Part shown: piece after piece, positions 1-64,000 of the stretch
How positions within the stretch are numbered: position 1 is the stretch's first letter
Layout of the letters: every line of letters starts with the position of its first letter
Assembly (NCBI GenBank): GCA_050108155.1
Contig: JBNIDR010000007.1
Coordinates: forward strand, 4,592 to 68,591
Source of the DNA: Candidatus Bathyarchaeia archaeon
GTDB taxonomy: Archaea; Thermoproteota; Bathyarchaeia; Bathyarchaeales; Bathycorpusculaceae
Direction: 5' to 3'
Length of the DNA stretch: 64,000 nucleotides
Notes under the pieces: model-generated
Seen by the model: the letters and a program-made list of their open reading frames with translations, nothing else
Told to the model about the DNA's origin: nothing
Database searches by the model: none
Translations under genes and position numbers: made by a program

Positions 1-846
1 CAGGTACCAGCTGTGCTTTCCATCTTTAGGCTCTGCTGGCAGGCAAAGCTTGTCGGACTTTGACAGAATCTCAGTTAACCGCTGTGCGTTTTGGGTACGC
101 TTCTCCAAAAACGAAGGCAGCCTCTCCAGCTGCACCGAGCCTATGGCTGCTTGAATCTCAGACATGCGGTAATTGCAGCCCAGAATTTCAGAGGCGTACT
201 TGGCTTTTTCCCCATGAGTCCTAACCATCCGCACAGTTTCAGCGGTTTGGGCATCATTGGTTGTTACGACTCCTCCTTCACCCGTGGTCATGTTCTTGCT
301 GGCATACAAGCTCCAACACGCGGCATCTGCATACGCACCCGCAGGTTTCCCTCTATAGCTCAACCCGTGAGCTTGAGCAGCATCCTCCACAACTTTTAAG
401 CCGTGTTTGTCGGCGACTTCACGTATGGGCGCCATTTCTGATGATAACCCGTAAATGTCCACAGGCAAGATAACTTTGGTCTTTTCAGAGATTTTACTTT
501 CTACTTGGCTGGGTGAAAGATTGTACGTTTCTGCATCAATATCCGTGAAAACAGGTTTGCCTCCAGCTAAAACCACTGCTTCCGCCGTAGCAACAAACGT
601 AAAACTTGGCAAAATAACCTCATCGCCTGCCTTGATGCCAGCCGCCGCGACCGCCGCATGCAACGCCGCCGTGCCCGTGTTAACGGCTACCGCGTGTTTG
701 GCGCCTGTAAGTGATGCGAAGTTTTTTTCGAACTTAGTGACTTCAGGTCCTGCACCTAAGCCGCTGGTAAGGTAGCCGCTGCGCATTACTTTGACGACGG
801 CTTGAATTTCTTCTTCGCCGATTAGGGGAAGGTTGATGGTTATCAA
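1..846 (-). CDS. DegT/DnrJ/EryC1/StrS family PLP aminotransferase (3' end runs off window)
   Basis: Not in ORF track; manual minus-strand translation from TTG 846 gives ..AVAVNTGTAALHAA..GDEVILPSFTFVATAEAV..VVEDAAQAHG..WSLYASKNMTTGEGG.. Confidence 0.92.
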   Translation of the reverse strand, partial: MITINLPLIGEEEIQAVVKVMRSGYLTSGLGAGPEVTKFEKNFASLTGAKHAVAVNTGTAALHAAVAAAGIKAGDEVILPSFTFVATAEAVVLAGGKPVFTDIDAETYNLSPSQVESKISEKTKVILPVDIYGLSSEMAPIREVADKHGLKVVEDAAQAHGLSYRGKPAGAYADAACWSLYASKNMTTGEGGVVTTNDAQTAETVRMVRTHGEKAKYASEILGCNYRMSEIQAAIGSVQLERLPSFLEKRTQNAQRLTEILSKSDKLCLPAEPKDGKHSWYL

Positions 847-949
847 GATTTCAGCCTCGGAGGGTGTGACATAATGCTTGAGAAGGCTATTTCAATTTAT
901 CTAATCTTCAAAAGGATGAGAAAAAGGAAAATGGGTTGCGTTATTGCCT

Positions 950-2308
950 TTAACGCTCGAACAATGGGACTTCGATTTTCTCTGGCTCGTAATCAACGAG
1001 TTTGCCACTGAAGAATTGTTCGTACGCTGAAAGATCAAGCAAGCCGTGTCCGCTGTAGTTCATGGCTATGACTTTCTTTTCGCCTGTCTTCTTGCATTCC
1101 AACGCTTTGTCAATGACGTATCTGAGGGAGTGCGCGGTTTCGGGGGCGATTACGAAGCCTTCGGTCTGTGCTAGGATTTGGGCGGCTTCAAAGATTTCCT
1201 TCTGGTGGTATGCGACGGATTTCATGTAGCCCTTGTGAATCAGGTAGGATACGAGGGGTGCCATGCCGTGGTATCGTAAGCCTCCTGCGTGGATGGGCGG
1301 GCATGCATAGTTGTGTCCGAGAGTGAGCATTTTTACGATTGGTGCGGTGGCGGCTGTGTCTCCATAGTCGTATGTGTATATGCCTCGGGTAGTGTGGGGT
1401 ACGGCTTTTGATTCGCACGCGACGAATTCGGTGTCGGATTTGCCTTTGAGTTTGTCTGCCATGAAGGGGAAGCTGAATCCTGCGTAGTTTGAGCCTCCGC
1501 CGACGCATCCACACACGATGTCTGGCTTGGTGTCTATCATGTCGAATTGCTTCATTGCCTCTTGACCAATAATGGTCTGATGCATGCAAACATGGTTCAG
1601 CACTGAGCCTAACGTGTATCGTGTGTTTTCGTTTGTCATGCAGTCTTCTACTGCTTCGCTGATGGCAATGCCTAATGAGCCGACGTGGTTGGGGTCTTCT
1701 TTGAGGAGTTTTCTGCCGAACTCCGTGTTGTCGCTGGGTGAAGGAAGCATCTCGGCGCCGTAGAGTTGCGCGATGAGTTTTCTACCTGGTTTCTGGAAGT
1801 AGCTGGCGCGGACCATGTAAATGCGGCAGTCTAAATCGAACATTTTTGCTGAATAAGCCAAAGCGGTGCCCCATTGACCTGCACCTGTTTCGGTGGTCAG
1901 TCGGGTGATTCCCTGTTTCATGTTATAGTATGCTTGAGGGATAGCGGAATTGGTTTTGTGGCTTCCTGCTGGGCTGAACTGCTCGCACTTAAAGTAAATT
2001 TCTGCTGGGGTTCCTAAGAACTTTTCAAGCCTTTGTGCCCTGTATAGGGGGGATGGTCTGGGGAGGCGTAGGTAGGCGTCGTAGACTTCGTCTGGGATTT
2101 TGACGTAACGTTCCTGTGCCATTTCCTGCATGACAAGTTCTTTGCCAAAGATGCGGAACAGCTTTTCCGGGTTTATGGGTTCTTTAGTTTCGGGATCCAA
2201 CGGCGGAGGCAGCGGTTCGGGGAGGTCAGCTTGGATGTTGTACCATGATGTGGGTGCTTCATCTATGGGTAGCGTGACAAAATAGTCTTTGTTTATTGGT
2301 TTCGCCAT
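950..2308 (-). CDS. trpB2: Tryptophan synthase beta chain, type 2 (TrpB2)
   Basis: 452 aa; PAGSHKTNSA PLP-lysine motif, TETGAGQWG, GGGSN, IHAGGLRYHG, N-terminal extension typical of TrpB2. Confidence 0.95.
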   Translation of the reverse strand: MAKPINKDYFVTLPIDEAPTSWYNIQADLPEPLPPPLDPETKEPINPEKLFRIFGKELVMQEMAQERYVKIPDEVYDAYLRLPRPSPLYRAQRLEKFLGTPAEIYFKCEQFSPAGSHKTNSAIPQAYYNMKQGITRLTTETGAGQWGTALAYSAKMFDLDCRIYMVRASYFQKPGRKLIAQLYGAEMLPSPSDNTEFGRKLLKEDPNHVGSLGIAISEAVEDCMTNENTRYTLGSVLNHVCMHQTIIGQEAMKQFDMIDTKPDIVCGCVGGGSNYAGFSFPFMADKLKGKSDTEFVACESKAVPHTTRGIYTYDYGDTAATAPIVKMLTLGHNYACPPIHAGGLRYHGMAPLVSYLIHKGYMKSVAYHQKEIFEAAQILAQTEGFVIAPETAHSLRYVIDKALECKKTGEKKVIAMNYSGHGLLDLSAYEQFFSGKLVDYEPEKIEVPLFER

Positions 2309-2419
2309 TTGTTACACCTTTCTTGTGTATTTGATACGCTCTGTCGTGTTAGGCATCAAAACTCTAAGAACATATTTATACGTTGCTGTACAGAATCGTA
2401 CGCTAAGGAAGCGGTCCAC

Positions 2420-2923
2420 ATGTGGAACACAATTAATCGGCAATTCAAAGAATACCCCGAAAGGCTCAAAGTGGCGCGTGTCCTAGTGGAAAACGGCTTA
2501 ACAGTAAAAAACCAGAAAATCTACCTCAACCAAATAGAAATTCCTCCCATACGTGTTGCCAGAGTGGCTGGTGTAGATCGCCGAACAGTGAGCGAAACCC
2601 TTCATGCTATAGACAATCATTTCAAACTCAAACTAATATTCGAGGGAATACGCCCCGCTGGGCACTCGCTTAAAGAAATCGCCAAACACCTGAACTTAGG
2701 AGTCGTGGAAATAACGCCTGTGGATGCCAAAGCCCACGGAATCTTGGCGAACTCTGCTCAAATCTTAACCGACGGAGGCTTAAGCATAAGGCAAGCAATA
2801 GTGGATGACCCTGAACTTTCGCCTGAACCCAAGCTAACGTTGATTGTGGAGAAAAAAATTCCGGGTGAACTCATTTCTCAACTGCTCAAAATCAACGGTG
2901 TAGCTAAAGTTTCCGTGTATTAG
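2420..2923 (+). CDS. ACT-domain amino-acid-binding regulator (archaeal HTH-ACT type)
   Basis: MWNTINRQFKEYPERLKVARVLVENGL..RVAGVDRRTV..IRQAIVDDPELSPEPKLTLI; likely start ATG 2420; divergent from trpB2. Confidence 0.8.
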   Translation: MWNTINRQFKEYPERLKVARVLVENGLTVKNQKIYLNQIEIPPIRVARVAGVDRRTVSETLHAIDNHFKLKLIFEGIRPAGHSLKEIAKHLNLGVVEITPVDAKAHGILANSAQILTDGGLSIRQAIVDDPELSPEPKLTLIVEKKIPGELISQLLKINGVAKVSVY

Positions 2924-3075
2924 CCCGGACCAAAATAGGACTTCAAAATTGCACATTAACATAGCAAAAAAGGGCTACATCGACGTATTTAGCATCGTTA
3001 GTGGATGCATCTTTTAGAAAAATTTATATGCCAATGATGTTTTGTTGTTGTTCGCACTAAGGGGGTTTATGGAAT

Positions 3076-4752
3076 TTGTCATCGAATACACAAGCTGGCG
3101 GTGTGCCAGTCCTCGTACTAAAAGAAGGCACAAACAGGTCTCGCGGAAAAGAAGCCCAAAACACCAACATAACCGCAGCTAAAATAGTAGCCGAGAGCGT
3201 CCGAAGCGCCTTAGGACCAAAAGGCATGGATAAAATGCTCGTGGATAGCTTCGGCGATGTAACAATAACCAGTGACGGACGCACAATTCTAGACGAGATG
3301 GATGTGCAGAATCCAGCAGCCAAAATGATGGTGGAAGTTGCTAAGGCACAGGACAACGAGGCAGGGGACGGAACCACCTCAGCCGTTGTTGTGGCAGGGG
3401 AACTTTTAAGCAAAGCCGAAGAGCTCCTAGAAAAGAACATTCACCCCACCGTAATCATCGATGGCTACAAAATAGCCCAAGAGAAAGCCTTGGAAACCAT
3501 CGAAAAAATTGCGTTAACTATAGACCTCAAAGACGCATCATACCTCAAAAAAGCCGCTGTTACCTCCATGGCCAGCAAACTTGTTGCGGAACACAAAGAT
3601 TACTTGGCAGACTTAGTCGTTAAGGCGATGCTTGCTGTGGCAGAAAAACAGGGCACCGGTTACAAAGCAGACGTTGACGATGTTTTGGTGGAGAAGAAAA
3701 CTGGTGACTCCTTGAGGGAAACAACTCTAGTTAGCGGCATAGTCATAGACAAAGAAATAGTCCACGCAGGCATGCCCAAACGCGTCGAAAAAGCAAAAAT
3801 TGCCCTGCTGGATTCCTCCTTGGAAATCGAGAAAACCGAGTACGACTCCAAACTTAGCATTGAAAACCCTGAGCAGATTGAAGCCTTCCTTAATCAGGAA
3901 GAAACCATGCTTAAAGCCATGGCTGACAAAATCGCCGCTTCAGGTGCTAACGTGGTTATCTGCCAAAAAGGCATAGATGACATGGTGCAGCACTTTCTGG
4001 CAAAGAAAGGAATTGCGGCTGTCCGCAGAGCGAAAAAATCAGACATGGAACGGCTAGCCAAAGCCACCTGCGGAAGCATAGTCAGCAACTTGGAATCACT
4101 CACGGCAAAAGACCTCGGCCAAGCAGCACTTGTCGAGGAACGCAAAATTGCCGAAGACAAACTTATCTTTATCGAAGGCTGCAAGCAACCCAAAGCCGTC
4201 ACAATTTTGATTCGCGGTTCTTCGCCGCGTCTAAATAACGAGACGGAGCGGTCAATTCACGATGCCCTCTGTGTAGTGCGCGACTTGATTCGGGAACCCA
4301 AGGTTGTAGCTGGCGGTGGTGCGCCTGAGCTTGAAATGTCTTTGGTAATTAGGAAGTACGCTGAAGGTCAGTCAGGACGAGAGCAGCTTGCGGTTAAAGC
4401 CTTCGCTGACGCCTTGGAGGTAATTGCCACGACGCTAACGGAAAACGCTGGGTTAGACCCAATCGACATACTATCTGACTTGCGGTCAAGGCACGAAAAA
4501 GGCGAAACTTGGGCTGGAATAGAAGTCCTGTCAGGAAAAGTTCAAGACATGTCCAAAGCAGGTGTATACGAACCATTAACAGTAAAAAAACAGATACTCA
4601 AATCTGCCGCTGAAGCCGCAACTCTGATTCTGAAAATCGACGATGTCATAGCTTCCCAAAAGATGAAAGCTCCCCCAATGCCGCCAGGAGGCATGGGCGG
4701 TATGGGCGGAGGCATGGGCGGCATGGGCATGGGTGGAATGGGAGGCTTCTAA
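3076..4752 (+). CDS. ths: Thermosome (group II chaperonin) subunit
   Basis: [23 protein letters not shown] motifs; GGM-repeat C-terminal tail. Confidence 0.97.
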
Positions 4753-5007
4753 ACGGCAACCCAAGAAAACGTTGAAGTCGGTCCACCAAAAATCACTCGG
4801 TTCGAGAAAGCCCGAATAGTCGGCGCGCGGTCCCTGCAGATTTCAATGGGGGCACCAATACTCATCGAGGTTGATACTAGCCTAACCAGCCCAATTGATA
4901 TTGCGCTTAGAGAACTAGAAGTTGGCATTCTCCCAATGACCGTACGACGAACGCTGCCCGACGGAACCTTCCAAGACATTCCGTTGAAGTGGCTAATGGT
5001 AGCTTAA
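4753..5007 (+). CDS. rpoK: DNA-directed RNA polymerase subunit K (Rpo6); no canonical start codon
   Basis: Not in ORF track; manual translation [59 protein letters not shown]; begins with ACG directly after the thermosome TAA, same frame. Confidence 0.93.
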
Positions 5008-5009
5008 AA

Positions 5010-5492
5010 CTAAGCTTCATTTTTCTTTTTGAGTTTTTCTTCTGCTTCTCCAAGCGTCGCCCTGATTTTTGTCCAGTGGGAGCCCTGCCAGTAGACAGCG
5101 CCGCAGTTTGGACACCTCCAGAACTCATCATAATGAAGCAAAGTGTTCTTTTCCAGTTGGTCCGCGATTTCCTCTTTGGGCGCATTGATGAGGTTGGTGT
5201 TGCATTTTGGACAAAGAGAACGCTTTAAATCAATTTCCAAAGGAATTCCGAAACGTTTTGCGAGTTCGGCTAAGCGCTCGGATTCAGTGTTTCCTTCGAC
5301 ATAATACGCTTCAGTGCCTCTGGCTGATGCTTGCTGATAAAGAGCTAAGTCGCGGGTCAGAAGCACGCGTTTTTCTTGCTTGGCTATCTCCAATAGTTCC
5401 GTATCGTCAGCGGTTGAATACTGGGCGTCGTGACCCATCATGCGAAGCCATCGAGTAAGCTTTCCCAACATGCCGTCCAAAATGAAGTTCAA
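5010..5492 (-). CDS. Mut7-C RNase domain protein (PIN fold plus Zn ribbon)
   Basis: FILDGMLGKLTRWLRMMGHD, LLTRD, CPKCN..CPNCGAVYWQGSHW. Confidence 0.9.
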   Translation of the reverse strand: MNFILDGMLGKLTRWLRMMGHDAQYSTADDTELLEIAKQEKRVLLTRDLALYQQASARGTEAYYVEGNTESERLAELAKRFGIPLEIDLKRSLCPKCNTNLINAPKEEIADQLEKNTLLHYDEFWRCPNCGAVYWQGSHWTKIRATLGEAEEKLKKKNEA

Positions 5493-5956
5493 GACTGCGG
5501 TCTCCGAAAAACCAAGCCGCTTCCAGGCTTCGCCACGATTTCGCCTTCATCCATAACTAACTCGCCGTTCACGAAGGTCTTCAAGGGATTACCCTGCATT
5601 TCCCATTTGTCAAACGGTGAAAATTTAGCTTTCGACTTAAACCGTGAAACGTCAACCTTGAATTTAGCGTTAAAATCCACAACCGTCAAATCCGCGTTTT
5701 TTCCTTCCTCCAATTTGCCCCTATCTCTTAGATGGAAAATTTCAGCTGGCTTCTCACAGAGCACCTCAAGCACCCGCGCAAAAGTTACCCTATTCTTATG
5801 CACCGCCGTCAGCATCAGGGGCAATGTCGTTTCCAAACCTGGCACTCCAACTTTAACTTCCCAGACGGTAGCGGCGTCTTTCTCCTGCAAGGCATGCGGG
5901 GCATGGTCAGAGCCTATTGTATCTATTGTGCCATCGTTGAGTGCTTTCCAGAGCCC
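5489..5956 (-). pseudogene. pyrC: Dihydroorotase/allantoinase-family gene, C-terminal fragment only
   Basis: LWKALNDGTIDTIGSDHAPH..GVPGLETTLPLML..GKNADLTVVD..SKAKFSPFDKWEMQG; similarity stops near 5955; the N-terminal part with the HxH metal site and NPPLR motif is absent. Confidence 0.85.
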
Positions 5957-5970
5957 CAGTAAACTCTCAG
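5944..5970 (+). repeat. 3' half-copy of the BHB structured element, at the pyrC breakpoint
   Basis: CTTTCCAGAGCCC-CAGT-AAA-CTC matches the 3' arms of copy 1 (TTCCAGAGCCC-CAGC-AAA-CCC) and copy 2 (TTCAGGGTTC-CAGT-AAA-CCC). Confidence 0.8.
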
Positions 5971-6154
5971 TAAGAACGATTGTTTTTGTTTTGCTTTCTG
6001 TTTGTGATTGCCTTGGAGTGTTGTTTATATTTTCAAATAATTTTGGGTGATATTTTTCGTACTTACGATAGGTGAGTGCGGCTTATTAGGCATATGGAAC
6101 TATCGTGTTTCGATTTACCCGAGAGGTATGATCAAAAAAATGGAGAGAAAACAA

Positions 6155-8674
6155 TTGAGAAATTTGTTAGTGAAAAATTCTAAGAGCAATATGTCGGCGA
6201 CATGCATATTGATTCTGATTTTCGCTATCGGCACCACAATCAGCGTTATACCTAACGCGGCAGCACATGACCCCTCATGGGATATCCCCACGTGGACGTA
6301 CCTGAGCGTTTCCCCCAGCCCAATAGGCGTAGGTCAACAAGCCTTCGTCATAATATGGCTCAACGTTTGCCCGCCAACAGCTAACGGACAATACGGCGAT
6401 AGATGGCAAGACCTCACCGTGTCAGTTACCAAACCCGACGGAACAACCACAACCCTGGGACCATTTACATCAGACCCTGTAGGCTCCGCATACACGACTT
6501 TCACACCTGACCAAGTAGGCGTATACAGCTTCCAAGCTAACTTCCCCGGACAAATACTCACAGGCGCCAACCCCAACCCTGCAGGTTACCCCGCAGGCTC
6601 ACAATACACTGACTACCTCGGCGACAACTTTTTAGCTAGCACCAGTGCCGTCATCACGTTGACAGTCACACAGGACGCCGCACCTTCATGGGCGTCTTCC
6701 CCTGTGCCAACCAACGAGTTCTGGTCCCGCCCAATCAACGGTCAAAACAGAGAATGGGCTTCTATAGCAAGTGACTGGCTAGGCGGCAGCGCAATCTCCG
6801 GCAAGTACCAACCATACGGACTGGCACCCGACAGCGGACACATTCTTTGGGCTAGACCCCTAACCTTCGGTGGACTCACTGGAAGCCAATTTGGCGACAT
6901 CACCTACTACGACGGTTTATCATACGAAAGCAAGTTTCCCTCGCCCGTAATCATCCAAGGACGACTATACTACAACGAATACCCCACCGCACGATACTCT
7001 ATCGACAAATACCCACCCGGATTCTACTGCGTTGACTTAGCCACAGGCGAAGTTCTATACTGGAAGAACGCCACAATAAGCTTTGGTCAAACCTACGATA
7101 TAGAAACACCAAACGAACACGGAACAGTCTCCTACCTATGGAGCACATCGCGCACTACATGGCACATGTTTGACCCATTCAACGGCAACGACCTCTGCAC
7201 CATAACCAATGTTCCTTCAGGCACGCAGGTAACTGCCAGTGACGGCAGCATCCTCATCTACCAACTTGGACCCAAAAACGCATGGCTTGCATGCTGGAAT
7301 TTAACCACCGCCATAATGTACCACTCAATTGCCGCAGGCAGCAACTATTACTGGAACTTCAGACCTGAATTCGGCGCAACCTACGATGCGGTTAATGGGT
7401 ATGATTGGAATGTTACGTTGAACGGTGTTCCTAGTGATGCGTATGTGATGGGAACTGATTCTGGTATTCTGCTTATGACTACCGGTTTAGCGACAGGAGC
7501 AGCAGGCGTAGGAATCGGAGGAACCCCCTTAACATACACGCAATGTGGAATCGGCCTCACTGGTTCAGATGTAGGCAAGGTAATCTGGTCAACCACCAGA
7601 AACGCTCCATCTGGAAACGTAACCATCACCTATGGCACAGAAGGCAGCGGCGTCTACGTTATGCGCGCAAAGGAAACCATGCAATGGTATGGTTATAGTG
7701 TAACTAACGGCCAAGAACTCTGGGGACCAACTGATTCGCAGGGACCATGGGATGTTTACGGCATGGGCGGCAACATTGCAGGCGACGTGCTCTATTCATG
7801 TGGCTACTCCGGAATTCTCTATGCATACAACATTCACAACGGCAACCTTTTGTGGTCATACTCAAGCGGAAGTGGCGGATTTGATGTCTACTACGGCAAC
7901 TACCCCCTCAGTCTTGGCGCAATCGCTGACGGCAAAGTCTACCTTTACAGCAGCGAACATTCCCCCTCTAAACCCGCGTGGCGTGGCTCATCCATAATCT
8001 GTGTTGATGCAAACTCTGGCACTGAACTTTGGCGTGTCCAAAACTGGGCAAACGGCATCATGGTCGCAGACGGCTACCTTGTTGACCTTAATTCATACGA
8101 CAACCAAATCTACTGCTTTGGCAAAGGACAAACCGAAACCACAGTTACTGCACCTAACATCGCAGTACCTGCAGGAACAACCGTTCTGATACAAGGAACA
8201 GTCACTGATCAGTCTCCAGGCAATCCAGGAACACCCGCCATTTCCGACGCCAACATGGACGAATGGATGAACTACCTCTATTCACAGCAAGCCAAACCAC
8301 AAAACGCCCAAGGTGTACCAGTGCACTTGACAGCTGTTGACCAGAACGGTCAAACATATGAAGTCGGCACAGTGACAAGCGACATGAGCGGCCTCTACAG
8401 CATAACATGGACTCCAACCGCTGAAGGAAAATACACAATCAAAGCTGAATTCGCAGGCTCCAACTCGTACTATGCTTCCTCAGCAGAAACCGCTTTAGCC
8501 GTCAGCTCCTCAGCATCCGCAAACGTAAACCCAGCGCCGCAAACTACTCAAACGCCTCCACCAGTCGACGCCCCACCCGTAGAAACCCCGATGACCACAT
8601 ACCTTGCCATAACCATAGCAGTCGTAATCATCCTCGTGGTTGCAGCAGCACTTGTCCTCAGGAGACGCAAATAA
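6155..8674 (+). CDS. Secreted PQQ-like beta-propeller protein with C-terminal membrane anchor (paralog 1)
   Basis: Signal peptide; repeats such as AIADGKVY, ADGYLV; P/T-rich linker, TM helix, RRRK tail; likely start TTG 6155 after GGAGAG. Confidence 0.85.
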   Translation: MRNLLVKNSKSNMSATCILILIFAIGTTISVIPNAAAHDPSWDIPTWTYLSVSPSPIGVGQQAFVIIWLNVCPPTANGQYGDRWQDLTVSVTKPDGTTTTLGPFTSDPVGSAYTTFTPDQVGVYSFQANFPGQILTGANPNPAGYPAGSQYTDYLGDNFLASTSAVITLTVTQDAAPSWASSPVPTNEFWSRPINGQNREWASIASDWLGGSAISGKYQPYGLAPDSGHILWARPLTFGGLTGSQFGDITYYDGLSYESKFPSPVIIQGRLYYNEYPTARYSIDKYPPGFYCVDLATGEVLYWKNATISFGQTYDIETPNEHGTVSYLWSTSRTTWHMFDPFNGNDLCTITNVPSGTQVTASDGSILIYQLGPKNAWLACWNLTTAIMYHSIAAGSNYYWNFRPEFGATYDAVNGYDWNVTLNGVPSDAYVMGTDSGILLMTTGLATGAAGVGIGGTPLTYTQCGIGLTGSDVGKVIWSTTRNAPSGNVTITYGTEGSGVYVMRAKETMQWYGYSVTNGQELWGPTDSQGPWDVYGMGGNIAGDVLYSCGYSGILYAYNIHNGNLLWSYSSGSGGFDVYYGNYPLSLGAIADGKVYLYSSEHSPSKPAWRGSSIICVDANSGTELWRVQNWANGIMVADGYLVDLNSYDNQIYCFGKGQTETTVTAPNIAVPAGTTVLIQGTVTDQSPGNPGTPAISDANMDEWMNYLYSQQAKPQNAQGVPVHLTAVDQNGQTYEVGTVTSDMSGLYSITWTPTAEGKYTIKAEFAGSNSYYASSAETALAVSSSASANVNPAPQTTQTPPPVDAPPVETPMTTYLAITIAVVIILVVAAALVLRRRK

Positions 8675-8675
8675 C

Positions 8676-8694
8676 TCCTTTTTCTTTTTTGTTT
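8676..8694 (+). terminator. Oligo-T archaeal terminator candidate
   Basis: TCCTTTTTCTTTTTTGTTT right after the stop; similar T-tracts follow paralogs 2 and 3. Confidence 0.55.
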
Positions 8695-8712
8695 AGTTGG
8701 CAGAAAAATCGT

Positions 8713-8808
8713 GGGCTGAATGGGCTCTGGAAATGATTTCCAACTTGCTCGTTGGATCGTTCATTTTCTCTCTCCTTAAGATTTCCGTTCCAGAGCCCCA
8801 GCAAACCC
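8713..8808 (+). ncRNA. Conserved structured element, copy 1, with BHB motif
   Basis: GCUG/CAGC central helix, AAU and AAA bulges, 11-bp inner stem GGGCUCUGGAA/UUCCAGAGCCC, apical UCCAAC/GUUGGA hairpin, unpaired UCUCUCCU. Confidence 0.7.
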
Positions 8809-8833
8809 GTGGCATCTCCAGAAAGTAATATTT

Positions 8834-9691
8834 TCACTGTAGTGGCAATAAATAATTTTCTCTTTCGCTCTTTATGGTTGTTTTCTTAGGCAGTTCTGTG
8901 TTGTCTTTGGATGCTTTGTTCCATAGTACTTCAAAATATTTTTGAAGTGTTGCAACAAGACACGGGTTGTCTGAAAATAAACTTGGTGCTTCCAGCGAGT
9001 GCTTTGCTGCTGGCGCGATGCATAAGGTTACTTGTTTTCCGTCTTCAATTCTTATTGAAGTAGGCGGTTGGGTTGGTATGTGCCTTAGTTCTGCCCAGCC
9101 TTTCTTCTTCCAAGTCTGAAAGATTTTTGGGGTGGCCTCTCCTTTTTTTGGTTTGTCGGTTATGTATCGGAACTTTACGTTTCTTTTTGCACCTTTTTCT
9201 ATTTGCTCGGCGTAAACCAAAATGCAGTACTTGAAACTATCCCAAGAGTCAATAACGTCTACGTTTCTCATGGTTCTGTTCGCCCCCTCGTTTACCCTGC
9301 GGGTGTTTGCGTCTTTTGTGGTTATCATTACAAACTCTGATTCGTTTAACGTTGTATTTTCTAGATTGTTTCTTGTAAAATTGTCAACTAACTCTTCAGC
9401 TTTCTGTTCGTTTTCATTCTGTTCCTCTGCTTTTTGCTTTAGTAAATGGGCGACCCCGTCTTTTATTGAGGTGGGTTTATACCTGTTTGGTTTGGCTATT
9501 ATTTTTTCTACAAGTCCCTTTTCTTGAAGTTCGGTGAGTATGCGGTAAACGTCTTGTGAAGCTACGTTAGCTGTCTTAGCCGTTACTCTTCCTGTTGCAG
9601 GACCTATTGTAATGAGTGCCAAGTAGACTTTTGCCTGCAAAACCGTAAGCCCTAAATTAACTAATGTTTGAATTGCGTCCTCAATTTCCAT
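8834..9691 (-). CDS. TrmB-family transcriptional regulator
   Basis: LGLTVLQAKVYLAL..DVYRILTELQEKGLVEK wHTH plus C-terminal PLD-like effector region; divergent from paralog 2. Confidence 0.85.
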   Translation of the reverse strand: MEIEDAIQTLVNLGLTVLQAKVYLALITIGPATGRVTAKTANVASQDVYRILTELQEKGLVEKIIAKPNRYKPTSIKDGVAHLLKQKAEEQNENEQKAEELVDNFTRNNLENTTLNESEFVMITTKDANTRRVNEGANRTMRNVDVIDSWDSFKYCILVYAEQIEKGAKRNVKFRYITDKPKKGEATPKIFQTWKKKGWAELRHIPTQPPTSIRIEDGKQVTLCIAPAAKHSLEAPSLFSDNPCLVATLQKYFEVLWNKASKDNTELPKKTTIKSERENYLLPLQ

Positions 9692-9883
9692 CTCTTCTCT
9701 CCTTCTACTTATTATTCAAAATTTACATATAAGGTTTTAAAGATTAGCAAGCGGCCAAAAGAATAACTTGAAACCGAACTTTTTCGGTCACCTTTTGAAC
9801 TTATTGGTAGTCGGGCGACTTACTGGGCGTTCTTAAATATTTTTACGTTTCCTGTATGGACTCATATAACGGAGAGAAAAAAA

Positions 9884-12445
9884 ATGAGGAATAATTCTAA
9901 AAACTTGTTTTTGGAGAAAAAAACACGCTTTGCGTTGATGACCTTGTTTCTGATGCTGACTATTACAGCGACTGTCTTTACTTTGCCGCTTGCTGCTGCT
10001 CATGAACCTGCATGGACGATTCCAACCTACGCATACATAAGTGTCGCGCCAGACCCCGTCGGAGTTGGTCAAACATGCCTCATTGTTTTTTGGCTTAACC
10101 AACTGCCAGCTTCTGCAGCGGGTCTAGGCGGTGACCGCTGGCGAAATCTAACAATTGACGTCGAAAAGCCTGACGGATCCACAACCGTTTTGGGGCCATT
10201 CGTTTCCGATCCAGTCGGTTCCTGTTACGCTCAATTTACGCCTGATCAGCCTGGCACATACACTTTGACATTCATTTTCCCTGGTCAGGTAGCTTCCTTA
10301 TATGGACCCACTGGAATTGCTGGTTCTAACAGCGCCTACGTCAACGATACGTACGTGGCGAGCAGCGCAACAACAACGTTAACAGTGCAGGCAGATGCTG
10401 TACCATACTTACCTGAATATCCGCTTCCAACCGAGTACTGGTCACGCCCCGTAGAAGGACAGAACTTAGCATGGGCTAGCCTTGTTTCAAACTGGCTAGG
10501 GACTCCACAGATTGTAGCAAAGCTGCAACCCGACGGCATAGCTCCTGGTAGTGCCCACGTCATGTGGACAAAGCCCATTTCATTCGGAGGGATTGCTGGA
10601 GGCCAATACGCCACTGACAATGCTATGCCCTACTATTCAGGAACTGCATATGAAGGCAAGTTTGGGTCGCCACTGATTTTGTACGGACGACTCTACTACG
10701 ATTTACCACAAAGCAACTCCCGTTCAGGTAATGGCTATGTCTGCGTGGACCTTCAAACAGGTGAACAAATTTACTGGCAAAACATGACAGCGCCAACCTT
10801 TGGGCAACTCTACGATTACGAGTCAATGAATCAGCACGGTATAATTCCCAATGGGTATCTATGGAAGAGCGTTACCGACGCCGCCAACGGTGGCACGGTA
10901 TGGATGGCTTATGACCCAATGGATGGCAACTGGTTGTTCAACGAAACCAATGTTCCCAGAGGCACACAAGTTTATGGTCCAAACGGCGAAATACTCATCT
11001 ACCAACTTGACTACGAAGGACGCTGGCTTGCTTGCTGGAACAACACCGCTGCACATGAATTAACAAACTCCAGAGACCCAACTGATTTAACCAGCAGTAA
11101 CTACTATCAATGGAGACCCCTCGGCAAAAACGTCAACGCAAGCGACGCATACTCATGGAACGTAACTATACCTGATTTGCCCGGAGTAAACCCTCCAGCA
11201 ATTGCGACTATTATTCAAGATGATGTGATGGTTGGCACAAGCAGCACCATGGGTGGTCTTTTAGCCGCTGGAACTCCAGATCCTTACACGATTTGGGCTA
11301 TCAGCTTGAAACCAGAAAATAGAGGACAACTGCTGTGGATCAAAAACTACCCCGCGCCTATGGACAACCTAACGCGTTCAATTGCCCAAGTAGACCCAGT
11401 AACCAGAGTCATAGCGATCTTAGAGAAGGAAACACTATGTTACTACGGTTTGAGTTTAGATGATGGAAGTGAACTGTGGGGTCCAACTCCGCGGGAAGCT
11501 GACTTCAACTACTACGCTGATGTTGGTCTACCACGCAACAACCTCGCTTATGGTCGACTTTACTCAGTAGGCTACGGCGGATTCTGCTATTGCTATGACC
11601 TTACAAACGGTGATTTACTTTGGACTTATGAAGCACCTGCCGGCTTTGCAACACCTTACGGACGCTACCCACTCGGTATAGGCGCAATCGCTGACGGCAA
11701 AATCTACTTGTTCTCCACTGAACACTCTGCAAACTCGCCACTAACTCCCGGCGCAAAGGTACGTTGTGTAGATGCATACAGCGGAGACGAAGTGTGGAGC
11801 ATATTCTCCTACGGAACACAGAACGGCATGGCAGTTGCAGACGGCTATTTGGTTTTCCTCGACCTGTATGACATGCAAATTTACTGTGTTGGTGAGGGAC
11901 CAAGTGCAACTACCGTAACTGCACCGCAGTCAGCCGCACCACTAGGAACCCCCGTATTAATCACTGGCACAGTCACCGACCAGACACCCGCCAACATAGG
12001 CACTGCAGCAATATCAGATGCAGACATGACCGCTTGGATGCAATACCTGCACATGCAAAAACCGCTTCCAGAAAACGCTAAGGGCGTAGAAGTAACCCTA
12101 ACTGCAACAGACCCTAACTGCAACGTACACACAATCGGAACCGTCACCAGCGACATCGGCGGTAGCTATGGCATTTCGTGGACTCCACCTGTTGAAGGTA
12201 CATACATGATTAAGGCCACCTTTGGCGGCACGGAATCTTATGGCAGTTCCTATGCAACAACATATCTACTCGTTGGGTCAGCTGCATCAGCATCGTCAAC
12301 TGTTCCATCTTCGTTGTCTCCTTCGCCCTCTGTTGCTCCTTCACCCAAAGAAAATCCAAACACAACTGTATACATCGTTGTCGCCGCAGTAGTTTTGATT
12401 GCAGTAGTCGCCGCAGTAGCCTTGATTCTTAGAAGGCGCAGATAA
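9884..12445 (+). CDS. Secreted PQQ-like beta-propeller protein with C-terminal membrane anchor (paralog 2)
   Basis: 853 aa; same motif series as paralog 1 (YWSRP..GQN, YEGKF, IADGKIY..EHS, GTVTDQ); TM helix and RRRR tail. Confidence 0.85.
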   Translation: MRNNSKNLFLEKKTRFALMTLFLMLTITATVFTLPLAAAHEPAWTIPTYAYISVAPDPVGVGQTCLIVFWLNQLPASAAGLGGDRWRNLTIDVEKPDGSTTVLGPFVSDPVGSCYAQFTPDQPGTYTLTFIFPGQVASLYGPTGIAGSNSAYVNDTYVASSATTTLTVQADAVPYLPEYPLPTEYWSRPVEGQNLAWASLVSNWLGTPQIVAKLQPDGIAPGSAHVMWTKPISFGGIAGGQYATDNAMPYYSGTAYEGKFGSPLILYGRLYYDLPQSNSRSGNGYVCVDLQTGEQIYWQNMTAPTFGQLYDYESMNQHGIIPNGYLWKSVTDAANGGTVWMAYDPMDGNWLFNETNVPRGTQVYGPNGEILIYQLDYEGRWLACWNNTAAHELTNSRDPTDLTSSNYYQWRPLGKNVNASDAYSWNVTIPDLPGVNPPAIATIIQDDVMVGTSSTMGGLLAAGTPDPYTIWAISLKPENRGQLLWIKNYPAPMDNLTRSIAQVDPVTRVIAILEKETLCYYGLSLDDGSELWGPTPREADFNYYADVGLPRNNLAYGRLYSVGYGGFCYCYDLTNGDLLWTYEAPAGFATPYGRYPLGIGAIADGKIYLFSTEHSANSPLTPGAKVRCVDAYSGDEVWSIFSYGTQNGMAVADGYLVFLDLYDMQIYCVGEGPSATTVTAPQSAAPLGTPVLITGTVTDQTPANIGTAAISDADMTAWMQYLHMQKPLPENAKGVEVTLTATDPNCNVHTIGTVTSDIGGSYGISWTPPVEGTYMIKATFGGTESYGSSYATTYLLVGSAASASSTVPSSLSPSPSVAPSPKENPNTTVYIVVAAVVLIAVVAAVALILRRRR

Positions 12446-12498
12446 ACAACAAACAACACCTTTCTTTTTTTTGTTTTCAAAAAGAAAATCGGAGAACT

Positions 12499-12598
12499 TT
12501 AGGGGCTGAGTGGGCTCTGAAGAAAATGATTCCAACTTGCTTGTTGGGTATTCATTCATCTCTCCTAAAATCGCTTTCAGGGTTCCAGTAAACCCTAA
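12499..12598 (+). ncRNA. Conserved structured element, copy 2, canonical hBHBh'
   Basis: Outer UUAGGG/CCCUAA, central GCUG/CAGU, bulges AGU and AAA, inner GGGCUCUGAA/UUCAGGGUUC with three G-U pairs. Confidence 0.75.
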
Positions 12599-12894
12599 TT
12601 TCTCTGAAACAGCAAAACTTGCCCTCAGCAAATTTTGTCTAAAAATTTGAGTTAATGTTTTTTGTGGTATAAACGTTAGTTTTCCTGTGTACGTTCGGTT
12701 TGATTTATTGTCTCTCTGTGTCGTGTTTTCGTGTCTTCCCTCTTTTTTCTTAAGACCCAATTTGGGCTGTTTTTCCGATTCAGATCTTGATTTGAGCGTA
12801 AACTGCGTCTGGAAAGGGTGGAAACGGCAGAAAATGGGTGAAATGTGGAAATGGGCTTTCTTTTTGGATTTGTGCTGTGCTAATTTTTGCAGGT

Positions 12895-13713
12895 TTATTT
12901 CTCTTGTGCTTTTTGCCACATTTTTTCGAAGTATCCTTGTGCCATGGCAACTATGACTGGGTTGTTTGATGTTAAGCTTGGTTTTTCATGTAAATTGGAT
13001 GCTGGGCCAGTAAGCATGTATGCTTCTTTTTCATCAATTACTCCAAACTGCGAAGCAGTACGAGACTTTGTGTATCTAATGTTAAACGTGCCTTTTTGGT
13101 TTAATTTTTTGATAGCTTCCAGTATGTTGGTCGGAATTTTTTTTTCTTCACTATTGCAGACTATAAGACGGAATTTTACGCCGGTATCTAGTAGTTTTCG
13201 AGTTGTTATTTCTGTTCCGTCTAAAATTTTTAGTATGTAGCGGCAAAAGCTTTCGGGACATATAAAAATGCCGTCATAGGTTGCTTTGATGTTTTTGAAA
13301 AGCTTTGCAAATATCCGCATATTCGCTTCTTTACCTTCTGTAAGCACGATTCGAGATTCCTCATTTTGCACTACTCTGTCCAATTCTTGTTGCTTGATAT
13401 TCTCAATTTTCTTTCTTGTTTTTTCCTCAAATTCCCTAAACTCTTCGATTCTGCGTTCAAATAATATTTGCATTCCTTCGCGTAAGGGAAGGGGGTTGAA
13501 AAAGTTTGGTTTTGAGACGATTTTTTGAACTAATCCCATTTCTTGGAGCTTAGCGATTATCTGATAAGTGTGTGCTCTGTCTATTCTAGCGTTTTCTGAG
13601 ATTGCTTTTATGGGTGCGTTGCCAAGTTTGTTGAGAACCAAGTAAATATTGATTTGTAGCTTGGTAAGTCCAAGTTCCGTCAATATCTCATAGCAATCTT
13701 CTTGGACTGTCAC
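12895..13713 (-). CDS. TrmB-family transcriptional regulator
   Basis: LGLTKLQINIYLVL..IDRAHTYQIIAKLQEMGLV; paralog of 8834-9691; divergent from paralog 3. Confidence 0.85.
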   Translation of the reverse strand: MTVQEDCYEILTELGLTKLQINIYLVLNKLGNAPIKAISENARIDRAHTYQIIAKLQEMGLVQKIVSKPNFFNPLPLREGMQILFERRIEEFREFEEKTRKKIENIKQQELDRVVQNEESRIVLTEGKEANMRIFAKLFKNIKATYDGIFICPESFCRYILKILDGTEITTRKLLDTGVKFRLIVCNSEEKKIPTNILEAIKKLNQKGTFNIRYTKSRTASQFGVIDEKEAYMLTGPASNLHEKPSLTSNNPVIVAMAQGYFEKMWQKAQEK

Positions 13714-13849
13714 CTGTCTCTCTCCTAGTTGCCTGAATCTGTAGATTATAAGATCGAAACTTAAATTTTGTGTTAGTGCACGTATGCACTCGCCAGTTTT
13801 TAAAAATCTTCAAAACCATCTCCATAACATAAAAAATGGAGAGAAAAAA

Positions 13850-16456
13850 TTGTACAAAAAATTTGATGCTGAAACAAAAAATAAAACGATTTTTCTGACA
13901 ATTGCTTTGATTCTGATGCTAACTTCGCCTATGCTAATGATGAGCATGCCTACCGCAGAAGCTGCAGATTACGATACTTACGCCTACCTTGCCCTTTCCA
14001 CCAATCCCTTAGGAGTAAATCAAAACGTCGTCGTCGTTTGCTGGCTATCCCTACCCCCACCAACCGCCTTCGGAATCGCAGGTGAACAATGGGAAAACTT
14101 GACCGTAACGATTACCACTCCCGAAGGAAAAACAGAAACCAAAGGACCCTATTCTTCCGATGCCATCGGACAGATATATTTCAGCTACGTTCCAACTGAA
14201 ATCGGCTCATACAAGTTTCAATTCCACTTCCCAGGACAGCTAAGCCAAAACGGAAACTACTACAATCCAAGCGACAGCCCTATAGTATCGCTAACTGTAC
14301 AGCAAGAACAAATAGAACCCTACCCCTACACCCCCATTCCTGACTCAAACACCTACTGGGAACGTCCGATAAACGGCCAAAATCTCATGTGGACAACCTT
14401 TTCAGGGAACTGGCTTGGATTAGGTTCCGCGTCTTTCGGTTCTAGAGCATTTGATTCCTCGTCAAACTACGGCAACTTTAACCCCTACACCGCAGCACCA
14501 AATACCGCACACATAGTCTGGACAAAAGAAAACGGGTTTGGCGGCATAATAGGCGGGGAATACAGCGACCCACCAACATACTACACAGGAAACTCCTACG
14601 AAGCACAATTCACTCCACCCGTAATCATCAACGGAGTCCTATACTATAACACTGCAATTCCCCCCAAATATGGATTCCAAGCAGTAGACATTAGAACTGG
14701 AGAAACACTCTGGTTCCAAAACAGCACAGGACAACAACCAGACCCACAAATTTGCACTGGAACACTTGGAGGCATATATTGGCCTGGAATAACCAACGGT
14801 CAAGTATTGAATTACATAACCGAGAACCAGTACGGCGGCATCCCATATCTTTGGAATACAGCGGGCTCCGTGTGGTCCATGTATGACGCCTTCACTGGAA
14901 ACTGGATACTCAACCTAGCAAATGCAAGTGTATCATCGCCGAATTTCGTTACAGATGAAACAGGTACCTTGTTCACGTACCAAATGGGTGATTCCTGGTT
15001 AGCTATGTGGAACTCAACCAAAGCGGTTCCAACATCAACGACAATACCTGGCTACCGAACTTGGAGACCCGTCACGGGCAGCACAACTGACTGGAGAAAT
15101 GGAATGGAATGGAACGTAACATTAACGACAGCAGTACCTGGTCAATCAATTGCTAGAGTAAGCTCTGACATAATCCTCGCTACTTCCTCAAGGGATGCAG
15201 CTCCAGGCACGCGACTTGAAATTGGTTATGACGCAAAAACAGGAGAGCAACTTTGGATTAAGAACAGAACCCATCTCATTCCTGGCTCAAACAACTATAA
15301 CCTTCAAGGACCTATGGCTGAAGGAGTCTACACTGAATATGTGCAAGAAGAGCAAGCATGGTACGGTTTTAGCGCCTTGACAGGGGAACAACTGTGGGGA
15401 CCAACTGAAGCAACTTCTAATGCATGGAGCATGTACAACACTGGGTCCGCAATAGCTTACGGCAAACTCTATTCACTTTGCTTTGATGGACTACACGCCT
15501 ATGACCTAACCACTGGAGCGCACCTATGGGATTTTGCAGCTTTAAGCAGTGGAGTACAAACAATATACGGTATCTGGCCCTTTGACCTTGGCAGCTTCAC
15601 AATAGCTGACGGAAAAGTCTACATTGCAGTAGGGCACTCACACGGAGTTTTACCACAATTTGCAGACGCAGAAATGTTCTGCATCAACGCCACCACAGGC
15701 GAAGAAGTTTTCAGCGTTCTAGGTTGGATGCAAGACGGTTGGACAAACGCACCAGCAGTTGCAGACGGCTACCTAGTAACCGAGAACGGCTATGACAAGC
15801 AAATATACTGCTTTGGCAAGGGACAAACCGAAACCACAGTGTCATACGAATCGGTAATAGGCAGCAGCACAAGCGTTCTAATCAAAGGCTCTGTAACAGA
15901 CCAATCTCCTGGACAAACTTGTCTTGGAATTCCCGCAGCAGGCACCCCAGCAATTTCTGACGACTGCATGAGTGAGTGGATGGAGTATCTGTATATGCAG
16001 CAGCCCAAACCAACTGAAGCAACAGGCGTTTCGGTGCATTTGACGGCTATTGATCCTAACGGTAACTTCCAAGACATAGGCACAGTAACCAGCGACATGG
16101 ATGGCAACTTCGCGGTAGAATGGACTCCCCCTGTTCCAGGCGTCTACATGGTAAAAGCATCGTTCGAAGGTTCTGGTTCGTACTTCAAATCCTACGGAAC
16201 AACGTCGTTTGCTATATCTGAGCCTTCAGCAGCCTCCGCGTCAATTTCGTCTCAGCTGACTCCAACTCCGCCACAAACAGCAGCCGCGGCATCACCATCG
16301 GTTCCATCGACGCCCGCACAACCTGAATCACCCTCGCCTTCAATAGCCCCGCAACCATCAAGTGAAACACCCGTAGCCATTTACATCACCATCGCAGCAG
16401 CCGTTATTGCAGTAATTGTCGTTGCAGCAGCAATTGCACTAAAAAGAAAAAAATAA
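13850..16456 (+). CDS. Secreted PQQ-like beta-propeller protein with C-terminal membrane anchor (paralog 3)
   Basis: Same motif series; likely start TTG 13850 after GGAGAG; P/S-rich linker, TM helix, KRKK tail. Confidence 0.85.
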   Translation: MYKKFDAETKNKTIFLTIALILMLTSPMLMMSMPTAEAADYDTYAYLALSTNPLGVNQNVVVVCWLSLPPPTAFGIAGEQWENLTVTITTPEGKTETKGPYSSDAIGQIYFSYVPTEIGSYKFQFHFPGQLSQNGNYYNPSDSPIVSLTVQQEQIEPYPYTPIPDSNTYWERPINGQNLMWTTFSGNWLGLGSASFGSRAFDSSSNYGNFNPYTAAPNTAHIVWTKENGFGGIIGGEYSDPPTYYTGNSYEAQFTPPVIINGVLYYNTAIPPKYGFQAVDIRTGETLWFQNSTGQQPDPQICTGTLGGIYWPGITNGQVLNYITENQYGGIPYLWNTAGSVWSMYDAFTGNWILNLANASVSSPNFVTDETGTLFTYQMGDSWLAMWNSTKAVPTSTTIPGYRTWRPVTGSTTDWRNGMEWNVTLTTAVPGQSIARVSSDIILATSSRDAAPGTRLEIGYDAKTGEQLWIKNRTHLIPGSNNYNLQGPMAEGVYTEYVQEEQAWYGFSALTGEQLWGPTEATSNAWSMYNTGSAIAYGKLYSLCFDGLHAYDLTTGAHLWDFAALSSGVQTIYGIWPFDLGSFTIADGKVYIAVGHSHGVLPQFADAEMFCINATTGEEVFSVLGWMQDGWTNAPAVADGYLVTENGYDKQIYCFGKGQTETTVSYESVIGSSTSVLIKGSVTDQSPGQTCLGIPAAGTPAISDDCMSEWMEYLYMQQPKPTEATGVSVHLTAIDPNGNFQDIGTVTSDMDGNFAVEWTPPVPGVYMVKASFEGSGSYFKSYGTTSFAISEPSAASASISSQLTPTPPQTAAAASPSVPSTPAQPESPSPSIAPQPSSETPVAIYITIAAAVIAVIVVAAAIALKRKK

Positions 16457-16520
16457 CACCAATGCTACCAAAACCAACCCTTTCTCTTTTTTTTTAAAAA
16501 CAAGTTAAGAAAGACGAAAA

Positions 16521-16603
16521 CTGGGGCTGAGTGGGCTCTGGGAGATTTGATTTCCAACTTTACTGTTGGTTTTCATTTCTTCTCTCCTATGTTCCTTTCC
16601 AGA
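16521..16603 (+). repeat. Structured element copy 3, lacking its 3' arm
   Basis: GGGGCTG-AGT-GGGCTCTG..TCCAAC..GTTGG..TCTCTCCT..CTTTCCAGA, then unrelated coding sequence. Confidence 0.8.
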
Positions 16604-16984
16604 AAAAGCTGAAGAGGCCACTTCAAAGTTACCATTTCCATTCAACGCTCCCCAATTACTATTATCCAAGATATCCAATGCAGATTTGTTGTATGCTGCC
16701 TCAACACCGCCAAAAATAACGTTTTGAGCAACATGGGTAGTGTATCCGATTGTGAATTTATCGTTGGGATAATATGTTCCATCAGGGTTGATTGAGGGTT
16801 TACCATATTTGTCAAGAAGTGGACCAAAAGCAGATATCGTTACGTTTATTTTTCCTTGATCGCCCGACCCGTCAGCTACAGTGGCTAAACCCTGAGAAGC
16901 AACAACAAACAAACTTGAAGCTATAGATAAAAAAATCAGCAGCCCCGACAAGAAGGCGGCAGTGGTTTTACAAGTTCGTCTCAC
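16604..16984 (-). pseudogene. 5' fragment of a secreted-protein gene, truncated at element copy 3
   Basis: Signal peptide and globular start (MRRTCKTTAAFLSGLLIFL..) run into the element at ..ASSAFSGK; the rest of ORF 16505-16984 is read from the element. Confidence 0.6.
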
Positions 16985-17543
16985 AACTTTCCCCTCCAGC
17001 TTTGCCAGTTAGCTGATATCTTTGCATTTTAGTCTCAAGTATTATCTCCTTAACATCGGTGGGACGCTTCACACCTTTGAGCAGAACACTTTGAAAGGAT
17101 ACACTGTTACTTCTCACCGTGACCGTTCCAAAGTTGAATATTCTACCTACAGCTCCCTGCGAAACAAAAACATCAGATATTTTATCCACAGGGATTTCCT
17201 GGTATTCAGCTCTTATGAAATGACGTTCGGTTGAGACGACACGTTCTGAGACAACGTAAGTACTAGATCGGCCATGATAGTAACCAAAGTTCATTAACAA
17301 TACTGCGATGCCTAATCCTAAAGCCTGAAGCCAAAACAAAGGTTCGTTTGGAAAAAGTATCATGCTGAGAATTGAGGCAATTACGATGGCCATTCCGCTC
17401 GTAAATGACGAAGACGTTAAGACGGCTGGTTCACCTTGCCAAACAATCATATCCAAATATTCAACACCAAGCACGAGTATTATTGAAGTTTTAAAAACAA
17501 CCAAAAGTTTAGAGTGAATACACGCATATGCGTTTCTTAACAA
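16968..17543 (-). CDS. Membrane protein with bacterial PH domain
   Basis: Two TM helices then YVVSERVV..RAEYQEIPVDKISDVFVSQGAVGRIFNFGTVTV. Confidence 0.75.
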   Translation of the reverse strand: MLRNAYACIHSKLLVVFKTSIILVLGVEYLDMIVWQGEPAVLTSSSFTSGMAIVIASILSMILFPNEPLFWLQALGLGIAVLLMNFGYYHGRSSTYVVSERVVSTERHFIRAEYQEIPVDKISDVFVSQGAVGRIFNFGTVTVRSNSVSFQSVLLKGVKRPTDVKEIILETKMQRYQLTGKAGGESCETNL

Positions 17544-17594
17544 ACCGCTAATTCTTGCCTTTTAAACGTCTGCCGCTCAAGATTTTGAAGCCGT

Positions 17595-18860
17595 ATGAAT
17601 GAAGAACAAGAATCGGCGTGCTGGATTGAAGTAAAGCCTCTAATCTCTGCGGAATTAAAATCAGGAAATTTCTCAGGAATCTTGGAGGCGTTATTCAACT
17701 CTGCGAAGCCGTTCAAGTTTCTTGTCGTGGACACCGAGGATAAAAATGTCATCAACAGACAGCTTGTTAGATTTTTTATACAATTTCCAGATGAACAAAC
17801 CATGAAACAAATGTCCAATGTTGCACGAGCTTTTTTAAGCATCGAAGTAAGTACAACTCAGCCTCCAAAAAGGCAGTACCAACGCCACGCTGATCTTGAA
17901 CTAGCTAAAAATTATGCTCTGCCCATTTGTAATTTCCAAGAAAAATCCGATATTAACTTGGTTGATAGAATAGTGGCTACCATCGCAGGATCAAATACAG
18001 CAATAGAAATAACTGCTCTTGGTGATCCGAAAGCAGCAGTTGATATTGAAAACTTCATTTACGAAAAAATTTATCACAAACCAAACATGGGAAAAGCCCT
18101 ATCAGACCAAGCAGTTGGCGTCTTTTCCCAATTAACTATCCAACCAAATGGGAAAAAGGGAGGCAATGAGCCAGCATTTAACTATAGACAAAGTAAAAAC
18201 GATCTATGGCTCAAGGAATTAACAAAAAACGCTGAATCTAAACTTCACAGCAAGCTCTTCACATGCAACATAACAATTCACGCAGACTCGACGGAGAACA
18301 TACAAGCAACAAAAAATGCTTTGCCAACTGCAGCAAATCGGTTCAAAGTATTCAAAACAGAAAAGCATCCAGCCGGAATCGAAGCACTGCATCTCAAGAA
18401 ACCTTCAAGATATACATTTAGAAACAGTTTGCTAACTCGACTCTGGTGGATTACACCAATAAGCGTTCTTTTACTGGCTAGCCTTTTGGGAGTTTTCAAT
18501 CCACTGCGGTTAATGAATTCTTCCTTTCCTACGGTTGATGTAATACCAGCTGTTTTAGCGGTATTTTTTGCGTTGACTTTCTTTATCGCCTTTAGAAGGC
18601 GTCATCCGATCGTTCTTTCCACACAGGAGTTAGCCCAAATAATTGGTTTACCTACAGCAATCGAGAAGCTTTCAGTAGCTTTAGGGCAGATTCCAACCTC
18701 AAGGATGCAGCTCGGTTCTGACCAGAGCTCGTCATCTAAAAACAAAGGAAGTGAAGAGGTTCCAAATCTTAAAGAAAAAGAACAAGTTAAGAAAGTAAAC
18801 CCTGCGCTATCTCTTCATAGCCTTCCAGCTTTTGAACCTGACAAAGAAGAAAGGTCTTAA
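17595..18860 (+). CDS. Hypothetical membrane protein
   Basis: 421 aa ORF with two C-terminal TM segments. Confidence 0.65.
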   Translation: MNEEQESACWIEVKPLISAELKSGNFSGILEALFNSAKPFKFLVVDTEDKNVINRQLVRFFIQFPDEQTMKQMSNVARAFLSIEVSTTQPPKRQYQRHADLELAKNYALPICNFQEKSDINLVDRIVATIAGSNTAIEITALGDPKAAVDIENFIYEKIYHKPNMGKALSDQAVGVFSQLTIQPNGKKGGNEPAFNYRQSKNDLWLKELTKNAESKLHSKLFTCNITIHADSTENIQATKNALPTAANRFKVFKTEKHPAGIEALHLKKPSRYTFRNSLLTRLWWITPISVLLLASLLGVFNPLRLMNSSFPTVDVIPAVLAVFFALTFFIAFRRRHPIVLSTQELAQIIGLPTAIEKLSVALGQIPTSRMQLGSDQSSSSKNKGSEEVPNLKEKEQVKKVNPALSLHSLPAFEPDKEERS

Positions 18861-18906
18861 ATCCTGATTTTTAAATGGAGAATTAATTTTTATATGTGGG
18901 ATAAAA

Positions 18907-19644
18907 TTGCAGTTTGAGTTATTGCAATATACTTTTGCGCTTGCTGTTCTGATTTATGCTTCAGTGCTAGATTTCAAAAGTAGAGAAGTTTCAAATCGGA
19001 TTTGGCTTTTAGCGTTTCCAGCAAGCTTTGCATTCTCGATAGTAGCACTTGCTGTAGGTATTCTAAATTTGGAGTTAATGGTCCTCTCTGTTTGTTTTTC
19101 ATTGGGTTTGGGATTAACTCTGTTTTGCTTTGGGTTCTATGGTGGAGCCGACGCCAAAGCCCTCCTTTTTATAGCATTAGCTCTTCCCGCTTATCCAACA
19201 GCATTTAAACCACCAATTGGTGACTTAGCATTTATACCAGTCATAACTGTATTTTTTAATTCAACTCTCCTGAGCATGATCTATCCGATTTCAATCTTCA
19301 CTTTAAATATCAAGGATATTCTGAGAGGGAAAAACCTCTTTCGAGGAATCAATGCCACAATTAAGGAAAAAATTCTCCTTCTTTTTACAGCGCGAAAAAT
19401 TAGCTTGCACAAACTCGATGAGAGTCTATCTTATTTTCCTTTAGAAACAGTAACAGCAACAAAAGAGGGCAAGCTAACTAGAAAAGTTCTGCATTTCATA
19501 AAATCGGAGGAAGATCTTTCCCCATATATTAATAACCTGAAAGAGCATGAAAACATTTTAGGGGACGGAGTGCTTGCAACGCCAACCATTCCATTTATAG
19601 TTTTCATTACATTGGCGTTAGCGTTAATGCCCCTTATCAACTGA
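18907..19644 (+). CDS. Prepilin/prearchaellin peptidase (A24 family)
   Basis: YASVLDFKSREVSN and YGGADAK aspartate motifs; multiple TM helices. Confidence 0.88.
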   Translation: MQFELLQYTFALAVLIYASVLDFKSREVSNRIWLLAFPASFAFSIVALAVGILNLELMVLSVCFSLGLGLTLFCFGFYGGADAKALLFIALALPAYPTAFKPPIGDLAFIPVITVFFNSTLLSMIYPISIFTLNIKDILRGKNLFRGINATIKEKILLLFTARKISLHKLDESLSYFPLETVTATKEGKLTRKVLHFIKSEEDLSPYINNLKEHENILGDGVLATPTIPFIVFITLALALMPLIN

Positions 19645-19687
19645 TAGTACCTTTTGAATTAGCACAAATGAATAATAAACGGTTGGT

Positions 19688-20245
19688 TTAAGCGACGGCT
19701 TCTAATACGTTTCTTTCTGCTAGCTGGTCACAGAATATCTTTACTGTTCGCTTAAGCGTGTCCTCATCGCCTACACCAGAACAGATTAGTTTACCTGTTA
19801 AAAAAACAAGAAACGTGGCTTTTCCCATGTTGTAGACAGCTGCTGGAAATTTGTCTGGCTCGTAAACCACTTTTTCGAATTGCTTTGTAAACTGCTCCAT
19901 AGATATGGAGGCTCCGTTTATGGAAACAGAGGTTACGAGGTTTTTTACGCTGCATTCAAAATTGCAATTGGTCGAAACCAAACTTTTCTCTTTCAAAATA
20001 TTTAGGAACGTGCGGGTTGCTTCTTTGCCTCTTATCTCAGATTTTGTTCCAGTGCAGACGAATTTTCCATTTCTAAAAAGCAAAAAAGTTGCTGGTGAAA
20101 GTTTGGGTTTGAATGATAAACCGGGAAATCTTCTCCAATTGCATTTAGATCCATCTAATTTTGAATGTGCAGCATTGAGGTCGATAGCTTCACTGAAGGC
20201 TCCAGTCATTACGACATTCTGTATTGTAATCTCAACTTTAAACAA
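19688..20245 (-). CDS. tbp: TATA-box-binding protein (divergent copy)
   Basis: Two TBP repeats: IQNVV..DL..RRFPGLSF..ATFLLFRNGKFVCTG and VKNLV..YEPDKFPAAVY..TFLVFLTGKLICSG. Confidence 0.9.
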   Translation of the reverse strand: MFKVEITIQNVVMTGAFSEAIDLNAAHSKLDGSKCNWRRFPGLSFKPKLSPATFLLFRNGKFVCTGTKSEIRGKEATRTFLNILKEKSLVSTNCNFECSVKNLVTSVSINGASISMEQFTKQFEKVVYEPDKFPAAVYNMGKATFLVFLTGKLICSGVGDEDTLKRTVKIFCDQLAERNVLEAVA

Positions 20246-20332
20246 GCTTTAACTACCCTAAAAAATTAGTTTCTGTAGCCTTAAAAAGCCGAAACTATTT
20301 TTGACTCAATGGCCTTGTGAGCTACTGAACTT

Positions 20333-20677
20333 TTATTGTGCCTCAGGCGTTTTTATCTTCAGACCTTTGATCAATTCTTCCGCAAATTTCGCTCCGGCGT
20401 CAAGCTCATGAAACGGTTCATTCGAATTTTGCAAAGATTCTTCAGTCATAGCCTTCTTATCATTAACCTCGGGCATACCAACAGCTTGGTCTGTTTGAAC
20501 AGGCACTCTTTTTTCTTCAATGGCGTTAAAGCCTTCTTCCCCCCATTCAACATCTGAATCAGCGAGTTCTCGCCAGCATTCCCTGCAAATTGGTAGTTTT
20601 TCGCTCCCGACCTGAATGTAAACAACTATGTCGGTGCCTTGGCAGTTTAATTTCAGAGGATTATGACAAACCTCCAT
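20333..20677 (-). CDS. Hypothetical protein with Cys cluster
   Basis: CHNP..C..PICRECW. Confidence 0.55.
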   Translation of the reverse strand: MEVCHNPLKLNCQGTDIVVYIQVGSEKLPICRECWRELADSDVEWGEEGFNAIEEKRVPVQTDQAVGMPEVNDKKAMTEESLQNSNEPFHELDAGAKFAEELIKGLKIKTPEAQ

Positions 20678-20759
20678 GTTATGTACTCTCAGAAAACCAT
20701 TTCTCAGCCTTTTTTAAAACAAGCAAACCTCAAAGAAGTGAGAACTGAAGGCGTATGGA

Positions 20760-23276
20760 TTGAGTAGCCAAAACGTAAAAATTCAAGAAAGTAGACTCCA
20801 CGTTTTAGGCGTCGATGCAGAAATCGACCCTGCCGTCGGACACAAGCTAAAGAGAGGCATTTACGCTACTGACCGCATTCATTCTTTGGTCACGGGGTTT
20901 CCAGGGTGCGGCAAAACGCGTTTTCTTCTATCGATGATAAAACAGCACATAGACAACGACGAAGGCTTCCTAGTTTTAGATTCCCACAGAGACCTCACAC
21001 CTCTAGTTTTATCGCATATTCCACCAGAAAAATGGGACAAAGTTGTCTATATTAATCCTTGGTCAGCATTCGAAAACAAATATGATAACCGTGTAGTACA
21101 AATTAACTTTTTAGAATGCAAAGACCCACGCGACCGAGACGTCATAGCAAGAATGTTCATGGATACTCTTGAAAAAATCTATGAACGCTGGTGGGGTCCG
21201 AGACTTGACATGATCCTGTTAAACGCCCTCTACTTGCTTATGGAAAAAGAATCCGCCAAACTCCCAGACTTATATAAAATACTGGCAGATCAAGAATTCC
21301 GCGACATGCTTACAGCAAAATGCAAGGACAACAATGTTAAGGTTTTTTGGGAAAAGCAATATGACAAAATGCCAAAAGACGCCTCAGTAGCTGTCCTAAC
21401 AAAAATGTATAGGCTCGTCCAAGAGAGAATAATTGTCCCCTTGTTCATGGCAGAGAAAAGCTGCATAGACTTCAGAAAAGCCATGGATCAACGCAAAATC
21501 GTCATAGTTGACCTTCCAGAAGGAAAAGTCACAACCGACATCGCCAACTTTGTCGGCAGCTTAATCCTATCAAGAATATACATTGCGGGAATGTCAAGAG
21601 AGGACATCCCTGAGGAAGAACGCCAACCCTTCTTTGTATATGTAGACGAAGCTTACCGTTACACAACCAAAAGCATCCCAGAAACGTTACAATCCCTAAG
21701 AAAATTCAAGGTTTTCATGACCTTAGCTAGCCAATACCTTGAGCAGTATCGTAAAGATATTCAGGAAGCGATCACTCAAACATGCGAAACGATTATCTCT
21801 TTTCGAGTCGGAGAAGACACCGCCAAAACTCTAGAGAAATTTTATCCAAAAGAATACGGCTTTCAGACTCTAATGAACCTACCAAGACACCTATTTTTTG
21901 TTTCAACACCCTTCTGTGGAAACCGCGAATACCAGGTCTTAGAAACAATAGATTACAAAACAGGTCCAAGCAATCCAGATGACATAATTAAGCACAGTCT
22001 AGAAAAATACGGCCGTAAGGTTGATGTTGACGAGTTAATGGGCCAAGTAAAAAACAGGGTGAAGCAAGAGGAATTCTTAGACTGGCCTGTAACGCCAGCC
22101 GAATGGGTTGTGCTTCTTACAATCCGATTGTTTGGCGGATCAACTGACGAGGAATCCTTAAGAAATCACCTTTTGTACGATCCTGCTAAGCCTAAATCTT
22201 ATGCGCTCACCGAAGTCTGGTTCGCAAACGCCCTCAAAAGCCTCTCAATCGATAATGTCAAACGAGAGGCATGGTTAACTTTTAAGGATGAAACTGTACG
22301 TCAATGGCGAGAAGAAGCGTATGCATACGGCAAAAAAGAGGTAAAAGCCAGAGAAGAGCGCAAAAGAATTTGGAGCCTTGACTTAAGCGACAATAAAGCA
22401 AAGCGGCTACTCGATAGCACTTTTAAAGGTGATAAAGCAGGCAACGTAAAACACATACAAGTAATTACAGCCGAACGAAGAATTTACTGGCTAAACGGCT
22501 GGATCGTTCGATTAGATACAGGCGAGACGGATGAAAGTATCGCTGACCTCTACGTCACACCTACTTCGCCCTCAACGAGTGTTGAAGGCGCTAAGGGCTA
22601 TATTGACCCAAATCACTGGGACTACACACGCAGTTTCGCTGTTGAGGTAGAAAGTTACCCACAGAAACACTGGGACCGCTTGGAGAACAATTACAAACGG
22701 AACAGACGAATGGGGTTCCCCACGGTTTTCCTTGTCCCGAACGAAGCACTTGAGGGTGAACTGAAAAAGAAACTGGTTGAATGGAAAGCCACCTTTGTAG
22801 CTAATTCCATAAAATTCGAAGCCAACCATCCCGAGATGGCTACAATCGTAGTGTCTAAAACACTCGATTACCCAACAGAAGACACCCATGAATCAGCAGA
22901 TAACAAAACTGATGGGACAAACGAGATAGGGCAAAACCAAACAACTCAGCCAATTGAAGGGCAAAAGGAATCACAAGCGAAAAATGTCCCCAATCAATTT
23001 ACACCGCCAACCAGAGACAACACTGAAACAGCCTCTGATGCAACAAAAAAACAAGCTACAAAAACATGTAATCAGATAAACTCAACAAGCAATAAGGAAA
23101 ACAACATACAAGCGCTCTGTCAATCAGGTTGGCAGTTCACTATCAAGACAATCCGAGGAAAGAGGTACTTCTACGCAAGAAGAGGCAGAAACGAAAACAA
23201 ATGTTTAGGCTTAATGGACGAAGAAACGAGCAATACAATCGAAAAGCTCAAATTGGGTGTTTCTGGCTTAGAATAA
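20760..23276 (+). CDS. VirD4/TraG-like coupling ATPase with long C-terminal extension
   Basis: Walker A GFPGCGKT, Walker B FVYVDEAY, LRKFKVFMTLASQYLEQ. Confidence 0.82.
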   Translation: MSSQNVKIQESRLHVLGVDAEIDPAVGHKLKRGIYATDRIHSLVTGFPGCGKTRFLLSMIKQHIDNDEGFLVLDSHRDLTPLVLSHIPPEKWDKVVYINPWSAFENKYDNRVVQINFLECKDPRDRDVIARMFMDTLEKIYERWWGPRLDMILLNALYLLMEKESAKLPDLYKILADQEFRDMLTAKCKDNNVKVFWEKQYDKMPKDASVAVLTKMYRLVQERIIVPLFMAEKSCIDFRKAMDQRKIVIVDLPEGKVTTDIANFVGSLILSRIYIAGMSREDIPEEERQPFFVYVDEAYRYTTKSIPETLQSLRKFKVFMTLASQYLEQYRKDIQEAITQTCETIISFRVGEDTAKTLEKFYPKEYGFQTLMNLPRHLFFVSTPFCGNREYQVLETIDYKTGPSNPDDIIKHSLEKYGRKVDVDELMGQVKNRVKQEEFLDWPVTPAEWVVLLTIRLFGGSTDEESLRNHLLYDPAKPKSYALTEVWFANALKSLSIDNVKREAWLTFKDETVRQWREEAYAYGKKEVKAREERKRIWSLDLSDNKAKRLLDSTFKGDKAGNVKHIQVITAERRIYWLNGWIVRLDTGETDESIADLYVTPTSPSTSVEGAKGYIDPNHWDYTRSFAVEVESYPQKHWDRLENNYKRNRRMGFPTVFLVPNEALEGELKKKLVEWKATFVANSIKFEANHPEMATIVVSKTLDYPTEDTHESADNKTDGTNEIGQNQTTQPIEGQKESQAKNVPNQFTPPTRDNTETASDATKKQATKTCNQINSTSNKENNIQALCQSGWQFTIKTIRGKRYFYARRGRNENKCLGLMDEETSNTIEKLKLGVSGLE

Positions 23277-23411
23277 TCCCGCTAAGCTCTCGTTTTTTGA
23301 TTTAAATATTCTTGGGAAATTAGTTATCGTATCCTATCTGGAACAAACATTGTCTGTAAAGACTGCTTGCCGGCGTTAAGGCTATGATCCAATGCTGGGG
23401 AAGCATCGGAC

Positions 23412-23601
23412 AGCGGTCAAAAGACCGAAACTGCGGTTAAAAACGCGGTTACACGGTTAAAATGACCGTTCAAATTAATCAGGTTATCTTCTGCAAAGAT
23501 TTTGTTTTTTGCGGTTACACATGCGGTTAAAATCTGATTAAAGCGTATTTTGCGGTTACATTGATGGCAGTTTGCGGTTACAAATGGCCTATGCGGTTAC
23601 A
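23412..23601 (+). repeat. Cluster of GCGGTTA(A/C) direct repeats (iteron-like)
   Basis: Copies near 23433, 23445, 23511, 23523, 23552, 23574, 23593 plus variants at 23413 and 23453, in a ~500-bp ORF-free gap. Confidence 0.75.
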
Positions 23602-23794
23602 GCTCCACTCTTAGCAAGGGCAATTTGCTCAACACAGGCATTCTTTTTTAGCTATTAAATATCCGTCATCATACTACAAACAGGGCAGCACCAAGCGGTC
23701 AATGACAACCCCAAGAAATGTTGTTTCAGAAGGATTTGAAAAATGAGTCAAAGCAAGAACGCACAACGAAGCGAGAAATAAGGAGGTATATCAA

Positions 23795-24526
23795 ATGGAA
23801 AACTTGCCAGTAAATCTGGAATGCCTGAGCCGAGACCTTGGTTCATATCTCTTCAATTGCAATGGAGTCCCAACTCTTCAAAAAACTGAGGCCCTAATGT
23901 CCCATGAACATAGAGACGAAATCGCCGCGCCAAGAGAACTATTGCTAAGATACCCAGACATAACAATTCATGTGGCCAGCGAAACGGTGGCCGTCTTGAA
24001 AAACAAAGCTAAAACAGGAGTGGCATCCGATGTCGTCTCTTCCTTCATTTATAACTTTAGGAAGAACTTTCTGGTGCATGAAACCTTTAACATTTACAGA
24101 GTTGGAGATTGCCTGCCAGTTAATGGGTTGTGGATAATTAGGTTAGAGCATGATTCACCAGACGTAATGTTCCGCAGCCGCGTGACCTTTGGGTTTGCCA
24201 AACCAAAACTATTCTGCTTTATGCCTGAAGCCACAGGTCGATTCCTACTCAAATACGGTGTAGACCTAACTCGCATGCTTGAAGCAAAATATGTAATTAT
24301 TTCTCCACCCAGTAGAATGCACTTGATATTCCGAGAGGATATCGAAGAATTCAAACGCAGAATTAAACCAACAGGGGCAGTTCCAGTCTTGGCTGTGAAT
24401 AGTCTCAACGCGGAAGATACAGGTGGAAAAATGATTTTATCTGACGACTTTAGAGCTCTACCCCAAGGGTTTGCTGTTCTCCCAAAAGTGATTCCAAGCG
24501 TCTACGACGTTGAAACGCTACTTTAA
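23795..24526 (+). CDS. Hypothetical protein
   Basis: 243 aa ORF with GGAGGT SD. Confidence 0.65.
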   Translation: MENLPVNLECLSRDLGSYLFNCNGVPTLQKTEALMSHEHRDEIAAPRELLLRYPDITIHVASETVAVLKNKAKTGVASDVVSSFIYNFRKNFLVHETFNIYRVGDCLPVNGLWIIRLEHDSPDVMFRSRVTFGFAKPKLFCFMPEATGRFLLKYGVDLTRMLEAKYVIISPPSRMHLIFREDIEEFKRRIKPTGAVPVLAVNSLNAEDTGGKMILSDDFRALPQGFAVLPKVIPSVYDVETLL

Positions 24527-25129
24527 GAGCTTATTCACAAGCTCAAAGTTGGAAGAGTTTTTCAGTATCTTTATAGCGTTCTCTTCTAGTTCAGCCACTA
24601 CCTTTAGCGTATCCCATAACAGATACACCATTCCCTGCGTAGTCTTACGGCTGACCTCTTCTTCCAAAGGCAGGTCCCCTGACTGACTAATCGGGCTAGT
24701 TTTTCCGTCTCTTTCACGCAAAACGATGCGATTTGGATTGAGAGCCAATAATGCCTTAACAACTGCAGAATGCACGGTGCCATTTACTGCAACCATAGAG
24801 GCCTCATCGATGTCTTTTACCATAGCCGATAGCTCGTCAACATAGAGTGCTCTGTAGCCCCGAAACTTTGAAGTCTCAACAAACCCAAAAAATATAGAAC
24901 TGGCCCCTCCGGCGCCGCGTGACAACTCTAACCAGAGTTTTATGGCATCGTTTAGTGCGAGTTCTTGAGTACCTTTAAGCTTGCCAAAAACTTCCCTAAC
25001 TCTTGTCTGAAACTCTTCGAATAGTTGAGGATCTACCCTCAAACTTGTTTTGGCTCTATTGGAACTTTTATAGATAATTTGAGTGCTTTCCTGCAAATTG
25101 GACACCCATAAACTTAGTTGGACATCCAA
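24518..25129 (-). CDS. Putative regulator with ribbon-helix-helix-like N-terminus
   Basis: KTSLRVDPQLFEEF..ALNDAIKLWL; divergent from the main operon. Confidence 0.5.
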   Translation of the reverse strand: MDVQLSLWVSNLQESTQIIYKSSNRAKTSLRVDPQLFEEFQTRVREVFGKLKGTQELALNDAIKLWLELSRGAGGASSIFFGFVETSKFRGYRALYVDELSAMVKDIDEASMVAVNGTVHSAVVKALLALNPNRIVLRERDGKTSPISQSGDLPLEEEVSRKTTQGMVYLLWDTLKVVAELEENAIKILKNSSNFELVNKLLK

Positions 25130-25309
25130 CTAATTAATCTTTCTAAAATCTAATTTTCAATTTATTTCAGGGTCCAATAAGCTAACCCGCAACTGCGGGT
25201 CACCTTTTTTCGGTTTAAACTGAGGGATGCAGCGGAGCGTCTAAGCCCTGGCTCCAGCCTAGCGAACGCTAGGTTCCCTCAGAGGCAACAAATAGGAGGT
25301 AAAAATTGT

Positions 25310-25582
25310 ATGTACCGACACAGATTTTCTAGGCGTATTTTGCCCCCTGAAAAATACATAATTCAGGGAATCCTAAAACCCGAACATAAACCAAAACGAA
25401 AAAAACAATTAGTAAAAAATCCCAGACCCATCTCATCGGGAAGCCCACACACAGGTATTTGTGACTTTTGCGATTTCCGTGACAAACATTCTGCCTACTG
25501 CCTAATCAAACGACTGGGAAACAACTGCCCCTACACTAACGGTAGCGCTGGGTACGTTGCCTTCAAGTTGTTCAAGAGTTAG
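25310..25582 (+). CDS. Small Cys-rich hypothetical protein
   Basis: CDFCDF..C..NCPY; SD GGAGGT. Confidence 0.5.
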   Translation: MYRHRFSRRILPPEKYIIQGILKPEHKPKRKKQLVKNPRPISSGSPHTGICDFCDFRDKHSAYCLIKRLGNNCPYTNGSAGYVAFKLFKS

Positions 25583-25593
25583 GAGGTGGAAAA

Positions 25594-26739
25594 TTGAAGC
25601 TGGACGCTATTGAAAAAAGATTAGACTTAGCCTACGAAATGAGACAAGACGACCTTGAACCCATTACCCCCCATTTAATTGGTCCACCTGGTGTAGGCAA
25701 ATCAACGATAGTGCGAGAGCACGCTCAGAAAAAAGCCAAACTTCTTTGCAAACAATTTGTGGACTTTGACATGTTAACACCTGAAGACATCGAACGCCTG
25801 ACAAAGGAGCCAGACAAGTACTATGTTTTCGCAGATAAACGTCTAACTGGGCTTGACCCGATTGATCTTTCTGGCCTACCACGGTTAGTAAACGGGTACC
25901 AATACGTCATGTTTCTTCCCTTAGCACTGGCCAAACTCCTGAATAAAACCGCTGGACTACTATTTCTAGATGAATTTCTAAACGAAAACCGACCAAACAT
26001 GCTCAGCGCGTCTTACAAAATTGTTCGCGACTATAAAATCGGTGACATCGCATTAAACAAGCAAACACTAGTCGTTGCGGCATCAAATGGTTCAGAGCAC
26101 AGCAGCATTTCAAATAGCATTCCAAAGCCACTCAGAGATCGCTTTGATTTTATAGAAACAGAGCCGCCGACAGTTGACAGTTGGGCTCAGTGGATGGACA
26201 ATCGTTATGGAGCGACGAAATGGGAACGCAACATACTAGCCTACTTGCTTTGGAAACCAAGCGATTTTCTAGCCAACATCACTGATACAGTTGAGGATAA
26301 CGGTTATGAGCCGCCCGCAACGCCCAGAGGCTGGAGCTATGTTAGCTTAGCCTTCATGAAAACTCAAGATACAGAAATGCGTGCAAGCGTAGCTAAGGGC
26401 AAACTAGGAAGAGTTGGCGAAACATTACTTGCTTTTCTTGCAAATAAGGTTCCTCCCTTTAACGAACTCGTAGCAAAACCTGAGGTCATCAGGGACTTCA
26501 ATATAGAGCAGAAATATCTCGCTGCATTGACAGTAGCAGAAGCTATAACCACAACAACGCAGAATATCCAAAAAGCCAAAAAATTCATGGGGTTTGTGGC
26601 AGAAAAAGACGACCGAGAATTCATATCTGCCTTGTTTGCCTTCCTTCAAAAGCAACACCGGCGGGAACTATTCTTAGCGGTAAAAGATAACCCTGAGGTG
26701 CTTAAGGCCCTCGAACTTACTGGCAAAGCTCTTCTCTAA
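25594..26739 (+). CDS. MoxR/dynein-related AAA+ ATPase
   Basis: GPPGVGKS, LFLDEF, PLRDRF, ATPRGW. Confidence 0.85.
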   Translation: MKLDAIEKRLDLAYEMRQDDLEPITPHLIGPPGVGKSTIVREHAQKKAKLLCKQFVDFDMLTPEDIERLTKEPDKYYVFADKRLTGLDPIDLSGLPRLVNGYQYVMFLPLALAKLLNKTAGLLFLDEFLNENRPNMLSASYKIVRDYKIGDIALNKQTLVVAASNGSEHSSISNSIPKPLRDRFDFIETEPPTVDSWAQWMDNRYGATKWERNILAYLLWKPSDFLANITDTVEDNGYEPPATPRGWSYVSLAFMKTQDTEMRASVAKGKLGRVGETLLAFLANKVPPFNELVAKPEVIRDFNIEQKYLAALTVAEAITTTTQNIQKAKKFMGFVAEKDDREFISALFAFLQKQHRRELFLAVKDNPEVLKALELTGKALL

Positions 26740-26756
26740 CTGGAAGGTGACAGTAA

Positions 26757-26969
26757 ATGGAAAAATTACAGTTCAGAGCCGTTCCATTTTCAGAGATAGA
26801 ATCTTGCCCATGTAAACGTCTTGACCCAGAGCATTACTTGCCAGTTCATCGGACTTGGGAGTGCATCTACGCGGGTAAGCTGCGAACGAAAGGAGCTATC
26901 GTGAGAGCGTGGCTAAACGACCAAATAACAACCGACCAATTTCTTTTGGCTTGCAAATACGTGAAGTAA
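26757..26969 (+). CDS. Hypothetical protein
   Basis: 70 aa ORF within the operon, with SD. Confidence 0.5.
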   Translation: MEKLQFRAVPFSEIESCPCKRLDPEHYLPVHRTWECIYAGKLRTKGAIVRAWLNDQITTDQFLLACKYVK

Positions 26970-26998
26970 ACCAACAGCCAAACAAGGAGGCTACTAGA

Positions 26999-28295
26999 AT
27001 GGATGTTAGCGGCATAAAGAATGACATTCGAGACATTAGGATCTTTTCGGGCAGATATTTTCCCTTTATTGTCATTCCGTTGAGCTATGCAAGAATTATA
27101 GCATCTGAGCAGGTACCTACCGCAGGCGTTGACGAAAAGGGCAGAATAGTTGTTAATCCTAACTGGTGGAGTACGCTAAATGTCGAGTCAAAACGGTATG
27201 CGATGATTCATGAATGTTTGCATCTGGTTCTTTGTCACCCTTTCAGAGCAAGAGGTTTTAGCCTAATGGTCTACAATATCTGCGCTGATGGCAAGGTTAA
27301 CTATGCGATAAATGAGGCAAACGTGGCAGGTGTCACTTTCCAAGGTGATGGTTTAGTGACATTGAACTCTCTTGCAACCATAACAAAGCTTCAAGTTGAA
27401 GATTTACGCAAGATGAGCACAGAAGAAATAGTTCGAATTATAGAAAACTCACAAGCTTCAACCCCAATCGAGGAACAAACAACCCAGGAAAGCCAGAATA
27501 ATTCAAAAGGCACCCCAAATTTCGGTGATGACTTGCTTAAGGGACAAGTTGATGGAGAAATCATCCAGAATGGAGAGCGCGCACTTAGCGGGTCCTTAAC
27601 TGAGGAAGAGCTTAAACAGGCATGGAAACAACTCTGCGAAAAAGCCAAAGCTTTTGCTAAGCAAGCTGGAACATTACCGGCATCCCTTGAACGAATCGTT
27701 GATGAGGTACTGGAGGTTAAACCTCCATGGCAGACAACCCTCCGCTTCGGCTTACGCAACAGTTCACTCTTTGACTCAAGCTTTGCATATCCAAACCGTA
27801 AAAACGACGACCTGCCCGGACCAATAGGCTACTCCAGCACTGTCTGGTGCTTGGTGGATAGACAACCAAAGTCAATTCTGAAGACTTTTTGCCCCACACA
27901 CAAGTGGAAGCATCGGACAAGACGAGTTACAACACTTTTTAGGAATAGCCAAACATGAAGCACGAAACGCTTCTCTCCGAGTAGTCGCTTGGGATGCCCA
28001 GGCTTACGATACGCTGAAAGCTGAAAGACCAAGCGAAGTCGCACGCAAGATAGCATCAAAAATGAAGGGCGGCGGCGGAACGGTATGTCTTCCTGCGCTA
28101 CAAAGGGTTCACAAGCTCATGAATGCTGGCGATGCGGTAATTATGCTCACAGACGGAGACATCTTCGACACAGAAAAAGAAGAGACCCAAGGATGGTTCC
28201 GCAGAGTTGCAGATAAAGCAGGTTTTGCCCTGATTGGCTATACCCATAAGCCTGTCGAGGTGCCTGGCTTCACTAAAGCATTCATAGAACTGTAA
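26999..28295 (+). CDS. DUF2201-type metallopeptidase plus vWA protein; predicted spliced, join(26999..27859,27900..28295), 418 aa
   Basis: HECLH zinc motif; after removing 27860-27899 the frame reads VWCLVDTSGSIGQDEL..KGGGGT..MLTDGD (complete MIDAS); explains split ORFs 26909-27958 and 28062-28295. Confidence 0.85.
27860..27899 (+). other. Predicted 40-nt BHB intron in a protein-coding gene
   Basis: Outer UGCUUG/CAAGUG, central GUGG/CCAC, 3-nt bulges AUA and ACA, intron stem GACAA/UUGCC plus AAAGUC/GACUUU. Confidence 0.85.
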
Positions 28296-28548
28296 CCGCG
28301 CTAAAGGCTCTATTTCTTAATTTCAGTGTCTCTCGATTTGGGATCCCTTTTTTTGTAAACCATGTTCGGTAGCGAGAGCTCTCAACTGCTACACTCCAAA
28401 CGGGGCACATGGAGAAGAGCTCACACGAGGTGTAAAACATGAAAATCAAAAAAGTCAGTTTGCAATGGAAGAAAAAACGACGCTTCTCGAACTTTGCAGT
28501 CTGGCACCAAGAAGGCTGCGAAAATCACAGCATTAAGGAGATGAAAAC

Positions 28549-29184
28549 ATGGAACCCGTAGAAGAATATAGGCTGGGCGAAGAGATTCTGCGTATCTACG
28601 TTGAAGAGAATCCTGAAAGCCCACGTCATTGGGATAATTTGGGCAAAATAATTGGTTGGCATCGAAGATACAATATCGGCGATGGGAATCCTTTCAGTAC
28701 ACCTAACGATTTCTACATTTGGCTCAAAACGCACCCATCGATAGTTTTGAATCTGTATATGTTTGATCATAGCGGGCTTATGTTTAATACAAGCGGCTTT
28801 AGCGACCCCTGGGATAGCATGCAAGTAGGCTACATTTATGTTGAGCTCAACCGAATCCGCAGCGAATACGGCAAGAAACACATCAGCAAAAAGACTGTTG
28901 AAGCAGTCAGGCGAGTTTTGCAGAGCGAAGTCGAAGTTTACAATCAATACGTTAACGGCGAAGTCTATGGCTTTACGCTTGAAAAAGTATTCACATGCGG
29001 AAGATGCAGAGAAGAGCATAGTGAAACAGTTGATTCTTGCTGGGGCTTCTATGGCGATGTTGATCCTCGAAAAAACGGCATGATTGACCATCTTCCAGAA
29101 AGATGGCAAAAATTCCTGCAAGCTCAGAAGGCAATAGCGGCTTGCATATGCGAAAAATCCGATTGCCTAAGAGAACAAGAGTAA
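28549..29184 (+). CDS. Conserved mobile-element hypothetical protein
   Basis: SPRHWDNLG..LYMFDHSGL..WDSMQVGYIYV..YVNGEVYGF pattern recalled from phage/ICE hypotheticals. Confidence 0.6.
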   Translation: MEPVEEYRLGEEILRIYVEENPESPRHWDNLGKIIGWHRRYNIGDGNPFSTPNDFYIWLKTHPSIVLNLYMFDHSGLMFNTSGFSDPWDSMQVGYIYVELNRIRSEYGKKHISKKTVEAVRRVLQSEVEVYNQYVNGEVYGFTLEKVFTCGRCREEHSETVDSCWGFYGDVDPRKNGMIDHLPERWQKFLQAQKAIAACICEKSDCLREQE

Positions 29185-29196
29185 AGGAGGTGAAAA

Positions 29197-29742
29197 TTGA
29201 TGCCGACTATAAAGGAATTAATTGTTTACCTTCAGCGTAATTACAAGCCAAAAGACGTTGTATGTTACCAGTTGTGGACTATTGAAGACATCAAAGATGT
29301 GGCAAAGGAAAATGGTTGGTCAATTAGTAAAGGCATCGCGGAAGCTACTTTGGAAGTTATGGACAAGAAATGGGATGCAAGTATAGGGTTAAACTGGGAT
29401 GTAATTGAGGTTTATGTACGCGAAGCGATAGATTCTTTCCGTCAAGCCCTAGAAAAGCAATTGCCTCAAGTTCTTAGCTTGGAACAATTTGATCAACTGG
29501 TAACCAAATCTAAAGCATTCAATGACACAGATTATAGAGGCTCTTCCAACATTGTACAATCGAAAATCGCGCGGTATGCTGAGAGGCACATAGGCGTAGT
29601 TTACACTCAGATAGATGGCAAACCTGAAGATTCTGAGCATGACGTCTTCTACGAGAAAGGCTTTGCCATAGTTAACCGGACCGGACACTATGAGGTAGTA
29701 TTACAAGTAGCCGAAAAAGCAGGTGAGGTCAATGAAAATTGA
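29197..29742 (+). CDS. Hypothetical protein
   Basis: ORF with GGAGGTG SD, overlapping the next gene. Confidence 0.6.
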   Translation: MMPTIKELIVYLQRNYKPKDVVCYQLWTIEDIKDVAKENGWSISKGIAEATLEVMDKKWDASIGLNWDVIEVYVREAIDSFRQALEKQLPQVLSLEQFDQLVTKSKAFNDTDYRGSSNIVQSKIARYAERHIGVVYTQIDGKPEDSEHDVFYEKGFAIVNRTGHYEVVLQVAEKAGEVNEN

Positions 29743-30355
29743 TGTCCCGGACCCATTTTTTGAAATGCTCAACAGCATAGGCCGCGAAATGAAGCCAAGT
29801 AGAACCCTTGAACTGTTGAGGTGGGCTTCAGAAAACCAAGCGGAGTCATCTGAATTAGCCGATGAATACATGAAGCTAAAAGTTAGCAGTAAAAAAGAGT
29901 TTCAATGGTCTATCTCTATTGGCAATGAACCCAAACAGGCTCTTGTCTATACGAAACAATGGACTAAAAGGCGGCATGAACAGGCATGTCTGCTTAAGAA
30001 GGTTATAGCTGACTCGAAAAAGGCTGGATACCAATTTAAGATGCCTAACGGCGTTAAGTGCAAAATTCAATATAGAGATGGAGAATACCGTTTTAGATTT
30101 AGCGTCGCAGAAGAAGAAGTCATTCTATTCTATTCCCGCTTAAGTTATTCAACGATTGAGGAAGCCAAAGAATATGGACATGTAAGCAATCGAAGGTTAT
30201 ACACCATTGTATACAATGACAAAACCTATGACATTGACGGCGAAATTGCAAAAGCACTTTTGCAGGCAATAGTGCAGAACATCAGTCCAAAAGTGGCGGT
30301 CGTTGTGTCATCGGATGCAGGAAACTTCAACGGAGGAAACGATGTTGGACGATAA
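29732..30355 (+). CDS. Hypothetical protein
   Basis: Coupled ORF; start after GAGGT. Confidence 0.6.
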   Translation: MKIDVPDPFFEMLNSIGREMKPSRTLELLRWASENQAESSELADEYMKLKVSSKKEFQWSISIGNEPKQALVYTKQWTKRRHEQACLLKKVIADSKKAGYQFKMPNGVKCKIQYRDGEYRFRFSVAEEEVILFYSRLSYSTIEEAKEYGHVSNRRLYTIVYNDKTYDIDGEIAKALLQAIVQNISPKVAVVVSSDAGNFNGGNDVGR

Positions 30356-30908
30356 GTTGTTTTGCATGTTCAAGTTTAGGCCCAGTAGCCACAGCGAAGA
30401 TTACACCATTATAGCGAGTTATCAAACAGACGAGGATGCAGCTAAAGCACAGAAGGCAGTCGATGAACTCTTGAAAGACATGGAGAAGCAACCTGAAAAT
30501 TATGACACTGATTGGTCACCTGATGAAGCGCAGGTTTCAACTTGCGGCAACCAAGTTTCTTTTGCAGTTTACAGCGCCGGCAGCCTTGACGATGTAGAAT
30601 CAGCTCTTCAAAAAGAAGCGGAACCTGAATCATTGAACTGCTATACAAACTACCAAGAGCTAACAATCATGGTCAAGGTCCCTAAGGGATTGACGCCTCA
30701 ATCTGCCATACTTGTATTGGACACTGCGGAAGCTGAAGCCATAAAATGGTTAACAGAACATATCGGTAACCCAAAGATAACTGAAGAAGAAAATGAGCAA
30801 ACATATGAATGGTTCTACGCTGGAGACGAAATCTACTATGACACCTACTTGTACGCAGGTTTCGAATTCCATGTCAACGAAAAAGAAAACTGGGTAGTAG
30901 AAGAGTGA
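30342..30908 (+). CDS. Acidic hypothetical protein
   Basis: Start after GGAGG; 4-nt overlap with the radical SAM gene. Confidence 0.6.
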   Translation: MLDDKLFCMFKFRPSSHSEDYTIIASYQTDEDAAKAQKAVDELLKDMEKQPENYDTDWSPDEAQVSTCGNQVSFAVYSAGSLDDVESALQKEAEPESLNCYTNYQELTIMVKVPKGLTPQSAILVLDTAEAEAIKWLTEHIGNPKITEEENEQTYEWFYAGDEIYYDTYLYAGFEFHVNEKENWVVEE

Positions 30909-31813
30909 GGAGAGCTATACTCTTGAGAGCTATTTCTACGCCTAAAGGAACATTCATCTACGACCGCAACACTGGCAACTGCTTTTTCACCAACACAAAA
31001 AAAGCGGACAAATGGCTTAAACCGTTATATGCACAGATTGCGTTAACACAAAAATGTAACCTAAGTTGCTGGCACTGCTATGCCGACTCTTCGCCAAATA
31101 ACGGTTGTGAGTGGCCAATTGGTCGACTAAAGTGGCTGATCCAGTTCTTGGATGCATGGGGCATTTTTGGGGTTGCATACGGTGGCGGCGAACCCTTTAT
31201 GTACCCTCACCTATGCGAAATCGCACAGTATACTTGGAAGCAAACAGGACTTGATGTTTCAATTACAACGAATGGTCATGCGGCTAAAGAAGAACAGATT
31301 AAGCAGCTTGAAGGCTATGTAGGCGAAGTCAGGATAAGCATACGCCGCTTAAACGACTGCAAGCAACTTAGTAAATTTCTTCATAAAAAATTCGAAGTTG
31401 GAGTAAACCTGCTCCTATACAAAGGAAGCTCGCCAGTTCTCGAAGACATAGTAGAGAGATGCACTAGTTTGGGAATCAAGGACTTCTTAGTGAACTCTTT
31501 TGTTGCTACAGGACGAGGCACAATCTATGCAGATAGAACACCAATCAAAGAAGACTTTGTTGAGTTCTCAGATATCATTAACAAACACATGGATGAAAAG
31601 GGGTTAACAGTTAAGGTTAGTGCACGATTGGCAGTGAACCTTCAACCACATCTTAAGCGTAGTTTTCAGCCCTTCCAAGATGAAGAAAAAGGACGAATAC
31701 TGTCTATAACTGCAGACGGCAAACTTAAACCTTCAAGCATGGCTAAAGAATCCTACCCGTTCAAAGACGAGTCTCAGATAATAGCTATTTATCGCAAAAA
31801 AATTGTGTTATAA
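30905..31813 (+). CDS. Radical SAM protein
   Basis: CNLSCWHC, GGGEPF, ITTNG. Confidence 0.88.
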   Translation: MRRAILLRAISTPKGTFIYDRNTGNCFFTNTKKADKWLKPLYAQIALTQKCNLSCWHCYADSSPNNGCEWPIGRLKWLIQFLDAWGIFGVAYGGGEPFMYPHLCEIAQYTWKQTGLDVSITTNGHAAKEEQIKQLEGYVGEVRISIRRLNDCKQLSKFLHKKFEVGVNLLLYKGSSPVLEDIVERCTSLGIKDFLVNSFVATGRGTIYADRTPIKEDFVEFSDIINKHMDEKGLTVKVSARLAVNLQPHLKRSFQPFQDEEKGRILSITADGKLKPSSMAKESYPFKDESQIIAIYRKKIVL

Positions 31814-31835
31814 TTTTTTTGCGAGGTGAACTTAT

Positions 31836-32654
31836 ATGGAAAAAGAAGAAACTGATTGTGCCACCCAACAAACTATTAACCAGTGCTCCGACGATTCACT
31901 TGTAATTAATGTTGAATTCACTCCAATAGCTTTTGTAAACTATGCCCATCTTGTCCTTTCAATTCTTATAACCAAAAGAGCTGATGAATCAACCAGATTA
32001 TTCCTAAAAAGTCCTCCGAACGATTCAATCGCATGGTTGCTAAACACGTATGCGACAGGCGTCTCAGTGCAGCCCTATGGGTTCACAGCGTATGCTTCAA
32101 AGAATGTTGGTTTAGCTCTCGCTTACTTCATTGCCCAGCCAAACAAAAGACTCACCCAAGAAGAGCTTGCGGAAATAGTATCCAAAGGCACAACCCGACG
32201 ACACAGCTTTCTAAGCGAGTTGGGGATTGACATTGATCCAAGCGCCTTTGAGATACTATCAACCGCTAAAATCAACAATCAAAGCCTAAACGTCGAAAAA
32301 TTTCCAATAGTCATTGTAGACGTTAAGAGCTTAAACATAACTGTTGCTCTGGACGCAAATAACATCGACAGACCTTTCCTAAAAGATCTGCTGCAGAACG
32401 AAATCGAAAATGAAACCAGTGCTTTGTTAAAAGGTATTTCATTGCTTGAGCAGCCGTCGCAGATTCGGTATATGCAGCTTCTTTCAGAAGACAACCTACA
32501 ACTGCCTAAAATCGCTAAAACGCTCTATAAAACCGCCAACTCAACCAGCAAAAAGGCCAAATGGGTAAAAATAGCGGATTGGCTACGAAAAAACAGCTAT
32601 ACGAAAGAAGCATCCACACTCATAGCAAGCAAAACGCTCTTAGGACTTACCTGA
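31836..32654 (+). CDS. Hypothetical protein
   Basis: 272 aa ORF with GAGGTG SD. Confidence 0.6.
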   Translation: MEKEETDCATQQTINQCSDDSLVINVEFTPIAFVNYAHLVLSILITKRADESTRLFLKSPPNDSIAWLLNTYATGVSVQPYGFTAYASKNVGLALAYFIAQPNKRLTQEELAEIVSKGTTRRHSFLSELGIDIDPSAFEILSTAKINNQSLNVEKFPIVIVDVKSLNITVALDANNIDRPFLKDLLQNEIENETSALLKGISLLEQPSQIRYMQLLSEDNLQLPKIAKTLYKTANSTSKKAKWVKIADWLRKNSYTKEASTLIASKTLLGLT

Positions 32655-32726
32655 TAGCGGCAAAAACAATCAACTACTTTTGTGTAAACGGAGGCTGATG
32701 GCTCCACAATGTTGGGAGGTGAAGTA

Positions 32727-33077
32727 ATGTTTGCTGTTTTAGATGATATGGGCAAGGGTGTTGGTCTGCATGTCTGGCTAAGAGAGAATACAGAAAAAGT
32801 CAAATCAGTATCTGAGCCACCAGACTTCCATATATCAAACGTAAACCAAAAAAAGGCTCTGCTAAATTTTCTCGCGCCTCTTCCAGCAAATGTATTCCCA
32901 GTTATGCAGGAAAGAAGCGTATGGCTGTATGTATGCGTTAGGTTGTCGGAAAAAGAAGCAGAAGTAGTGCGAGCCCTTGTCCGGTCAAAGCTCACCTGGA
33001 AAGACGTAGCTGTTTTGGAAGATAAATCGCCTGATGAAATTTTGAACTATTTAGCTGTTAAAAAACTTGTCAGCTGA
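32727..33077 (+). CDS. Hypothetical protein
   Basis: Start after GGAGGTG. Confidence 0.55.
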   Translation: MFAVLDDMGKGVGLHVWLRENTEKVKSVSEPPDFHISNVNQKKALLNFLAPLPANVFPVMQERSVWLYVCVRLSEKEAEVVRALVRSKLTWKDVAVLEDKSPDEILNYLAVKKLVS

Positions 33078-33250
33078 GTTGGTGTCTGCTACCCCTGTTT
33101 TGGTGCTTTTAGATCGTTAGTGGATACTCTGCCCTTCTTGTACGCATATGCGTGGGTAAACTCAGCTAAAAACCTGGGCTTCAAGAAGCGAGGCGAGGAA
33201 GCTACTCGGCCCGGGAGAACTCGCCAAAATAAAAATGGAGATGAAATTGT

Positions 33251-34390
33251 ATGAGTAGAGGAAAAGTGTTAATCAGCGGTTTTTTGATAGATCTTGATTG
33301 TCCCTCAGAAGAACGGCTTGCTGCCCATGTTGATTTATCGGGGTTAGCGGGCTATCGTCATATGGATTGGGTGGGTTCACTTCAAGATCTTTTGAGAAAT
33401 GTCGATGCTGATTATCGAAAAGAAAAATTAGGCAAAGAAGAAAAAACCGGAGACCAAATGCTACATCGAGGTCGAAGCGTCAGAGTTCGCTATGTCAAGG
33501 ATGGACAGGGCCAGCAGCGCAAAGTGGCAAGTTTTCAACCCTATCCCAGCATGATAGTCAACCATTTCAAAGAGCTTAGACGAAAAGTCTACGATGCCCT
33601 CAACGAAAACTGCCTGATCCTTCAAGAAGAAAGAATTGGCAGGATGAAGCGAAAACTTTACTTTTTGCCAGCCAATCTCGCATCCGAAATAATGATTCGT
33701 GTCGAAGAACTCAACAACTTGCTCGATGCCCTTAAAATTGACGTAAAAGAGTTTGAAGAAAGCCAAAGATTCGATGCAATCAAGGTTCACATCAAAGAAA
33801 CGGGCTTTCAACTAAATAGCCAGAACGCCGACATGTCAGCGATAAAGATTTCGCCAGTCCCCTTAAGTCTCAGCCGAGATTTCTTTCAGCAGTATCTGGA
33901 AGAGGAGAAAAGGAAAGCGGTCACTGAAGTCGATGAGAAAAAAGCTCAGACGTTAACAGAGCTTGAAGAAAGAAGAAAACGTGGCTTATCTGCCTTGGAG
34001 AAAGAGGTTCAACGAAAACGTCAAGAGATGCTCGATTCCTTAAAACATGACTTGCAAGAAAAATTCGCATCAACCATAACGTTAGCTGAAGAAGCGGTTA
34101 AATCAATTCTAAGCGGAGAGAGATCGGCGAGCAAAACTGCAGCAAAACGCTATGACAAATTCATCGAACTGGTAGAGAGCGTTGGTGTAGAATATGATGC
34201 TAAGCCGTTCAAAGCCTTAAGTGAAGTATTCTGCGCTGCAGGAGCCAAAGACAATACCGCTTTAACATGTGCGGTAAGCGAGCTAGCCACAAGCCTGGGC
34301 ATAGCGGCAACTGGGGATCCTGCAAGGGACATTGAGCTTGCAGCCAAAGCAGCACGCGGCGAATCGCTAATGCTGTTTACTATCGAGTAG
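33251..34390 (+). CDS. Coiled-coil hypothetical protein
   Basis: 379 aa; E/K/R-rich heptad region. Confidence 0.65.
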   Translation: MSRGKVLISGFLIDLDCPSEERLAAHVDLSGLAGYRHMDWVGSLQDLLRNVDADYRKEKLGKEEKTGDQMLHRGRSVRVRYVKDGQGQQRKVASFQPYPSMIVNHFKELRRKVYDALNENCLILQEERIGRMKRKLYFLPANLASEIMIRVEELNNLLDALKIDVKEFEESQRFDAIKVHIKETGFQLNSQNADMSAIKISPVPLSLSRDFFQQYLEEEKRKAVTEVDEKKAQTLTELEERRKRGLSALEKEVQRKRQEMLDSLKHDLQEKFASTITLAEEAVKSILSGERSASKTAAKRYDKFIELVESVGVEYDAKPFKALSEVFCAAGAKDNTALTCAVSELATSLGIAATGDPARDIELAAKAARGESLMLFTIE

Positions 34391-34699
34391 GTGAAGCATA
34401 TGTTGTCTTTTGAAATGCGGCAAGCTATCGGCAGACTGGAAACTGAAGAGGAATGCAGAGAGGCTTTTGAGGCAATCCGAACCAAATGGAAAACAATCCG
34501 TAACCTATCAGCAGCCAAGACGCTAAGCAAACTCCAAGTAGGATCAGTCGTCGAAGTAAAGGTTAGGGGAAGATTGCGGGAAGTAACTGTTGAAGCAATC
34601 CATAGAACAACGATTGTAGGGACTATTGACGAAGTCAAGTACAGAATACCTGTTTCAGCCGTAATTCGTATTCTAAAAGCTGCAGGTGAAGCGCCATGA
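34391..34699 (+). CDS. Small SH3-like hypothetical protein
   Basis: LQVGSVVEVKVRGRLREVTVEAIHRTTIV. Confidence 0.5.
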   Translation: MKHMLSFEMRQAIGRLETEEECREAFEAIRTKWKTIRNLSAAKTLSKLQVGSVVEVKVRGRLREVTVEAIHRTTIVGTIDEVKYRIPVSAVIRILKAAGEAP

Positions 34700-34947
34700 A
34701 TTTGCAAGAATGGTACGATGACCATATGAAAACTGTGGTAGAGCAAGCAAAGAAAGCACAGCAAGGAAGCGCAGAAGAAACTATTCAAAGCAGAATTCAT
34801 CGACTAATGGAACTCAAGAAAATCTATGGCAAACTGCTAATCCTACGTGACCTGCAAGTCAAAGCTCAGCTTAAGCCTTACCCTGAAATGCCGGTTCTTA
34901 AGTGTCCCATTTGTGAAGGCGAATTAACAGAGGATGGCTGCTGCTGA
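34696..34947 (+). CDS. Small Zn-finger hypothetical protein
   Basis: CPICEG..GCC; ATGA overlap. Confidence 0.5.
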   Translation: MNLQEWYDDHMKTVVEQAKKAQQGSAEETIQSRIHRLMELKKIYGKLLILRDLQVKAQLKPYPEMPVLKCPICEGELTEDGCC

Positions 34948-35007
34948 TGGCAAACGTAAGATGCAAAGAATTTGACGCTCAAAATCTTGTACTGGGAGGC
35001 GGATTGT

Positions 35008-35361
35008 ATGAAAGCTAAAGTGAAAGCTACTGGTGAAATTGGTGAAGTACAAGACTTCGGAGAAAAATTTATACCAAGATACCGTGTCGGGGAACGCTTC
35101 TACTTCGACAATGAACTGGAATTTCTTGAGGACTCAACTTTAACTAGCTTGCTGAAAGAACATGTGAATACTCTGCGTAAAGAAGCTGTTAACGCCATCT
35201 CTAAATCTGAATTCTCAGCCAAACTCTTGAAGCTTTTAGACGCCAGCGCTGAAGCAAAAGAGATGACATCTGACGACCTTGATGTTTTATACGTTGACTA
35301 CTTTATGAGCGATCTAAGCTTTGATGAGTGGTTCCACCAGTTCTCTAAAGGCGAACTATAA
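35008..35361 (+). CDS. Hypothetical protein
   Basis: Start after GGAGG; coupled to the next gene. Confidence 0.55.
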   Translation: MKAKVKATGEIGEVQDFGEKFIPRYRVGERFYFDNELEFLEDSTLTSLLKEHVNTLRKEAVNAISKSEFSAKLLKLLDASAEAKEMTSDDLDVLYVDYFMSDLSFDEWFHQFSKGEL

Positions 35362-35642
35362 TGACTGACCTCTACGAATTTTTTGTATGTACTCACTGCG
35401 GTAAAACATTCGAAGAAGCCAATATTACAATATGCCATACTGATGAGGGAGTTGTCAGACTTGATGCCAGAGGCGAGCTTGACTTTGACAGCCAATATGG
35501 CGAGCTGACGGAACTTAAAGTAACCTGCCCACACTGCAATAACGATCTGTTCCCAAACGAGAAGCTAAACGGTCCATACGATCCCAAAATCGAGACTTGG
35601 CTCAGAGCTCATCTTGCTCCACAAAACGAGGCTTCGAAATGA
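35361..35642 (+). CDS. Zn-ribbon protein
   Basis: CTHCG..CPHCN. Confidence 0.6.
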   Translation: MTDLYEFFVCTHCGKTFEEANITICHTDEGVVRLDARGELDFDSQYGELTELKVTCPHCNNDLFPNEKLNGPYDPKIETWLRAHLAPQNEASK

Positions 35643-35851
35643 CTTCCTGCCCTGAATGCGCTTCCACCAATTTGCAATGCACTGGAGACGAAGAGGCAGA
35701 AACAGGCGACCAAGACTACGCATCATCCACAACTGAATACGAATGTAAAGACTGCGGCTGCCAATTTGAAGTGACCGAACGTACCGAGTGGACTACTGAA
35801 GTTACCGTTCATGGCAGAGAATATGTGCCTGAAGATTGGGAGGAAGACTGA
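35639..35851 (+). CDS. Zn-ribbon protein
   Basis: CPECAS..CKDCG. Confidence 0.6.
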   Translation: MTSCPECASTNLQCTGDEEAETGDQDYASSTTEYECKDCGCQFEVTERTEWTTEVTVHGREYVPEDWEED

Positions 35852-36048
35852 TGGCTAAACGTAAACCACGCTTTACTGTGGCTTGGAAAGAAAACTACCG
35901 AATTACCAGTATACCTGCTGACACACCAGAAGAAGCCATTGAAAAAGCCAAAAACCTAATCGTAACAAGAAGAAACCAAGGAGAATCAACCGATACCTAC
36001 GATTTTGTGGCTTCCGGAGAAGAAAACAACAGAGGTGAACAACTATGA
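35851..36048 (+). CDS. Small hypothetical protein
   Basis: Coupled on both sides by stop/start overlaps. Confidence 0.5.
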   Translation: MAKRKPRFTVAWKENYRITSIPADTPEEAIEKAKNLIVTRRNQGESTDTYDFVASGEENNRGEQL

Positions 36049-37580
36049 GTTTCGAGGATGTCTCTCAAGCGATGAATAAGCTTGTCGCAACAGTTACAGA
36101 TGTTTATCGGGGCTATTGGCAGTACGCAATGGTCGAAACAATCTTTTGCGGACTCCTAATAGGTGAGCCAGTGTTGCTCATCGGCTCTCATGGCGTAATG
36201 AAAACAAGCATGGCAAACTTTGTCGGAACCCTCTTCGATAAACCTGTAGCAACAATAAAAAACAAGGTCCACTCAAGGAATAGCTTGGAAAAATGGCTCG
36301 AAGATTTAGCTTCTCAACTCAAGATAGACCCAGAAAAGCTAACAAAGAACCTAATTGACGGCATCGACACTCAATACGAGCAGACAACAGACGACCTAAC
36401 TGTGACTATAGAAATCGATTTAGTAAAATATTCCCTTGCAGAAAAACTCGCAAAACCAGCTAGAAAGCCAATCAAAGTATTTACTATGCAAGTCAACGAC
36501 CAAATGGACCCCGAAGATCTACTAGGCTATGGCGTAGACCACCCGACCCTTTTAGGATTAAAGCCACCCCATGCGGTTAAATCAGGAAGAGTTGCAGGCG
36601 CCGACTACGTTGTTTTAGATGAAATCTTTGGGGCCACACGTCTGCTTTCCAAGTTGCATCATGTGCTAAATGAAAAAGTTATCGATACCACCGTTGGGTG
36701 CGTTGAGACTAAACCGTTGGGGATAATGCTGTGCACTAATCCGCTAAACGACTTCTATCAAACCAACCTAAAAATCATCAACGCCGCGACGACAGACAGA
36801 TACGCTCTGTCGGCTAGGGGTCTTCCCCCAAGCTCCCAGGAAATCCTGTTTATGTCTGAGCGATGGAAGCACATAAAACTGAAGAAAACCGCGCCCATAG
36901 AACTCATCTATGAAGCAAGAAAACTTGTAGAAGGAGTAAAAATCCCTGAAGAATACATGGTTTTCAGTCTCGGTTTAATAAGCCACCTAAGCAGATGCTA
37001 CTTCAGCGTTTCAACCGGAACAAGAGCAGAAGAAAGCAAGGACCCGTTCGAGGCTGAAAGAGACTGCTCACTCTGCATTTACGGCCAAAATTATCCCTGT
37101 GGATTAGCTAACGTCGGTAAGGTAAGGACCATAGTGAGGCTTCAGCAAACGATCAAGACACATGCGCTACTGAATATGAGAAAAGAAGCTGACGAATCGG
37201 ACCTTGCTTTTGCTCTACTCCATGTTCTTCCACATCGGCTCTCATGGAACAACAACGAATTCTTAGCTGAACAAGGCAGCATATTCACAGCCACCAAAAC
37301 GCTAGTAGAGAAATACGCAAATATTTTCACTTCTCAACAAGCGCAAATAGCCAAAGTTGAAGGACTCATAAAAAGACCAAACGCTAAAGATGCAGCCGAA
37401 CTTAAAACCGCCTTCAGGGATGCACCCATTGCAAGAGCAATACTAGATGAAGTGGTAGACATGATGAAAGAATCAGCAAAGAAGAAAGGAGACACTACAA
37501 CACTTGAAGCTCTAGAATCCAAACTAAACATTGAAAACGCCATAAAAACACTAAAAACCAAACACAACACGGCTTCCTAA
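36045..37580 (+). CDS. MoxR-family AAA+ ATPase
   Basis: GSHGVMKT, VVLDEIF, CTNP, ATTDRY. Confidence 0.8.
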   Translation: MSFEDVSQAMNKLVATVTDVYRGYWQYAMVETIFCGLLIGEPVLLIGSHGVMKTSMANFVGTLFDKPVATIKNKVHSRNSLEKWLEDLASQLKIDPEKLTKNLIDGIDTQYEQTTDDLTVTIEIDLVKYSLAEKLAKPARKPIKVFTMQVNDQMDPEDLLGYGVDHPTLLGLKPPHAVKSGRVAGADYVVLDEIFGATRLLSKLHHVLNEKVIDTTVGCVETKPLGIMLCTNPLNDFYQTNLKIINAATTDRYALSARGLPPSSQEILFMSERWKHIKLKKTAPIELIYEARKLVEGVKIPEEYMVFSLGLISHLSRCYFSVSTGTRAEESKDPFEAERDCSLCIYGQNYPCGLANVGKVRTIVRLQQTIKTHALLNMRKEADESDLAFALLHVLPHRLSWNNNEFLAEQGSIFTATKTLVEKYANIFTSQQAQIAKVEGLIKRPNAKDAAELKTAFRDAPIARAILDEVVDMMKESAKKKGDTTTLEALESKLNIENAIKTLKTKHNTAS

Positions 37581-37643
37581 CAGACTACGCCCATTACAGT
37601 TAGGACTCGACATTTGAAAATTCATTTCTTAGAGGTGAACTAA

Positions 37644-39179
37644 ATGAATAGAGCACTCTATGGAGCATTTAACACCGTTCAGAGCTCTTTTACGCCTGTA
37701 CCACCACCCTTAAAGCTCCAAGTCGACAAGAAAGCCCCAACATTCTCAGTGAATCTATCTCAGATGCTTGTAACCGCTCCAAAATACTGGAACGAACTCA
37801 AATTCTTCAAGGAACTTCTTGGGCATGAAACAAAGCATGCAAGTTCAGACGGTCTTCCCTACACCTATATTAACGCTCTGCGGCATGAAGCAAAAGTCAT
37901 GAGCGAGTTGAATATCAACCTTGGAATGGCTGGTGGCCTTTTGAACATAGTTTACGATGCAGTAGTGGATTTGAGAGTTTCAAAAGAAGGATTAAACGCA
38001 AAAAGCATGTGCATTGAGTGGCTCGACCGATTTCCAATAGACGCCAAAGCTGAAGGATCAAGCTATCATCTGCTCCAGATTATTTACAAAGACTTCTTCG
38101 AAACCCAGCTTAAGGTAACTCAATATGAGCGAGAGCTGAGGCAAAGTTTGGATTATGAAAAACTCAAAAAAATACTAAAAATGTTAGCGCTAAGCACAGC
38201 AAATAATGATCAACAGACCAATGAACTCGTAGTTATAGCAGCCGGATTAGTGGCGCAGCTTTCAAGACCTGAACCGCCCCAAAAGGGAAGGCAGTCAGGG
38301 GATGTTGACTTTGACAGAGGCGACGCGCAGGTTAGATCAGATGCGGCTGAGATCGGTACAAACGCAGGTCTAAACAATCAGCAACTTGCTGAGCTCATGG
38401 GTGTAACAGAAGATGAGCTTGATGAGGCATTGAAAAGGGCATCTGAAGACAAAGTTAGAGCGGCATTGTGGACAACACTGTTGGGTTTCAAAGGTCTTTT
38501 CTCGAGCAAATCCGCACTAGACATACAAGAACCAGCTTGCAAGAGATGGAAACCGTATTCAAAGCGACTGGATCCTTCAAGCACTATCAAATCACCAGAC
38601 GACCCCCGAAAATGGCGTGAGCAAAACCTTGCGACGACATTGACAATCGAATCGGAAGGAGAATCAGGGGGCTTCACAAAGCTCATAATACTGATCGACT
38701 GCTCAGGAAGCACCATAAAACCTTATGGTAGCAAAACGGTTTTGGGCTATATCAAAGATGCCGCCTATAGCCTCATAGCTTACGCCAAAAAGCTCAACCT
38801 TCCAGTGGCTTCAATCGGGTTTAGCAGTAACGCTTGGATCATAGCCAACGAATCAAAAGACTACCTCAAACACGCTCGACAGGTTTTCATGCTAAAACCA
38901 CTTGGAACAACAAAACTTGGAAACGCAGTACAACTAACAGCACGGCTTAGACCTGACAGAGCCCTTATCGCCCTGCTAACGGATGGATATGTAGCCCCTG
39001 AAGATCTTTTGCAGCTTTCTGAACAAACACAGGCAAACAAGGTCATAGCAGCCATTGTCAGCGTAGAAGCAGAGGGTGTAGAAAACATGAAAGCAGTCTC
39101 AAAAAGAGCTGACCTATTTGAAGTCAGGCCGGATAAAACCGGCAAAACAATAATCTCAATGCTGCCAAAGTCCACTTAA
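37644..39179 (+). CDS. vWA (MIDAS) domain protein
   Basis: ILIDCSGS..GTT..LLTDG. Confidence 0.8.
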   Translation: MNRALYGAFNTVQSSFTPVPPPLKLQVDKKAPTFSVNLSQMLVTAPKYWNELKFFKELLGHETKHASSDGLPYTYINALRHEAKVMSELNINLGMAGGLLNIVYDAVVDLRVSKEGLNAKSMCIEWLDRFPIDAKAEGSSYHLLQIIYKDFFETQLKVTQYERELRQSLDYEKLKKILKMLALSTANNDQQTNELVVIAAGLVAQLSRPEPPQKGRQSGDVDFDRGDAQVRSDAAEIGTNAGLNNQQLAELMGVTEDELDEALKRASEDKVRAALWTTLLGFKGLFSSKSALDIQEPACKRWKPYSKRLDPSSTIKSPDDPRKWREQNLATTLTIESEGESGGFTKLIILIDCSGSTIKPYGSKTVLGYIKDAAYSLIAYAKKLNLPVASIGFSSNAWIIANESKDYLKHARQVFMLKPLGTTKLGNAVQLTARLRPDRALIALLTDGYVAPEDLLQLSEQTQANKVIAAIVSVEAEGVENMKAVSKRADLFEVRPDKTGKTIISMLPKST

Positions 39180-39256
39180 AAACAAAGCAAGTTGCTTTCC
39201 TTAAGCCCTGACCATTGTGTTTAGGGCTCCTTCAAACGTGCGAGAGGTGAATTTCT

Positions 39257-39628
39257 ATGGCTAAAGTATCATTTAGATTTAATGATCGATTTGTTGCGTA
39301 TTTAAAGAGCATTGCTGGGCGATGGGACCCACAAGCTAAGGTTTGGGTTGTGCCGGAAACGAAGATATTAGAGGTTGAAGCCAAAGCCAAAGAGCTTGAA
39401 GTTCAAAAACTCAAAATCGAACCTGGTCAGAGAGCAACCAGTTCTTCTTCAAAGCCTGTTGAAGGCGTTATAAAGATGAGAAAAAGCAGAGACGGTCGAT
39501 TTGTCCTAATCTCGGTCGATCTAATAGCATTCACTGATGACGTAAAAGAAATGCTCTACGGCGAAAGAGAAACCGTACGCTTTAAAGTTTTGCAACCTAA
39601 ACCTTTGCTGCAACCGCAACCGTCTTAG
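39257..39628 (+). CDS. Hypothetical protein
   Basis: LKSIAGRWDPQAKVWVVP (HARP-like pattern). Confidence 0.55.
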   Translation: MAKVSFRFNDRFVAYLKSIAGRWDPQAKVWVVPETKILEVEAKAKELEVQKLKIEPGQRATSSSSKPVEGVIKMRKSRDGRFVLISVDLIAFTDDVKEMLYGERETVRFKVLQPKPLLQPQPS

Positions 39629-39827
39629 GCATTTGCTTGGGAAAACTTTGCTTAGTTTCCTAATTTCCCCTTTTGTTTGGTTTGTAGTTAATTTAGCGTA
39701 GTTTTCAATTTGGAGGTGTTTTGATGAATTATTTAGAGGATAGAGTAGATGTTAGAAAACCCTTAGTTAGGGAAATCTTCGGAATTTGCCTGTTTAATTC
39801 TCAAACGAGCATTGGAGGTGAATTTGT

Positions 39828-40580
39828 ATGTCGTTAGATAGGGATTTTTGGGAATCGAACCCATGCTGTAAGGGCTGTACAAAATGGAGTCCTAGAGACA
39901 AAGTAGTGGTTGAAGGTGATGAAATCAGATACCTTCTATGGGGAAGTCAGGTTGCAACTTGGAACAAAACGAACAATACGTTGATGGTTGACGATTGCGG
40001 TTGGAAGACAAAGCTTACTTTCAACAGACTGAATGCCATTCTATCAGAACTACGTATCTCTATCTATAGTATACGGGGTAAAACCTACATATGGAACCCT
40101 AAACTGCAAGTAGAATACCTATGGGAAGGAACCCACACAATAAAATTAGATCCGCTTAAAATTACTCCATGCACTCCCCGTAAGACTAACAAAAAAGTTT
40201 CGGATTCACTTAGAAACTATTATGCGTCGGCGTCAGAGCTAATTGAACAGCATAAGCAGTTGGTCACAAAAACATTAGATGGCTTGGTTTGCCTATTCCC
40301 AAGACGATACTACAGTAGAGAATTTTCGATGTTAGTTCTTGGCCTGTATGCAAACGGTGACAACGTCAAAGCCTACATGGGAAAAGTAGCTAGCTCGAAG
40401 GTTTACTCAGCTTTTATGAAAAACGATGCAGCATCCTTGACAGGCTACCTTGTTCAAACCGGAGAGGAACTTAACGACCGTGAAATGTTATCAGAATTAA
40501 ATGATTTTAGAGTTGATACTACCCTTTTGCCTCAAACGATATTGCAGCAACTTGCTTTAATGAAACTAATGGAGGCATAA
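39828..40580 (+). CDS. Hypothetical protein
   Basis: 250 aa ORF with GGAGGTG SD. Confidence 0.6.
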   Translation: MSLDRDFWESNPCCKGCTKWSPRDKVVVEGDEIRYLLWGSQVATWNKTNNTLMVDDCGWKTKLTFNRLNAILSELRISIYSIRGKTYIWNPKLQVEYLWEGTHTIKLDPLKITPCTPRKTNKKVSDSLRNYYASASELIEQHKQLVTKTLDGLVCLFPRRYYSREFSMLVLGLYANGDNVKAYMGKVASSKVYSAFMKNDAASLTGYLVQTGEELNDREMLSELNDFRVDTTLLPQTILQQLALMKLMEA

Positions 40581-40583
40581 CAA

Positions 40584-41543
40584 GTGGCAACTCAAGAAAT
40601 CATAACGGTACCCTTCGAATTCGATGGAGAAACAATTTCAAGTGGCAATGTGAAGTTCAGCGTTGACTGCTGCGGCTTTCCAGGCATTAGCTTCTATATT
40701 CCGTCGCAGTATGCCCTGCTACTTCTGAAAAAAGAGACAAAGACCGAAGCAGAAAAGCTAATTCAGGAAATCTCCAAAGCCTCAATAGTTAGTGAAGTGC
40801 AGAAGAAACTGCTAAAACAAGCATGCGAAAAAGGATTCAAACCTGTCTGGTCAGAGCTTCAGAAATTAAACCGTCAATTTCCAACGAGTGAACCACAATT
40901 TTACGCAGATGTCTCTTATGATGGTAGCATAAACCAAGATCGAATAATACTACTAACATCTGAAAAGGCAATGATATTTTACGCTCAAAATAATCTCGAC
41001 GTGTTACGTTTAGGCTTACCATTAAACGTCTATACTTGCCCTAGTATACACACACGATTTCACCTAAATCCAGAGAAATGTAGTCTTCTTAGAGGTCACG
41101 AGAAAGAACTGATGGACCTAGTTGAGGAGCTAAAGGAATATGATAATTACCTTAGAGGCAACCTGGTAGATGAATGCTATGAAAAGTTCTTCACTAATCG
41201 GGCAGAAGCTGCTGAAGTGTTAAATGAGATTCGCAAAAAAGTAGGCGATAAAGAAAATAGAGATCGCTTGTTTCACACTCTTGAAACTGAAAGGTTCTTG
41301 GCGTTTTCAGGAGGATTGTTCATACACGATTACTGGTCGACCTATTACATTTCAAATGACGGCGAGGTGCACAAGCTTTGCTACAGCAAGAAAGTGGAGA
41401 TACGCGAAGCAGTCTTAAGAGCATATGAAAAGGGGAAGCCTCCGACAAAACTGGAAGAAGTTAAAGAAGAGAGTACACTGAGACAAATAGCTGAAATCGC
41501 AGGAAAAATCAGACCGGACCTTGCTTTTGTAATTCTCCCATAG
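40584..41543 (+). CDS. Hypothetical protein
   Basis: 319 aa ORF in operon. Confidence 0.6.
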   Translation: MATQEIITVPFEFDGETISSGNVKFSVDCCGFPGISFYIPSQYALLLLKKETKTEAEKLIQEISKASIVSEVQKKLLKQACEKGFKPVWSELQKLNRQFPTSEPQFYADVSYDGSINQDRIILLTSEKAMIFYAQNNLDVLRLGLPLNVYTCPSIHTRFHLNPEKCSLLRGHEKELMDLVEELKEYDNYLRGNLVDECYEKFFTNRAEAAEVLNEIRKKVGDKENRDRLFHTLETERFLAFSGGLFIHDYWSTYYISNDGEVHKLCYSKKVEIREAVLRAYEKGKPPTKLEEVKEESTLRQIAEIAGKIRPDLAFVILP

Positions 41544-41555
41544 GAGGCAACTGTC

Positions 41556-41897
41556 TTGTGCTCGAAAAGTGAAAGCATCTATCGAATCCTTGCCCCGTAC
41601 ATAGACAAGATCTTTGAAGCTCTGCTTAGAGAAGACGTTGACTTTGAAGAAGCCTCAATTGAAAGTTTTGCTGAACTCATCTGTTTAAAGGCTGAATTAA
41701 CCATCCGAGAAATGACCCGCGAACTAAATGCAAAAATGCAAAACGGAGAACTATATGCTTTGCGGCAGCTTATTCGGGAAAACCCAGAAGCTAGCCAAAA
41801 GGCTGCGCGGTATGTTGCTAAAAAACTGAAGCATCACGTTCGCAGAATCATAGAGGAAGAGCTCAATCAATCGGCGGCTTGCCCAAAAAAAGCATGA
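41556..41897 (+). CDS. Hypothetical protein
   Basis: ORF with GGAGG SD. Confidence 0.5.
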   Translation: MCSKSESIYRILAPYIDKIFEALLREDVDFEEASIESFAELICLKAELTIREMTRELNAKMQNGELYALRQLIRENPEASQKAARYVAKKLKHHVRRIIEEELNQSAACPKKA

Positions 41898-41907
41898 GGC
41901 GAAAAAT

Positions 41908-42252
41908 ATGAACTTAAAAACAGAACTGCCAACACCTGGCGACTTAGTTGTCGTCAAAAGAACAGATGATGCCTCAATTCGCGTCGGCTCATACGGTATA
42001 ATCATAGGCGAGATCAAAGCAAAGCAGGACAAAACACTTAGCGTTGTATTCAATTTCACGTGCCCTTGGTCTCTAAAAACAGGTGAAGACAACAAGGTCA
42101 TTAATGCTTCTGGGGGGCCTCAACGAGAAATCAGAATAGCGCTTCTAAGGGCTACCAGAAAGCTTAGACGCCAAGAATTTCTTTTGTCTGAAGGCTCAGA
42201 GCCATCTCGAAGATTAGTCAGAGTTTGGAACACTGACCTTACCGAGCGTTAA
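41908..42252 (+). CDS. Hypothetical protein
   Basis: ORF in operon. Confidence 0.5.
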   Translation: MNLKTELPTPGDLVVVKRTDDASIRVGSYGIIIGEIKAKQDKTLSVVFNFTCPWSLKTGEDNKVINASGGPQREIRIALLRATRKLRRQEFLLSEGSEPSRRLVRVWNTDLTER

Positions 42253-42270
42253 TTTCTGGAGGTGACAACT

Positions 42271-42642
42271 TTGAATAAACACGAAGTTTTGCAGTTGATT
42301 AAGAGGCTTCAAATTAATCGGTGCCCTGATTGTGGTGGCGATGAAATTCAGATACACACTGATAGATTCTTTATCGTTAATACCGCAAAAATGGAAGCCT
42401 ATGAACCCGAAAAGGAAGCTGATTCAGAGACTTCAGACGTAACTGAAATTGTTTGCCGGAAATGCGGTAGCAGACTTACAGCACTCCAAGACATCATTAT
42501 CTTCAAAACAGCACTCATGGAACAACTGAAAAGTCGCCTCAAGCGCCAACCTACAGACCAAGAATTCCTAAACTACGTTGAAAACTTAGAAACAAACTTG
42601 CCTTCATGGCTACAAACAAAAACATTGGACATACAAACATAG
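42271..42642 (+). CDS. Zn-ribbon protein
   Basis: CPDCGG..CRKCG; TTG start after GGAGGTG. Confidence 0.55.
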   Translation: MNKHEVLQLIKRLQINRCPDCGGDEIQIHTDRFFIVNTAKMEAYEPEKEADSETSDVTEIVCRKCGSRLTALQDIIIFKTALMEQLKSRLKRQPTDQEFLNYVENLETNLPSWLQTKTLDIQT

Positions 42643-42724
42643 ATGCCTTAAATTTGAAAGATTAGAATTTTTCAGAAAGAGATCTGTTCTATTCCGAGCG
42701 AACACTGGCGCCCTCTTTTTTCAA

Positions 42725-43010
42725 GGGCAGTTCATTCGATGTATTCCGGATGAAGCTTTTGGCTTCATTCGATGAGCTGGTAAACTCTCCTGACGATGTC
42801 GGCGGCCTATGCTTGCTGACTGCTCCTCAGTCCAGGTACTGGGGGGTTGGCTTGTCGCGCCAGCCACTGGAAACCTATCCAGTGTTTGCGGCAGAGCCGA
42901 AACATGGAACCGCCAACTGAGGCGTCCATGTTGAGAGCACATAACCAACCCAAGTTTGGATATGCGATTTCGCGATTGACAGTAAAGTCAATTCTTGAAA
43001 GAATTGCCCG
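42725..43010 (+). ncRNA. Candidate structured non-coding RNA
   Basis: At least eight adjacent stems; G-U pairs occur on the + strand; no credible ORF. Confidence 0.4.
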
Positions 43011-43136
43011 ATATGTATAATTGCCTTTGGCAAGTGTCAGGCTATACTATGGCTTGCCTTTTTTACCTTCTTGGCTTAAAAATGAAAAAGCTTAAATAAT
43101 TATCCTATAATTGGATTATCCTGTACGTGGATAATA

Positions 43137-44495
43137 ATGAGATTTTATGATCGTGAAGCTGAACTCACGGCACTTGAAAAGGCCTATTCCACAAAAGGCT
43201 CAGAAATGATAGTCGTCAGTGGGAGAAGACGCATAGGTAAAAGCCGACTTATCGATGAGTTTCTTAAGGATAAGGAACGCACTAAAATCCTCATAGTACC
43301 CAAAGAAGAAAAACAAGTCGCAGTCGATTTTGCAGAGGCTTTTTCCGATGGTTATACTCCATCATTTAATAGCGTTGAATCTGCCTTAGAGTATTTTTTT
43401 AATATCTCCAAGAAAAGGACCTTATACATAGATGAGTTTCCCAATCTTTTAGATGTGGACCCATCTATTCCTTATGCTTTCCAGCGTGTTTGGGAGAAAT
43501 ACAAAGACAAAACAGCAAAGGTCCTCATCGTTTCTGGTTCATATGTTAGTATGATGAATCGAATATTTACACAGCAAAAAGCGCCGCTTTTCAACAGAGC
43601 AGGTTATACCATCGTCTTACAACCCCTATCCCTCAAAGTTGTTTGGGAAATCCAAACGGATCTTGGCATAGGTGCAACTGAAAAAATAGGTAATTACTGT
43701 ATACTGGGCGGTATACCTTACTATTACGAGTTGGTGGAGAAGCGGGCAAAAAGAGATGTTGTCAATGAGCTTTTCTTTGATGTTGCTGCGCCTCTTAAAG
43801 AAGAAGGCCAAAACGTGCTAAGGCAAGAGTTCGGAGCAGGGTACAAGAAATATTTCTCCATCATAGAGGCGATAGGCGCAGGCGTTGTTTCGGGCAGCGA
43901 GATAGCCAATAAACTTGGTCTTGCTCAAACCACCCTGTCTAAATATATAGTGGCGTTACAACGAGATTTCCAACTTATCGAGCGAACTGTACCATTTGGG
44001 CAGAATCTTCAAAGAAGCAAAAAAGGCGTTTACTCAATCAAAGATAACACAATAGCTTTTTGGTTTACAAACGTCTACGGCAAACCGGACCCGCCTACAA
44101 CGGAGAAATTAAACGAGTTCACCAGTAAACGCTTTGAAATATTTTGTAAGGATTTTCTTACCCAGTACCTAAAAGGAAAAGGAGAGACCATAGTCAGAAC
44201 TGGTAGATGGTGGGGCCAAGTTGAAGTTAACTCAGCAAAATTCGAAGATAGGGAGATAGATGTTGTAGTTGAAACTCAAACAAGCCTTTACATAGGTGAA
44301 TGTAAATGGACAAACAAGAAAGTCACTGGGCAAGAACTTAACCGGCTAGGTGAATCTTCAACAGCTCTAAAAACAAAAAAGCCCATAAGAAAAGTATTGT
44401 TCTCAAAAACAGGCTTCGAATTTTCAGAACCAAACGCAGGCACAATGCTATTTGATCCAATAAGGATTGAAACTGAAATAGCCAAACTTGTTTAA
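43137..44495 (+). CDS. Archaeal ATPase (AAA, wHTH, DUF234-like nuclease domain)
   Basis: MRFYDREAEL, GRRRIGKS, YIDEFP, GGIPYY, EIDVV..IGECKW. Confidence 0.88.
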   Translation: MRFYDREAELTALEKAYSTKGSEMIVVSGRRRIGKSRLIDEFLKDKERTKILIVPKEEKQVAVDFAEAFSDGYTPSFNSVESALEYFFNISKKRTLYIDEFPNLLDVDPSIPYAFQRVWEKYKDKTAKVLIVSGSYVSMMNRIFTQQKAPLFNRAGYTIVLQPLSLKVVWEIQTDLGIGATEKIGNYCILGGIPYYYELVEKRAKRDVVNELFFDVAAPLKEEGQNVLRQEFGAGYKKYFSIIEAIGAGVVSGSEIANKLGLAQTTLSKYIVALQRDFQLIERTVPFGQNLQRSKKGVYSIKDNTIAFWFTNVYGKPDPPTTEKLNEFTSKRFEIFCKDFLTQYLKGKGETIVRTGRWWGQVEVNSAKFEDREIDVVVETQTSLYIGECKWTNKKVTGQELNRLGESSTALKTKKPIRKVLFSKTGFEFSEPNAGTMLFDPIRIETEIAKLV

Positions 44496-46024
44496 ACAAA
44501 AATTCCAACTCTATAGGTCTTCACCACTAAAGCATGAGTAAGTGGCCCTTGCGCTTACAACCCTTAAAGTACCCAGAACAATGGCGGGGCAAAAGCTCAA
44601 AAGCAAGTGAACTTACCTGCCCCCCTCTATTATATTATTTTATATATTTTTTGTTTGTTGTTGTCTCTATAAGTGTACTTACTTGTTGTTTGCTTGTGTA
44701 TGGCTGTGTGGTTGGCTGGTTTGTTGTTGGTTGGCTTTGGTTGGTTGGGTTTGTGGGTTGTCGTGTTGCTGGGTCGGCTCCGTTATGGTGCTGTTGGTGA
44801 GTGTTGAGTGGGTGTGCCTTGCCGCTTGGGACGCTTGCAACCGAGATGGAACAGTAAATGACGGCGCAATAGTTCTGCTAGACCGTTCACTTTCATTTCA
44901 CCGAGAACAATCCTTTTGGCGATTCTGCATTGGGAGTGTCAACGGTGTGCCTCTGCCTTAGTTGGGTGTTTGAGTTGCAAGCATTAAACCTCGGTGGCAA
45001 TACTCAACGTACTAGAGTCTTGGTTGGTGGAAATGGCGACTGCTGGGACGACTATGAAGCAGCATATGTGTTGAATGGGATATTCTTAGGGTACCGAGAT
45101 AACTGGATTCAGCTCAGCGCACTAATCTGCAGACCAATATGCAGTCGCACATACTCACGATATGGCGGCAACCAAGTTCGCTTCGGTTCACGCCGACTCA
45201 GGACACAAATCGGGCATTAAACCTTCTCTACGTTTTTTCTTTTTTCAAACAAACCGCAAATTACCAAATTTGGGCTGCACTCACCATGAATAAAAACAAG
45301 CTGCAATAACGAACATACCTGCATTAACCATCACAAAAGCGCCGATCTATCTACAGCCAATGTCACCGCAGCAACAACCGCCCAATAAACATAACAAACC
45401 CAACCTTTTCAATCTGGCCATTTCACACTTCAACAATAGTAACCTGTGACCTAATCACAAAACCCTCAATCAACCAAAAACAAGACAAAACACAGACACA
45501 TTCAACCAACCAATCACTTATACACACCATTAATCAGCCTAATCCAGCACAATAAAACAAACACTCAAAAAACCGTCCCGCCCCAGCAGCCACAACCATG
45601 AAGAAACCAGCTAACCAACACAAAGCAGCCCCACCAAGCCACCAGAACACCTTCAACAGCAAACCAAACCTCTTGGGCGACGCAGACGAGTGGGGGCGCA
45701 GAGGCGGAGAGGGCATGTAACACATTGGGCATCCAGAATACTCAGATGAGGCTGACAAGCACCTCAGAATGGTCTGTGGAAGTTTCAGAAGAAAATGCTA
45801 AAGCATTATGGCAAACATAAATAACAAAGACCAGCTATCACAATCCTTAACGCTCATGAAATTAAGCAACTTTCCTCAAAATTTGATATTAACTCGAGAT
45901 GTGCATGTATGTGACGTTAATATCTTGAAAACGTCAGCGAAGGTTCAACATATCAGTGAAGCCTAACTAATTGATATGAGAACAAGATTCTTTTTTGCTT
46001 GTTGAGAAAAGAAAGTTCTGCGCT

Positions 46025-46162
46025 TTATTCTTCTTTTTTGATTCCTCTTTTTATTCCTTTCCCAAAGTCGTTTATGGCTTTAGCGCTTTTTTTTCCGCCT
46101 GCACCTATTGCTTCTCCAGCTTTTTCTGCGCCGCTTTCAATTTTTTTCTTTGTTTCTGACAT
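46025..46162 (-). CDS. Small CsbD-like hydrophilic protein
   Basis: MSETKKKIESGAEKAGEAIGAGGKKSAKAINDFGKGIKRG. Confidence 0.5.
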   Translation of the reverse strand: MSETKKKIESGAEKAGEAIGAGGKKSAKAINDFGKGIKRGIKKEE

Positions 46163-46921
46163 TCTATTCAACTCAACCGCTAAGATGTTATTTATAGACT
46201 TAAGCGTATGTGACTGTGAAGCCACAACAACAGCAGAATATCAACGGAGGTTTAGTTGACCAGTAACAGCGCTTGCGCCAGAAAATTAGGGAAATAGAGG
46301 ATTATTATCTTATGGTGACTTATCGGTAAGGTTTGCGCTGCTTGATTTAAGCGAATGCGAACCCATATTTTGTGAGTTTTTTCAGCTTCTAAGCAATTTT
46401 TGAAAACGCGCGCCTTCTTTTTCCATCATACGCAGTTGCGTGAAAAGAAAGCGCTTAGTAACGCAGCGCTTAGCGCTTCCTGCAATGCAGTTTATAACTA
46501 AACAATCAAGCAGGCGAACCTAAAGGTAGCTGAAGTGCAATGTAAAATAGAAGGTTTATGGCACGTCTTTGGCTGGACGTGCCATGATTAAGGGTTAACA
46601 GGGATTTTTCGAGAAGGGCAGTTTGGGCTATGGCATGCCAACCCTTAACCGCCTCAGTATCAATCCATATTCCATAAAAGTCTTTGCCAAATTAACGGCG
46701 TTATCAAAAACAAAAATGCGATTCCTGTGCATGCTAAACGTTTCAGCTTTAGAGAAAAGCACGGGCATGTGGACAGACAATGGATTGCACTTAAAAGTGT
46801 CAAAAGATCAACTGCACATATACCTACGACCAGTAGTCAAAACGTAGGCGCGCTCAATTTTTTTAGCGCTACTTAGGTACAAACGCAGCTGCGTATCAAA
46901 ATCTGTTATGTAGTTAATAGA

Positions 46922-46952
46922 AAACGAAGCACTAAGTGATTCATTTAGCCCT
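46922..46952 (+). repeat. 31-bp direct repeat, copy 1
   Basis: AAACGAAGCACTAAGTGATTCATTTAGCCCT; 28/31 identical to 63782-63812. Confidence 0.8.
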
Positions 46953-47341
46953 ATAATTCTTCTGATGGCGCTAACTGGGAAGTGGTTGCAATATTTGACC
47001 TTGTGAGAGGAGCAGGCGCAAATGACTGGATTGATGGCTATACAGTTTATTTATTGGCAAACAATGGGGAAATTTATTATGCACAGGAAAGGGGATATTA
47101 CTAATTAATCACTGTAGAAAAACGGTCGATAACTTGGCAAATATAGTAAGATAATTCGTAGTATCGAGTCTTTATTAAATACGGATTTTCTTATTATACA
47201 CATATTGTTGCTTTAGCCCTTGTGTGCAAAAATAGCACGGCAAATTCAGGTTTAAGAATCAATTTAATACTATGGGAATATTATGAGAAATAGGTATCAA
47301 TAACGTTTTTACTTCTGTTTAAACCGTATTGTCTAATTGGG

Positions 47342-47563
47342 ATGTGTGTGTTTATGGTTGCCTTCGAGTGCCCCTTCTGCAACCAAACCATCGAGACAAA
47401 ACCGCCTGATAAAGTTCATTCATCGTATTCTTTTGAGAGACCAATAGCTAAAAGTTACCATGGCAAATTAATCGAAAAAGAGATAACTTGTCCAAACCCA
47501 GAATGCAGAGAACCAATCACAGTTTATTGGTATGCACCACTGGACTACTTTAATAGAGTATAG
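47342..47563 (+). CDS. Zn-ribbon protein
   Basis: CPFCN..CPNPEC. Confidence 0.6.
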   Translation: MCVFMVAFECPFCNQTIETKPPDKVHSSYSFERPIAKSYHGKLIEKEITCPNPECREPITVYWYAPLDYFNRV

Positions 47564-47646
47564 CCAACCCAAAGGTAACTTTAGTTGTCTGTTCTAAAAA
47601 GTAGATTTAAGTGCTGTTTATAGCTTACAATAATTGGGGTAGCTGA

Positions 47647-48177
47647 ATGAGCCAGAAGCGTGCGCTAGTATTAGTCGGTGTTGGAGTAGCTTTTATTGTC
47701 TTAGCGTTAGCGCTACTGCTAGCGGGTAATCAACCAGCGGCATCCTCAACACCCGAATCAAAAGGTGGTGTCTATCTGCATTTTTCAAGCGACTATCAAG
47801 ACGGCGCTCAAACCAAAGCTTACTTGATTGACTCACAACTCTATTACGGAGTTTATAATCAAAGCTTCTCTCGTTCGGGTGCTACAGGTGACTATTCAGT
47901 TAACAAGGGCAACCCCTGCATAATCATTAATGGAACAATCAGAAACGACTATGACAAGGATTACTATTTCGGCATAACAGCAAACGTGAACAATGCCGCT
48001 GGAGACAAAATCGAACCAATACTTACTATTAACTCGCCGCATCCGGGCTTTACTTTGACAAAAATCGATAAAGACTCAACAGGGTACTTCGAGCTACAGA
48101 TTAAATACGAGGGCAAAGACATCGTTAACTATAACCTTTTCATAGCGTTTGAACCCTCCGAAGTTGCTCCGCCGTAA
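47647..48177 (+). CDS. Membrane-anchored exported protein
   Basis: N-terminal TM helix. Confidence 0.65.
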   Translation: MSQKRALVLVGVGVAFIVLALALLLAGNQPAASSTPESKGGVYLHFSSDYQDGAQTKAYLIDSQLYYGVYNQSFSRSGATGDYSVNKGNPCIIINGTIRNDYDKDYYFGITANVNNAAGDKIEPILTINSPHPGFTLTKIDKDSTGYFELQIKYEGKDIVNYNLFIAFEPSEVAPP

Positions 48178-48293
48178 GGGCAGTTTAGAATCAAAGTAAG
48201 AGCTTTGGCGGTTTGTTTTTTGAATGCATGCACTGTTCTAAACAGTAGATTTAAGTTCTAAAATTACCAAAGAAGCACTAAGAGGTTAGGTAA

Positions 48294-49607
48294 ATGAGAC
48301 ACAATCCTACTCAATTGTTTGCTTTAACCGTTATAGCACTACTATTATCGGCTATGGTTTTAGCGCTTTCTCCTGCATCGGGGCAACTCAATCTGGTTAG
48401 TGCATCAAGCACTATTCCCCAAGCAGATCAAGAATACGCCAACGGCACACTCGCCTCTAATAATGCGCCCTTCAAAGTCTGGTACAATTGGATTAACGTT
48501 TCAAACACGCAAATCCTCTACTATGCAGCCTACACAACGCCAGATTATCCCTTTCCAGTGCCCATCGCTAACATCATAGGCCAACATTTCAGCTTAGAAG
48601 ATGGCACACAAATCTTCATAGCCAGCGCTCTGTCTGAATTGGAGGTTTACCATGACCTCAACGGCGACGGCATCCCACAAACCAACGCAGGTTCAGATGG
48701 GAATGAGGTTCTCTACTACATTTACTCTAACATGAGCCAAGGCTACAGTATGACGCAAATTGAGAAAACAACGATTGATTCTGTCTCACATTACCAGTGG
48801 AGCTTCACTTACCAAAACGCTTATGCGTATCTGCAGAACGCCGAGGCACGAGTCGGTGTTGTTGCAAGGATGTTTTTTGAGCACTTAACCCTAAACTACG
48901 ATTTTAGCGTGAATGGGAATGTTTCTGATTTGAAGACAAGCTTTGACATAGGAAAAGTCACCAACCTCGAAGTTCTTGAGCCCTCCGAGTTTTCCTCTTT
49001 CGACGGCTTAAGCTTAGCTTTACTCTATGCCACAGCCACCTACACCTCAAAACCCTACTCAACCTCGGTTAATGGGGAGCCATACGACTCTTCCACTGCA
49101 GATTCAGCAGTAGGCGCAGACGTTGCCGAAGTAAAAGTAGACAATGTTAAAGCTTACGACTTTGTCTTCGGGGGCAACTACACGCTCTACAGAGATGGCA
49201 GCACTGAAAGCCATGCGGCAAATATAGAAACCTATGAAGCGCAAGCTCAAGCTGTACCGGTTGCAGGTTTGCCGACGATTTATGGTCCAACCGTGCGAAG
49301 CATAAGCTTCTTTGCAAACTACTTAAACCTCGCTGACCTATTCGGGGGTTCTTGGCCAAGCGTTAACTCAAACTATGAGTCCTCATCGCTGATCTATCGG
49401 ATTTGCTTCCCAGAGTGGGACGGCATGCAAATAGAGCACGACCCAACCTTCCTCGGCTACATATACAACAACCAGCAAATCCCCGAAATACCCACAATAG
49501 CACTAGTTATAGTCCCAATAATAATCGCTAGCTCACTGGCACTTATAGTTCAAAGAAAACGTAGACTTACGAAGCCTAAAAGATTTCTTAACGAAAACCC
49601 ATTATAA
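48294..49607 (+). CDS. Secreted protein with C-terminal TM anchor
   Basis: Signal peptide; IPEIPT motif, TM helix, basic tail. Confidence 0.7.
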   Translation: MRHNPTQLFALTVIALLLSAMVLALSPASGQLNLVSASSTIPQADQEYANGTLASNNAPFKVWYNWINVSNTQILYYAAYTTPDYPFPVPIANIIGQHFSLEDGTQIFIASALSELEVYHDLNGDGIPQTNAGSDGNEVLYYIYSNMSQGYSMTQIEKTTIDSVSHYQWSFTYQNAYAYLQNAEARVGVVARMFFEHLTLNYDFSVNGNVSDLKTSFDIGKVTNLEVLEPSEFSSFDGLSLALLYATATYTSKPYSTSVNGEPYDSSTADSAVGADVAEVKVDNVKAYDFVFGGNYTLYRDGSTESHAANIETYEAQAQAVPVAGLPTIYGPTVRSISFFANYLNLADLFGGSWPSVNSNYESSSLIYRICFPEWDGMQIEHDPTFLGYIYNNQQIPEIPTIALVIVPIIIASSLALIVQRKRRLTKPKRFLNENPL

Positions 49608-49820
49608 CAAGCCTTAACCTATGGACATGTTGGATGAGGCTTGAGAGCCTAAAAACGATAATATCGTAATATGACATATACCTAACACCTAAGCAATTGA
49701 TGCTAAGGGATTGCCTTTTGCTTACTCATTACTACCAGACTGTAGTAGTCAGATGTTTGCCACAAACATATAACTGCCATTATTAATCAACCTCAAACTT
49801 AACAAGAGGTATTTTTTCGA

Positions 49821-50201
49821 ATGAGAGCTAGAAAAGATGAGTTGAAGAAGGCAGTGGACGAAAAGGAACTTGCGATATACGAAGGCATTTGGGGTGAAAT
49901 GAGCGTTCAATATTTTGTCTACAAGGAACGCTTTGACGTCACGCCCTTCCTGAAGGGGCTGCCAAACAACCTTGATCCGTGCCCTCATTGGGGCATTGTA
50001 ACGAAAGGAGAAATCACCCTCAAATATGATGGAAAGGAGGAAAAAGCAAAAGCGGGAGAGGCATGGTATGCTCCTCCAGGCCACACAGCCATTGCTGAAG
50101 CAGGCACTGAGTTTTGGCAATTCAGCCCAAAAGATTTAATTCAGAAAACCAACGAAGTCGTTAGCCGCAACATGCAAGCAATGATGCCAGAGCAACAATA
50201 A
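49821..50201 (+). CDS. Cupin-domain protein
   Basis: CPHWGIVTKGEI..AGEAWYAPPGH. Confidence 0.8.
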   Translation: MRARKDELKKAVDEKELAIYEGIWGEMSVQYFVYKERFDVTPFLKGLPNNLDPCPHWGIVTKGEITLKYDGKEEKAKAGEAWYAPPGHTAIAEAGTEFWQFSPKDLIQKTNEVVSRNMQAMMPEQQ

Positions 50202-50221
50202 GAAATATCCTTGATAATTTT

Positions 50222-50551
50222 TTGGGAGGTGACGTATTGCAAGAGACAGAAAGCATGGATCCCATGATGGTTGCCTCCAACGTTTACAAGTTTCTCAACG
50301 AAGACGAGCGGGTAAGAGCGCTTGAGGTAGTCTTTAAACCGCAAGATACCGCAAAAATGCATCATCATCCCTACCATGTAGTTTACGTTGTTAAGGGCGG
50401 AAAGCTAAGGTTTACTTCTGAGGGGAAAACCCAAGACATGGATTTAACTTCAGGTTCGGTTGTTTTCCTAAAAGAGCAGAATCATGAAGCAACCAACATT
50501 GGCAATTCAGACATTGACCTGCTGGTTTTCGAGATAAAGAAGACAGCGTAG
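50222..50551 (+). CDS. Cupin-domain protein
   Basis: HHHPYHVVYVVKGG..QNHEATNIG. Confidence 0.8.
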   Translation: MGGDVLQETESMDPMMVASNVYKFLNEDERVRALEVVFKPQDTAKMHHHPYHVVYVVKGGKLRFTSEGKTQDMDLTSGSVVFLKEQNHEATNIGNSDIDLLVFEIKKTA

Positions 50552-50676
50552 AAGAATAAGACCTCAACATTTGTTTTTTCTAACTTTTTTTAGCTCGCTA
50601 ATCTCGCAGAACCATTGGCGCCATCAACAACTTACATAGCCACTATACCTTATGGCGAAGGCAACTAACACAAACC

Positions 50677-50760
50677 TACGGCTGGAATTTTTCAACGCCA
50701 GCCTACGCTTCAGGAAAACTCTATGTCGCCGCTGACCTCAAGATAATCGCTTACCAATAG
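50677..50760 (+). pseudogene. Remnant resembling the C-terminal blade of a PQQ-type beta-propeller
   Basis: YGWNFSTPAYASGKLYVAADLKIIAYQ* with no start. Confidence 0.35.
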
Positions 50761-50870
50761 CATAAACCAACACCACCAAATCCGCTATTGCCAACATTTA
50801 TAATATACTATTTAATCCAAACAAAAAAATCCAACAAAAGAAAAGCAAAGTAACATCACTATGCTTTCTT

Positions 50871-51377
50871 TTATAGGTAGCCTAGTCCATGTAGCGCGTG
50901 GAGTATTATGATTATGTAGAAGGGCATTATTAGGCTGGCATGGAGGAACCTGTTAGTTTTCAAGTTAAAGTTTGCCGATTTGAACCTGAATCTTTGGGTA
51001 AACCCTGTCATGACCTGCAAAGCCATCGCCAAATACAAAGCTAAGCCCATACCTGAATCTAAGAAAACAAAGTCTGGTCTACTTACTTGGGTTGAAAAAT
51101 GGATTGAAATTAAACCGAAAAAAAGCAAGTTACCAAACATGTGAAAACGGAAAAGCCCCATCATCTTCTTGGGGTAAAAGTGCTTCATAAAAATAAATGA
51201 TGGCGTAGCAACGGCAATGTAGATTGTTCCAATTATGGCTAACCAATGAGTGAAACGTAGCGGTCCAATAAAGAAATTTGTGGGTGTCAAATGCAGATAG
51301 GTCGCTGTTGAAAGAAAAACTATTATTAAAACTGTAATGATGGCTAATAAAAAATCAAAGTTATCGGCTTTCACCAA
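50871..51377 (-). CDS. Four-TM membrane protein with conserved His residues (ferric-reductase-like TM)
   Basis: THWL, RFHM..SIHF, FLHA..LHALH. Confidence 0.6.
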   Translation of the reverse strand: MVKADNFDFLLAIITVLIIVFLSTATYLHLTPTNFFIGPLRFTHWLAIIGTIYIAVATPSFIFMKHFYPKKMMGLFRFHMFGNLLFFGLISIHFSTQVSRPDFVFLDSGMGLALYLAMALQVMTGFTQRFRFKSANFNLKTNRFLHASLIMPFYIIIILHALHGLGYL

Positions 51378-51523
51378 AAAGCCTTCTCATAGCTATTGCA
51401 AACAAGAGTTAACTACCTATGGCTGCATACCATAACTAAGCTTGCTTTAATCAAAAAATATAAACATTTCTAAAAAAAGGCTCAAGCCTTTGCAATTTTG
51501 AAAAGTTACCAAAACTGTAATGT

Positions 51524-51784
51524 TCACAGCTTTTCTAAGACTTCATATTCAATGTTGCCGCTGAACGGTTTAAGCGCTTTTAGTGATCCTTTATCCAGTG
51601 TTGCAACAGAAACTTTTCTCTTAGTTTCCTCATAGAGCTGAATAACAAGCGCTATCAATTCTGGATCGCCCTTATTTATAGCATATTCTGTCTTTGAGTC
51701 TATTTTACCCAAGTGCTTTCTAACGTTATCGCGATTTTCTGCTCGTAATCTACTTCGCATAAAAGCGCAATTTTCATGCCCCAA
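51524..51784 (-). CDS. Hypothetical protein
   Basis: 86 aa ORF overlapping the upstream gene end. Confidence 0.4.
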   Translation of the reverse strand: MGHENCAFMRSRLRAENRDNVRKHLGKIDSKTEYAINKGDPELIALVIQLYEETKRKVSVATLDKGSLKALKPFSGNIEYEVLEKL

Positions 51785-52529
51785 TGCTCTTAGTGTGGCG
51801 TTTTTTGAAGTAAACCAGTAGCCCTATGCTCGCAGAAGCCATAGAGACTGCAGAAACGATTGCCAGTAAGACCGATGGGTTCTGGAAAAGCGACATGTTT
51901 GTATTCGTCGTAGAATCATTTTCATCAATAGCTATAGTTTGCGTGTTACTCCAACCGCTGGTTTCACCAGTGAAAATCCATGGCCACATCTGCAGTTGGT
52001 CAGTGGCATTGGGATTGTAACCTCGATGGACATAGCCTGTCATTGCTTCAAATCGAAAGTCTATCTCTGGGTTAAAAGGAAGCCCGCTAAGGCTTGGCTC
52101 GGAATAGGAGTCTGTAGTTGCATCATAACTTTCTAGCATGAAGCCTTGCGCTGGATGTGTCGGAGACAGCCGGAAAGAAAGCACAGTGTAATCAGAGTTT
52201 GATGGCTTTAGAGGTTCAACAAGGGGTGAGTGAAAACTAATCCAGTTTTCTCCATTACGTTCCTTGACCTGAATGTTATAGTAGAATTCAATGGTCCAGT
52301 TAGCAGACTGAGGGCTTTCTTGAACCTCGTAAGGAGTAAACTGTTGATTCTTAACCTTCAACTCAATAAAATATATTCTTGGCCCATCCCCAGAACAATC
52401 GATGACTTCCACGGTAAATTCTGGAATAGACGGTTTAGTTATGAGTGCTAATGTGGGTTTAGGCATGACTGCTATTAGGCTAAGCACCGTTAAGAGTGAG
52501 ACTAGCAGTAGACTTGCATGTCTACTCAT
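51774..52529 (-). CDS. Secreted protein with C-terminal TM anchor
   Basis: Signal peptide, KPSIPEFTV, SGWSNTQTI, TM helix and KKR tail. Confidence 0.7.
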   Translation of the reverse strand: MSRHASLLLVSLLTVLSLIAVMPKPTLALITKPSIPEFTVEVIDCSGDGPRIYFIELKVKNQQFTPYEVQESPQSANWTIEFYYNIQVKERNGENWISFHSPLVEPLKPSNSDYTVLSFRLSPTHPAQGFMLESYDATTDSYSEPSLSGLPFNPEIDFRFEAMTGYVHRGYNPNATDQLQMWPWIFTGETSGWSNTQTIAIDENDSTTNTNMSLFQNPSVLLAIVSAVSMASASIGLLVYFKKRHTKSIGA

Positions 52530-52730
52530 ATCTATCCCGTTATATAAGGGGCATTTTCAAAAATTTAAAGTTACTTATCAAACTCTAGAAATAGTAATGT
52601 GATGGGTTTTGCTGCTTTCAAAGAGATTTGATATGAGACTAACAATAAATTGGCATAATTCAGTAGATCAAATTAGGAATAGAATAAGATGATGAGAAGA
52701 CGAAATTAATCGGGCTCACAAGTGCTTTTT

Positions 52731-53063
52731 TTATACTAACGCGTTCTCAATAGGCATTAGTTTGCGATCAGTCCGACCACTTTCGATTACTTCCGATAAT
52801 CCAACGTTTGAACTTCAATGAATTCATCTGCAATAGCCCTGTTAATCCTTTCAACGGAAGACAATATTTTGTCTGCCAACTCTGGAGATGTTTTCTAAAA
52901 TTTTTTCTGCAAACCCTTTCGGCTCGCCAATGACTTCCTGCACTATCGCTTGGGGAATTACGGCTTTATAGTTTTCCTTCTTTTTCTGCCTTAGAAAGTC
53001 AAGTTTCCCTTTTTTGTCAAAGAATATGAGAACTGAGGAATCTACTACAAGGCAGTTAGGCAT
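52731..53063 (-). pseudogene. PIN-domain toxin, frameshifted with an internal stop
   Basis: LVVDSSVLIF..VIPQAIVQEV; continues in another frame (KTSPELADKIL..DYRK*). Confidence 0.6.
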
Positions 53064-53505
53064 CAAGGGCGCCAACTTCGTCAAGAAGGGAGACAAACTC
53101 GTAGTAGCTTATTCCCAATGTAGCGGCTGCTTGCCTAAACGTCATCTTTTCAGCTTTCACTTTGGCAACAAGTTTGTTAAATTTTTGTATTCCCTCATCC
53201 CCACATCGAGCTTTGTAGAGTTCCATCAGTGTTTGTTCTTCAAAAGCCTCTATCAACTTCTGTGGTGAAACTTCAAGCTTGAAATCTCCAGCAAAATACA
53301 CTCTTGTGTTGCCTTTGGCTTCGCTCTCTACAGCGCTTGCAGCTTCAAGCTCTCGCAGATACTTGTAGACGGTTGGCAGGGGGTAGCCTAAGTGTTTTCC
53401 GATGCCTTCTGCTGTCTCGCCCCTGTGCTTTGATAGGTGCGCGATTATCTTTGCTTTGTTCGGATTCCCTATTGCTCGCAGAATCGAAACTGTTTTCTCG
53501 GCCAT
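53056..53505 (-). CDS. ArsR-HTH plus UPF0175-like antitoxin
   Basis: LRAIGNPNKAKII..TVYKYLRELE..MTFRQAAATLGISYYEF. Confidence 0.7.
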   Translation of the reverse strand: MAEKTVSILRAIGNPNKAKIIAHLSKHRGETAEGIGKHLGYPLPTVYKYLRELEAASAVESEAKGNTRVYFAGDFKLEVSPQKLIEAFEEQTLMELYKARCGDEGIQKFNKLVAKVKAEKMTFRQAAATLGISYYEFVSLLDEVGALDA

Positions 53506-53778
53506 AAAGGTCAGTTAACAAAATATATAATGGCAACTTAAAACTTTTGGGACCAAGAGTACCACAAAAATCAAGCCCAAGTGGTTTAAAATCCAGATTA
53601 ACGATGATAATTTTAGGCAGTCGTCCAATGGAGAGAGCGGCAAAAAGATTATCTTCAATGTTATAGTGGGGTTACTTCTCAAACTTTTTGAGTCAATTCA
53701 CACTGTTACATCTCAAAGGGCCAATTGTTGAACAAGTAAATGTTTTCACAGTTGATTGCTGCCCCTAAATACAGGTGG

Positions 53779-54006
53779 CTAGGCCTGAACAGTGACTTTT
53801 ATGACGCTTACAGGGCAGGATTGCTCAGCTTCTTGAGCATTCTTTATTTTGTCGTCATCGAAGTAGCCCTCTGATTTTCCATTGGTTGTGCCGCCAACTA
53901 CTTTTGACTTACTCTCTTCGCCTGCCTCAAAATGATCTTGATCTAATGCGTAACATGTTCCACAAGCTATACAATCTTCTCTGTTCACTTCAATTTTATA
54001 TTTCAA
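53779..54006 (-). CDS. Ferredoxin (single cluster)
   Basis: CIACGTC..CPVSVI; TTG start after GGAGG. Confidence 0.85.
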   Translation of the reverse strand: MKYKIEVNREDCIACGTCYALDQDHFEAGEESKSKVVGGTTNGKSEGYFDDDKIKNAQEAEQSCPVSVIKVTVQA

Positions 54007-54260
54007 TGCACATCCTCCAGCATTTACTATTCTTCGTCTTGTCAAAATATATTTTTCTAAGATATTCAATAGCTGAAAGATGTTTCTGGTTTTAGATGAG
54101 GTCTGTAAAATGGAAGTGGATGAAGAATACACGAAAGCTCGGGCAAGGAATCATTTTCAGGTTTGGTTTGAATTTTTGTTTTAAAATTTTGAGGATGATA
54201 TTTTTTTAAGGTGACTAATCGACGCGGCTCTACACTGTAAAGGCCACAATATCTACGCAT

Positions 54261-56552
54261 ATGCGGAGCTTGATAGGTAAGCTGAGATGTAGACGTGCTT
54301 TTCTCGGCGTAGATGCTGCTATCCTCATAGCTTTCTTTACGGTGACTATGCTTGCAATCTATTTAGCCGCTCCATCGTTAATGTCTTTTTTATTCAACAC
54401 AATAATTGGCGGGCCTAACGGGATTTACTCTTACCTACTGGAACTGCCAACCATCAGCAGTCCACCCAGTCACGGTGGTACGATAGGGCAACAATTAGGT
54501 CTGCCAATGGTTAGAGTTTTCAGTTTGATGCAGACAATCGCGCTTTCAATGTTTGCGGTTGTATTGATTGTAGCGGCCATATGCTATGTTTTAGAGAACT
54601 TTCGAATCATGAGTGAAGGCACAGCTGCAAACATAATCATGAACAGTGTCTTCACCTTCATACTCATTTTTGCTTGCCAAACAATATATAATGCTGTAGC
54701 CTCAGCGATAAACATCTTTGTAGGCTGGCCAGACGTAGGCGGCTCAGGCGTCTTAATCACGTCAGGGAACACTATAAGCACTATAGTAGGTTACGCTACA
54801 GGTGGGGTAGCTAATGTACCCCTGCCAAACTTGGACCCCTTTACCGGCTTTTTTTTCAGTGGGATATTAGTCATGCTCGTAGCATCCATACTAATGTTAA
54901 CACTTGTCATGGGCTTAACCAGGCTCTTTTTCACAGGAGTCTTGGCAGCAATTCTGCCCTTAATTTTAGTTCTCCGCCTAATACCCCTAACTAAACATTT
55001 TGCCGATACACTCCTGCAAGATCTAATTGGGTTCATGTTCACAAGCATAATGGCATCTATTGTTCTGCTCTTCGGCTATCAAATCCTCGTAACAGCTAGT
55101 TTAAGCCCTCTCACACAGATTCTAATAGCGATTGTAACACTTTTTGCGGCAGCATACATGTCAACAGTATTCGTGGGCAAATTTGGCGCTCTCGGCATGG
55201 CGGCTGCAAACCTTGTTGGAGGCGCCGTAAATACTGCAACTGGTGCCGCACTTGGAATGGCGGGCGGCGCCGTCTTAGGAGGAGGCGGAGGAATGGCGAG
55301 CAGGCTCGGGTCGCTTGCAGGAAAAGGCTTAACCAAAACAGAACTACTCGACCAAGCTGGTCGCGGGTTCATGTCTGGAGCAGCGCCAGGTGCAGTAAGC
55401 GGTTTCTTATCTGCAGGTGGAGGAGGCGGAGGCGGCAGTCTCATCATGGGTTCAAAGGGTATGCGAGAGATGGGTCGTACAGTCATGGGTTCTATGCAAA
55501 TGCAAAAAGCGTCTGCTCAAGAGTTCCTCAACAACAGAGCCGGTTCGACCCTTGATGCTGTGCTATATAAGAACTCAGCTGGCGATGTTCTTCCAACTGC
55601 TTCGCCAGAAGGAAGTGCCAGCTTCATGAATGACTTAGATAAAAAGTCAGGGGACGATGTGTTCAATGGTTATGTAGCCAATAATTACCCTGAAATCGCG
55701 GAACAAATCAAAGACCCTCGAACCGCCGGATTAGAAGTTAAACGACATCTCCAGTCTCTGTCACCTGAGGTTGCTTACAGTAACTGGAACAGAGCGCAAA
55801 CACAGGGGAGTCTTCCAAAAGAGGGACGTGCCACCTTCTATCAAAACGCCCGTGACGAAATAGGTGCAAACAAAGAAACTGTAACAGCAATCCAAAAAGG
55901 CATATACAACCCCAACCTTGAAGCACTTGATGCCTCCCCTAGATTCGCAATTGACACTTTTAACACTGGAACGGTCACACAAAAAGGGTCCATAGCTAAT
56001 GCAAAACTTTTCTCAGGTGTAAAAAAACTAGGTGCTTCTGATGACCGCCGAGTTGACCGCTTAACTGAACAAGAATTCTCCTCTGCTCGCCCAGAGCTTC
56101 TCGGGAAGAAACTTGCCCAGGTAACTGGAGTCAAGATGACTGAGAAGGAACAGAGAACTTATGGTTACGCCATGGGAAAAGTACGTGACGTAATCACAAA
56201 GAGAAACCCTGTAATGGCAAAGAACATGGCTCATTATGTATATGGCAAAGGAAACACTCAATTGAGTCCTTTAATGAAAAACGAAAAGTTCACTAGCCAA
56301 GCAATAAGTGAGATGGAATCTCATGGAACTAGCGCTTGGCTTGCTAACACCTTAAACATTAAGCAAAGAGAAGTTCCATCTCTCGAAAGCCTATTCAAAA
56401 CCGATTCAAGTAAAGCAACAAGTGGTATCAACCAAAAAAGTGCGCAAACATCAAACCCTGTTATTCAACTCAAACAGCCTAGAAGCAGAAACAGACCTGT
56501 TGATTTGTTAGAAATGCAGAAAAGAGACCTCTCAGGTGAAAAACAATGGTAG
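54261..56552 (+). CDS. TrbL/VirB6-like polytopic membrane protein
   Basis: Multiple TM helices, then a Gly/Ala-rich segment and a hydrophilic tail. Confidence 0.65.
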   Translation: MRSLIGKLRCRRAFLGVDAAILIAFFTVTMLAIYLAAPSLMSFLFNTIIGGPNGIYSYLLELPTISSPPSHGGTIGQQLGLPMVRVFSLMQTIALSMFAVVLIVAAICYVLENFRIMSEGTAANIIMNSVFTFILIFACQTIYNAVASAINIFVGWPDVGGSGVLITSGNTISTIVGYATGGVANVPLPNLDPFTGFFFSGILVMLVASILMLTLVMGLTRLFFTGVLAAILPLILVLRLIPLTKHFADTLLQDLIGFMFTSIMASIVLLFGYQILVTASLSPLTQILIAIVTLFAAAYMSTVFVGKFGALGMAAANLVGGAVNTATGAALGMAGGAVLGGGGGMASRLGSLAGKGLTKTELLDQAGRGFMSGAAPGAVSGFLSAGGGGGGGSLIMGSKGMREMGRTVMGSMQMQKASAQEFLNNRAGSTLDAVLYKNSAGDVLPTASPEGSASFMNDLDKKSGDDVFNGYVANNYPEIAEQIKDPRTAGLEVKRHLQSLSPEVAYSNWNRAQTQGSLPKEGRATFYQNARDEIGANKETVTAIQKGIYNPNLEALDASPRFAIDTFNTGTVTQKGSIANAKLFSGVKKLGASDDRRVDRLTEQEFSSARPELLGKKLAQVTGVKMTEKEQRTYGYAMGKVRDVITKRNPVMAKNMAHYVYGKGNTQLSPLMKNEKFTSQAISEMESHGTSAWLANTLNIKQREVPSLESLFKTDSSKATSGINQKSAQTSNPVIQLKQPRSRNRPVDLLEMQKRDLSGEKQW

Positions 56553-56555
56553 AAA

Positions 56556-57662
56556 CTAAGATACATATGCTGACGATTTCGCTAATTCCTGCTCTACTGA
56601 TGTCAACTGCGGCAACATTTGTTTTACTCTTTCAATAAAGTTTTTTGCATACCAACATGCCTTTGCTTCGTCAATGGAGTTTAAATCAGTCGCCAAATCA
56701 TAGAGTCTGAAAAGTTCAGGATTACCAATAAGGTTGGTAACGCTTTCAACAGTCTTAGAATCGAAGTCAATTACTTTTGTTGGCGGCCAAGTCGCGTTAA
56801 TTCCAAGTTTAGCTGTAAGTGCATTATATGCATCCCAAACGGCAACGAGCGCTTTTGATTCTTTCAAAAATTTGTCAGCAAGCTTAAGCTGCCATTCGAT
56901 GTACGTGTCTTTAACGTCCAATTCTCGTTTTTTCCCAGCAAGTGCATCCTCTTGAAAGCTTTCTAAGAAAGGGTCGCAAGCGTAACATTCACACAAGAAC
57001 TGCGGTAAATCCTCTGTCTCGCAGAGCCTTATAGTTTCGCTTGATATCCAGCATGCTACTCTGTCACCTTTCCATCGATTGTAACTATATATGCTGGCCA
57101 AAGTATCTACATAGCCGTTGATTAAGGCGGGGAGATCTTCTTTAGGTGCAACCTCACGGAACTTCTTTTCGGCTGCCTCACAAATGATCTGAGGTACTTG
57201 CAATAAAATCTCGGGGTTTTGCGCATCCATCTTTGCAAAAAGGGTATTCCACGGTTTTTGGTCATAACTCATTTTTTCAACGGCTAATTTTGCAGCTTCT
57301 CGCAATTTATCTTGTACATCTTTGTCTACGCGCATTCGTGCAAGCACATAGTCATGTATGAGCCAAGAAGACCAATCTACATGATTTAGTTCGCGTATGT
57401 ACTTTCTAAATATAGCGTCGGTAGGAAGATTGTTGAAAAAATACTTGCCTGGCATGTATTCGTAATAAACGTATCTTTTTGTTTGGAGAAGCTTCCATTC
57501 GTTCTGGTTATAGGATTCTATATGGCCGCATTCGGGGCATTTTGTTGATTGGGTTTTGTCGTCGTATTGGAGCTTTACGTATTTTTTTCCGCATTGATTA
57601 CACCAGTCGTCGCTATCCGTCCACTCAGAGAATTTATTTTGTTCAGATACTGCTTGAGTCAA
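56556..57662 (-). CDS. Hypothetical protein with N-terminal Zn ribbon
   Basis: CNQCG..CPECG. Confidence 0.6.
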   Translation of the reverse strand: MTQAVSEQNKFSEWTDSDDWCNQCGKKYVKLQYDDKTQSTKCPECGHIESYNQNEWKLLQTKRYVYYEYMPGKYFFNNLPTDAIFRKYIRELNHVDWSSWLIHDYVLARMRVDKDVQDKLREAAKLAVEKMSYDQKPWNTLFAKMDAQNPEILLQVPQIICEAAEKKFREVAPKEDLPALINGYVDTLASIYSYNRWKGDRVACWISSETIRLCETEDLPQFLCECYACDPFLESFQEDALAGKKRELDVKDTYIEWQLKLADKFLKESKALVAVWDAYNALTAKLGINATWPPTKVIDFDSKTVESVTNLIGNPELFRLYDLATDLNSIDEAKACWYAKNFIERVKQMLPQLTSVEQELAKSSAYVS

Positions 57663-57822
57663 GGGTATCTCCCCATTATTGTAAGTGTACTTACTTTCTT
57701 ATAAGCTCTACTCAAAGTACATCACTCCACTATGTTCCGCTAAGCTAGACTGGATTGTAAATTTTAAAGCCCTGATTCGCCCTTTAAAAAATCTCGCCTC
57801 CCTGTTGTTCGGTGTTTAAGAA

Positions 57823-58281
57823 ATGAATTTACACCGAACCCTAAGACAAAAAAGAGGCATCAGCCCCCTAATCGCCACCATTATCCTTATAGCCATTTGC
57901 ATCGCCGGCGGAGCACTCGTCTACAGCATTTTCTTCAGCACAGCCAACACCCTTAGCTCCTCAACTCAAGTCAACGTCCAAACAGCATCCCTAATCAAAG
58001 ACTCAGCTGGAAACGTAAATTTCACCATGACCGTCAAAAACGTAGGCAACAAACCAATCGATACCATAAGTATAACCTTGGCCTCCGAACCTCCAGCACA
58101 AATCACGGCAATAACGCCCCTTGCGCCCCTTCAACCAGGACAGACCGCATCCTACATTCCAACAACGGCCATTGCACGCACATACACTGTAGGCAACACA
58201 TACAATGTAGTGATAACAGCTCACACGACCGACGGCAGCTCCTTCGCTCAAACAGTATCAGTCATGTGCACCATGGGCTAA
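57823..58281 (+). CDS. Archaeal type IV pilin
   Basis: Class III signal peptide KRG/ISPLIATIILIAI. Confidence 0.88.
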   Translation: MNLHRTLRQKRGISPLIATIILIAICIAGGALVYSIFFSTANTLSSSTQVNVQTASLIKDSAGNVNFTMTVKNVGNKPIDTISITLASEPPAQITAITPLAPLQPGQTASYIPTTAIARTYTVGNTYNVVITAHTTDGSSFAQTVSVMCTMG

Positions 58282-58445
58282 AACGCTTTTCTAACAGCAA
58301 AATCCCTCTTCTTTTTTCTATGACTTATTTTTCGAGTAAACCAAACAGTAAAAGGTACATGTTAAGTCAGAAGCGCTCTTAACCTCAAACTGAAGCCTTG
58401 TTTTTCCTTTAAAAAAACATAGGCATCTCATTTGCGGTTAAGTAT

Positions 58446-60050
58446 ATGGACTTTAACATAAAGCAAATTGACCTCAAGCTTGTAGACCTCAAACTTAAGC
58501 TGCAACAGATACTGCAACAATTTTACAAGACTAAGAAAGTTACCCCAACAAATTTGCGGTTCAAGGCAGAACCTTTGATTGCTGCATTTCAGGGTGAAAT
58601 CTTAAACAAGTATACGGTTGATCAAGCTACTGTTTTCATTGTTGATCAGGATGGTAAAGGATTATACATCGTTAGCGAGCCAGAGATGAATCCTGAAGAG
58701 CAACGAGTTTACAGCCTATTGATGGAAAATCTCTTTTTTACACTAAAACCGCTAACGAAAATGGAGGATCCTCTGAAATATGTTGAAGGTTTCATGTGGG
58801 ATGCCGCCCAAGAACTTGGCATCGTTGGAGAGGTCCAGAAAAGTTTTCAGAAAATCCGTTATTTCGTTATTCGCGACGCTTTCGGTTACGGTCCGATACA
58901 TATACCCATGAACGATCCCCAAGTAGAGGAGGTATCCTGCACTAGCTACGGCAACCCTATAACTGTAATTCATAGACAGCTCTCAGAATACGATTGGCTG
59001 CAAACAAACATCTCATTTTCAAATGAAGATATCCTTAGAAATTTTGTGCAAAAACTCGCTCAGAGAACGGGACACAGTGTAACAGTAGCGACTCCTTGGA
59101 CCGACGCCATGACCAAAGAAGGACACAGGCTAGCTGTTACTTTTGCGGGCGAGGTTACACTTCCCGGCTCAACTTTTTGCATAAGAAAGTTTCCAGAGGC
59201 GCCCTTCAGCATGGCTCATTTGTTGCAATACAAAACCTTAACGCCTCTTATGGCGGCATACTTCTGGCTTTTAACGGAATACAAAGGCTACGTTATGGTT
59301 CTCGGTCCGATGGGTAGTGGCAAGACTTCGTTCCTTAACTCTTTGCTGACAATGACTGATCCAACACTAAAAATCGCTAGCATCGAAGACACAAACGAAG
59401 TTAGAATTCCACATTCAGGTTGGCAACGTTTCAAGGCAAGACACACCTACAGCATAACCGAATCCAAGTACGATGTCGGCCTCTTCGACCTAGTAAAACT
59501 AAGCCTTAGGTATAGGCCAGACTACATCGTCGTAGGAGAGATTCGAGGAGAAGAAATCCAAGCGTTAACCCAAGCCGCTTCACTTGGTCACGGTGCGCTA
59601 TGCACTTTCCACGCCGAAAGCCCAGAAGCAGCGCTCGTTCGGATGCGCAGTCCCCCCATGGAAGTTAGCGAAGGCGGACTAATGCTCATTTGGTGTTTTG
59701 CTCTTCTCAATCGTGTCCGAACCTATCAAGGAAAAGTCGCTCGTAGGCTTTTAGACGCCGTTGAGGTTGAGCCTAAAGACGGCAAACTAACGCTAAAACG
59801 TATTTTTTCATGGGATGCCAGAACAGACACATTTACTCCACAAACCGCTGAAGAGGTTGCAAACAAGAGCCCCAAACTTAAAACGATCATGCGACTTACA
59901 GGCTGGACTGAAAAAGAGCTTGTAAACGAATTAGATCGCCGAGCTAACTACCTACAATCAGCCGTAGACGAAGGCAAGTTAGAGTTCGCTGAGTTTTCTG
60001 AAGCAATTAGAAAATTCTATGTTTCTAGCCGGAGGCATGAGAGTAATTGA
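58446..60050 (+). CDS. Type II/IV secretion ATPase (ArlI/CpaF/VirB11 family)
   Basis: GPMGSGKT, SIEDTNE, RPDYIVVGEIRG, TFHAE. Confidence 0.92.
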   Translation: MDFNIKQIDLKLVDLKLKLQQILQQFYKTKKVTPTNLRFKAEPLIAAFQGEILNKYTVDQATVFIVDQDGKGLYIVSEPEMNPEEQRVYSLLMENLFFTLKPLTKMEDPLKYVEGFMWDAAQELGIVGEVQKSFQKIRYFVIRDAFGYGPIHIPMNDPQVEEVSCTSYGNPITVIHRQLSEYDWLQTNISFSNEDILRNFVQKLAQRTGHSVTVATPWTDAMTKEGHRLAVTFAGEVTLPGSTFCIRKFPEAPFSMAHLLQYKTLTPLMAAYFWLLTEYKGYVMVLGPMGSGKTSFLNSLLTMTDPTLKIASIEDTNEVRIPHSGWQRFKARHTYSITESKYDVGLFDLVKLSLRYRPDYIVVGEIRGEEIQALTQAASLGHGALCTFHAESPEAALVRMRSPPMEVSEGGLMLIWCFALLNRVRTYQGKVARRLLDAVEVEPKDGKLTLKRIFSWDARTDTFTPQTAEEVANKSPKLKTIMRLTGWTEKELVNELDRRANYLQSAVDEGKLEFAEFSEAIRKFYVSSRRHESN

Positions 60051-61993
60051 AAGCTTTTTTTAACCGATGGCATCGATGGCTAGCTTACGTTAGTTTAGGA
60101 ATCATCGCGGTTTTATGCTTTATATTTTCCAGCATAGCTTTCAGTATTCCGCTTGAAAAATTTGTCTCGTCAACACAAGCCTTTTACGATAGACTGTTTG
60201 CCGCTATCCTGCTTGGTGCTGGGGTAAGCTTAGCCCTACTTATCGCTCTTGACATATTCTCTGTACAGCTACGCAAGTGCGTAGGAAACCTTTTCTCGTC
60301 TGCACCTATCAAACTTCGTCTAAAGCCCCTTTCTGAAACCCAAACTATCGCGTTTATCTCAAAATATGACCGTCTTCAAAAGTTTGCCGAGCGAACAAGC
60401 CAAAGCTTAGCAAAAGACGTAATCAAGGCAAACGAAAACCTAAGCCCCTACAAGCTTGCAGCAAAAAGCCTATTCTATACAATAATTACTTTCTTTATTT
60501 GCACGCCTTCAGCAGTCATCTTGGCAATAGCAGTTAACCCTATTTTGTTAGTGATTGTCTTAGTCCCGCTTGTACCTCTTGTTTATCCCCATCTGAAGCT
60601 AAGGAGCGCAACTGGTGACCGCAAAAGGGCGGTAGACGACGAGTTGCCTTTTTTTGCAATGTACGCGGACATTCTGCAAAGTGTAGGTGTCAATCTTTAC
60701 GATGCGCTTCAGCAGTCAATAGGCAAGGGCGTGTTCAAACAGATTGAAAAAGATGCTTTGATGGTTAAACGTAATGTGGAGTTTTTCTTTCGCAGCCCTG
60801 TTGAGGCGCTCGAAGAAGTCGGCAAGATGCATCCTAATGATAAGATGAAAACTTTGCTTTTGGGATACACAAGCGAATGGAGAAGCGGCGGTGACTTAAT
60901 CAAGTATCTGGAAGCCAAAGCAGATGATTCGCTTAAAGATATGAGTTTTAAATGGAAAAACTATGCTGAACACGCCTCTGATATCGGAGAAACGATTGTT
61001 AGTCTTCTTTTTGTGCTTCCATTAATGATCTTGATGTCAGCCTTCATTTTTCCCAGTCAAGCCCTAACTTTAGTGGCAATAGTCTCATCAACAGCAGTAC
61101 CCTTAGTGACTGTAGGGGTTTTTGGCTGGCTCAATGCCCAACAACCCAAGACATACGATAATCTGACGGGTAATCTTAAGCTCAGTCTCTTAGCGGGCGC
61201 TATTGCGTTGCCTTCGACGGCTCTTTTAGGAATCCCCCTTTGGTTATGCATTGCTGTCACTTTAGCTGCAGCTTCCACATTCTATGGCGCTTCGATTTTT
61301 CTCCAGCTCAGGGAAAACCGTATGCTTGAAAAGGCGTTGCCACAGTTTCTACGCGATATTACTGAGTATAGAAAAATGGGCTATGATATAACACAAGCTA
61401 TCCTCAAAATATCGGATGAAAACACCTACAATGCTGCTTTCGATGGTTTGTTAAGGGCCGTAGCAAGACAAATGAAGTTAGGCTTGCGTATGGCAGAAGT
61501 GGATGTGCCGACGCGCAGTTGGCTTACCAAAATGAGCTTCTTTCTGCTTACCCAGATTACAGAGTCTGGTGGTGGGACTCCCAGCAGTATGGAAAAGCTC
61601 ATGGATTTCATCAATCAAGTTGTAAGGACTAAGCGCGAAACCGCACAAGGTATGCGTCTGTATCAGGTATTAAGCATTTTTACGCCCATTGGTTTAAGCT
61701 TGATTACAGCTTTGATGTTCACGCTCATGACTGCATTTGCCTCTGCGGTTGCTCCAGGTTCTACTGCGGGCTTAATAGGCTCAATCGCTCAGATTCCTCA
61801 GGGCCTCATAGATATGAGTTATCTGTTGGTTTTGACGTCGTCAACTTGCATAGCTCTGTTAACAACTAAGACTGTTGAGTTGACTGCCAAAAACACGCTA
61901 TGGATAACCGTAAACATGGCCTTAGCCGCAGGATCAATAGCTCTCTCAGTACAACTAGCGACACTTCTGCTAAGCGCCTTTAATGGATTTTGA
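60047..61993 (+). CDS. TadC/ArlJ-like pilus platform membrane protein
   Basis: Two T2SSF-like repeats (DELPFFA.., ALPQFLRDI..); follows the ATPase. Confidence 0.82.
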   Translation: MKAFFNRWHRWLAYVSLGIIAVLCFIFSSIAFSIPLEKFVSSTQAFYDRLFAAILLGAGVSLALLIALDIFSVQLRKCVGNLFSSAPIKLRLKPLSETQTIAFISKYDRLQKFAERTSQSLAKDVIKANENLSPYKLAAKSLFYTIITFFICTPSAVILAIAVNPILLVIVLVPLVPLVYPHLKLRSATGDRKRAVDDELPFFAMYADILQSVGVNLYDALQQSIGKGVFKQIEKDALMVKRNVEFFFRSPVEALEEVGKMHPNDKMKTLLLGYTSEWRSGGDLIKYLEAKADDSLKDMSFKWKNYAEHASDIGETIVSLLFVLPLMILMSAFIFPSQALTLVAIVSSTAVPLVTVGVFGWLNAQQPKTYDNLTGNLKLSLLAGAIALPSTALLGIPLWLCIAVTLAAASTFYGASIFLQLRENRMLEKALPQFLRDITEYRKMGYDITQAILKISDENTYNAAFDGLLRAVARQMKLGLRMAEVDVPTRSWLTKMSFFLLTQITESGGGTPSSMEKLMDFINQVVRTKRETAQGMRLYQVLSIFTPIGLSLITALMFTLMTAFASAVAPGSTAGLIGSIAQIPQGLIDMSYLLVLTSSTCIALLTTKTVELTAKNTLWITVNMALAAGSIALSVQLATLLLSAFNGF

Positions 61994-62299
61994 TATTCTT
62001 GATTAACCCCAAAAAGACCTGTTTACTATCGCGAAAAAAACAGGCGCTGGAAACAAGCTATCACCACACCTGCTTTCAAAAAACTAAGACATATCTCATA
62101 GATAACAGTAGGCGCTCACTAAATAGAATCCATAGTTTATCAGAACACAAAAGAAGCCCTAAGATAGCCGTTGGTAGCACGAAGTGCCGCAGACTTAGGC
62201 TTTTGTTGATCCCTTTTCTCGCTCTTTTGTTTTTAGCTGGTTGGATTCTTTACTGCTTAGGAAAAAGAAAAGCCAGTTCAAAGGGATAAACAAAAATTT

Positions 62300-62623
62300 C
62301 TATTTCATTAGGTTGTTCCATTCTCGTATGTAGCATTTTTCAATCATGCCGTTGAGGACAAAGGGGTCACCTTTCACAAACTCTTCTGCGGTTTCACGTG
62401 AGATCAGAACCGCCATGGTGGTAACTGGTTCTTCGGGGTGGTCAGCAAAAGCTCCAGCCATAAGAATGATGCCTCGTTTATAGAATTCCCTTGTCCTTTG
62501 AATATGCATAGTTATAGCCTCTGGAAATTTAGCCTTGACTTCATCTAGTGACTTGAACTTTGTAATAAAGAAGGCAACGTAAAATCGAGGCTGTATCCTG
62601 ACGAGTGCATCAATTTCAGACAT
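62300..62623 (-). CDS. YciI-like protein
   Basis: ILMAGAF..AEEFVKGDPFVLNG. Confidence 0.75.
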   Translation of the reverse strand: MSEIDALVRIQPRFYVAFFITKFKSLDEVKAKFPEAITMHIQRTREFYKRGIILMAGAFADHPEEPVTTMAVLISRETAEEFVKGDPFVLNGMIEKCYIREWNNLMK

Positions 62624-63086
62624 AACATTACCTGAATTATTGTGATGCTGTTATAGTATAAACATTCCCGATTTTAGTTTAGTTGGGCGCACTGGGTTAA
62701 CCGGGTTTGGAAAACTATTGGAGCAATAGCCTAACTCAACATCAAGTAGGCTGATTTTCGACCTCTACTCCATACATAAATTCTATATAGAAAAACCTGG
62801 GTTAAATTTACTCAAAATGAACGAAACAAAATTTTGTTCTTCCTAACTAGCAAGTTTGACTTCAAAAAAGCACCCAATATTTTCCCGCTAATTGTCGAAA
62901 TTCTTTTGTCACTGTTTTTTGCTTTTCTTCCTTTACAGGCGCTTTATGCGTACATGTTCAATAATTCAACAGTTGCTTTCTTTGCTTGCACAGCTACTAA
63001 CTTTGGGGTAGCAGGCATTGGACATATGCAAGCGACAACAATCAACTTACTCAGCAAACAGAGCCAAATTTAATAAAAGACATTTT

Positions 63087-63668
63087 TTATTTCGAGCTTT
63101 GGTTTTCTGGGAAGTCCTCTCTTAGGTGAGGCAAGTATTTGTCTTCTATTCTATCATAATAGCCTATTTCCATGCCCTTAGCGCTGAGACTACCGTACAC
63201 TGTTAACCCAAGCATCCCAATCATTGCATGCGCTAATTCGACCCTCTGGTTAGAATCAAACTGTTCCTTCTGAATTAGTTTTAGCGTTAACTTGCTCATG
63301 CAACAAAGTAAGTCAACAAGGTTATCAAACCTCTCCAGTCCAGATTGGGCAATAACCTTTTCGGGGCTCCACCCAACATACATATATAAGGGGTTCTCAG
63401 GATTTGATTCTACCTCAAACTTTTCTTTCGGCAATAAAGTCCCCAGCTTGTAGGCTATTTTGTTTTTAACTATGCTCTTCTTTTTAGGGTCAACCATAAC
63501 TCTGAAACTGAAAACTACTTCGTCATCAACTCTATCTTTAATTAAGAAGTGACTGCTCTTGGTACCATCAAGACCCTGCAAAAAACTGCAAAATTCCGCT
63601 AAAACTGCTTTGACTTCTTTGGCGTTGCATTTGAAAACTGCAACACACCATTCATCAGCAAATGACAT
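63087..63668 (-). CDS. Hypothetical protein
   Basis: 193 aa ORF. Confidence 0.6.
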   Translation of the reverse strand: MSFADEWCVAVFKCNAKEVKAVLAEFCSFLQGLDGTKSSHFLIKDRVDDEVVFSFRVMVDPKKKSIVKNKIAYKLGTLLPKEKFEVESNPENPLYMYVGWSPEKVIAQSGLERFDNLVDLLCCMSKLTLKLIQKEQFDSNQRVELAHAMIGMLGLTVYGSLSAKGMEIGYYDRIEDKYLPHLREDFPENQSSK

Positions 63669-63781
63669 CTTCCACTCCTCACTTAATGCTTGCTTTAAAT
63701 GCCCAGATAAAAAGGTTACACTTCAAACAGACTATACTCCCAAAAAGAAAAAATTACCTTACAGGTGAACATAGTTGGCCT

Positions 63782-63812
63782 AAACGAAGCACTAAGTAAT
63801 TAGTTTAGCCCT
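63782..63812 (+). repeat. 31-bp direct repeat, copy 2
   Basis: AAACGAAGCACTAAGTAATTAGTTTAGCCCT. Confidence 0.8.
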
Positions 63813-64000
63813 GACTATCTAACAGAGCGGCTTTCCTCTGCTTCTTTTCTTTTGCAGATATTATTATACTTACATGTTGAAAAGAGTTTCAATCAATCTT
63901 TGCCTACAAATCAATATTTTGAACCCGTGTTTAGATAACGAACTTTTTCATAATTCCTACATTATACTCACGATATTCGAATACACACACACGAAAATCA

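Follow-up and report, generated by a model that had tools for sequence, protein, structure and literature searches.

A repeated, conserved element of ~100 nt that lies downstream of three surface-protein genes in 64,000 nucleotides of a Candidatus Bathyarchaeia genome (this whole stretch is called the window here) folds as a structured hBHBh' RNA, as shown by covariation. The likeliest reading is that the element is a small structured RNA gene that travels with paralogues of a secreted, membrane-anchored PQQ-like beta-propeller protein. Because its ends form the motif cut by EndA and its open loop is complementary to propeller ribosome-binding sites, it probably represents a new regulatory RNA that is excised and possibly circular. 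Whether, more specifically, EndA and RtcB release it as an antisense RNA, probably circular, that acts as a translational repressor of the propeller family is, judging from sequence, about an even call. A literature search found no description of the element among the papers that it covered.

Element copies and their genomic context

The window holds three copies of the element, all at the positions given by the earlier note. The 17-nt core of the element occurs three times against 0.21 expected, and with a covariance model eight full copies were recovered from the whole genome, while related genomes yielded hundreds. The copies and the genes around them are as follows.

5944-5965, + strand: isolated 3' half-element (CTTTCCAGAGCCCCAGTAAACT), beginning at the 9-bp core where copy 3 breaks
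6141-6157, + strand: translation initiation region (TIR) of propeller gene 1, UGGAGAGAAAACAAUUG
6155-8674, + strand: propeller gene 1, with signal peptide, PQQ-like beta-propeller, Ig-like domain and C-terminal TM anchor
8679-8694, + strand: T-tract past propeller gene 1
8713-8807, + strand: element copy 1 (full), covariance-model score 88 bits, predicted EndA product 8721-8804 (84 nt)
8834-9691, - strand: TrmB-family regulator (TrmB match E = 1e-14), TIR at about 9683-9713, AGGAGAGAAGAGAUGGAAAU
9871-9886, + strand: TIR of propeller gene 2, GGAGAGAAAAAAAAUG
9884-12445, + strand: propeller gene 2 (PQQ_2, Filamin)
12461-12477, + strand: T-tract past propeller gene 2
12499-12598, + strand: element copy 2 (full), 89.8 bits, predicted product 12511-12591 (81 nt)
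12895-13713, - strand: second TrmB-family regulator, TIR AGGAGAGAGACAGGUG
13838-13852, + strand: TIR of propeller gene 3, GGAGAGAAAAAAUUG
13850-16456, + strand: propeller gene 3
16481-16495, + strand: T-tract past propeller gene 3
16521-16603, + strand: element copy 3 (3'-truncated), ending after CCAGA, partial covariance-model match
16595-16603, + strand: 9-bp core CTTTCCAGA, break point of copy 3

The covariance-model search that the earlier note had proposed found the element in 48 of 301 Bathyarchaeia genomes, with 1-23 copies each; the carriers belong to 10 genera in two families of one order. Most copies (174/199, 87%) lie 39-99 nt past the stop codon of a PQQ-like beta-propeller surface-protein paralogue, on the same strand and beyond its T-tract. 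The statement that the element follows every propeller gene holds in the window and fails genome-wide, where it accompanies about 8 of about 20 paralogues, and some congeners have 11-33 propeller genes and zero elements. Element and upstream gene co-diverge (rho = 0.31), and copies inside one genome have diverged from each other. Propeller genes lacking the element retain the T-tract, which is most likely the terminator of the propeller gene itself. As this terminator-like tract separates gene and element, transcription of the element is an assumption.

The three copies in the window sit in a tandem triplication. The isolated 3' half-element and the 5' half represented by copy 3 flank a 10.6-kb propeller block, and the two halves joined at CTTTCCAGA give an intact copy. 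Joining the flanks of this block restored no gene, and the absent N-terminal part of an amidohydrolase-like fragment was not found at 60-64 kb. A further 3'-only copy is present at G000:C7:2544-2596.

Fold, covariation and strand

Across 85 copies, the ends of the element form a strict hBHBh' in which two 3-nt bulges flank a 4-bp GCUG/CAGC helix, with inner and outer helices that covary. The geometry is invariant: both bulges are 3 nt long, and on opposite strands, in 85/85 copies, which agrees with the BHB ends described earlier. Of the 85 copies, 81 have every pair of the central helix formed; the inner helix (9 bp) is 93.5% paired, and the outer GGG/CCC helix with its covarying extension is 73% paired. 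Covariation, a check also proposed in the earlier note, was strong, with double (compensatory) changes in 19 of 22 pairs and 86% of cells paired; none of 500 shuffles reached the observed level, and a slide control gave a sharp peak at 0. Furthermore, RNAalifold recovered the hBHBh' de novo, and the minimum-free-energy fold contained the central helix in 176/200 copies. In contrast to the shared architecture proposed earlier, the AUGA/UCAU extension of the apical hairpin is not conserved. The individual copies in the window are built as follows.

8713-8714 with 8806-8807, + strand: copy 1 outer pairs (G-G with C-C), just 2 bp
8715-8718 with 8799-8802, + strand: copy 1 central helix, GCUG with CAGC
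8719-8721 and 8803-8805, + strand: copy 1 bulges, 5' AAU and 3' AAA
8722-8730 with 8790-8798, + strand: copy 1 inner helix
8762-8780, + strand: copy 1 anti-TIR segment CAUUUUCUCUCUCCUUAAG, with CAU at 8762-8764 and anti-SD CUCC at 8772-8775
Within 12499-12598, + strand: copy 2 outer helix, UUAGGG with CCCUAA, perfect 6 bp
12505-12508 with 12586-12589, + strand: copy 2 central helix, GCUG with CAGU
Within 12499-12598, + strand: copy 2 bulges AGU and AAA, and inner helix of 10 bp including three G-U pairs
12553-12569, + strand: copy 2 anti-TIR segment
16574-16576 and 16584-16587, + strand: copy 3 anti-TIR, CAU and CUCC

The perfect outer stem of copy 2 and the two outer pairs of copy 1 are as noted before. 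Read on the + strand, the copies have 41 G-U pairs against 20 A-C mismatches, in line with the earlier proposal that pairing works on this strand. The + strand alone also shows the bulge polarity of the tRNA-Ser(CGA) and tRNA-Ser(GGA) introns of the host genome, whose 5' bulge, A-G|A, is the same as the commonest bulge of the element, AGA.

Sequence conservation ends directly past the outer helix, beyond which flanks are unalignable; such a sharp stop is expected if processing sets the ends. The GCUG/CAGC helix and the AAA bulge are almost invariant in sequence. EndA is not known to need this much sequence conservation, which may point to a further binding partner or to copies that share a recent ancestor.

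Processing enzymes and predicted products

The genome encodes two EndA paralogues (PF01974 matches of 100 and 76 bits) and RtcB (one PF01139 match, 592 bits), and it has intron-bearing tRNAs. Together with the bulge and helix geometry and flanking helices of at least 2 bp with intron polarity, these are features expected of an hBHBh' substrate. Products were predicted by cutting after the second nucleotide of each 3-nt bulge, a rule checked against the tRNA-Ser(CGA) intron of this genome. The 84-nt and 81-nt products that had been proposed for copies 1 and 2 fit the rule, and the predicted excised pieces across the family are 75-107 nt long. Back-splice junctions are predicted to read ...CAGCAA|UGGGCUC... 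for copy 1 and ...CAGUAA|UGGGCUC... for copy 2, and the exon junction ...GGGCUGAA|ACCCGUGG.

An exposed antisense copy of a translation start site

Read as its reverse complement, the unpaired interior of the element is a translation initiation region, with SD, spacer and AUG. This anti-TIR segment, 20-25 nt long, consists of an anti-Shine-Dalgarno CUCC, a spacer and then CAU; in copy 1 it is unpaired and its reverse complement is AAGGAGAGAGAAAAUG. The earlier note had correctly described UCUCUCCU as unpaired and had missed that it belongs to a complete antisense ribosome-binding site and start codon. This complete antisense copy points to a likely function for the element. An SD..AUG arrangement is found in the reverse complement of 163/200 copies; CAU is absent in 18% of copies, and the C24 copy is entirely without it. 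The anti-SD is more accessible than the remaining RNA (unpaired probability 0.77 vs 0.41, p = 7e-24).

In a whole-genome scan, the C6 and C30 copies paired best, self matches aside, with the start sites of five propeller paralogues, and for each of these copies propellers made up 8 of the best 20 among 2761 start sites. The anti-TIR of copy 3 paired with the start site of the TrmB-family regulator at 8834-9691 at -29.3 kcal/mol over 20 bp (rank 1/2761), and the TIR of the second regulator (12895-13713) ranked 4-37 of 2761 for window-type elements. A within-locus test over many genomes gave -12.1 kcal/mol for propeller start sites vs -7.9 for other genes (p = 4e-19). An earlier, noisier within-locus test, run with the final 34 nt of the interior on unfiltered ORFs, against a background that included ORFs antisense to the element, was not significant (p = 0.31). 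Specificity was modest when propellers were compared with other strong-SD genes (-12.7 vs -10.45 kcal/mol), and the anti-TIR is similar to the consensus that strong start sites in these genomes generally share. Same-genus pairs of element and target outscored cross-genus pairs in both directions. The anti-TIR fits the start sites of propellers and TrmB regulators, and its sequence changes along with theirs from genus to genus. Of the features of an anti-TIR sRNA, complementarity, accessibility and genus-level co-variation were seen, with modest specificity.

Comparison with known RNA classes

No Rfam 15 family reached its gathering threshold in the window or in 16 related loci. At E <= 10 nothing meaningful appeared, the best sub-threshold matches being plant miRNA hairpins (31 of 130 bits). 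In the window, ARAGORN found no tRNA and Rfam no family. With covariation on 85 copies, this agrees with the proposal of a structured RNA family outside tRNA and rRNA genes. A tRNA or rRNA intron was rejected, as the exons of the element are intergenic and it has no tRNA or rRNA host gene. The earlier exclusion of C/D and H/ACA RNAs stands: RUGAUGA occurs in 2/200 copies, no box D lies near the 3' end and no Rfam C/D family comes near threshold, while the lower stem is followed by CAGCAAA instead of ACA, the internal loop has a strong asymmetry and Rfam gave no H/ACA hit. A K-turn identity was also tried and rejected. Plus-strand coding was considered for GAEWAL..., common to the three window copies, and rejected on a stop just upstream and an internal frameshift in copy 2. 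An Rfam or MITE match, or unconserved bulges, would have counted against the family according to the earlier note, and none of them was found.

Proposed mechanism and alternative explanations

According to the preferred reading, the element would be transcribed either when the polymerase reads through the propeller T-tract or from its own weak promoter, and the RNA folds into the strict hBHBh' motif shown by covariation. EndA would then cut behind the second nucleotide of each 3-nt bulge, and RtcB would close the excised piece into a stable circle, which would give the RNA defined ends regardless of the primary transcript. The exposed anti-TIR may pair with ribosome-binding sites of propeller mRNAs and of neighbouring TrmB-type regulators and block initiation, with feedback or cross-paralogue control of propeller surface proteins as the outcome. 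We tentatively extend this to a fuller scheme that we hold possible, though far from probable: circular antisense RNAs cut by EndA/RtcB from the 3' ends of surface-protein transcripts, each bearing an antisense copy of the ribosome-binding site of the family, would repress translation of propeller paralogues and TrmB regulators, providing feedback or one-at-a-time expression of a 20-40-member family, and now and then the element may also act as the recombination core through which whole gene cassettes move.

Covariation demonstrates structure rather than cleavage, and the BHB-like module could instead be a protein docking site or a folding scaffold in a linear RNA, acting in trans or as a cis 3'-UTR element (in stability, or in 5'-3' pairing with its own start site). 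We consider such an RNA, not an EndA substrate, rather doubtful. It would suit the near-invariance of the central helix and AAA bulge beyond what EndA recognition needs, and GGAGAA, found in the 5' flank of 53/200 copies vs 0/200 downstream, could pair in cis with the anti-SD. However, the geometry is exactly canonical in every copy, the polarity is that of the tRNA introns of the genome, conservation ends at the outer helix as processing-defined ends predict, and both EndA and RtcB are encoded. A DNA-level element, either a MITE-like repeat or an attachment or recombination site moving propeller cassettes with incidental RNA structure, appears improbable. The 10.6-kb block bounded by halves broken at the same 9-bp core, which join to an intact copy, and the additional 3'-only copy would fit it, but such recombination could be no more than a sporadic secondary use of the core. 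A MITE was rejected since the arms (the flanking inverted repeats) vary yet stay complementary, that is, they covary rather than being conserved terminal repeats, since 154/200 copies have no target-site duplication, and since 87% of copies occupy one position by one gene family. Copies within a genome have moreover diverged along with their genes, and no copy was found on viral contigs.

It is very improbable that the functional strand is the minus one, where the SD..AUG would start a gene for a short peptide, running towards the propeller gene. A well-formed SD with spacer and AUG does occur there in 163/200 copies, and minus-strand ORFs at 8693-8815 and 16505-16984 in the window overlap the element. 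This candidate was nonetheless rejected: the ORF from the AUG ranges from 1 to >33 codons with no favoured length, the frame shifts among close copies, stops come early (8 codons in C26) and some copies lack the AUG. Helix covariation with G-U pairs also points to the + strand, the minus-strand RNA would have non-canonical BHB polarity, and that side has no conserved promoter-like motif. Finally, the tandem triplication might suggest a functionless, neutral remnant of gene duplication, which is scarcely credible: compensatory changes accompany the retention of the element across 10 genera in two families, its flanks are unalignable, and covariation already contradicts such a remnant.

Relation to known systems

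The element shares with archaeal tRNA and rRNA introns and pre-rRNA stems the hBHBh' geometry, polarity, predicted cut positions, expected circle and enzymes in the host. It differs from tRNA and rRNA introns in lying outside tRNA and rRNA genes, in 8-23 copies per genome after protein genes, and its central helix and bulges are nearly invariant; the excised part, not the ligated exons, is likely the functional product. The C/D box sRNA of the tRNA-Trp intron and metazoan tricRNAs are functional small RNAs freed, often as circles, by the tRNA-splicing machinery, whereas the element has neither a tRNA host nor C/D boxes. Bacterial 3'-UTR-derived and anti-SD sRNAs (for instance CpxQ-type; the C/U-rich loop sRNAs of Staphylococcus) are linear, depend on Hfq and owe their release to RNase E or a terminator. 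They resemble the element in their origin at mRNA 3' ends, a pyrimidine-rich loop directed against ribosome-binding sites and possible feedback on the parent regulon, but the release proposed here, by splicing endonuclease and circularisation, is different, and archaeal.

BHB introns in mRNAs include the cbf5 intron of Crenarchaeota and a 46-nt intron in the 5' UTR of Haloferax HVO_1309, for which a circular product and in vitro EndA cleavage have been demonstrated (PMC7714728). Like the element, these BHBs lie in or beside an mRNA, outside stable RNA genes. They are single-copy, lie in a coding region or 5' UTR and their removal matters to the host mRNA, whereas the element is a multi-copy family found downstream of both stop codon and T-tract and includes a module antisense to start sites. 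A functional circular non-coding RNA other than tRNA and rRNA also arises through BHB cleavage and ligation in Thermoproteus, from a permuted SRP RNA (PMC4731332). There, a permuted gene is made to give back a universal RNA, while the element is lineage-specific and regulatory-looking.

To our knowledge, archaeal splicing-endonuclease substrates outside tRNA and rRNA maturation amount to a handful (the cbf5 intron, the HVO_1309 5' UTR and the permuted SRP RNA). If the preferred reading is true, a multi-copy family with hundreds of covarying members would indicate that the splicing pathway also manufactures regulatory RNAs. Bathyarchaeia are uncultured and globally abundant. The element would be their first candidate regulatory RNA family, with a directly testable target set, and would tie RNA-level control to a strongly expanded surface-protein family. 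It would also offer a compact natural scaffold for circular RNA production, and the predicted junction sequences can be checked in existing peat and soil metatranscriptomes.

Distribution of the element

The element, an RNA family of ~100 nt with hBHBh' ends, was claimed in the earlier note to occur three times in the window, and all three copies were found at the places described (copy 1, 8713-8807; copy 2, 12499-12598; copy 3, 16521-16603). For the 17-nt core (GGGCTGARTGGGCTCTG), 0.21 occurrences are expected in the window and exactly three were found. Three tandem duplicates of a propeller gene (~850-890 aa) are each followed, past their T-tract, by one copy; the encoded proteins have a signal peptide and a C-terminal membrane anchor, with weak matches to PQQ_2 (BamB-like beta-propeller) and to Filamin/Ig-like domains. 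Two further genes lie between the propeller cassettes:

8834-9691, minus strand: TrmB-family regulator
12895-13713, minus strand: TrmB-family regulator

Searches used an nhmmer profile first and then a covariance model, whose E-values are rough because its calibration was short. With these, eight full copies and a truncated one were detected in this 2.55-Mb, 58-contig genome. Among related genomes, all of them MAGs, element-bearing members carry 1-23 copies each and comprise 29 of 36 same-genus genomes and every sampled genome of one genus in a second family; the full set amounts to several hundred copies. Habitats of these MAGs include Danish soil (MFD samples), Stordalen palsa, bog and fen, and SPRUCE peat, and G003, G013 and G052 are among the complete genomes. 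In an even sample of the class, the element was present in 48 of 301 genomes and 10 of 109 genera, all within two families of one order; the viral contigs searched held no copy. A pattern scan across species-representative genomes found over 120 loci, nearly all carrying a Bathyarchaeota or Bathyarchaeia label. The few exceptions were on short contigs, at least two with a propeller gene upstream. Such loci include L093, L114, L125 and L132, in MAGs labelled Sulfotelmatobacter, Methanoregulaceae, Nanoarchaeia and Desulfobacterales; the contigs are short for L093, L125 and L132 and 71.5 kb long for L114. Since a propeller gene precedes the element in L093 and L132, these look like mis-binned Bathyarchaeia contigs.

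The view that no known RNA family accounts for the element held in a search of Rfam 15, which gave no match. The element belongs to none of the tRNA or rRNA introns, C/D or H/ACA RNAs, MITEs or Rfam families, and no description of it was present in the literature searched.

Conserved structure and strand polarity

The RNA structure is conserved on the + strand and has canonical BHB geometry. In 85 copies aligned to the covariance model, standard pairs occupied 86% of cells versus 77% in 500 shuffles, both-sided changes were found at 19 of 22 pairs, and the covariation score was 0.32 versus 0.16; none of the 500 shuffles matched any measure, and sliding the partners by one column lowered pairing to 45-55%. 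The 9-bp inner helix is 93.5% paired and the outer helix 73%, each with double changes at 9/9 pairs, and outer-helix sequences are very unlike between copies (e.g., GAGAAGGG/CCCUUCUC versus CAAACUGGG/CCCAGUUUG). The central helix is GCUG/CAGC in 74 copies and fully paired in 81. Both bulges are 3 nt long in 85/85 copies, bearing out the shared lengths proposed earlier; the 5' bulge varies among AGA, AAA, AGU and AAU, while the 3' bulge is AAA in 80 copies. RNAalifold, run on 20 sequences of the window subfamily only, recovered the same helix-bulge-helix-bulge-helix fold, together with an apical hairpin of 5 bp (CCAAC/GUUGG) and a long stretch on the 3' side that is left unpaired. The AUGA/UCAU extension of this hairpin described in the earlier note was not conserved in that analysis.

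As a yardstick for polarity we used the tRNA-Ser(CGA) intron of this genome. There, going 5' to 3' along either strand, a helix is followed by the 4-nt central strand, a 3-nt bulge and another helix, and ARAGORN places the intron ends after the second bulge nucleotide. The + strand of the element has the identical order, whereas in its reverse complement each bulge would be on the opposite, incorrect side of the central helix. Both tRNA-Ser introns have the 5' bulge A-G/A (the slash marking the cut), as does the element in its commonest form. Furthermore, the inner and central helices contain 41 G-U pairs versus 20 A-C mismatches. Applying the tRNA-Ser(CGA) rule gives the same excised pieces as had been predicted, 8721-8804 (84 nt; predicted cuts after A8720 and A8804) and 12511-12591 (81 nt), and a predicted family-wide length of 75-107 nt (interior 50-82 nt plus 25). 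The splicing enzymes are present: the genome encodes RtcB (contig C43) and two EndA paralogues (regions G000:C3:132478-132723 and C3:36117-36371). Two paralogues point, among EndA types, to a heterotetrameric enzyme of broad specificity, which suggests that the EndA of this genome is one. The tRNA-Trp(CCA) gene of the same genome (contig C36, region 54804-54942) contains an intron of 62 nt in which C/D-box-like motifs occur (AUGCUGA ... AUGA ... CUGGA), as is also known from other archaea.

Linkage to propeller genes

The element is tightly linked to one gene family. A propeller stop codon precedes 174 of the 199 evaluable copies on the same strand, at a distance of 39-99 nt (median 65), and the spacer is stereotyped, with an A/C-rich stretch followed by CCCC-TTTTTT-AG and ~25 A-rich bases. 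On the downstream side, conservation ceases directly past the outer helix, and no fixed terminator or promoter-like motif was found there. The propeller family itself is confined to element-bearing genera, and none of its members was found in 13 genomes representing 12 other genera. Four same-genus genomes (G026, G309, G016 and G024; loci L194-L205) encode 11-33 propeller paralogues, but no element was detected in them, and their propeller genes retain the CCCUCUUUUUU tract with nothing conserved beyond. The T-tract therefore belongs to the propeller gene, most likely serving as terminator, and the element is an extra feature placed behind it.

Approximately 13% of copies have no propeller gene in front. 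In several of these the T-tract is missing and A/T-rich boxes precede the element by 40-50 nt, and a full copy on contig C14 (G000:C14:4041-4146, minus strand) lies ~210 nt upstream of a propeller gene, between divergent genes and with no T-tract in front; independent transcription of element copies is therefore possible. Element similarity tracks upstream-protein similarity (Spearman 0.31) and no target-site duplications were found around copies. The copies spread with their genes and not by transposition.

An antisense start-site module

In its interior the element carries an antisense start-site module that is accessible and co-varies with propeller-family start sites, a new observation that goes beyond the earlier note. 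Read as its reverse complement, the unpaired segment gives a translation initiation region (TIR) in 163 of 200 distinct copies, namely an SD, a 5-9-nt spacer and AUG (e.g., UUAAGGAGUAAGAAAAAUGCAAAA in the copy on contig C6 and AAGGAGAGAGAAAAUGAA in window copy 1). On the + strand, the anti-SD has an unpaired probability of 0.77 versus 0.41 elsewhere in the element (p = 7e-24) and often sits within the loop of a small hairpin. GGAG is enriched immediately 5' of the outer helix, at -16 to -10 when counted from GGCUGA (80/200 copies, versus 4/200 downstream), as is GGAGAA (53/200 versus 0; e.g., loci L041, L072 and L172). These motifs are complementary to the element's own anti-SD; speculatively, they could mask it in cis in the precursor, with excision then activating the RNA.

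Scanned without gaps against all 5.1 million genome positions, the C6 and C30 copies had five propeller-paralogue start sites among their top non-self partners, a group that also included a TrmB-like gene and a secreted protein of 315 aa. For each copy, propellers made up 8 of the 20 best among 2761 crude start sites, a set with only 20 propellers. The GGAGAGA-type variant of the window copies recurs at the start sites of both TrmB genes and of all three propeller genes in the window (that of the second at 9860-9895). Over 20 bp, copy 3 pairs with the start site of the TrmB gene at 8834-9691 (9683-9713, minus strand; -29.3 kcal/mol, rank 1 of 2761). In loci from many genomes, the local element paired with propeller start sites at -12.1 versus -7.9 kcal/mol for other genes (p = 4e-19), or -12.7 versus -10.45 kcal/mol among ATG genes with a strong SD (p = 8e-5), and with TrmB genes at -16.2 kcal/mol (n = 10), in comparisons where pairs are non-independent and start codons were picked by a crude rule. 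An earlier, noisier version of this within-locus test was not significant. The match covaries across genera in both directions (AAGGAGAAAGAAAAAUGCAAA-type versus AAGGUGAAAAAAUGAAAAAA-type), with same-genus pairs at -18.5 and -15.1 and cross-genus pairs at -12.6 and -10.4. These computed pairings support putative targeting at the level of the propeller family; gene-specific targeting is not supported, and the anti-TIR motif closely resembles the consensus of strong start sites in general.

Proposed mechanism and alternatives

We propose that the element would be transcribed by read-through or from its own promoter, cleaved by EndA and circularised by RtcB into an RNA that would resist exonucleases and repress translation of propeller and TrmB mRNAs. 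Predicted back-splice junctions join CAGCAA to UGGGCUCUGG (copy 1) and CAGUAA to UGGGCUCUGA (copy 2), and the predicted exon junction joins GGGCUGAA to ACCCGUGG. EndA processing would account for conservation halting at the outer helix and for no terminator being needed. The BHB-like module could instead be a binding site for another protein, the RNA staying linear; this reading, to which we give about a quarter of the weight, agrees with how unusually invariant the central helix and bulges are in sequence. The SD and AUG could also mark a minus-strand peptide gene, but ORFs from the AUG span 1 to more than 33 codons, frames differ among close copies and some copies lack the AUG, and we rejected it on these grounds. 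Specific tests likewise contradict a DNA-level repeat or attachment site and a neutral duplication relic.

The processed RNA that we favour would share its mode of release with BHB introns and its mode of action with bacterial 3'-UTR-derived anti-SD sRNAs. BHB substrates outside tRNA and rRNA include the cbf5 intron. Others are the HVO_1309 5'-UTR intron (PMC7714728) and permuted SRP RNA (PMC4731332), and surveys of archaeal circular RNAs linked BHB motifs to rRNA and tRNA (PMC12558985). Relative to known BHB substrates, a multi-copy, gene-family-linked, BHB-flanked antisense module is new.

Split and partial copies

Copy 3 ends at 16603, and a matching 3' half lies at 5944-5965. The two halves share a 9-bp core (CTTTCCAGA, 5944-5952 and 16595-16603) and, when joined, form an intact element with a possible outer helix ACUGGG/CUCAGU, which points to one or more recombination events at the element. 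A 10.6-kb block of three propeller cassettes has the 3' half at one edge and the 5' half at the other. Joining the flanks of the block restored no gene. At its left edge, an ORF fragment (5489-5950, minus strand) resembling the C-terminal third of an amidohydrolase/dihydroorotase-type enzyme (...DTIGSDHAPH...) is cut off, and its N-terminal part was not found at 60-64 kb. The ORF at 16505-16984 (minus strand; 159 aa, signal peptide, no Pfam match) runs through truncated copy 3, and its last ~30 residues are probably a rearrangement artefact. A second 3'-only copy (G000:C7:2544-2596), ~2 kb before the window start, has the anti-TIR, the inner 3' strand and CAGCAAACCC with no 5' BHB half, and follows a 499-aa non-propeller gene.

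Follow-up and report, generated by a model that had tools for sequence, protein, structure and literature searches.

The 18-nt sequence at the centre of this analysis is part of the conserved CU-rich strand of a multi-copy element of about 95 nt, which is closed by a bulge-helix-bulge (BHB) and encloses a variable hairpin and a pyrimidine strand of the form (U/G)CAU-Y5-10-CUCC. Judging from the sequences compared, the variants of this strand follow the initiation regions of surface-protein genes across lineages and not those of genes for TrmB regulators. The match to TrmB genes by which the element first drew attention is genuine, but it is a local one, and a loop directed at TrmB does not characterise the family. 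It is the anti-initiation strand, shared throughout the family, and not the TrmB pairing that makes the element of interest. What appears to be new is a dispersed family of probable, BHB-bounded RNAs whose conserved exposed strand is antisense to the initiation regions of a large family of surface proteins, and no published description of such an element was found in the literature searched.

The window, which is the whole 64,000-nt stretch of DNA analyzed, contains three copies of the element, each placed after one of three paralogous propeller surface-protein genes. The element lies on the same strand as the C-terminally anchored surface-protein gene that precedes it, 50-75 nt downstream and just past a T-run. 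The features of this array are as follows, where SD denotes the Shine-Dalgarno sequence:

5944..5972, + strand: detached 3' arm of element copy 3, CTTTCCAGAGCCC-CAGT-AAA-CTC
6155..8674, + strand: surface protein gene 1, with beta-propeller/PQQ-like and Ig-like domains, a C-terminal transmembrane anchor and a basic tail; SD GGAGAGA, start probably UUG
8711..8810, + strand: element copy 1, intact, 93.7 bits
8711-8714 with 8806-8809, + strand: outer helix of copy 1
8715-8718 (GCUG) with 8799-8802 (CAGC), + strand: central helix of copy 1
8719-8721 (5' AAU) and 8803-8805 (3' AAA), + strand: bulges of copy 1
8722-8730 with 8790-8798, + strand: inner helix of copy 1
about 8721-8804, + strand: predicted excised piece of copy 1, with the cut sites placed by the canonical rule
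8761..8776, + strand: CU-rich anti-initiation strand of copy 1, UCAUUUUCUCUCUCCU
8834-9691, - strand: TrmB1 gene, 285 aa, Pfam TrmB E=1e-14
9686..9703, - strand: TrmB1 SD (AGGAGAGA), spacer, and start codon through second codon
9884..12445, + strand: surface protein gene 2, SD GGAGAGA
12501..12597, + strand: element copy 2, intact, 89.3 bits; central helix GCUG/CAGU, CU-rich strand ending at 12566
12895-13713, - strand: TrmB2 gene, Pfam TrmB E=2e-13
13710..13726, - strand: TrmB2 SD, spacer and GUG start
13850..16456, + strand: surface protein gene 3, SD GGAGAGA, UUG start probable
16521..16603, + strand: element copy 3, 5' part only, 27.7 bits versus 89-94 for the intact copies
16571..16588, + strand: reported 18-mer UUUCAUUUCUUCUCUCCU, comprising the anti-start CAU, the pyrimidine spacer and the anti-SD CUCUCC of copy 3

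The structure of the element was derived from 69 distinct copies at 57 loci, aligned to one model. On the 5' side, the consensus runs GGG, GCUG, A(G/A)N and then (G/A)GGCUCUGG; the variable hairpin follows, and after it (U/G)CAU, pyrimidines and CUCCU; the 3' side consists of CCAGAGCC(C/U), CAGC, AAA and CCC. Base pairing was kept in 93.7% of the cells of this alignment, with double changes at 13 of the 17 pairs, while none of 500 shuffles was as good and slid controls were at most 58% paired. The central helix (GCUG/CAGC) is exactly 4 bp long and is paired in 98.2% of cells. Outside it stands an outer helix, GGG/CCC, of 3-4 bp (85.5% paired), and inside it an inner helix of at least 9 bp (92-97% paired), in which double changes were detected at all nine modelled pairs. 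The 3' bulge is AAA in 69/69 copies, and the 5' bulge is AGA, AGU, AAA or AAU, again in 69/69.

The two bulges, of 3 nt each, are located on opposite strands, and each follows its central-helix strand on the 3' side, an arrangement present on the + strand only and mirrored on the minus strand. The standard for such handedness is the canonical 37/38 geometry of tRNA introns, and the call in favor of the + strand rests on this textbook geometry; as a control, the tRNAs of the genome itself were of little use, with ARAGORN intron calls that were unreliable and a simple 3-4-3 scanner that was too unspecific. A 4-bp helix with flanking 3-nt bulges on opposite strands is also the definition of the BHB motif (PMC7714728), and by its sequence and predicted structure the element qualifies as a putative BHB substrate, a plausible candidate for excision and circularisation. 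The host genome encodes two proteins with an EndA domain (PF01974, 100 and 76 bits) and one RtcB (PF01139, 592 bits). G-U/U-G combinations exceed A-C/C-A in the inner helix (26 vs. 9), as well as over the 15 pairs that remain when the two outermost are left aside (34 vs. 17), a moderate bias of about 2-3 to 1. In addition, the orientation of the element relative to the upstream gene is constant, and its 5' flank (CCCCTTTTTTAGTCTTAAAAAGCAATGGAGAAGAGAT) is conserved, whereas the 3' flank is not. Because of the pairing and covariation, the invariant bulges, the handedness, the G-U bias, the constant orientation and the conserved 5' flank, the element is very probably an RNA on the + strand. Rfam gave no match for the window at the gathering threshold, and for 8600-8900 at E<=10 it gave one chance match only, outside the element.

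In most copies (e.g., L045, L047, L060, and window 12470-12500), the 5' flank carries T-runs on both strands, and it could act as a bidirectional terminator and/or provide a TATA box about 27 nt upstream. The same flank holds a + strand GGAGAA motif, which could pair with the CU-rich strand of the element itself.

When read as its reverse complement, the CU-rich strand consists of an SD, a spacer, AUG (rarely UUG) and part of a second codon, the AUG or UUG being usually followed by CAA or AAA. An SD-like motif stands at normal spacing to AUG in 51/69 copies and to UUG in 5/69, and the CU-rich motif was found in nearly all of about 100 copies examined, with or without a nearby TrmB gene. The mean unpaired probability predicted for CUCC is 0.84, compared with 0.42 for the entire element, while CAU is predicted to be paired in about half of the copies. 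An SD together with AUG or UUG on the minus strand would, however, also be expected of a real initiation region or of an inverted DNA repeat. That the minus strand is the functional one, carrying a true initiation region for a mini-ORF that encodes a leader peptide or small protein, is highly improbable. The SD lies at normal spacing from AUG, or from UUG in five copies, and T-runs follow the element on the minus strand too, as this explanation would have it; but the ORFs vary from 4 to more than 24 codons and pass over the conserved 5' arm in all three frames, only the antisense of the surface gene lies downstream of them, the handedness of the BHB is wrong on this strand, and the G-U pairs turn into A-C mismatches. 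Moreover, in one UUG copy, L036, the partner of CAA is a UUG in the hairpin of the element itself. A minus-strand small protein was rejected, as no conserved peptide, frame or length was present.

To learn which initiation regions the CU-rich strand resembles, about 2479 crudely called gene starts of the host genome were ranked with RNAduplex. For the divergent copies on contigs C6 and C30, surface-protein paralogues accounted for 7 and 8 of the 17 best matches (2479 genes; p 3e-7 and 3e-9, respectively), and the C30 copy matches the start of a surface paralogue on contig C9 perfectly over 21 nt; neither copy preferred its own upstream gene. The strand also varies between lineages together with the genes: the type of the genus, UUUAGGAGAAAAGAAAAUGCAAA, matches genes beginning with AUGCAAA (...AGGAGAAAAAGAAAAAUGCAAA), and the type of the second family, GAAGGAAUGAAAAAAUGAAAAAAC, matches genes beginning with GAAGGUGAAAAAAUGAAAAAAC. 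Within the second-family lineage, the mean duplex energy was -20.6 kcal/mol, against -10 to -15 across lineages. Surface-gene starts were also matched better than other SD-led ORFs at the same loci in genomes G003 (p=0.005) and G052 (p=0.011). The array of the window is where this rule is weakest, since copy 3 places the starts of the propeller genes themselves at ranks of only 82-2040. Genome G275 has many elements of the UCUCUCC type, yet none of its gene starts came within 3 mismatches of the 19-nt consensus, and the pattern search returned only further copies of the element; long perfect targets are therefore not general, and it is possible that only the short anti-SD seed matters. The 3' end of the 16S rRNA, where the anti-SD of the organism would be read, was not found in the assembly.

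It has also to be considered whether the CU-rich strand acts in cis, that is, pairs within its own transcript and controls BHB processing, mRNA 3'-end formation or stability, in which case the likeness to gene starts would be a by-product. The partners proposed are the upstream + strand GGAGAA motif, the GGA..AUGA mimic inside the element, or the mRNA's own 5' leader. In both families, most copies are indeed preceded by a conserved GGAGAAGAGA-like motif at a distance of 5-25 nt, and in many copies an upstream AUGA/GGGAGA stretch pairs with CAU and a portion of the spacer. Against this, several copies of the host genome have only a weak flank motif or none, there is no preference for the start of the element's own gene, and the extension of the match to AUG plus the CAA or AAA of surface genes is left unexplained, which together make a cis role unlikely. 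Pairing of the element with the start of its own upstream gene was rejected, as the ranks of the own start were uniform among the surface starts of the same genome.

Pairing in trans with surface-gene starts is the preferred reading of the CU-rich strand, and the TrmB genes have to be placed in relation to it. The first-pass annotation had described an 18-nt pairing between copy 3 and the TrmB1 initiation region in which both differences were G-U pairs. Sequence and coordinates proved exact: positions 16571-16588 of the + strand read TTTCATTTCTTCTCTCCT, and the TrmB1 initiation region at 9703..9686 (-) reads AGGAGAGAAGAGATGGAA, with its ATG at 9691-9689; RNAduplex pairs the two without interruption over 17-18 positions, including two G-U pairs, with an energy of -26.0 kcal/mol. 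A second pairing, between copy 1 (8761-8776, TCATTTTCTCTCTCCT) and the TrmB2 region (13726..13710, AGGAGAGAGACAGGTGA), was likewise recovered with the 10+6 pairs and the single bulged C that had been proposed, at -20.3 kcal/mol, two of the 6 pairs being G-U. Both genes encode the N-terminal winged-helix domain of the TrmB family (PF01978, 54.4 bits for TrmB1 and 50.2 for TrmB2; cut-off 25.6). The sequence TCTCTCCT occurs 7 times in the window versus 1.9 expected, and of its five + strand matches, three fall in the element copies and two in the TrmB starts. With G-U pairs allowed, a scan of both strands of the whole 2.55-Mb genome found 18/18 sites only at TrmB1 and at the antisense of the element itself; in the same scan, shuffled 18-mers gave an 18/18 site in 2 of 20 trials. 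The TrmB1 match of the 18-mer is correct and not trivial. The further remark that the SD-complementary part also matches the GGAGAGA of the propeller genes was borne out, with GGAGAGA standing before all three of them. The strand had been called an exposed loop, which for copy 3 is true of part of the reported 18-mer only: its 3' CUCCU is predicted to be unpaired (P 0.7-1.0), whereas UCA and UCUUCU are paired in the extended hairpin of the element.

The wider proposal, that each element is a small RNA dedicated to a feedback loop in which it represses translation of the TrmB regulators, has little probability as a description of the family. Two copies speak for it. For copy 3, TrmB1 ranked first and TrmB2 sixth among the 2479 gene starts in RNAduplex, and for the unlinked copy on C26, TrmB2 ranked first and TrmB1 second; the TrmB1 start is the sole genomic 18/18 site besides the element's own antisense. 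The spacing from SD to AUG is also the same in the elements and in TrmB1 and TrmB2, unlike in the propeller genes, and TrmB-like genes recur in divergent orientation beside surface genes. On the other hand, the two intact copies that lie beside TrmB genes gave TrmB starts at ranks 13 and 38 (copy 1) and 27 and 99 (copy 2) only, the best match comes from the truncated copy 3, and TrmB1 and TrmB2 are tandem paralogues, and therefore their two matches represent one evolutionary event.

As an SD, GGAGAGA is rare (about 20 of the 2479 calls), and the genes that carry it include the three propeller genes, TrmB1, TrmB2 and one more TrmB-like gene. The expectation that TrmB starts would stand out from other GGAGAGA genes was borne out in part, since copy 3 and the C26 copy place them above most of the others and copies 1 and 2 no better than the rest. 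Covariation between elements and TrmB starts, the other expectation, was not observed. In the host genome, the curated initiation regions of 9 other TrmB paralogues, several of which stand divergently beside element-bearing surface genes, show no complementarity to their local elements, and those of paralogues beside elements in the C6, C38, C27, C24 and C30 modules are unrelated to them. Elsewhere, complementarity was also lacking in 10 reading-frame matches (8 or 9 genes) and in 3 more, two of which are in G275, the unrelated TrmB neighbour starts being located in G003, G013, G001, G023, G034, G052, G275 and G286. The two TrmB neighbours in G275 have no match although this genome carries the same UCUCUCC element type. 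The TrmB match is judged to be local because of the ranks for copies 1 and 2, the unmatched TrmB paralogues and neighbours, the null result in G275, the tandem paralogy and the half-element nature of copy 3. What stands of the feedback proposal is a conserved and largely predicted-accessible + strand that is antisense to an SD and start, and what does not is a TrmB loop as a property of the family; TrmB1 and TrmB2 may be additional local targets in this array.

Two further candidates were rejected in this connection. TrmB as a family-wide target was discarded in view of the TrmB neighbours without complementarity in the host and in other genomes. The alternative offered with the original pairing, that the motif arose by duplication of a TrmB initiation region, was not sustained either: the similarity ends at 18 nt, and the CU-rich motif is present in nearly all of the approximately 100 copies regardless of TrmB, including copies without TrmB neighbours.

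A TrmB-like gene is divergently oriented beside a surface-protein paralogue at no fewer than seven loci (C6, C24, C27, C30 and C38 of the host genome, G000, and window 8834-13850), which looks like a conserved module of regulator and surface gene. The host genome has about 19 full-length surface paralogues and at least 11 TrmB paralogues.

A covariance model built from six copies was used to examine the distribution of the element. Other copies in the host genome are located on contigs C26, C53, C6, C30, C24 and C14. Among 61 related genomes, 32 contained the element, with up to about 24 copies each, and among 251 genomes sampled across the class, it was detected in 25, which belong to 6 genera, 2 families and one Bathyarchaeia order only. 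At locus L050 (G012:C3), three copies occur within 900 nt (682-793, 1370-1477 and 1501-1585), two of which follow each other at a distance of only about 23 nt, without an intervening gene; because of this pair, elements are considered to occur also in tandem without a surface gene. A pattern search with the anti-initiation consensus detected further copies about 4 kb apart in G275:C20, at about 5494, 9576 and 13871, an array not among the covariance-model matches listed.

The break in copy 3 bears on an explanation at the level of DNA. The 5' part of this copy keeps the outer helix, GCUG, the AGU bulge, the 5' strand of the inner helix, the hairpin and the CU-rich strand, and breaks off between CTTTCCAG and A; when the arm at 5944-5972 is joined to 16521-16603, the full BHB fold is restored. 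A 9-bp core, CTTTCCAGA, is present at both break points (5944-5952 and 16595-16603), which form the edges of a 10.6-kb block of three modules, and a split of this kind is the pattern expected after circular DNA has integrated through an intact element. The SD-AUG-like sequence could accordingly be an inverted repeat of the surface-gene start, with the element serving as a site at which recombination leads to inversion, cassette exchange or integration, in the manner of attC sites in integrons or att sites in tRNA genes. The position of a multi-copy element at the 3' end of each module and the tandem gene-less copies at L050 would suit this explanation as well as the 9-bp core does. Nevertheless, the break falls in the inner helix and not in the SD-like strand, the exact 3-4-3 geometry of the BHB, the invariant bulges and the G-U bias point to RNA, an element is not an identical repeat of the start of its own gene, and no recombinase was linked to the element here; a recombination site is for these reasons rather improbable, a little more so than a role in cis. 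A comparison with attC sites (about 60-140 nt) leads to a similar picture: both are structured, stand at the 3' ends of modules, conserve their fold more than their sequence and have extrahelical bases, and one copy of the element is split as if by site-specific recombination, but neither R''/R' core motifs nor an IntI were seen, and the geometry is that of an RNA BHB.

The explanation preferred here is accordingly one at the level of RNA, namely that the element represents a family of BHB-bounded antisense RNAs, probably excised by EndA and circularised, which would mask the initiation regions of surface-protein genes in trans, with TrmB1 and TrmB2 as possible extra targets. We give it a probability approaching, though still short of, an even chance. 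Conserved structure, handedness, the prediction of accessibility and complementarity at the level of lineages were computed, whereas transcription, cleavage, circularisation, pairing in vivo and the effect on translation are inferred. The + strand of the element would be transcribed by read-through or from the T/A-rich flank, the splicing endonuclease would then cut in both bulges, and RtcB would probably close the excised piece into a circle. The exposed anti-SD seed could pair with initiation regions of the matching type, extending over the spacer, AUG and part of codon 2, and the paired element would block ribosome binding in trans, the family-wide targets being the surface-protein paralogues themselves. 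A more specific version, in which surface genes that are expressed release from their 3' ends an EndA-excised circular antisense RNA that silences their paralogues, and here also the TrmB regulators, is doubtful. If true, Bathyarchaeia would express their roughly 20 surface-protein paralogues in a mutually exclusive or hierarchical manner, through a circuit of surface variation that is based on RNA and built on the tRNA-splicing machinery.

Several known systems resemble the element in part. To our knowledge, BHB motifs outside tRNA and rRNA are known from two mRNAs only; the cbf5 mRNA intron of Crenarchaeota is an archaeal BHB substrate of this kind. In Haloferax volcanii, a 46-nt intron in the 5' UTR of HVO_1309 is a BHB substrate, which is cut by the recombinant enzyme and whose excised piece was detected as a circular RNA (PMC7714728). 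The element shares with the HVO_1309 and cbf5 introns a 4-bp helix, two 3-nt bulges and an mRNA-linked transcript, here a predicted one; it differs from them in being located downstream of the coding region, in reaching up to about 24 copies per genome, in being tied to one gene family and in enclosing an RNA with a conserved anti-SD/anti-start strand. The intronic circular RNAs of tRNAs (tricRNAs) are stable circles that arise by BHB-type cleavage followed by RtcB ligation (PMC4536317). Like these and the archaeal circular RNAs, the element is BHB-bounded and is proposed to form a circle through RtcB ligation, but it is not derived from a tRNA and its proposed function is antisense.

With regard to the mode of action, the trans-acting small RNAs sRNA41 and sRNA162 of Methanosarcina mazei mask ribosome-binding sites and are single-copy, linear and devoid of a BHB. 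The element resembles them in its accessible CU-rich stretch that is complementary to the SD and start of several related mRNAs, and differs in being a dispersed family sited after its putative target gene family. In bacteria, CpxQ, SroC and DapZ are Hfq-dependent small RNAs derived from 3' UTRs, arising either through release by RNase E or by transcription from an internal promoter. There too, a regulatory RNA, putative in the present case, is located at the 3' end of a protein gene and links it to the translation of other mRNAs, whereas release of the element would proceed via the tRNA splicing endonuclease. Bathyarchaeia are abundant in sediments and mostly uncultured, and we know of almost no regulatory RNAs described in them. 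If confirmed, the family would be the first case of tRNA-splicing machinery making regulatory antisense RNAs and would give a starting point for understanding how these archaea select from their many surface proteins; the TrmB match, by contrast, should not be generalised beyond this array.

Some observations were also made in the surroundings of the array and elsewhere in the host genome. A minus-strand ORF at 16505-16984 runs into copy 3 as a truncated gene. Just past copy 3, at 16968-17543 (-) and 17595-23276 of the window, a membrane protein with a bacterial PH domain, an archaeal prepilin peptidase and a VirD4/TrwB-like ATPase are encoded; because of these three neighbours, the array is considered to adjoin a mobile-element-like region. 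The prepilin-peptidase domain, together with the TrmB domains, marks the genome as archaeal and no more narrowly than that. Finally, a tRNA-Trp gene at G000:C35:54804-54942 contains a 62-nt intron with box C/D-like sequences (GGAUGA ... CUGUAGA), which we take to be the familiar guide arrangement of the archaeal tRNA-Trp intron.

Follow-up and report, generated by a model that had tools for sequence, protein, structure and literature searches.

A probable BHB intron within the MIDAS motif of an accessory vWA-like gene in Bathyarchaeia

The window analysed here is a stretch of 64,000 nucleotides from a Candidatus Bathyarchaeia archaeon (assembly GCA_050108155.1, contig JBNIDR010000007.1). Left of ~16 kb it carries host-like genes (thermosome, PLP-dependent enzyme) at ~49% GC, and from ~16 kb on the GC content is ~42-44%. 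The low-GC stretch encodes a prepilin peptidase, an extra TBP, a TrwB/VirD4-like ATPase, an ATPase and vWA pair matching PHROG 1297 and 1314, a radical-SAM protein, a second pair (AAA_5 + VWA_2) and T2SS E/F-like genes. The first of these vWA genes is accessory: within the host genus it was found in three of 61 genomes, twice with an insert (40 nt and 32 nt) and once without. A previous reading of the DNA, made from its sequence only, had assigned the gene to a mobile element. Gene content, low GC, the PHROG matches and the patchy distribution agree with this assignment, while no integrase and no element borders were found in the neighbourhood; a mobile or transferable island is plausible. The 381-aa P-loop ATPase upstream has a counterpart at the equivalent position in L001, L002 and L004-L006. 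It had been labelled MoxR, a label that the searches did not confirm: P-loop matches to Pfam AAA and AAA_5 were below cut-off, searches of NCBIfam and PDB gave no matches, and only PHROG named it, as 'ATPase'. We regard it as an ATPase partner, with MoxR membership unproven.

The vWA-like gene, whose first domain is DUF2201_N, is split by an insert between Asp287 and Thr288 of the invariant DxSxS motif (Table 1). The upstream frame has a GTG at 26909, a likely start at ATG 26999 and a stop at 27956-58, giving a predicted unspliced product of 319 aa without the vWA domain; homologs begin MDV(T/S)GIK. The downstream frame is open until the TAA at 28293-95, and its earliest ATG, GTG or TTG lies at 28062, 54 codons past the junction. 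Deleting the insert in silico gave GTGGAT|ACAAGT and a 418-aa ORF from ATG 26999 to TAA 28295, with the predicted spliced junction ...GGTGGAT|ACAAGTGG... and the predicted junction peptide ...VWCLVDTSGSIGQDELQHFLGIAK. Since A27860 = A27900, the exact junction is uncertain by 1 nt, with an identical product either way. Exon 1 contains an HExxH at IHECLH and ends with the codon GAT for Asp287. On the joined ORF, Pfam reported DUF2201_N (3.8e-22) and DUF2201/VWA-like (PF09967, E = 1.3e-8, above cut-off), the latter match crossing the exon junction. Residues D287, S289, G290, S291, G345-347, T348 and D372/D377 are invariant in the alignment of homologs and make up the DxSxS-T-D MIDAS set. In the AF2 model of an intronless homolog (P0001, pLDDT 84.6) the Asp of DxSxS lies at the end of strand beta-1, and the C-terminal domain of the model gave vWA/MIDAS matches in a Foldseek search of PDB (probability 1.0, target-normalised TM-score up to 0.56). 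Profile, residues and predicted fold all point to a vWA domain with a MIDAS in the gene product.

Table 1. Features of the vWA-like gene, its insert and its upstream neighbours (positions in the window).
Feature	Position	Strand	Remarks
P-loop ATPase, 381 aa, syntenic partner of the vWA-like gene	25594..26739	+	PHROG 1297 'ATPase', E = 9e-45
Small conserved ORF, 70 aa, between ATPase and vWA-like gene	26757..26969	+	Syntenic ORFs of 70-95 aa in L002, L003, L005-L010
Exon 1, codons 1-287	26999..27859	+	DUF2201_N metallopeptidase-like domain and vWA-like strand beta-1
Outer helix h, 5' strand, UGCUUG, exon 1	27848..27853	+	Pairs with 27901-27906
Central 4-bp helix H, 5' strand, GUGG, exon 1	27854..27857	+	Pairs with CCAC 27894-27897; invariant, 7/7 alleles
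5' bulge AUA	27858..27860	+	Predicted cut 27859|27860
Putative intron, 40 nt, phase 0	27860..27899	+	Absent from ~75 homologous loci; same site in 7 distinct alleles
Inner helix h' GACAA/UUGCC, apical stem AAAGUC/GACUUU, 9-nt loop	27861..27893	+	From the fold
Central helix H, 3' strand, CCAC, intron	27894..27897	+	Pairs with GUGG
3' bulge ACA	27898..27900	+	Predicted cut 27899|27900
Exon 2, codons 288-418 and TAA	27900..28295	+	TSGS and remaining vWA-like domain, including the GGGGT and LTDGD MIDAS elements
Outer helix h, 3' strand, CAAGUG, exon 2	27901..27906	+	Pairs with 27848-27853

The RNA around the insert can be drawn as an hBHBh' structure. Its 5' side runs through outer helix, central helix, bulge and inner helix, and its 3' side through inner helix, central helix, bulge and outer helix, a predicted layout that is the canonical tRNA-intron arrangement. 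The outer helix has 6 bp, two of them G-U; the inner helix has 5 bp including one A.C mismatch, and the apical stem 6 bp. Both the 40-nt insert and the canonical hBHBh' elements, as drawn by the sequence-only reading, can be read directly in the sequence. By folding energy alone, the window allele does not stand out: unconstrained, the 76-nt region folds at an MFE of -19.2 kcal/mol (z = -0.8) into something other than the BHB, which under constraint reaches -14.3 vs -19.2 kcal/mol for the free fold, and as drawn evaluates to -10.3 vs an MFE of -12.8 in 59-nt context. The BHB of the window allele is the weakest in clade A. The motif alone also says little, because the loose hBHBh' pattern is so frequent in the host genome (22,848 occurrences in 2.55 Mb, or 0.0045 per position at any length of 15-120 nt); for one fixed pair of cut sites the chance rate is ~4e-5. 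Rfam and tRNA scans of the window gave no matches. The case for an intron rests mainly on the comparison with homologs, not on the motif or the energy.

A protein search returned 122 relatives, and the DNA was examined for these and for ~80 metagenome loci. Most relatives are 405-445 aa long with an unbroken ...(I/V)D(T/C)SGS... motif, several proteins end right after ...LVDR, and one (P0002) has 17 additional residues between VD and TSGS. Intron-less alleles, the search for which had been proposed as a check, were found at ~75 homologous loci, where the Asp codon directly precedes the Thr/Cys codon. An insert exactly at the Asp/Thr codon boundary is carried by seven distinct alleles, 57-85% identical in amino acids. 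The insert measures 40 nt in the window allele (WIN) and in a Bathyarchaeia MAG present in four assemblies (L001/L012; GCA_964427115), 51 nt in L004, 32 nt in L005, in L007/L008/L065 and in L009/L010, and 31 nt in L006; the lengths 40, 51, 32 and 31 nt are 1, 0, 2 and 1 mod 3. With cuts placed 3' of the second bulge base, 7/7 alleles regain the frame and VDTSGS, and the earlier claim for the window (AU^A/AC^A, 418 aa with DxSxS) is borne out by these alleles, the ORF and the Pfam matches. In tblastn, only the insert loci gave a pair of HSPs that lie in different frames and meet at residues 287/288. Four lengths with an exact junction each time exclude an assembly error and any single recoding mechanism. 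The 51-nt allele of L004 reads through in frame and does not strictly need splicing.

These comparisons also bear on the reading in which the mRNA stays unspliced, and the break is either passed by frameshifting or translational bypass or tolerated by two halves made separately and assembling. The hairpin directly after the break does resemble the settings of bypass and frameshift signals, but the shifts that would be needed vary by allele (-1/+2, 0, +1, -1) and no one mechanism fits all; the take-off and landing codons of a bypass would be unmatched (GAU vs CAC/CAU), and read-through would interrupt the invariant DxSxS with 10-17 junk residues. Separate halves draw some support from clade B, where an in-frame Met lies ~13 codons past the junction (HFMGIAK). 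In the window, by contrast, exon 2 would start 54 codons in, though those codons are highly conserved, and the break falls within strand beta-1 and the MIDAS loop, so that we find an unspliced route to the protein highly improbable.

No spliced-form or intronless twin of clade A above 75% identity was found in the protein collection besides the window's P0011, the intron-bearing P0042 and P0002, and none of clade B above 72%; viral contigs yielded just two distant relatives (28-29% identity). R1, a covariance model of the intron, matched the host genome once and, across 401 class-level genomes, only one other locus, on the L007 contig. The putative intron is not, as judged from these searches, a repeated element. 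A transposon or MITE was rejected on this single genome copy and on the lack of a flanking direct repeat of >1 nt, an intein on the length of the insert (40 nt, out of frame), and a group I/II (ribozyme-type) intron on its length of only 40 nt. Elsewhere in the family, L059 contains a true intein. Candidate second intron sites in the family were dismissed as truncation or rearrangement (P0078/L100), a gene remnant (P0079/L101) and a simple frameshift (L068).

Exon 2 shows dN/dS of 0.03-0.2 among intron alleles, with dS >1 between clades (synonymous sites saturated), and its constraint is at least equal to that of exon 1. The 54 codons between the junction and 28062 are among the most conserved. 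Since these conserved codons have no start and purifying selection acts on them, both exons must be read as one frame. The same data weigh heavily against a decaying pseudogene, with a gene broken by a small hairpin insert and a BHB-like fold that arose by coincidence: both exons are open in seven diverged alleles with exon 2 under this level of selection, the junction is exact at each of the four insert lengths, and chance would produce the motif at the fixed site at a rate of only ~4e-5. Decay would be in keeping with an accessory gene (3/61 genus genomes), with the damaged copies in the family (L100 truncated, L068 frameshifted, G430 with an in-frame TAA) and with the unexceptional folding energy of the window allele; overall we give it very little credence.

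The elements of the proposed BHB are kept among the alleles. All seven have GUGG in the exon, CCAC in the intron, a 5' bulge A(U/C)A and a 3' bulge A(C/U)A, and the intron ends AGACA...UGUCCCACA are common to them. The inner helix of L001 (GACAA/UUGUC) is fully paired vs the A.C mismatch of the window, L004 has an intron helix GACAGCAAG/CUUGCUGUC, the short clade has GACA/UGUC followed by CAGUU/AACUG or AUAGU/ACUGU, and L006 has GGU/GUC followed by AACAG/CUGUU. One-sided changes in the outer helix of relatives preserve pairing (G-U to G-C, U-A to U-G), and clade B has an alternative outer helix, GCUUCUG/CGGAAGC, instead. Folded without constraint, L001 has the exact canonical hBHBh' as its MFE structure, and for L004 the canonical fold lies <=1 kcal/mol from the MFE. 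In the MFE folds of the 32-nt alleles L005, L007 and L009, the 5' bulge, 4-bp helix and hairpin are retained and a 7-nt loop, closed by GCUUCUG/CGGAAGC, holds the 3' site; as modelled, the 32-nt alleles are relaxed BHBs. L006 (31 nt) adopts the relaxed fold solely under BHB constraint, at -15.1 vs a free MFE of -16.7 kcal/mol. The 3' site is canonical in WIN, L001 and L004; the clade with inserts of 31-32 nt has it in relaxed form, as a 2-bp helix or in a loop of 7 nt.

Stem covariation was another check proposed from the sequence. The stems differ between alleles and still pair: pair counts gave one double compensatory change (A-U to G-C) and several one-sided G-U/G-C switches, and apical stems of unrelated sequence pair as well. 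The covariation score was nevertheless equalled in 123 of 500 shuffles and is not significant with seven sequences and an invariant core. We read the covariation as qualitatively supportive, the shuffle controls not being beaten with seven sequences.

In the ML tree the alleles branch as L004, (WIN, L001, ((L005, L006, L007, L009), (L020, L021, L031, L033))), where the last four are intronless. Intron alleles form a grade enclosing this one intronless subclade, and their monophyly was rejected (AU p = 0.0003). The simplest history, and one that fits the tree, would be one gain within the gene family followed by one precise loss in one subclade.

The host genome encodes two EndA paralogs (PF01974) and one RtcB (PF01139), and the best PDB matches of the EndA paralogs are tRNA-splicing endonuclease chains. 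The EndA genes are on contig C3, at 132478-132723 (minus strand) and 36117-36371 (plus strand). Paralog 1 keeps the catalytic His (GVEHAPY), with best matches 3p1z_B, 2cv8_A and 3ajv_B (E ~1e-41), which we take to be crenarchaeal catalytic subunits. Paralog 2 has Thr at the catalytic His position (GKDTAPY) and aligns to the N-terminal, non-catalytic repeat of fused-type models. A two-subunit, (alpha-beta)2-like enzyme, the presumed architecture, would match this pattern. Hetero-oligomeric EndA has been linked to cbf5 pre-mRNA splicing (PMC2738675), and two publications link the two-subunit type to relaxed motifs (PMC2738675; PMC5829648). The host genome has canonical tRNA introns; in the 40-nt intron of tRNA-Ser(CGA) (contig C20), cutting after the second bulge base reproduced the known junctions. 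A 'tRNA-Stop(tta)' reported by Aragorn on contig C9 looks like a poor false positive. A screen of the host genome for broken ORFs bridged by a strict BHB returned 139 candidates, 44 after the no-start filter; those inspected were adjacent genes, and among them no further mRNA introns with strict motifs were found.

EndA might instead cut the BHB without productive ligation, and the element would then work as a cleavage switch, reducing expression or leaving only the N-terminal metallopeptidase-like protein. EndA is known to process a non-coding part of a Haloferax mRNA, the 5' UTR of HVO_1309 (PMC7714728), and truncated exon-1 products are expected in six of the seven alleles. Against such a switch, exon 2 is conserved as protein, which requires its translation in frame with exon 1, the host encodes RtcB, and the insert-encoded tails are not conserved across alleles; we judge cleavage without joining to be very unlikely.

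The reading we prefer, with a probability of roughly 85%, is that 27860-27899 is a BHB intron in the coding sequence, which would be excised by EndA and the exons joined by RtcB. That the insert is such an intron had been proposed from the window, and the proposal is now strongly supported by the same-site inserts, the selection on exon 2, the kept pairing, the host enzymes and the tree. In the pre-mRNA, GUGG of exon 1 would pair with CCAC of the intron to form the 4-bp central helix, flanked by the AUA and ACA bulges, the exon-exon outer helix and the intron hairpin. The two-subunit host EndA (catalytic subunit and His-lacking paralog) would cut at 27859|27860 and 27899|27900, and ligation by RtcB would give ...GUG GAU|ACA AGU GGA AGC... 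and a 418-aa protein with the DxSxS-T-D MIDAS at the end of strand beta-1; without splicing, a 319-aa protein lacking the vWA domain would be made. Cleavage, ligation and the EndA subunit architecture are what we infer from these data, as is a probable circularisation of the intron.

A BHB intron was reportedly described in the cbf5 pre-mRNA of Crenarchaeota (Desulfurococcales, Sulfolobales) by Watanabe in 2002 and Yoshinari in 2006. The cbf5 introns measure 16-44 nt, with cuts that fall between bulge bases two and three, and have been gained and lost (PMC2738675, Yokobori 2009). In the literature searched, cbf5 is the one confirmed case of BHB splicing in a coding sequence in archaea, from two crenarchaeal orders (PMC2738675), and the other archaeal mRNA case is one BHB intron in a 5' UTR of Haloferax (PMC7714728). 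The window intron resembles the cbf5 case in being a short coding-sequence intron (16-44 nt in cbf5, 31-51 nt here) with a BHB or relaxed BHB and an equal cut rule, in having some allele lengths divisible by three, in its patchy gain and loss and in its two-subunit EndA host. Unlike cbf5, an essential pseudouridine synthase of Crenarchaeota, the host gene here is an unrelated, accessory, island-borne vWA-like gene of Bathyarchaeia, and it is this lineage and this kind of gene that are new; cbf5 splicing was shown by experiment, whereas that of the window intron we infer from sequence. HVO_1309 of Haloferax volcanii is likewise an mRNA substrate of the tRNA splicing endonuclease, but its BHB intron lies in the 5' UTR, outside the reading frame, and its host has a homodimeric EndA (PMC7714728). 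The intron of the host's tRNA-Ser(CGA) shares with that of the window the hBHBh' geometry, the length of 40 nt, the cut rule and the 3-nt bulges (AG|A and AU|A vs AU|A and AC|A here), but its exon helices come from the anticodon stem, whereas here they would be formed by mRNA codons (W-C-L-V-D / T-S-G-S). In eukaryotes, HAC1/XBP1 mRNA is spliced by IRE1 together with tRNA ligase or RtcB. That process is similarly non-spliceosomal, pairs a protein endonuclease with an RNA ligase and removes a short intron so that the mRNA frame shifts (PMC13149111), but it differs in its nuclease (IRE1), its twin stem-loop motif and its regulation by stress.

As a second, unrelated coding-sequence case, the window intron would indicate that mRNA splicing by tRNA machinery is not a cbf5 peculiarity, and would place it in Bathyarchaeia, on an accessory and probably transferable island. 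It would also document intron gain and precise loss within one protein family. An intron of this kind could act as a gate: by making the vWA partner dependent on RtcB and the broad-specificity, two-subunit EndA of the host, it would tie expression from a transferable island to timing or to host compatibility, and mRNA left unspliced would give only the N-terminal metallopeptidase-like protein. Reverse splicing or gene conversion may, in addition, carry introns of this type from one element lineage to another. We consider the gate pure speculation and both ideas doubtful. For biochemical work, an RNA of ~75 nt and the two host EndA genes make a compact, testable substrate. The intron would explain a recurrent mis-annotation of the family, in which the gene is split into a "peptidase" of 292-335 aa and an orphan of 77-119 aa, or the intron is read through, which adds 17 residues to the MIDAS loop.

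Because the 51-nt intron variant at homologous locus L004 is in frame and free of stop codons, gene callers give a 438-aa protein there, and this call includes 17 spurious residues (RQQAKSQNQKSILAVPH) within the MIDAS loop. The remaining intron alleles were annotated as two pieces, a 'peptidase' of 292-335 aa and an orphan of 77-119 aa.

An intein of ~365 aa is carried by another member of the DUF2201_N/vWA-like family, at L059. It begins with Cys, ends in His-Asn followed by Cys, contains two LAGLIDADG-like motifs and lies in the region of the HExxH metallopeptidase motif (...AIHEALHV|C...VVHN|CLCHPF...). With the intron at the MIDAS motif, two different intervening elements thus occupy the two most conserved motifs of the family. 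G430, another genome of the host genus, has an intronless copy whose ORF contains a single in-frame TAA at a different place. Two further copies are damaged: in L068 the reading frame shifts at residues 186/187, and L100 (protein P0078) is a rearrangement or truncation, as homology ends after ...GIAKHEA and the C-terminal part is absent downstream.

The canonical tRNA introns reported by Aragorn in the host genome are those of Ser-GGA (25 nt), Ser-CGA (40 nt) and Trp (62 nt). Several other tRNA genes were called with very long (up to 1391 nt) or non-canonically placed 'introns', some of which may be false calls.

Window GC falls from ~0.49 to ~0.43 from ~16 kb onward. The island encodes a second ATPase and vWA pair, both members of 511 aa, matching AAA_5/AAA_lid_2 and VWA_2, respectively.

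Coordinates of family copies, tRNA calls and island genes
Feature	Location	Strand	Details
Intron variant	L004:3865-3915		SRR14802572 contig
Intein-bearing copy	L059:1187-3550		metagenome contig Ga0129301_1000959
Intronless copy (L103)	C10:11023-12264		G430
Damaged copy	L100:1867-3036		
tRNA calls with long or non-canonically placed 'introns'	host genome C3:18248-19727, C25:113854-115058, C24:49473-49833, and others		Aragorn
Second ATPase + vWA pair	window 36045-39179	+	uninterrupted
Prepilin peptidase	within window 18907-23276		Peptidase_A24 + Arc_PepC_II
Extra TBP gene	window 19688-20245	-	two TBP repeats
TrwB/VirD4-like coupling ATPase	within window 18907-23276		838 aa
T2SS E/F-like genes	window 58446-61993

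Follow-up and report, generated by a model that had tools for sequence, protein, structure and literature searches.

Does the dense run of hairpins that closes a long operon in a Bathyarchaeia genome form a functional RNA and, if so, of which kind? Bathyarchaeia are an abundant uncultured lineage of sediments. A first-pass annotation of the window, the whole 64,000-nucleotide stretch of contig analysed here, had marked positions 42705-43010 as a structured RNA borne by a mobile element, GC-richer than its flanks, devoid of a credible open reading frame and of uncharacterised type. We asked what remains of this proposal when the locus is compared with its relatives.

A conserved, covarying RNA at the end of an operon

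The stems listed in the first-pass annotation are all found in the sequence, and the composition is as it described, with a GC content of 0.55 at 42700-42899 against 0.37-0.42 in the flanks. Folding of the + strand across 42690-43070 yields -138 kcal/mol (z -5.07), a value that none of 100 dinucleotide shuffles equalled; the - strand of the same region gives z -3.28, and the 247-nt core alone folds with z -3.70. On the + strand of 42705-43010 there is no credible open reading frame of 60 aa or more.

The window sequence is single-copy in its 2.55-Mb genome, and relatives are patchily distributed. Within the genus, BLAST and a covariance model (R1) built on the 5′ half found the RNA in 4 of 120 genomes, and a scan of the family found the half that holds the predicted hammerhead described below in 5 of 332. 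A metagenome scan added three full-length copies (L049, L050 and L045) and a truncated one. A second covariance model (R2), run on 151 genomes from the class, returned nothing further apart from one weak partial chance match, and three scans of viral contigs in IMG/VR, with two DNA patterns and a vWA protein as queries, gave no match. In all, eight full-length copies were compared (window, G069a, G069b, G559, G469, L049, L050 and L045), which amount to only about six independent lineages. Identity to the window is 86% for G069a and 85% for G069b (a copy in G078 yields the same match as G069b); over the hammerhead half it is 82% for G559 and 77% for G469. The two copies in G069 include a second, partly duplicated one.

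In the alignment of the eight copies, invariant blocks alternate with loops of varying sequence and length, and indels of 1-3 nt are located in the hairpin loops. No reading frame is common to the eight: the longest stop-free stretch switches strand and frame among them and measures at most 46 aa in two, and a block shared by the window and G031 falls in different frames in the two genomes. Open stretches of 75-78 codons in the window and G069a could suggest a coding remnant, which, together with a degenerate IS end, was the outcome that the first-pass annotation had warned of. The absence of a shared frame, the position of the indels, single-copy status, constant gene context and covarying pairs argue against the two, leaving them together with a practically negligible probability.

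A common fold of the eight copies comprises 75 pairs, in which 96.5% of 597 cells are paired. Eleven pairs change on both sides (24 cells), compared with 1-4 pairs (1-6 cells) in controls whose pairing partners were slid by 1-3 columns, and the observed covariation score was reached by none of 500 column shuffles. The covariation is located in helices P1, P2, P4 and P7 and in the stem III hairpin; P6 and a candidate pseudoknot lie in near-invariant and invariant columns, respectively, and covariation is neutral towards them. G-U cells outnumber A-C cells by 55 to 13, extending to all copies the + strand bias of G-U pairs noted in the first-pass annotation and identifying the + strand as the folded one; at three positions a G-U pair is fixed in all eight copies. 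RNAalifold had already drawn the stem III hairpin and the long-range pairing of CUCUC with GAGAG when no hammerhead model had yet been applied, and the minimum-free-energy (MFE) fold of the window alone has the same skeleton. Single-sequence MFE folds contain P2, P4, P5, P6, P7 and stem III in eight of eight copies and stem I in six.

These results establish a conserved, covarying structured RNA on the + strand that is free of open reading frames, and thereby uphold the proposal of an element-borne structured RNA at the operon end. Its outline and some of its helices nevertheless differ from those first drawn. The conserved unit is 42691-42937 (+), about 245 nt, rather than 42705-43010. The last two hairpins of the earlier description (ATTGAC/GTCAAT and CAATTCTT/AAGAATTG, 42976-43008) occur in the closest copy only and lie outside the conserved RNA, and the duplicated TTCATTCGATG is not retained in relatives. 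A GGTTGGC/GCCAGCC stem is superseded in the eight-copy comparison by the long-range helix P6, and CCAG/CTGG is indeed paired, but as a portion of the 9-bp helix P5.

The 5′ domain begins at 42691-42738 with an invariant AUUC, followed by helix P1, in which CGAGCGAAC (42695-42703) pairs with GUUCAUUCG (42730-42738) around an enclosed hairpin, P1a (42710-42728). P1 is paired in 94% of cells and is recovered in the MFE folds of six of the eight copies. Double-sided changes affect three of its nine pairs, with three A-U to G-C and three C-G to U-A replacements. Hairpin P2 (CGGAUGAAGC/GCUUCAUUCG, 42747-42771) is paired in 98.6% of cells, with two pairs changed on both sides. An invariant linker, UGAGCUGGUAAA (42773-42784), then leads into the 3′ half. 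Within this linker, GCUGG (42776-42780) could form a 5-bp pseudoknot with CCAGC (42860-42864), a pairing possible in all eight copies across columns that never vary. The linker also contains UGAGCUG, which can alternatively pair with CAGUUCA (42728-42734). This stem, listed in the first-pass annotation, is likewise possible in all eight copies and is the choice of the window's own MFE fold, but it excludes P1, the better-covarying helix. A further candidate, pairing of a 5′ CACUGG with downstream CCAGUG or GCGCCAG, was rejected because it is not retained in relatives.

A predicted hammerhead core with a branched stem II

The hammerhead is the most studied of the small ribozymes. To our knowledge, this class is taken to be defined by a three-way junction in which stem II is simple, a form built into every search model. 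The first-pass annotation had been unable to match hammerhead signatures, yet drawing in the long-range helices reveals a complete type I core in the conserved unit: the 11 fixed core nucleotides are all present, together with N7, H17 and stems I and III, in the right order and adjacency.

Stem I is formed by CUCUC (strand 2.x, 42785-42789, +) and GAGAG (strand 1.x, 42933-42937, +, invariant). It is paired in every cell of the eight copies, its sole change being one-sided, from U-A to U-G, so that it is supported by thermodynamics and conservation, not by covariation; inspection of the alignment did not reveal a stem I longer than 5 bp. Directly 3′ of CUCUC lies C3-A9, CUGACGA (42790-42796; consensus CUGANGA), of which six positions are invariant in the eight copies and the seventh, N7, is C, A or U. 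N7 is the only variable column within a 24-nt invariant block, and it is the core position that is left free in hammerheads. G12, A13 and A14 (GAA, 42899-42901) are invariant in the eight copies and abut the 5′ side of stem III (42902-42931), a 7-bp helix with its inner helix and loop. The closing pair A15.1-U16.1 (A42902-U42931) is invariant, and the next, C15.2-G16.2, changes once from C-G to U-A; three of the seven pairs of stem III change on both sides, with U-A replaced by C-G four times, C-G by U-A and A-U by G-C. H17 is an invariant U (U42932) within a GUU triplet (AUU in G069b), which places the predicted cut at 42932/42933. U is the least common base at hammerhead cleavage sites.

We estimated how readily such an arrangement arises by chance with a descriptor that calls for a stem I of at least 5 bp, CUGANGA, at most 160 nt, GAAA, a stem III of at least 4 bp closed by A-U, and UH. 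The 2.55-Mb genome contains 12 such sites, and only the one at 42785-42937 has a stem III of at least 7 bp. The other 11 all have stems of 4-6 bp; nine lie inside open frames of at least 150 aa and two under frames of 93-95 aa. Ten block-shuffled genomes gave a mean of 3.7 sites per 5.1 Mb (0.3 with stem III of at least 7 bp). The chance of a match in a 250-nt stretch, counting both strands, is thus about 4e-4 (3e-5 with stem III of at least 7 bp), before a roughly tenfold discount for multiple testing that applies because the match was spotted by eye after other RNA classes had been considered.

Rfam 15 at gathering score, with the hammerhead models RF00163, RF00008 and RF02276 included, returned no match across the whole window. 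At E values up to 10, 42500-43250 gave three meaningless micro-matches and no hammerhead, and when RF00163 was run over the genome the site at 42785-42937 was not among its matches. That the hammerhead models miss the site would be expected if about 100 nt stand in the place of a hairpin of 10-20 nt.

These 100 nt include an insert at the stem II position (42797-42848, +) composed of a U, hairpin P4, a U, hairpin P5 and a U. The three linker residues (U42797, U42821 and U42848) are invariant. P4 (42798-42820) has two pairs changed on both sides, P5 (42822-42847) has one-sided G-U/A-U changes only, and both appear in every single-sequence MFE fold. The insert is followed by P6 (42849-42898), the candidate functional stem II, in which GGC (42849-42851) pairs with GCC (42896-42898) and GUCGCG with UGCGGC. 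P6 encloses an internal loop containing the CCAGC of the candidate pseudoknot and a hairpin, P7 (42865-42884), which has one pair changed on both sides and forms in the MFE folds of all eight copies. The strand that follows A9, after one U, therefore pairs in P4, and the strand that precedes G12 pairs in P6, with P5 between them. On each side the core is flanked by a G-C pair (G42798-C42820 and G42849-C42898), the two lying in different helices. This is not the single helix of a canonical stem II, and we file the RNA as a hammerhead variant rather than an ordinary member because its stem II strands belong to different helices.

The comparative fold suggests that the core, with its G-A pairs acting as the fourth arm, would form a four-way junction with P4, P5 and P6. 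Most likely P6 would stack on the core and serve as its stem II, G42849-C42898 taking the place of G10.1-C11.1; we prefer P6 as the stacking helix because the link from C42898 to G12 (G42899) has zero nucleotides, an invariant feature. P4 and P5 would then be stacked on each other beside P6. The GCUGG/CCAGC pseudoknot could provide a tertiary contact between stem I and stem II of the kind that fast hammerheads need.

In the literature that we searched, we found no published hammerhead with helices inserted at the stem II position. In known hammerhead alignments, CUGAnGA is separated from its neighbouring stems by no more than 1-2 nt (Eckert and Weinberg, PMC10085705), and P4 obeys this rule; its partner strand, however, is not adjacent to GAAA. 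The variations catalogued by Perreault et al. (PMC3088659) include core insertions, weak stems and pseudoknots, but not a branched stem II.

Such an unprecedented stem II, a size about four times that of ordinary hammerheads and the silence of the Rfam hammerhead models could also point to a non-catalytic structured RNA or 3′-UTR element, for instance a protein scaffold or a stabiliser of mRNA 3′ ends, in which the core would be a coincidence or a dead relic. Long invariant stretches in P5 and P6 are consistent with such a constraint beyond pairing. Invariance of the core is in itself weak evidence for catalysis, because about 59% of the columns in the hammerhead part are invariant. Against a non-catalytic RNA stand the probability of about 4e-4 or lower that the full arrangement of core and helices arises by chance, and the fixation of the core bases, with N7 alone varying, while the loops are saturated with change. 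The truncated copies argue in the same direction. In G031 and L047 everything beyond the 5′ strand of P5 is missing, the sequence ending directly after an invariant UGCUGACUGCUCCUCAG, and in these copies the core is mutated to CUGAUAU, which is what decay following a loss of function would look like. On balance we regard a non-catalytic RNA as unlikely.

We therefore favour as probable the reading that window 42691-42937 (+) is a self-cleaving RNA, predicted from its sequence to use the hammerhead mechanism and to be of type I, with stem I open. It is best explained as a hammerhead variant rather than as an RNA without relatives. The label "uncharacterised" thus narrows to the build, namely the multi-helix stem II junction and the added 5′ domain.

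Element context and a possible processing role

A long + strand operon ends with a gene for a 126-aa zinc-ribbon protein, and the RNA lies about 50 nt 3′ of this gene. The AT-rich spacer has T-runs, and no promoter box recurs in it at a constant distance. Further genes of the operon, 3.5-6 kb upstream of the RNA, code for a MoxR ATPase and for a 511-aa protein that combines an HExxH motif with a C-terminal vWA domain. The vWA protein has about 40 metagenomic homologues. The order of operon and RNA is retained in G069b, G559, G469, L049 and L050, and in all full copies with upstream sequence the RNA follows the 126-aa gene, of which G069a keeps the last 140 nt. PADLOC gave no match to the operon proteins and PHROGs nothing useful. 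The window belongs to a conjugative-type element, whose genes there include one for a TrwB/VirD4-like coupling protein, a TBP gene of its own and type IV pilus genes, namely for a prepilin peptidase and T2SS E/F-type components. A scan of the window gave no tRNA or tmRNA.

The size and layout of the 511-aa protein, with its C-terminal vWA domain, resemble those of Ro60, and a MoxR ATPase is encoded in the same operon, so the RNA might be a partner of these proteins in the manner of Y RNA with Ro60. The HExxH motif, however, lies in the N-terminal half of the protein and is invariant in 27 homologues, which indicates a peptidase-vWA protein and not a TROVE ring. There is no TROVE match, Rfam gives no Y_RNA or YrlA match, and a divergent operon in G269, whose vWA protein is 46% identical, lacks a corresponding RNA, also when the search is run unfiltered. 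We consider such a partnership barely credible. A TnpB/IscB omega RNA and an IS110 bridge RNA were rejected as candidates: the neighbouring genes encode the 126-aa zinc-ribbon protein and an Arch_ATPase/DUF234 protein, the genome has one copy of the sequence, and HEARO and other Rfam models do not match.

Downstream of the RNA the copies diverge. In the window, L049 and G469 it is followed by an Arch_ATPase/DUF234 gene that matches the defence candidate PDC-S27, and in L045 by an M24 peptidase and then an Arch_ATPase/DUF234 gene. Unrelated ORFs follow in G069a and G069b. In G559, a conserved odd element that in the window lies 1.7 kb downstream (44600-45720) follows after 230 nt. The homology between the window and G069b or G078 stops exactly at 42937, where stem I ends. 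The variable 3′ tail (42938-43063, +), which corresponds to the predicted 3′ cleavage product, is retained only in the closest copy, G069a; in its place, four copies have a GAUCGCA...UGCGAUUUC hairpin. Because the downstream genes differ and the G069b homology ends at 42937, we take the RNA to mark the border between a conserved backbone and swappable cargo.

This border position, on an element with a TrwB/VirD4-like coupling protein, together with the partly duplicated second copy in G069 and the broken copies in G031 and L047, would also be in keeping with an element acting at the DNA level, as folded single-stranded DNA serving as a transfer origin or as a site of recombination or cargo insertion. 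Several observations weigh against it: the 55 G-U pairs, which would be G-T in DNA, fall on one strand, and at three positions the pair is fixed in all eight copies; homology breakpoints vary by locus (42502, 42830 and 42937), which leaves no common core site; neither an integrase nor a relaxase gene lies next to the RNA; and the hammerhead core has no explanation at the DNA level. An att site was rejected on the same differing breakpoints, and a DNA-level function in general appears very unlikely.

For the self-cleaving hammerhead variant, the following course can be proposed. On folding, the transcript would pair CUCUC with GAGAG, and this closure would surround U42932 with CUGACGA, GAA and A15.1-U16.1, the closing pair of stem III. 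The 2′-OH of this U would attack its own 3′ phosphate. The products would be an upstream RNA ending in a 2′,3′-cyclic phosphate and a downstream RNA that starts with GAGAG and bears a 5′-OH. If the RNA is co-transcribed with the operon rather than made from a promoter of its own in the spacer, cleavage would leave the operon transcript with a defined, strongly folded 3′ end and set free the RNA beyond it, in the window up to a terminator-like hairpin and T6 at 43038-43063 (+). Its most likely role would then be that of a self-cleaving 3′-end processing or insulator element that uncouples the operon from the downstream cargo. A quite improbable elaboration is a natural allosteric hammerhead, in which the nearly invariant stem II junction or the 5′ domain would gate cleavage in response to a ligand, to a protein or to transcript state. 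A possible gate would be the mutually exclusive formation of P1 and CAGUUCA/UGAGCUG, freeing or hiding the GCUGG strand of the pseudoknot.

Comparison with known ribozymes

Should the assignment as a branched hammerhead be correct, the hammerhead core would tolerate a branch at the A9/G10.1-C11.1/G12 interface, and, as forms of this kind escape the covariance models now in use, hammerheads may be under-counted. Bathyarchaeia and their conjugative-type elements would join the hosts of self-cleaving RNAs, a fixed RNA-processing site would mark the border between backbone and swappable cargo, and a natural test case would be at hand for whether large peripheral domains regulate the hammerhead. 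Should the allosteric reading hold as well, the RNA would be the first natural counterpart of engineered stem II aptazymes and would control how far the products of the conjugative element's backbone transcription reach into the cargo.

In its natural four-way-junction form, the hairpin ribozyme uses auxiliary helices to pre-organise its core. The four-way twister-sister ribozyme (PMC5660989) likewise has auxiliary helices at a four-way junction that pre-organise a small catalytic core, much as P4 and P5 may do here. Both ribozymes have other catalytic cores and contexts of cleavage chemistry, and neither is homologous to the present RNA.

Engineered aptazymes (PMC12747935) offer a different parallel. 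The point on stem II at which their sensors are grafted is the position of the complex domain in the Bathyarchaeia RNA, and, as in them, the helix next to G12 would relay its folding state to the core. Aptazymes, however, are artificial and have a continuous bridge helix, whereas this RNA is natural, has no known ligand and has a junction that starts at A9/G12. Non-circularly permuted hammerheads of type SGC/CSG (PMC10085705) show that the core tolerates unexpected connectivity outside its three conserved blocks; in those the blocks themselves are permuted, whereas here the order is the classic C-G-S and the novelty is the branch at stem II.

Close in design, too, are the type I hammerheads of bacteria, phages and prophages (RF00163; PMC3088659). 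The order of blocks, from stem I to stem I, is the same, and the Bathyarchaeia RNA likewise has all fixed core bases, a stem III that opens with A15.1-U16.1 and C15.2-G16.2, and a stem I that is short and open. It also lies between genes of a mobile element, and a tail-to-stem-II pseudoknot is possible. Type I hammerheads, however, measure 50-80 nt and have a stem II hairpin of 2-6 bp, whereas the RNA described here spans about 245 nt with a conserved 90-nt 5′ domain and has three helices, about 100 nt and a four-way junction in the place of that hairpin. Its host is an element of Bathyarchaeia, and the Rfam model that gathers the type I hammerheads is blind to it.

Duplicated and truncated copies of the predicted ribozyme

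On contig C91 of a relative's genome (G069; locus L031), two direct copies of the RNA, a predicted branched type I hammerhead, lie 13.3 kb apart (locus positions 3463–3708 and 16780–17027). Upstream of the first copy, the 126-aa zinc-ribbon gene is reduced to its final 140 nt, which are joined to a TBP-like ORF. If a single transcript spans both copies, it would undergo two predicted cuts, leaving ends suited to RtcB ligation.

Truncated copies at L034 (contig C46 of relative G031; 8942–9092) and L047 (439–589) retain the 5′ domain, the P4 hairpin and half of the P5 hairpin and carry a mutated core, with homology to the RNA stopping directly 3′ of the invariant UGCUGACUGCUCCUCAG. At L034, an ORF encoding 178 aa (9010–9546) starts inside the truncated copy and continues past it; its product has no match in Pfam.

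Cargo, an ORF-poor element and repeats downstream of the RNA

Directly downstream of the RNA in the window lies an Arch_ATPase + DUF234 gene (43137–44495, + strand), whose 452-aa product matches the PADLOC candidate defence family PDC-S27 (E = 1.6e-40). This gene follows the RNA in only some loci and thus behaves like cargo.

Window 44600–45720 holds an element of roughly 1.1 kb that is poor in ORFs. It also occurs at L060 (11870–12640), L031 (5374–5549) and L032 (6538–6659), and it is kept 3′ of every RNA copy with enough downstream sequence. The distance from the RNA to this element is only 230 nt in relative G559. The window element includes a 45-nt AT-rich stretch between two copies of the palindrome GTAAGTGnACTTAC, followed by a GT-rich low-complexity arm (44640–44830), a mixed core and a CA-rich arm (45240–45680) that pairs with the GT-rich arm in the minimum free energy fold. 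Candidate identities for the element are an origin-like or promoter region and a hairpin RNA of very large size.

Farther downstream, stretches of ORF-poor sequence at window 46548–46695, 46953–47090 and 47346–47700, and also at 46880–46953, are dispersed repeats: contig C25 of the same genome carries copies that are 79–88% identical, and one stretch has a copy, 92% identical, elsewhere on contig C7.

The peptidase–vWA protein and a divergent cluster

The 511-aa vWA protein (37644–39179, + strand) is paired with a MoxR ATPase (36045–37580). Its HExxH motif (H61, E62, H65) is invariant in 27 homologues, marking it as a metallopeptidase–vWA fusion. The DUF2201_N protein (26909–27958) is likewise such a fusion. 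Sources of the 511-aa protein's homologues include a Thermococcus MAG (46% identity).

The RNA is absent from L061 (contig C32 of relative G269), a divergent form of this cluster with radical SAM, 396-aa protein, MoxR and peptidase–vWA (46% identity) genes, followed by partly different small genes. The predicted ribozyme thus belongs to a single sub-lineage of these elements.
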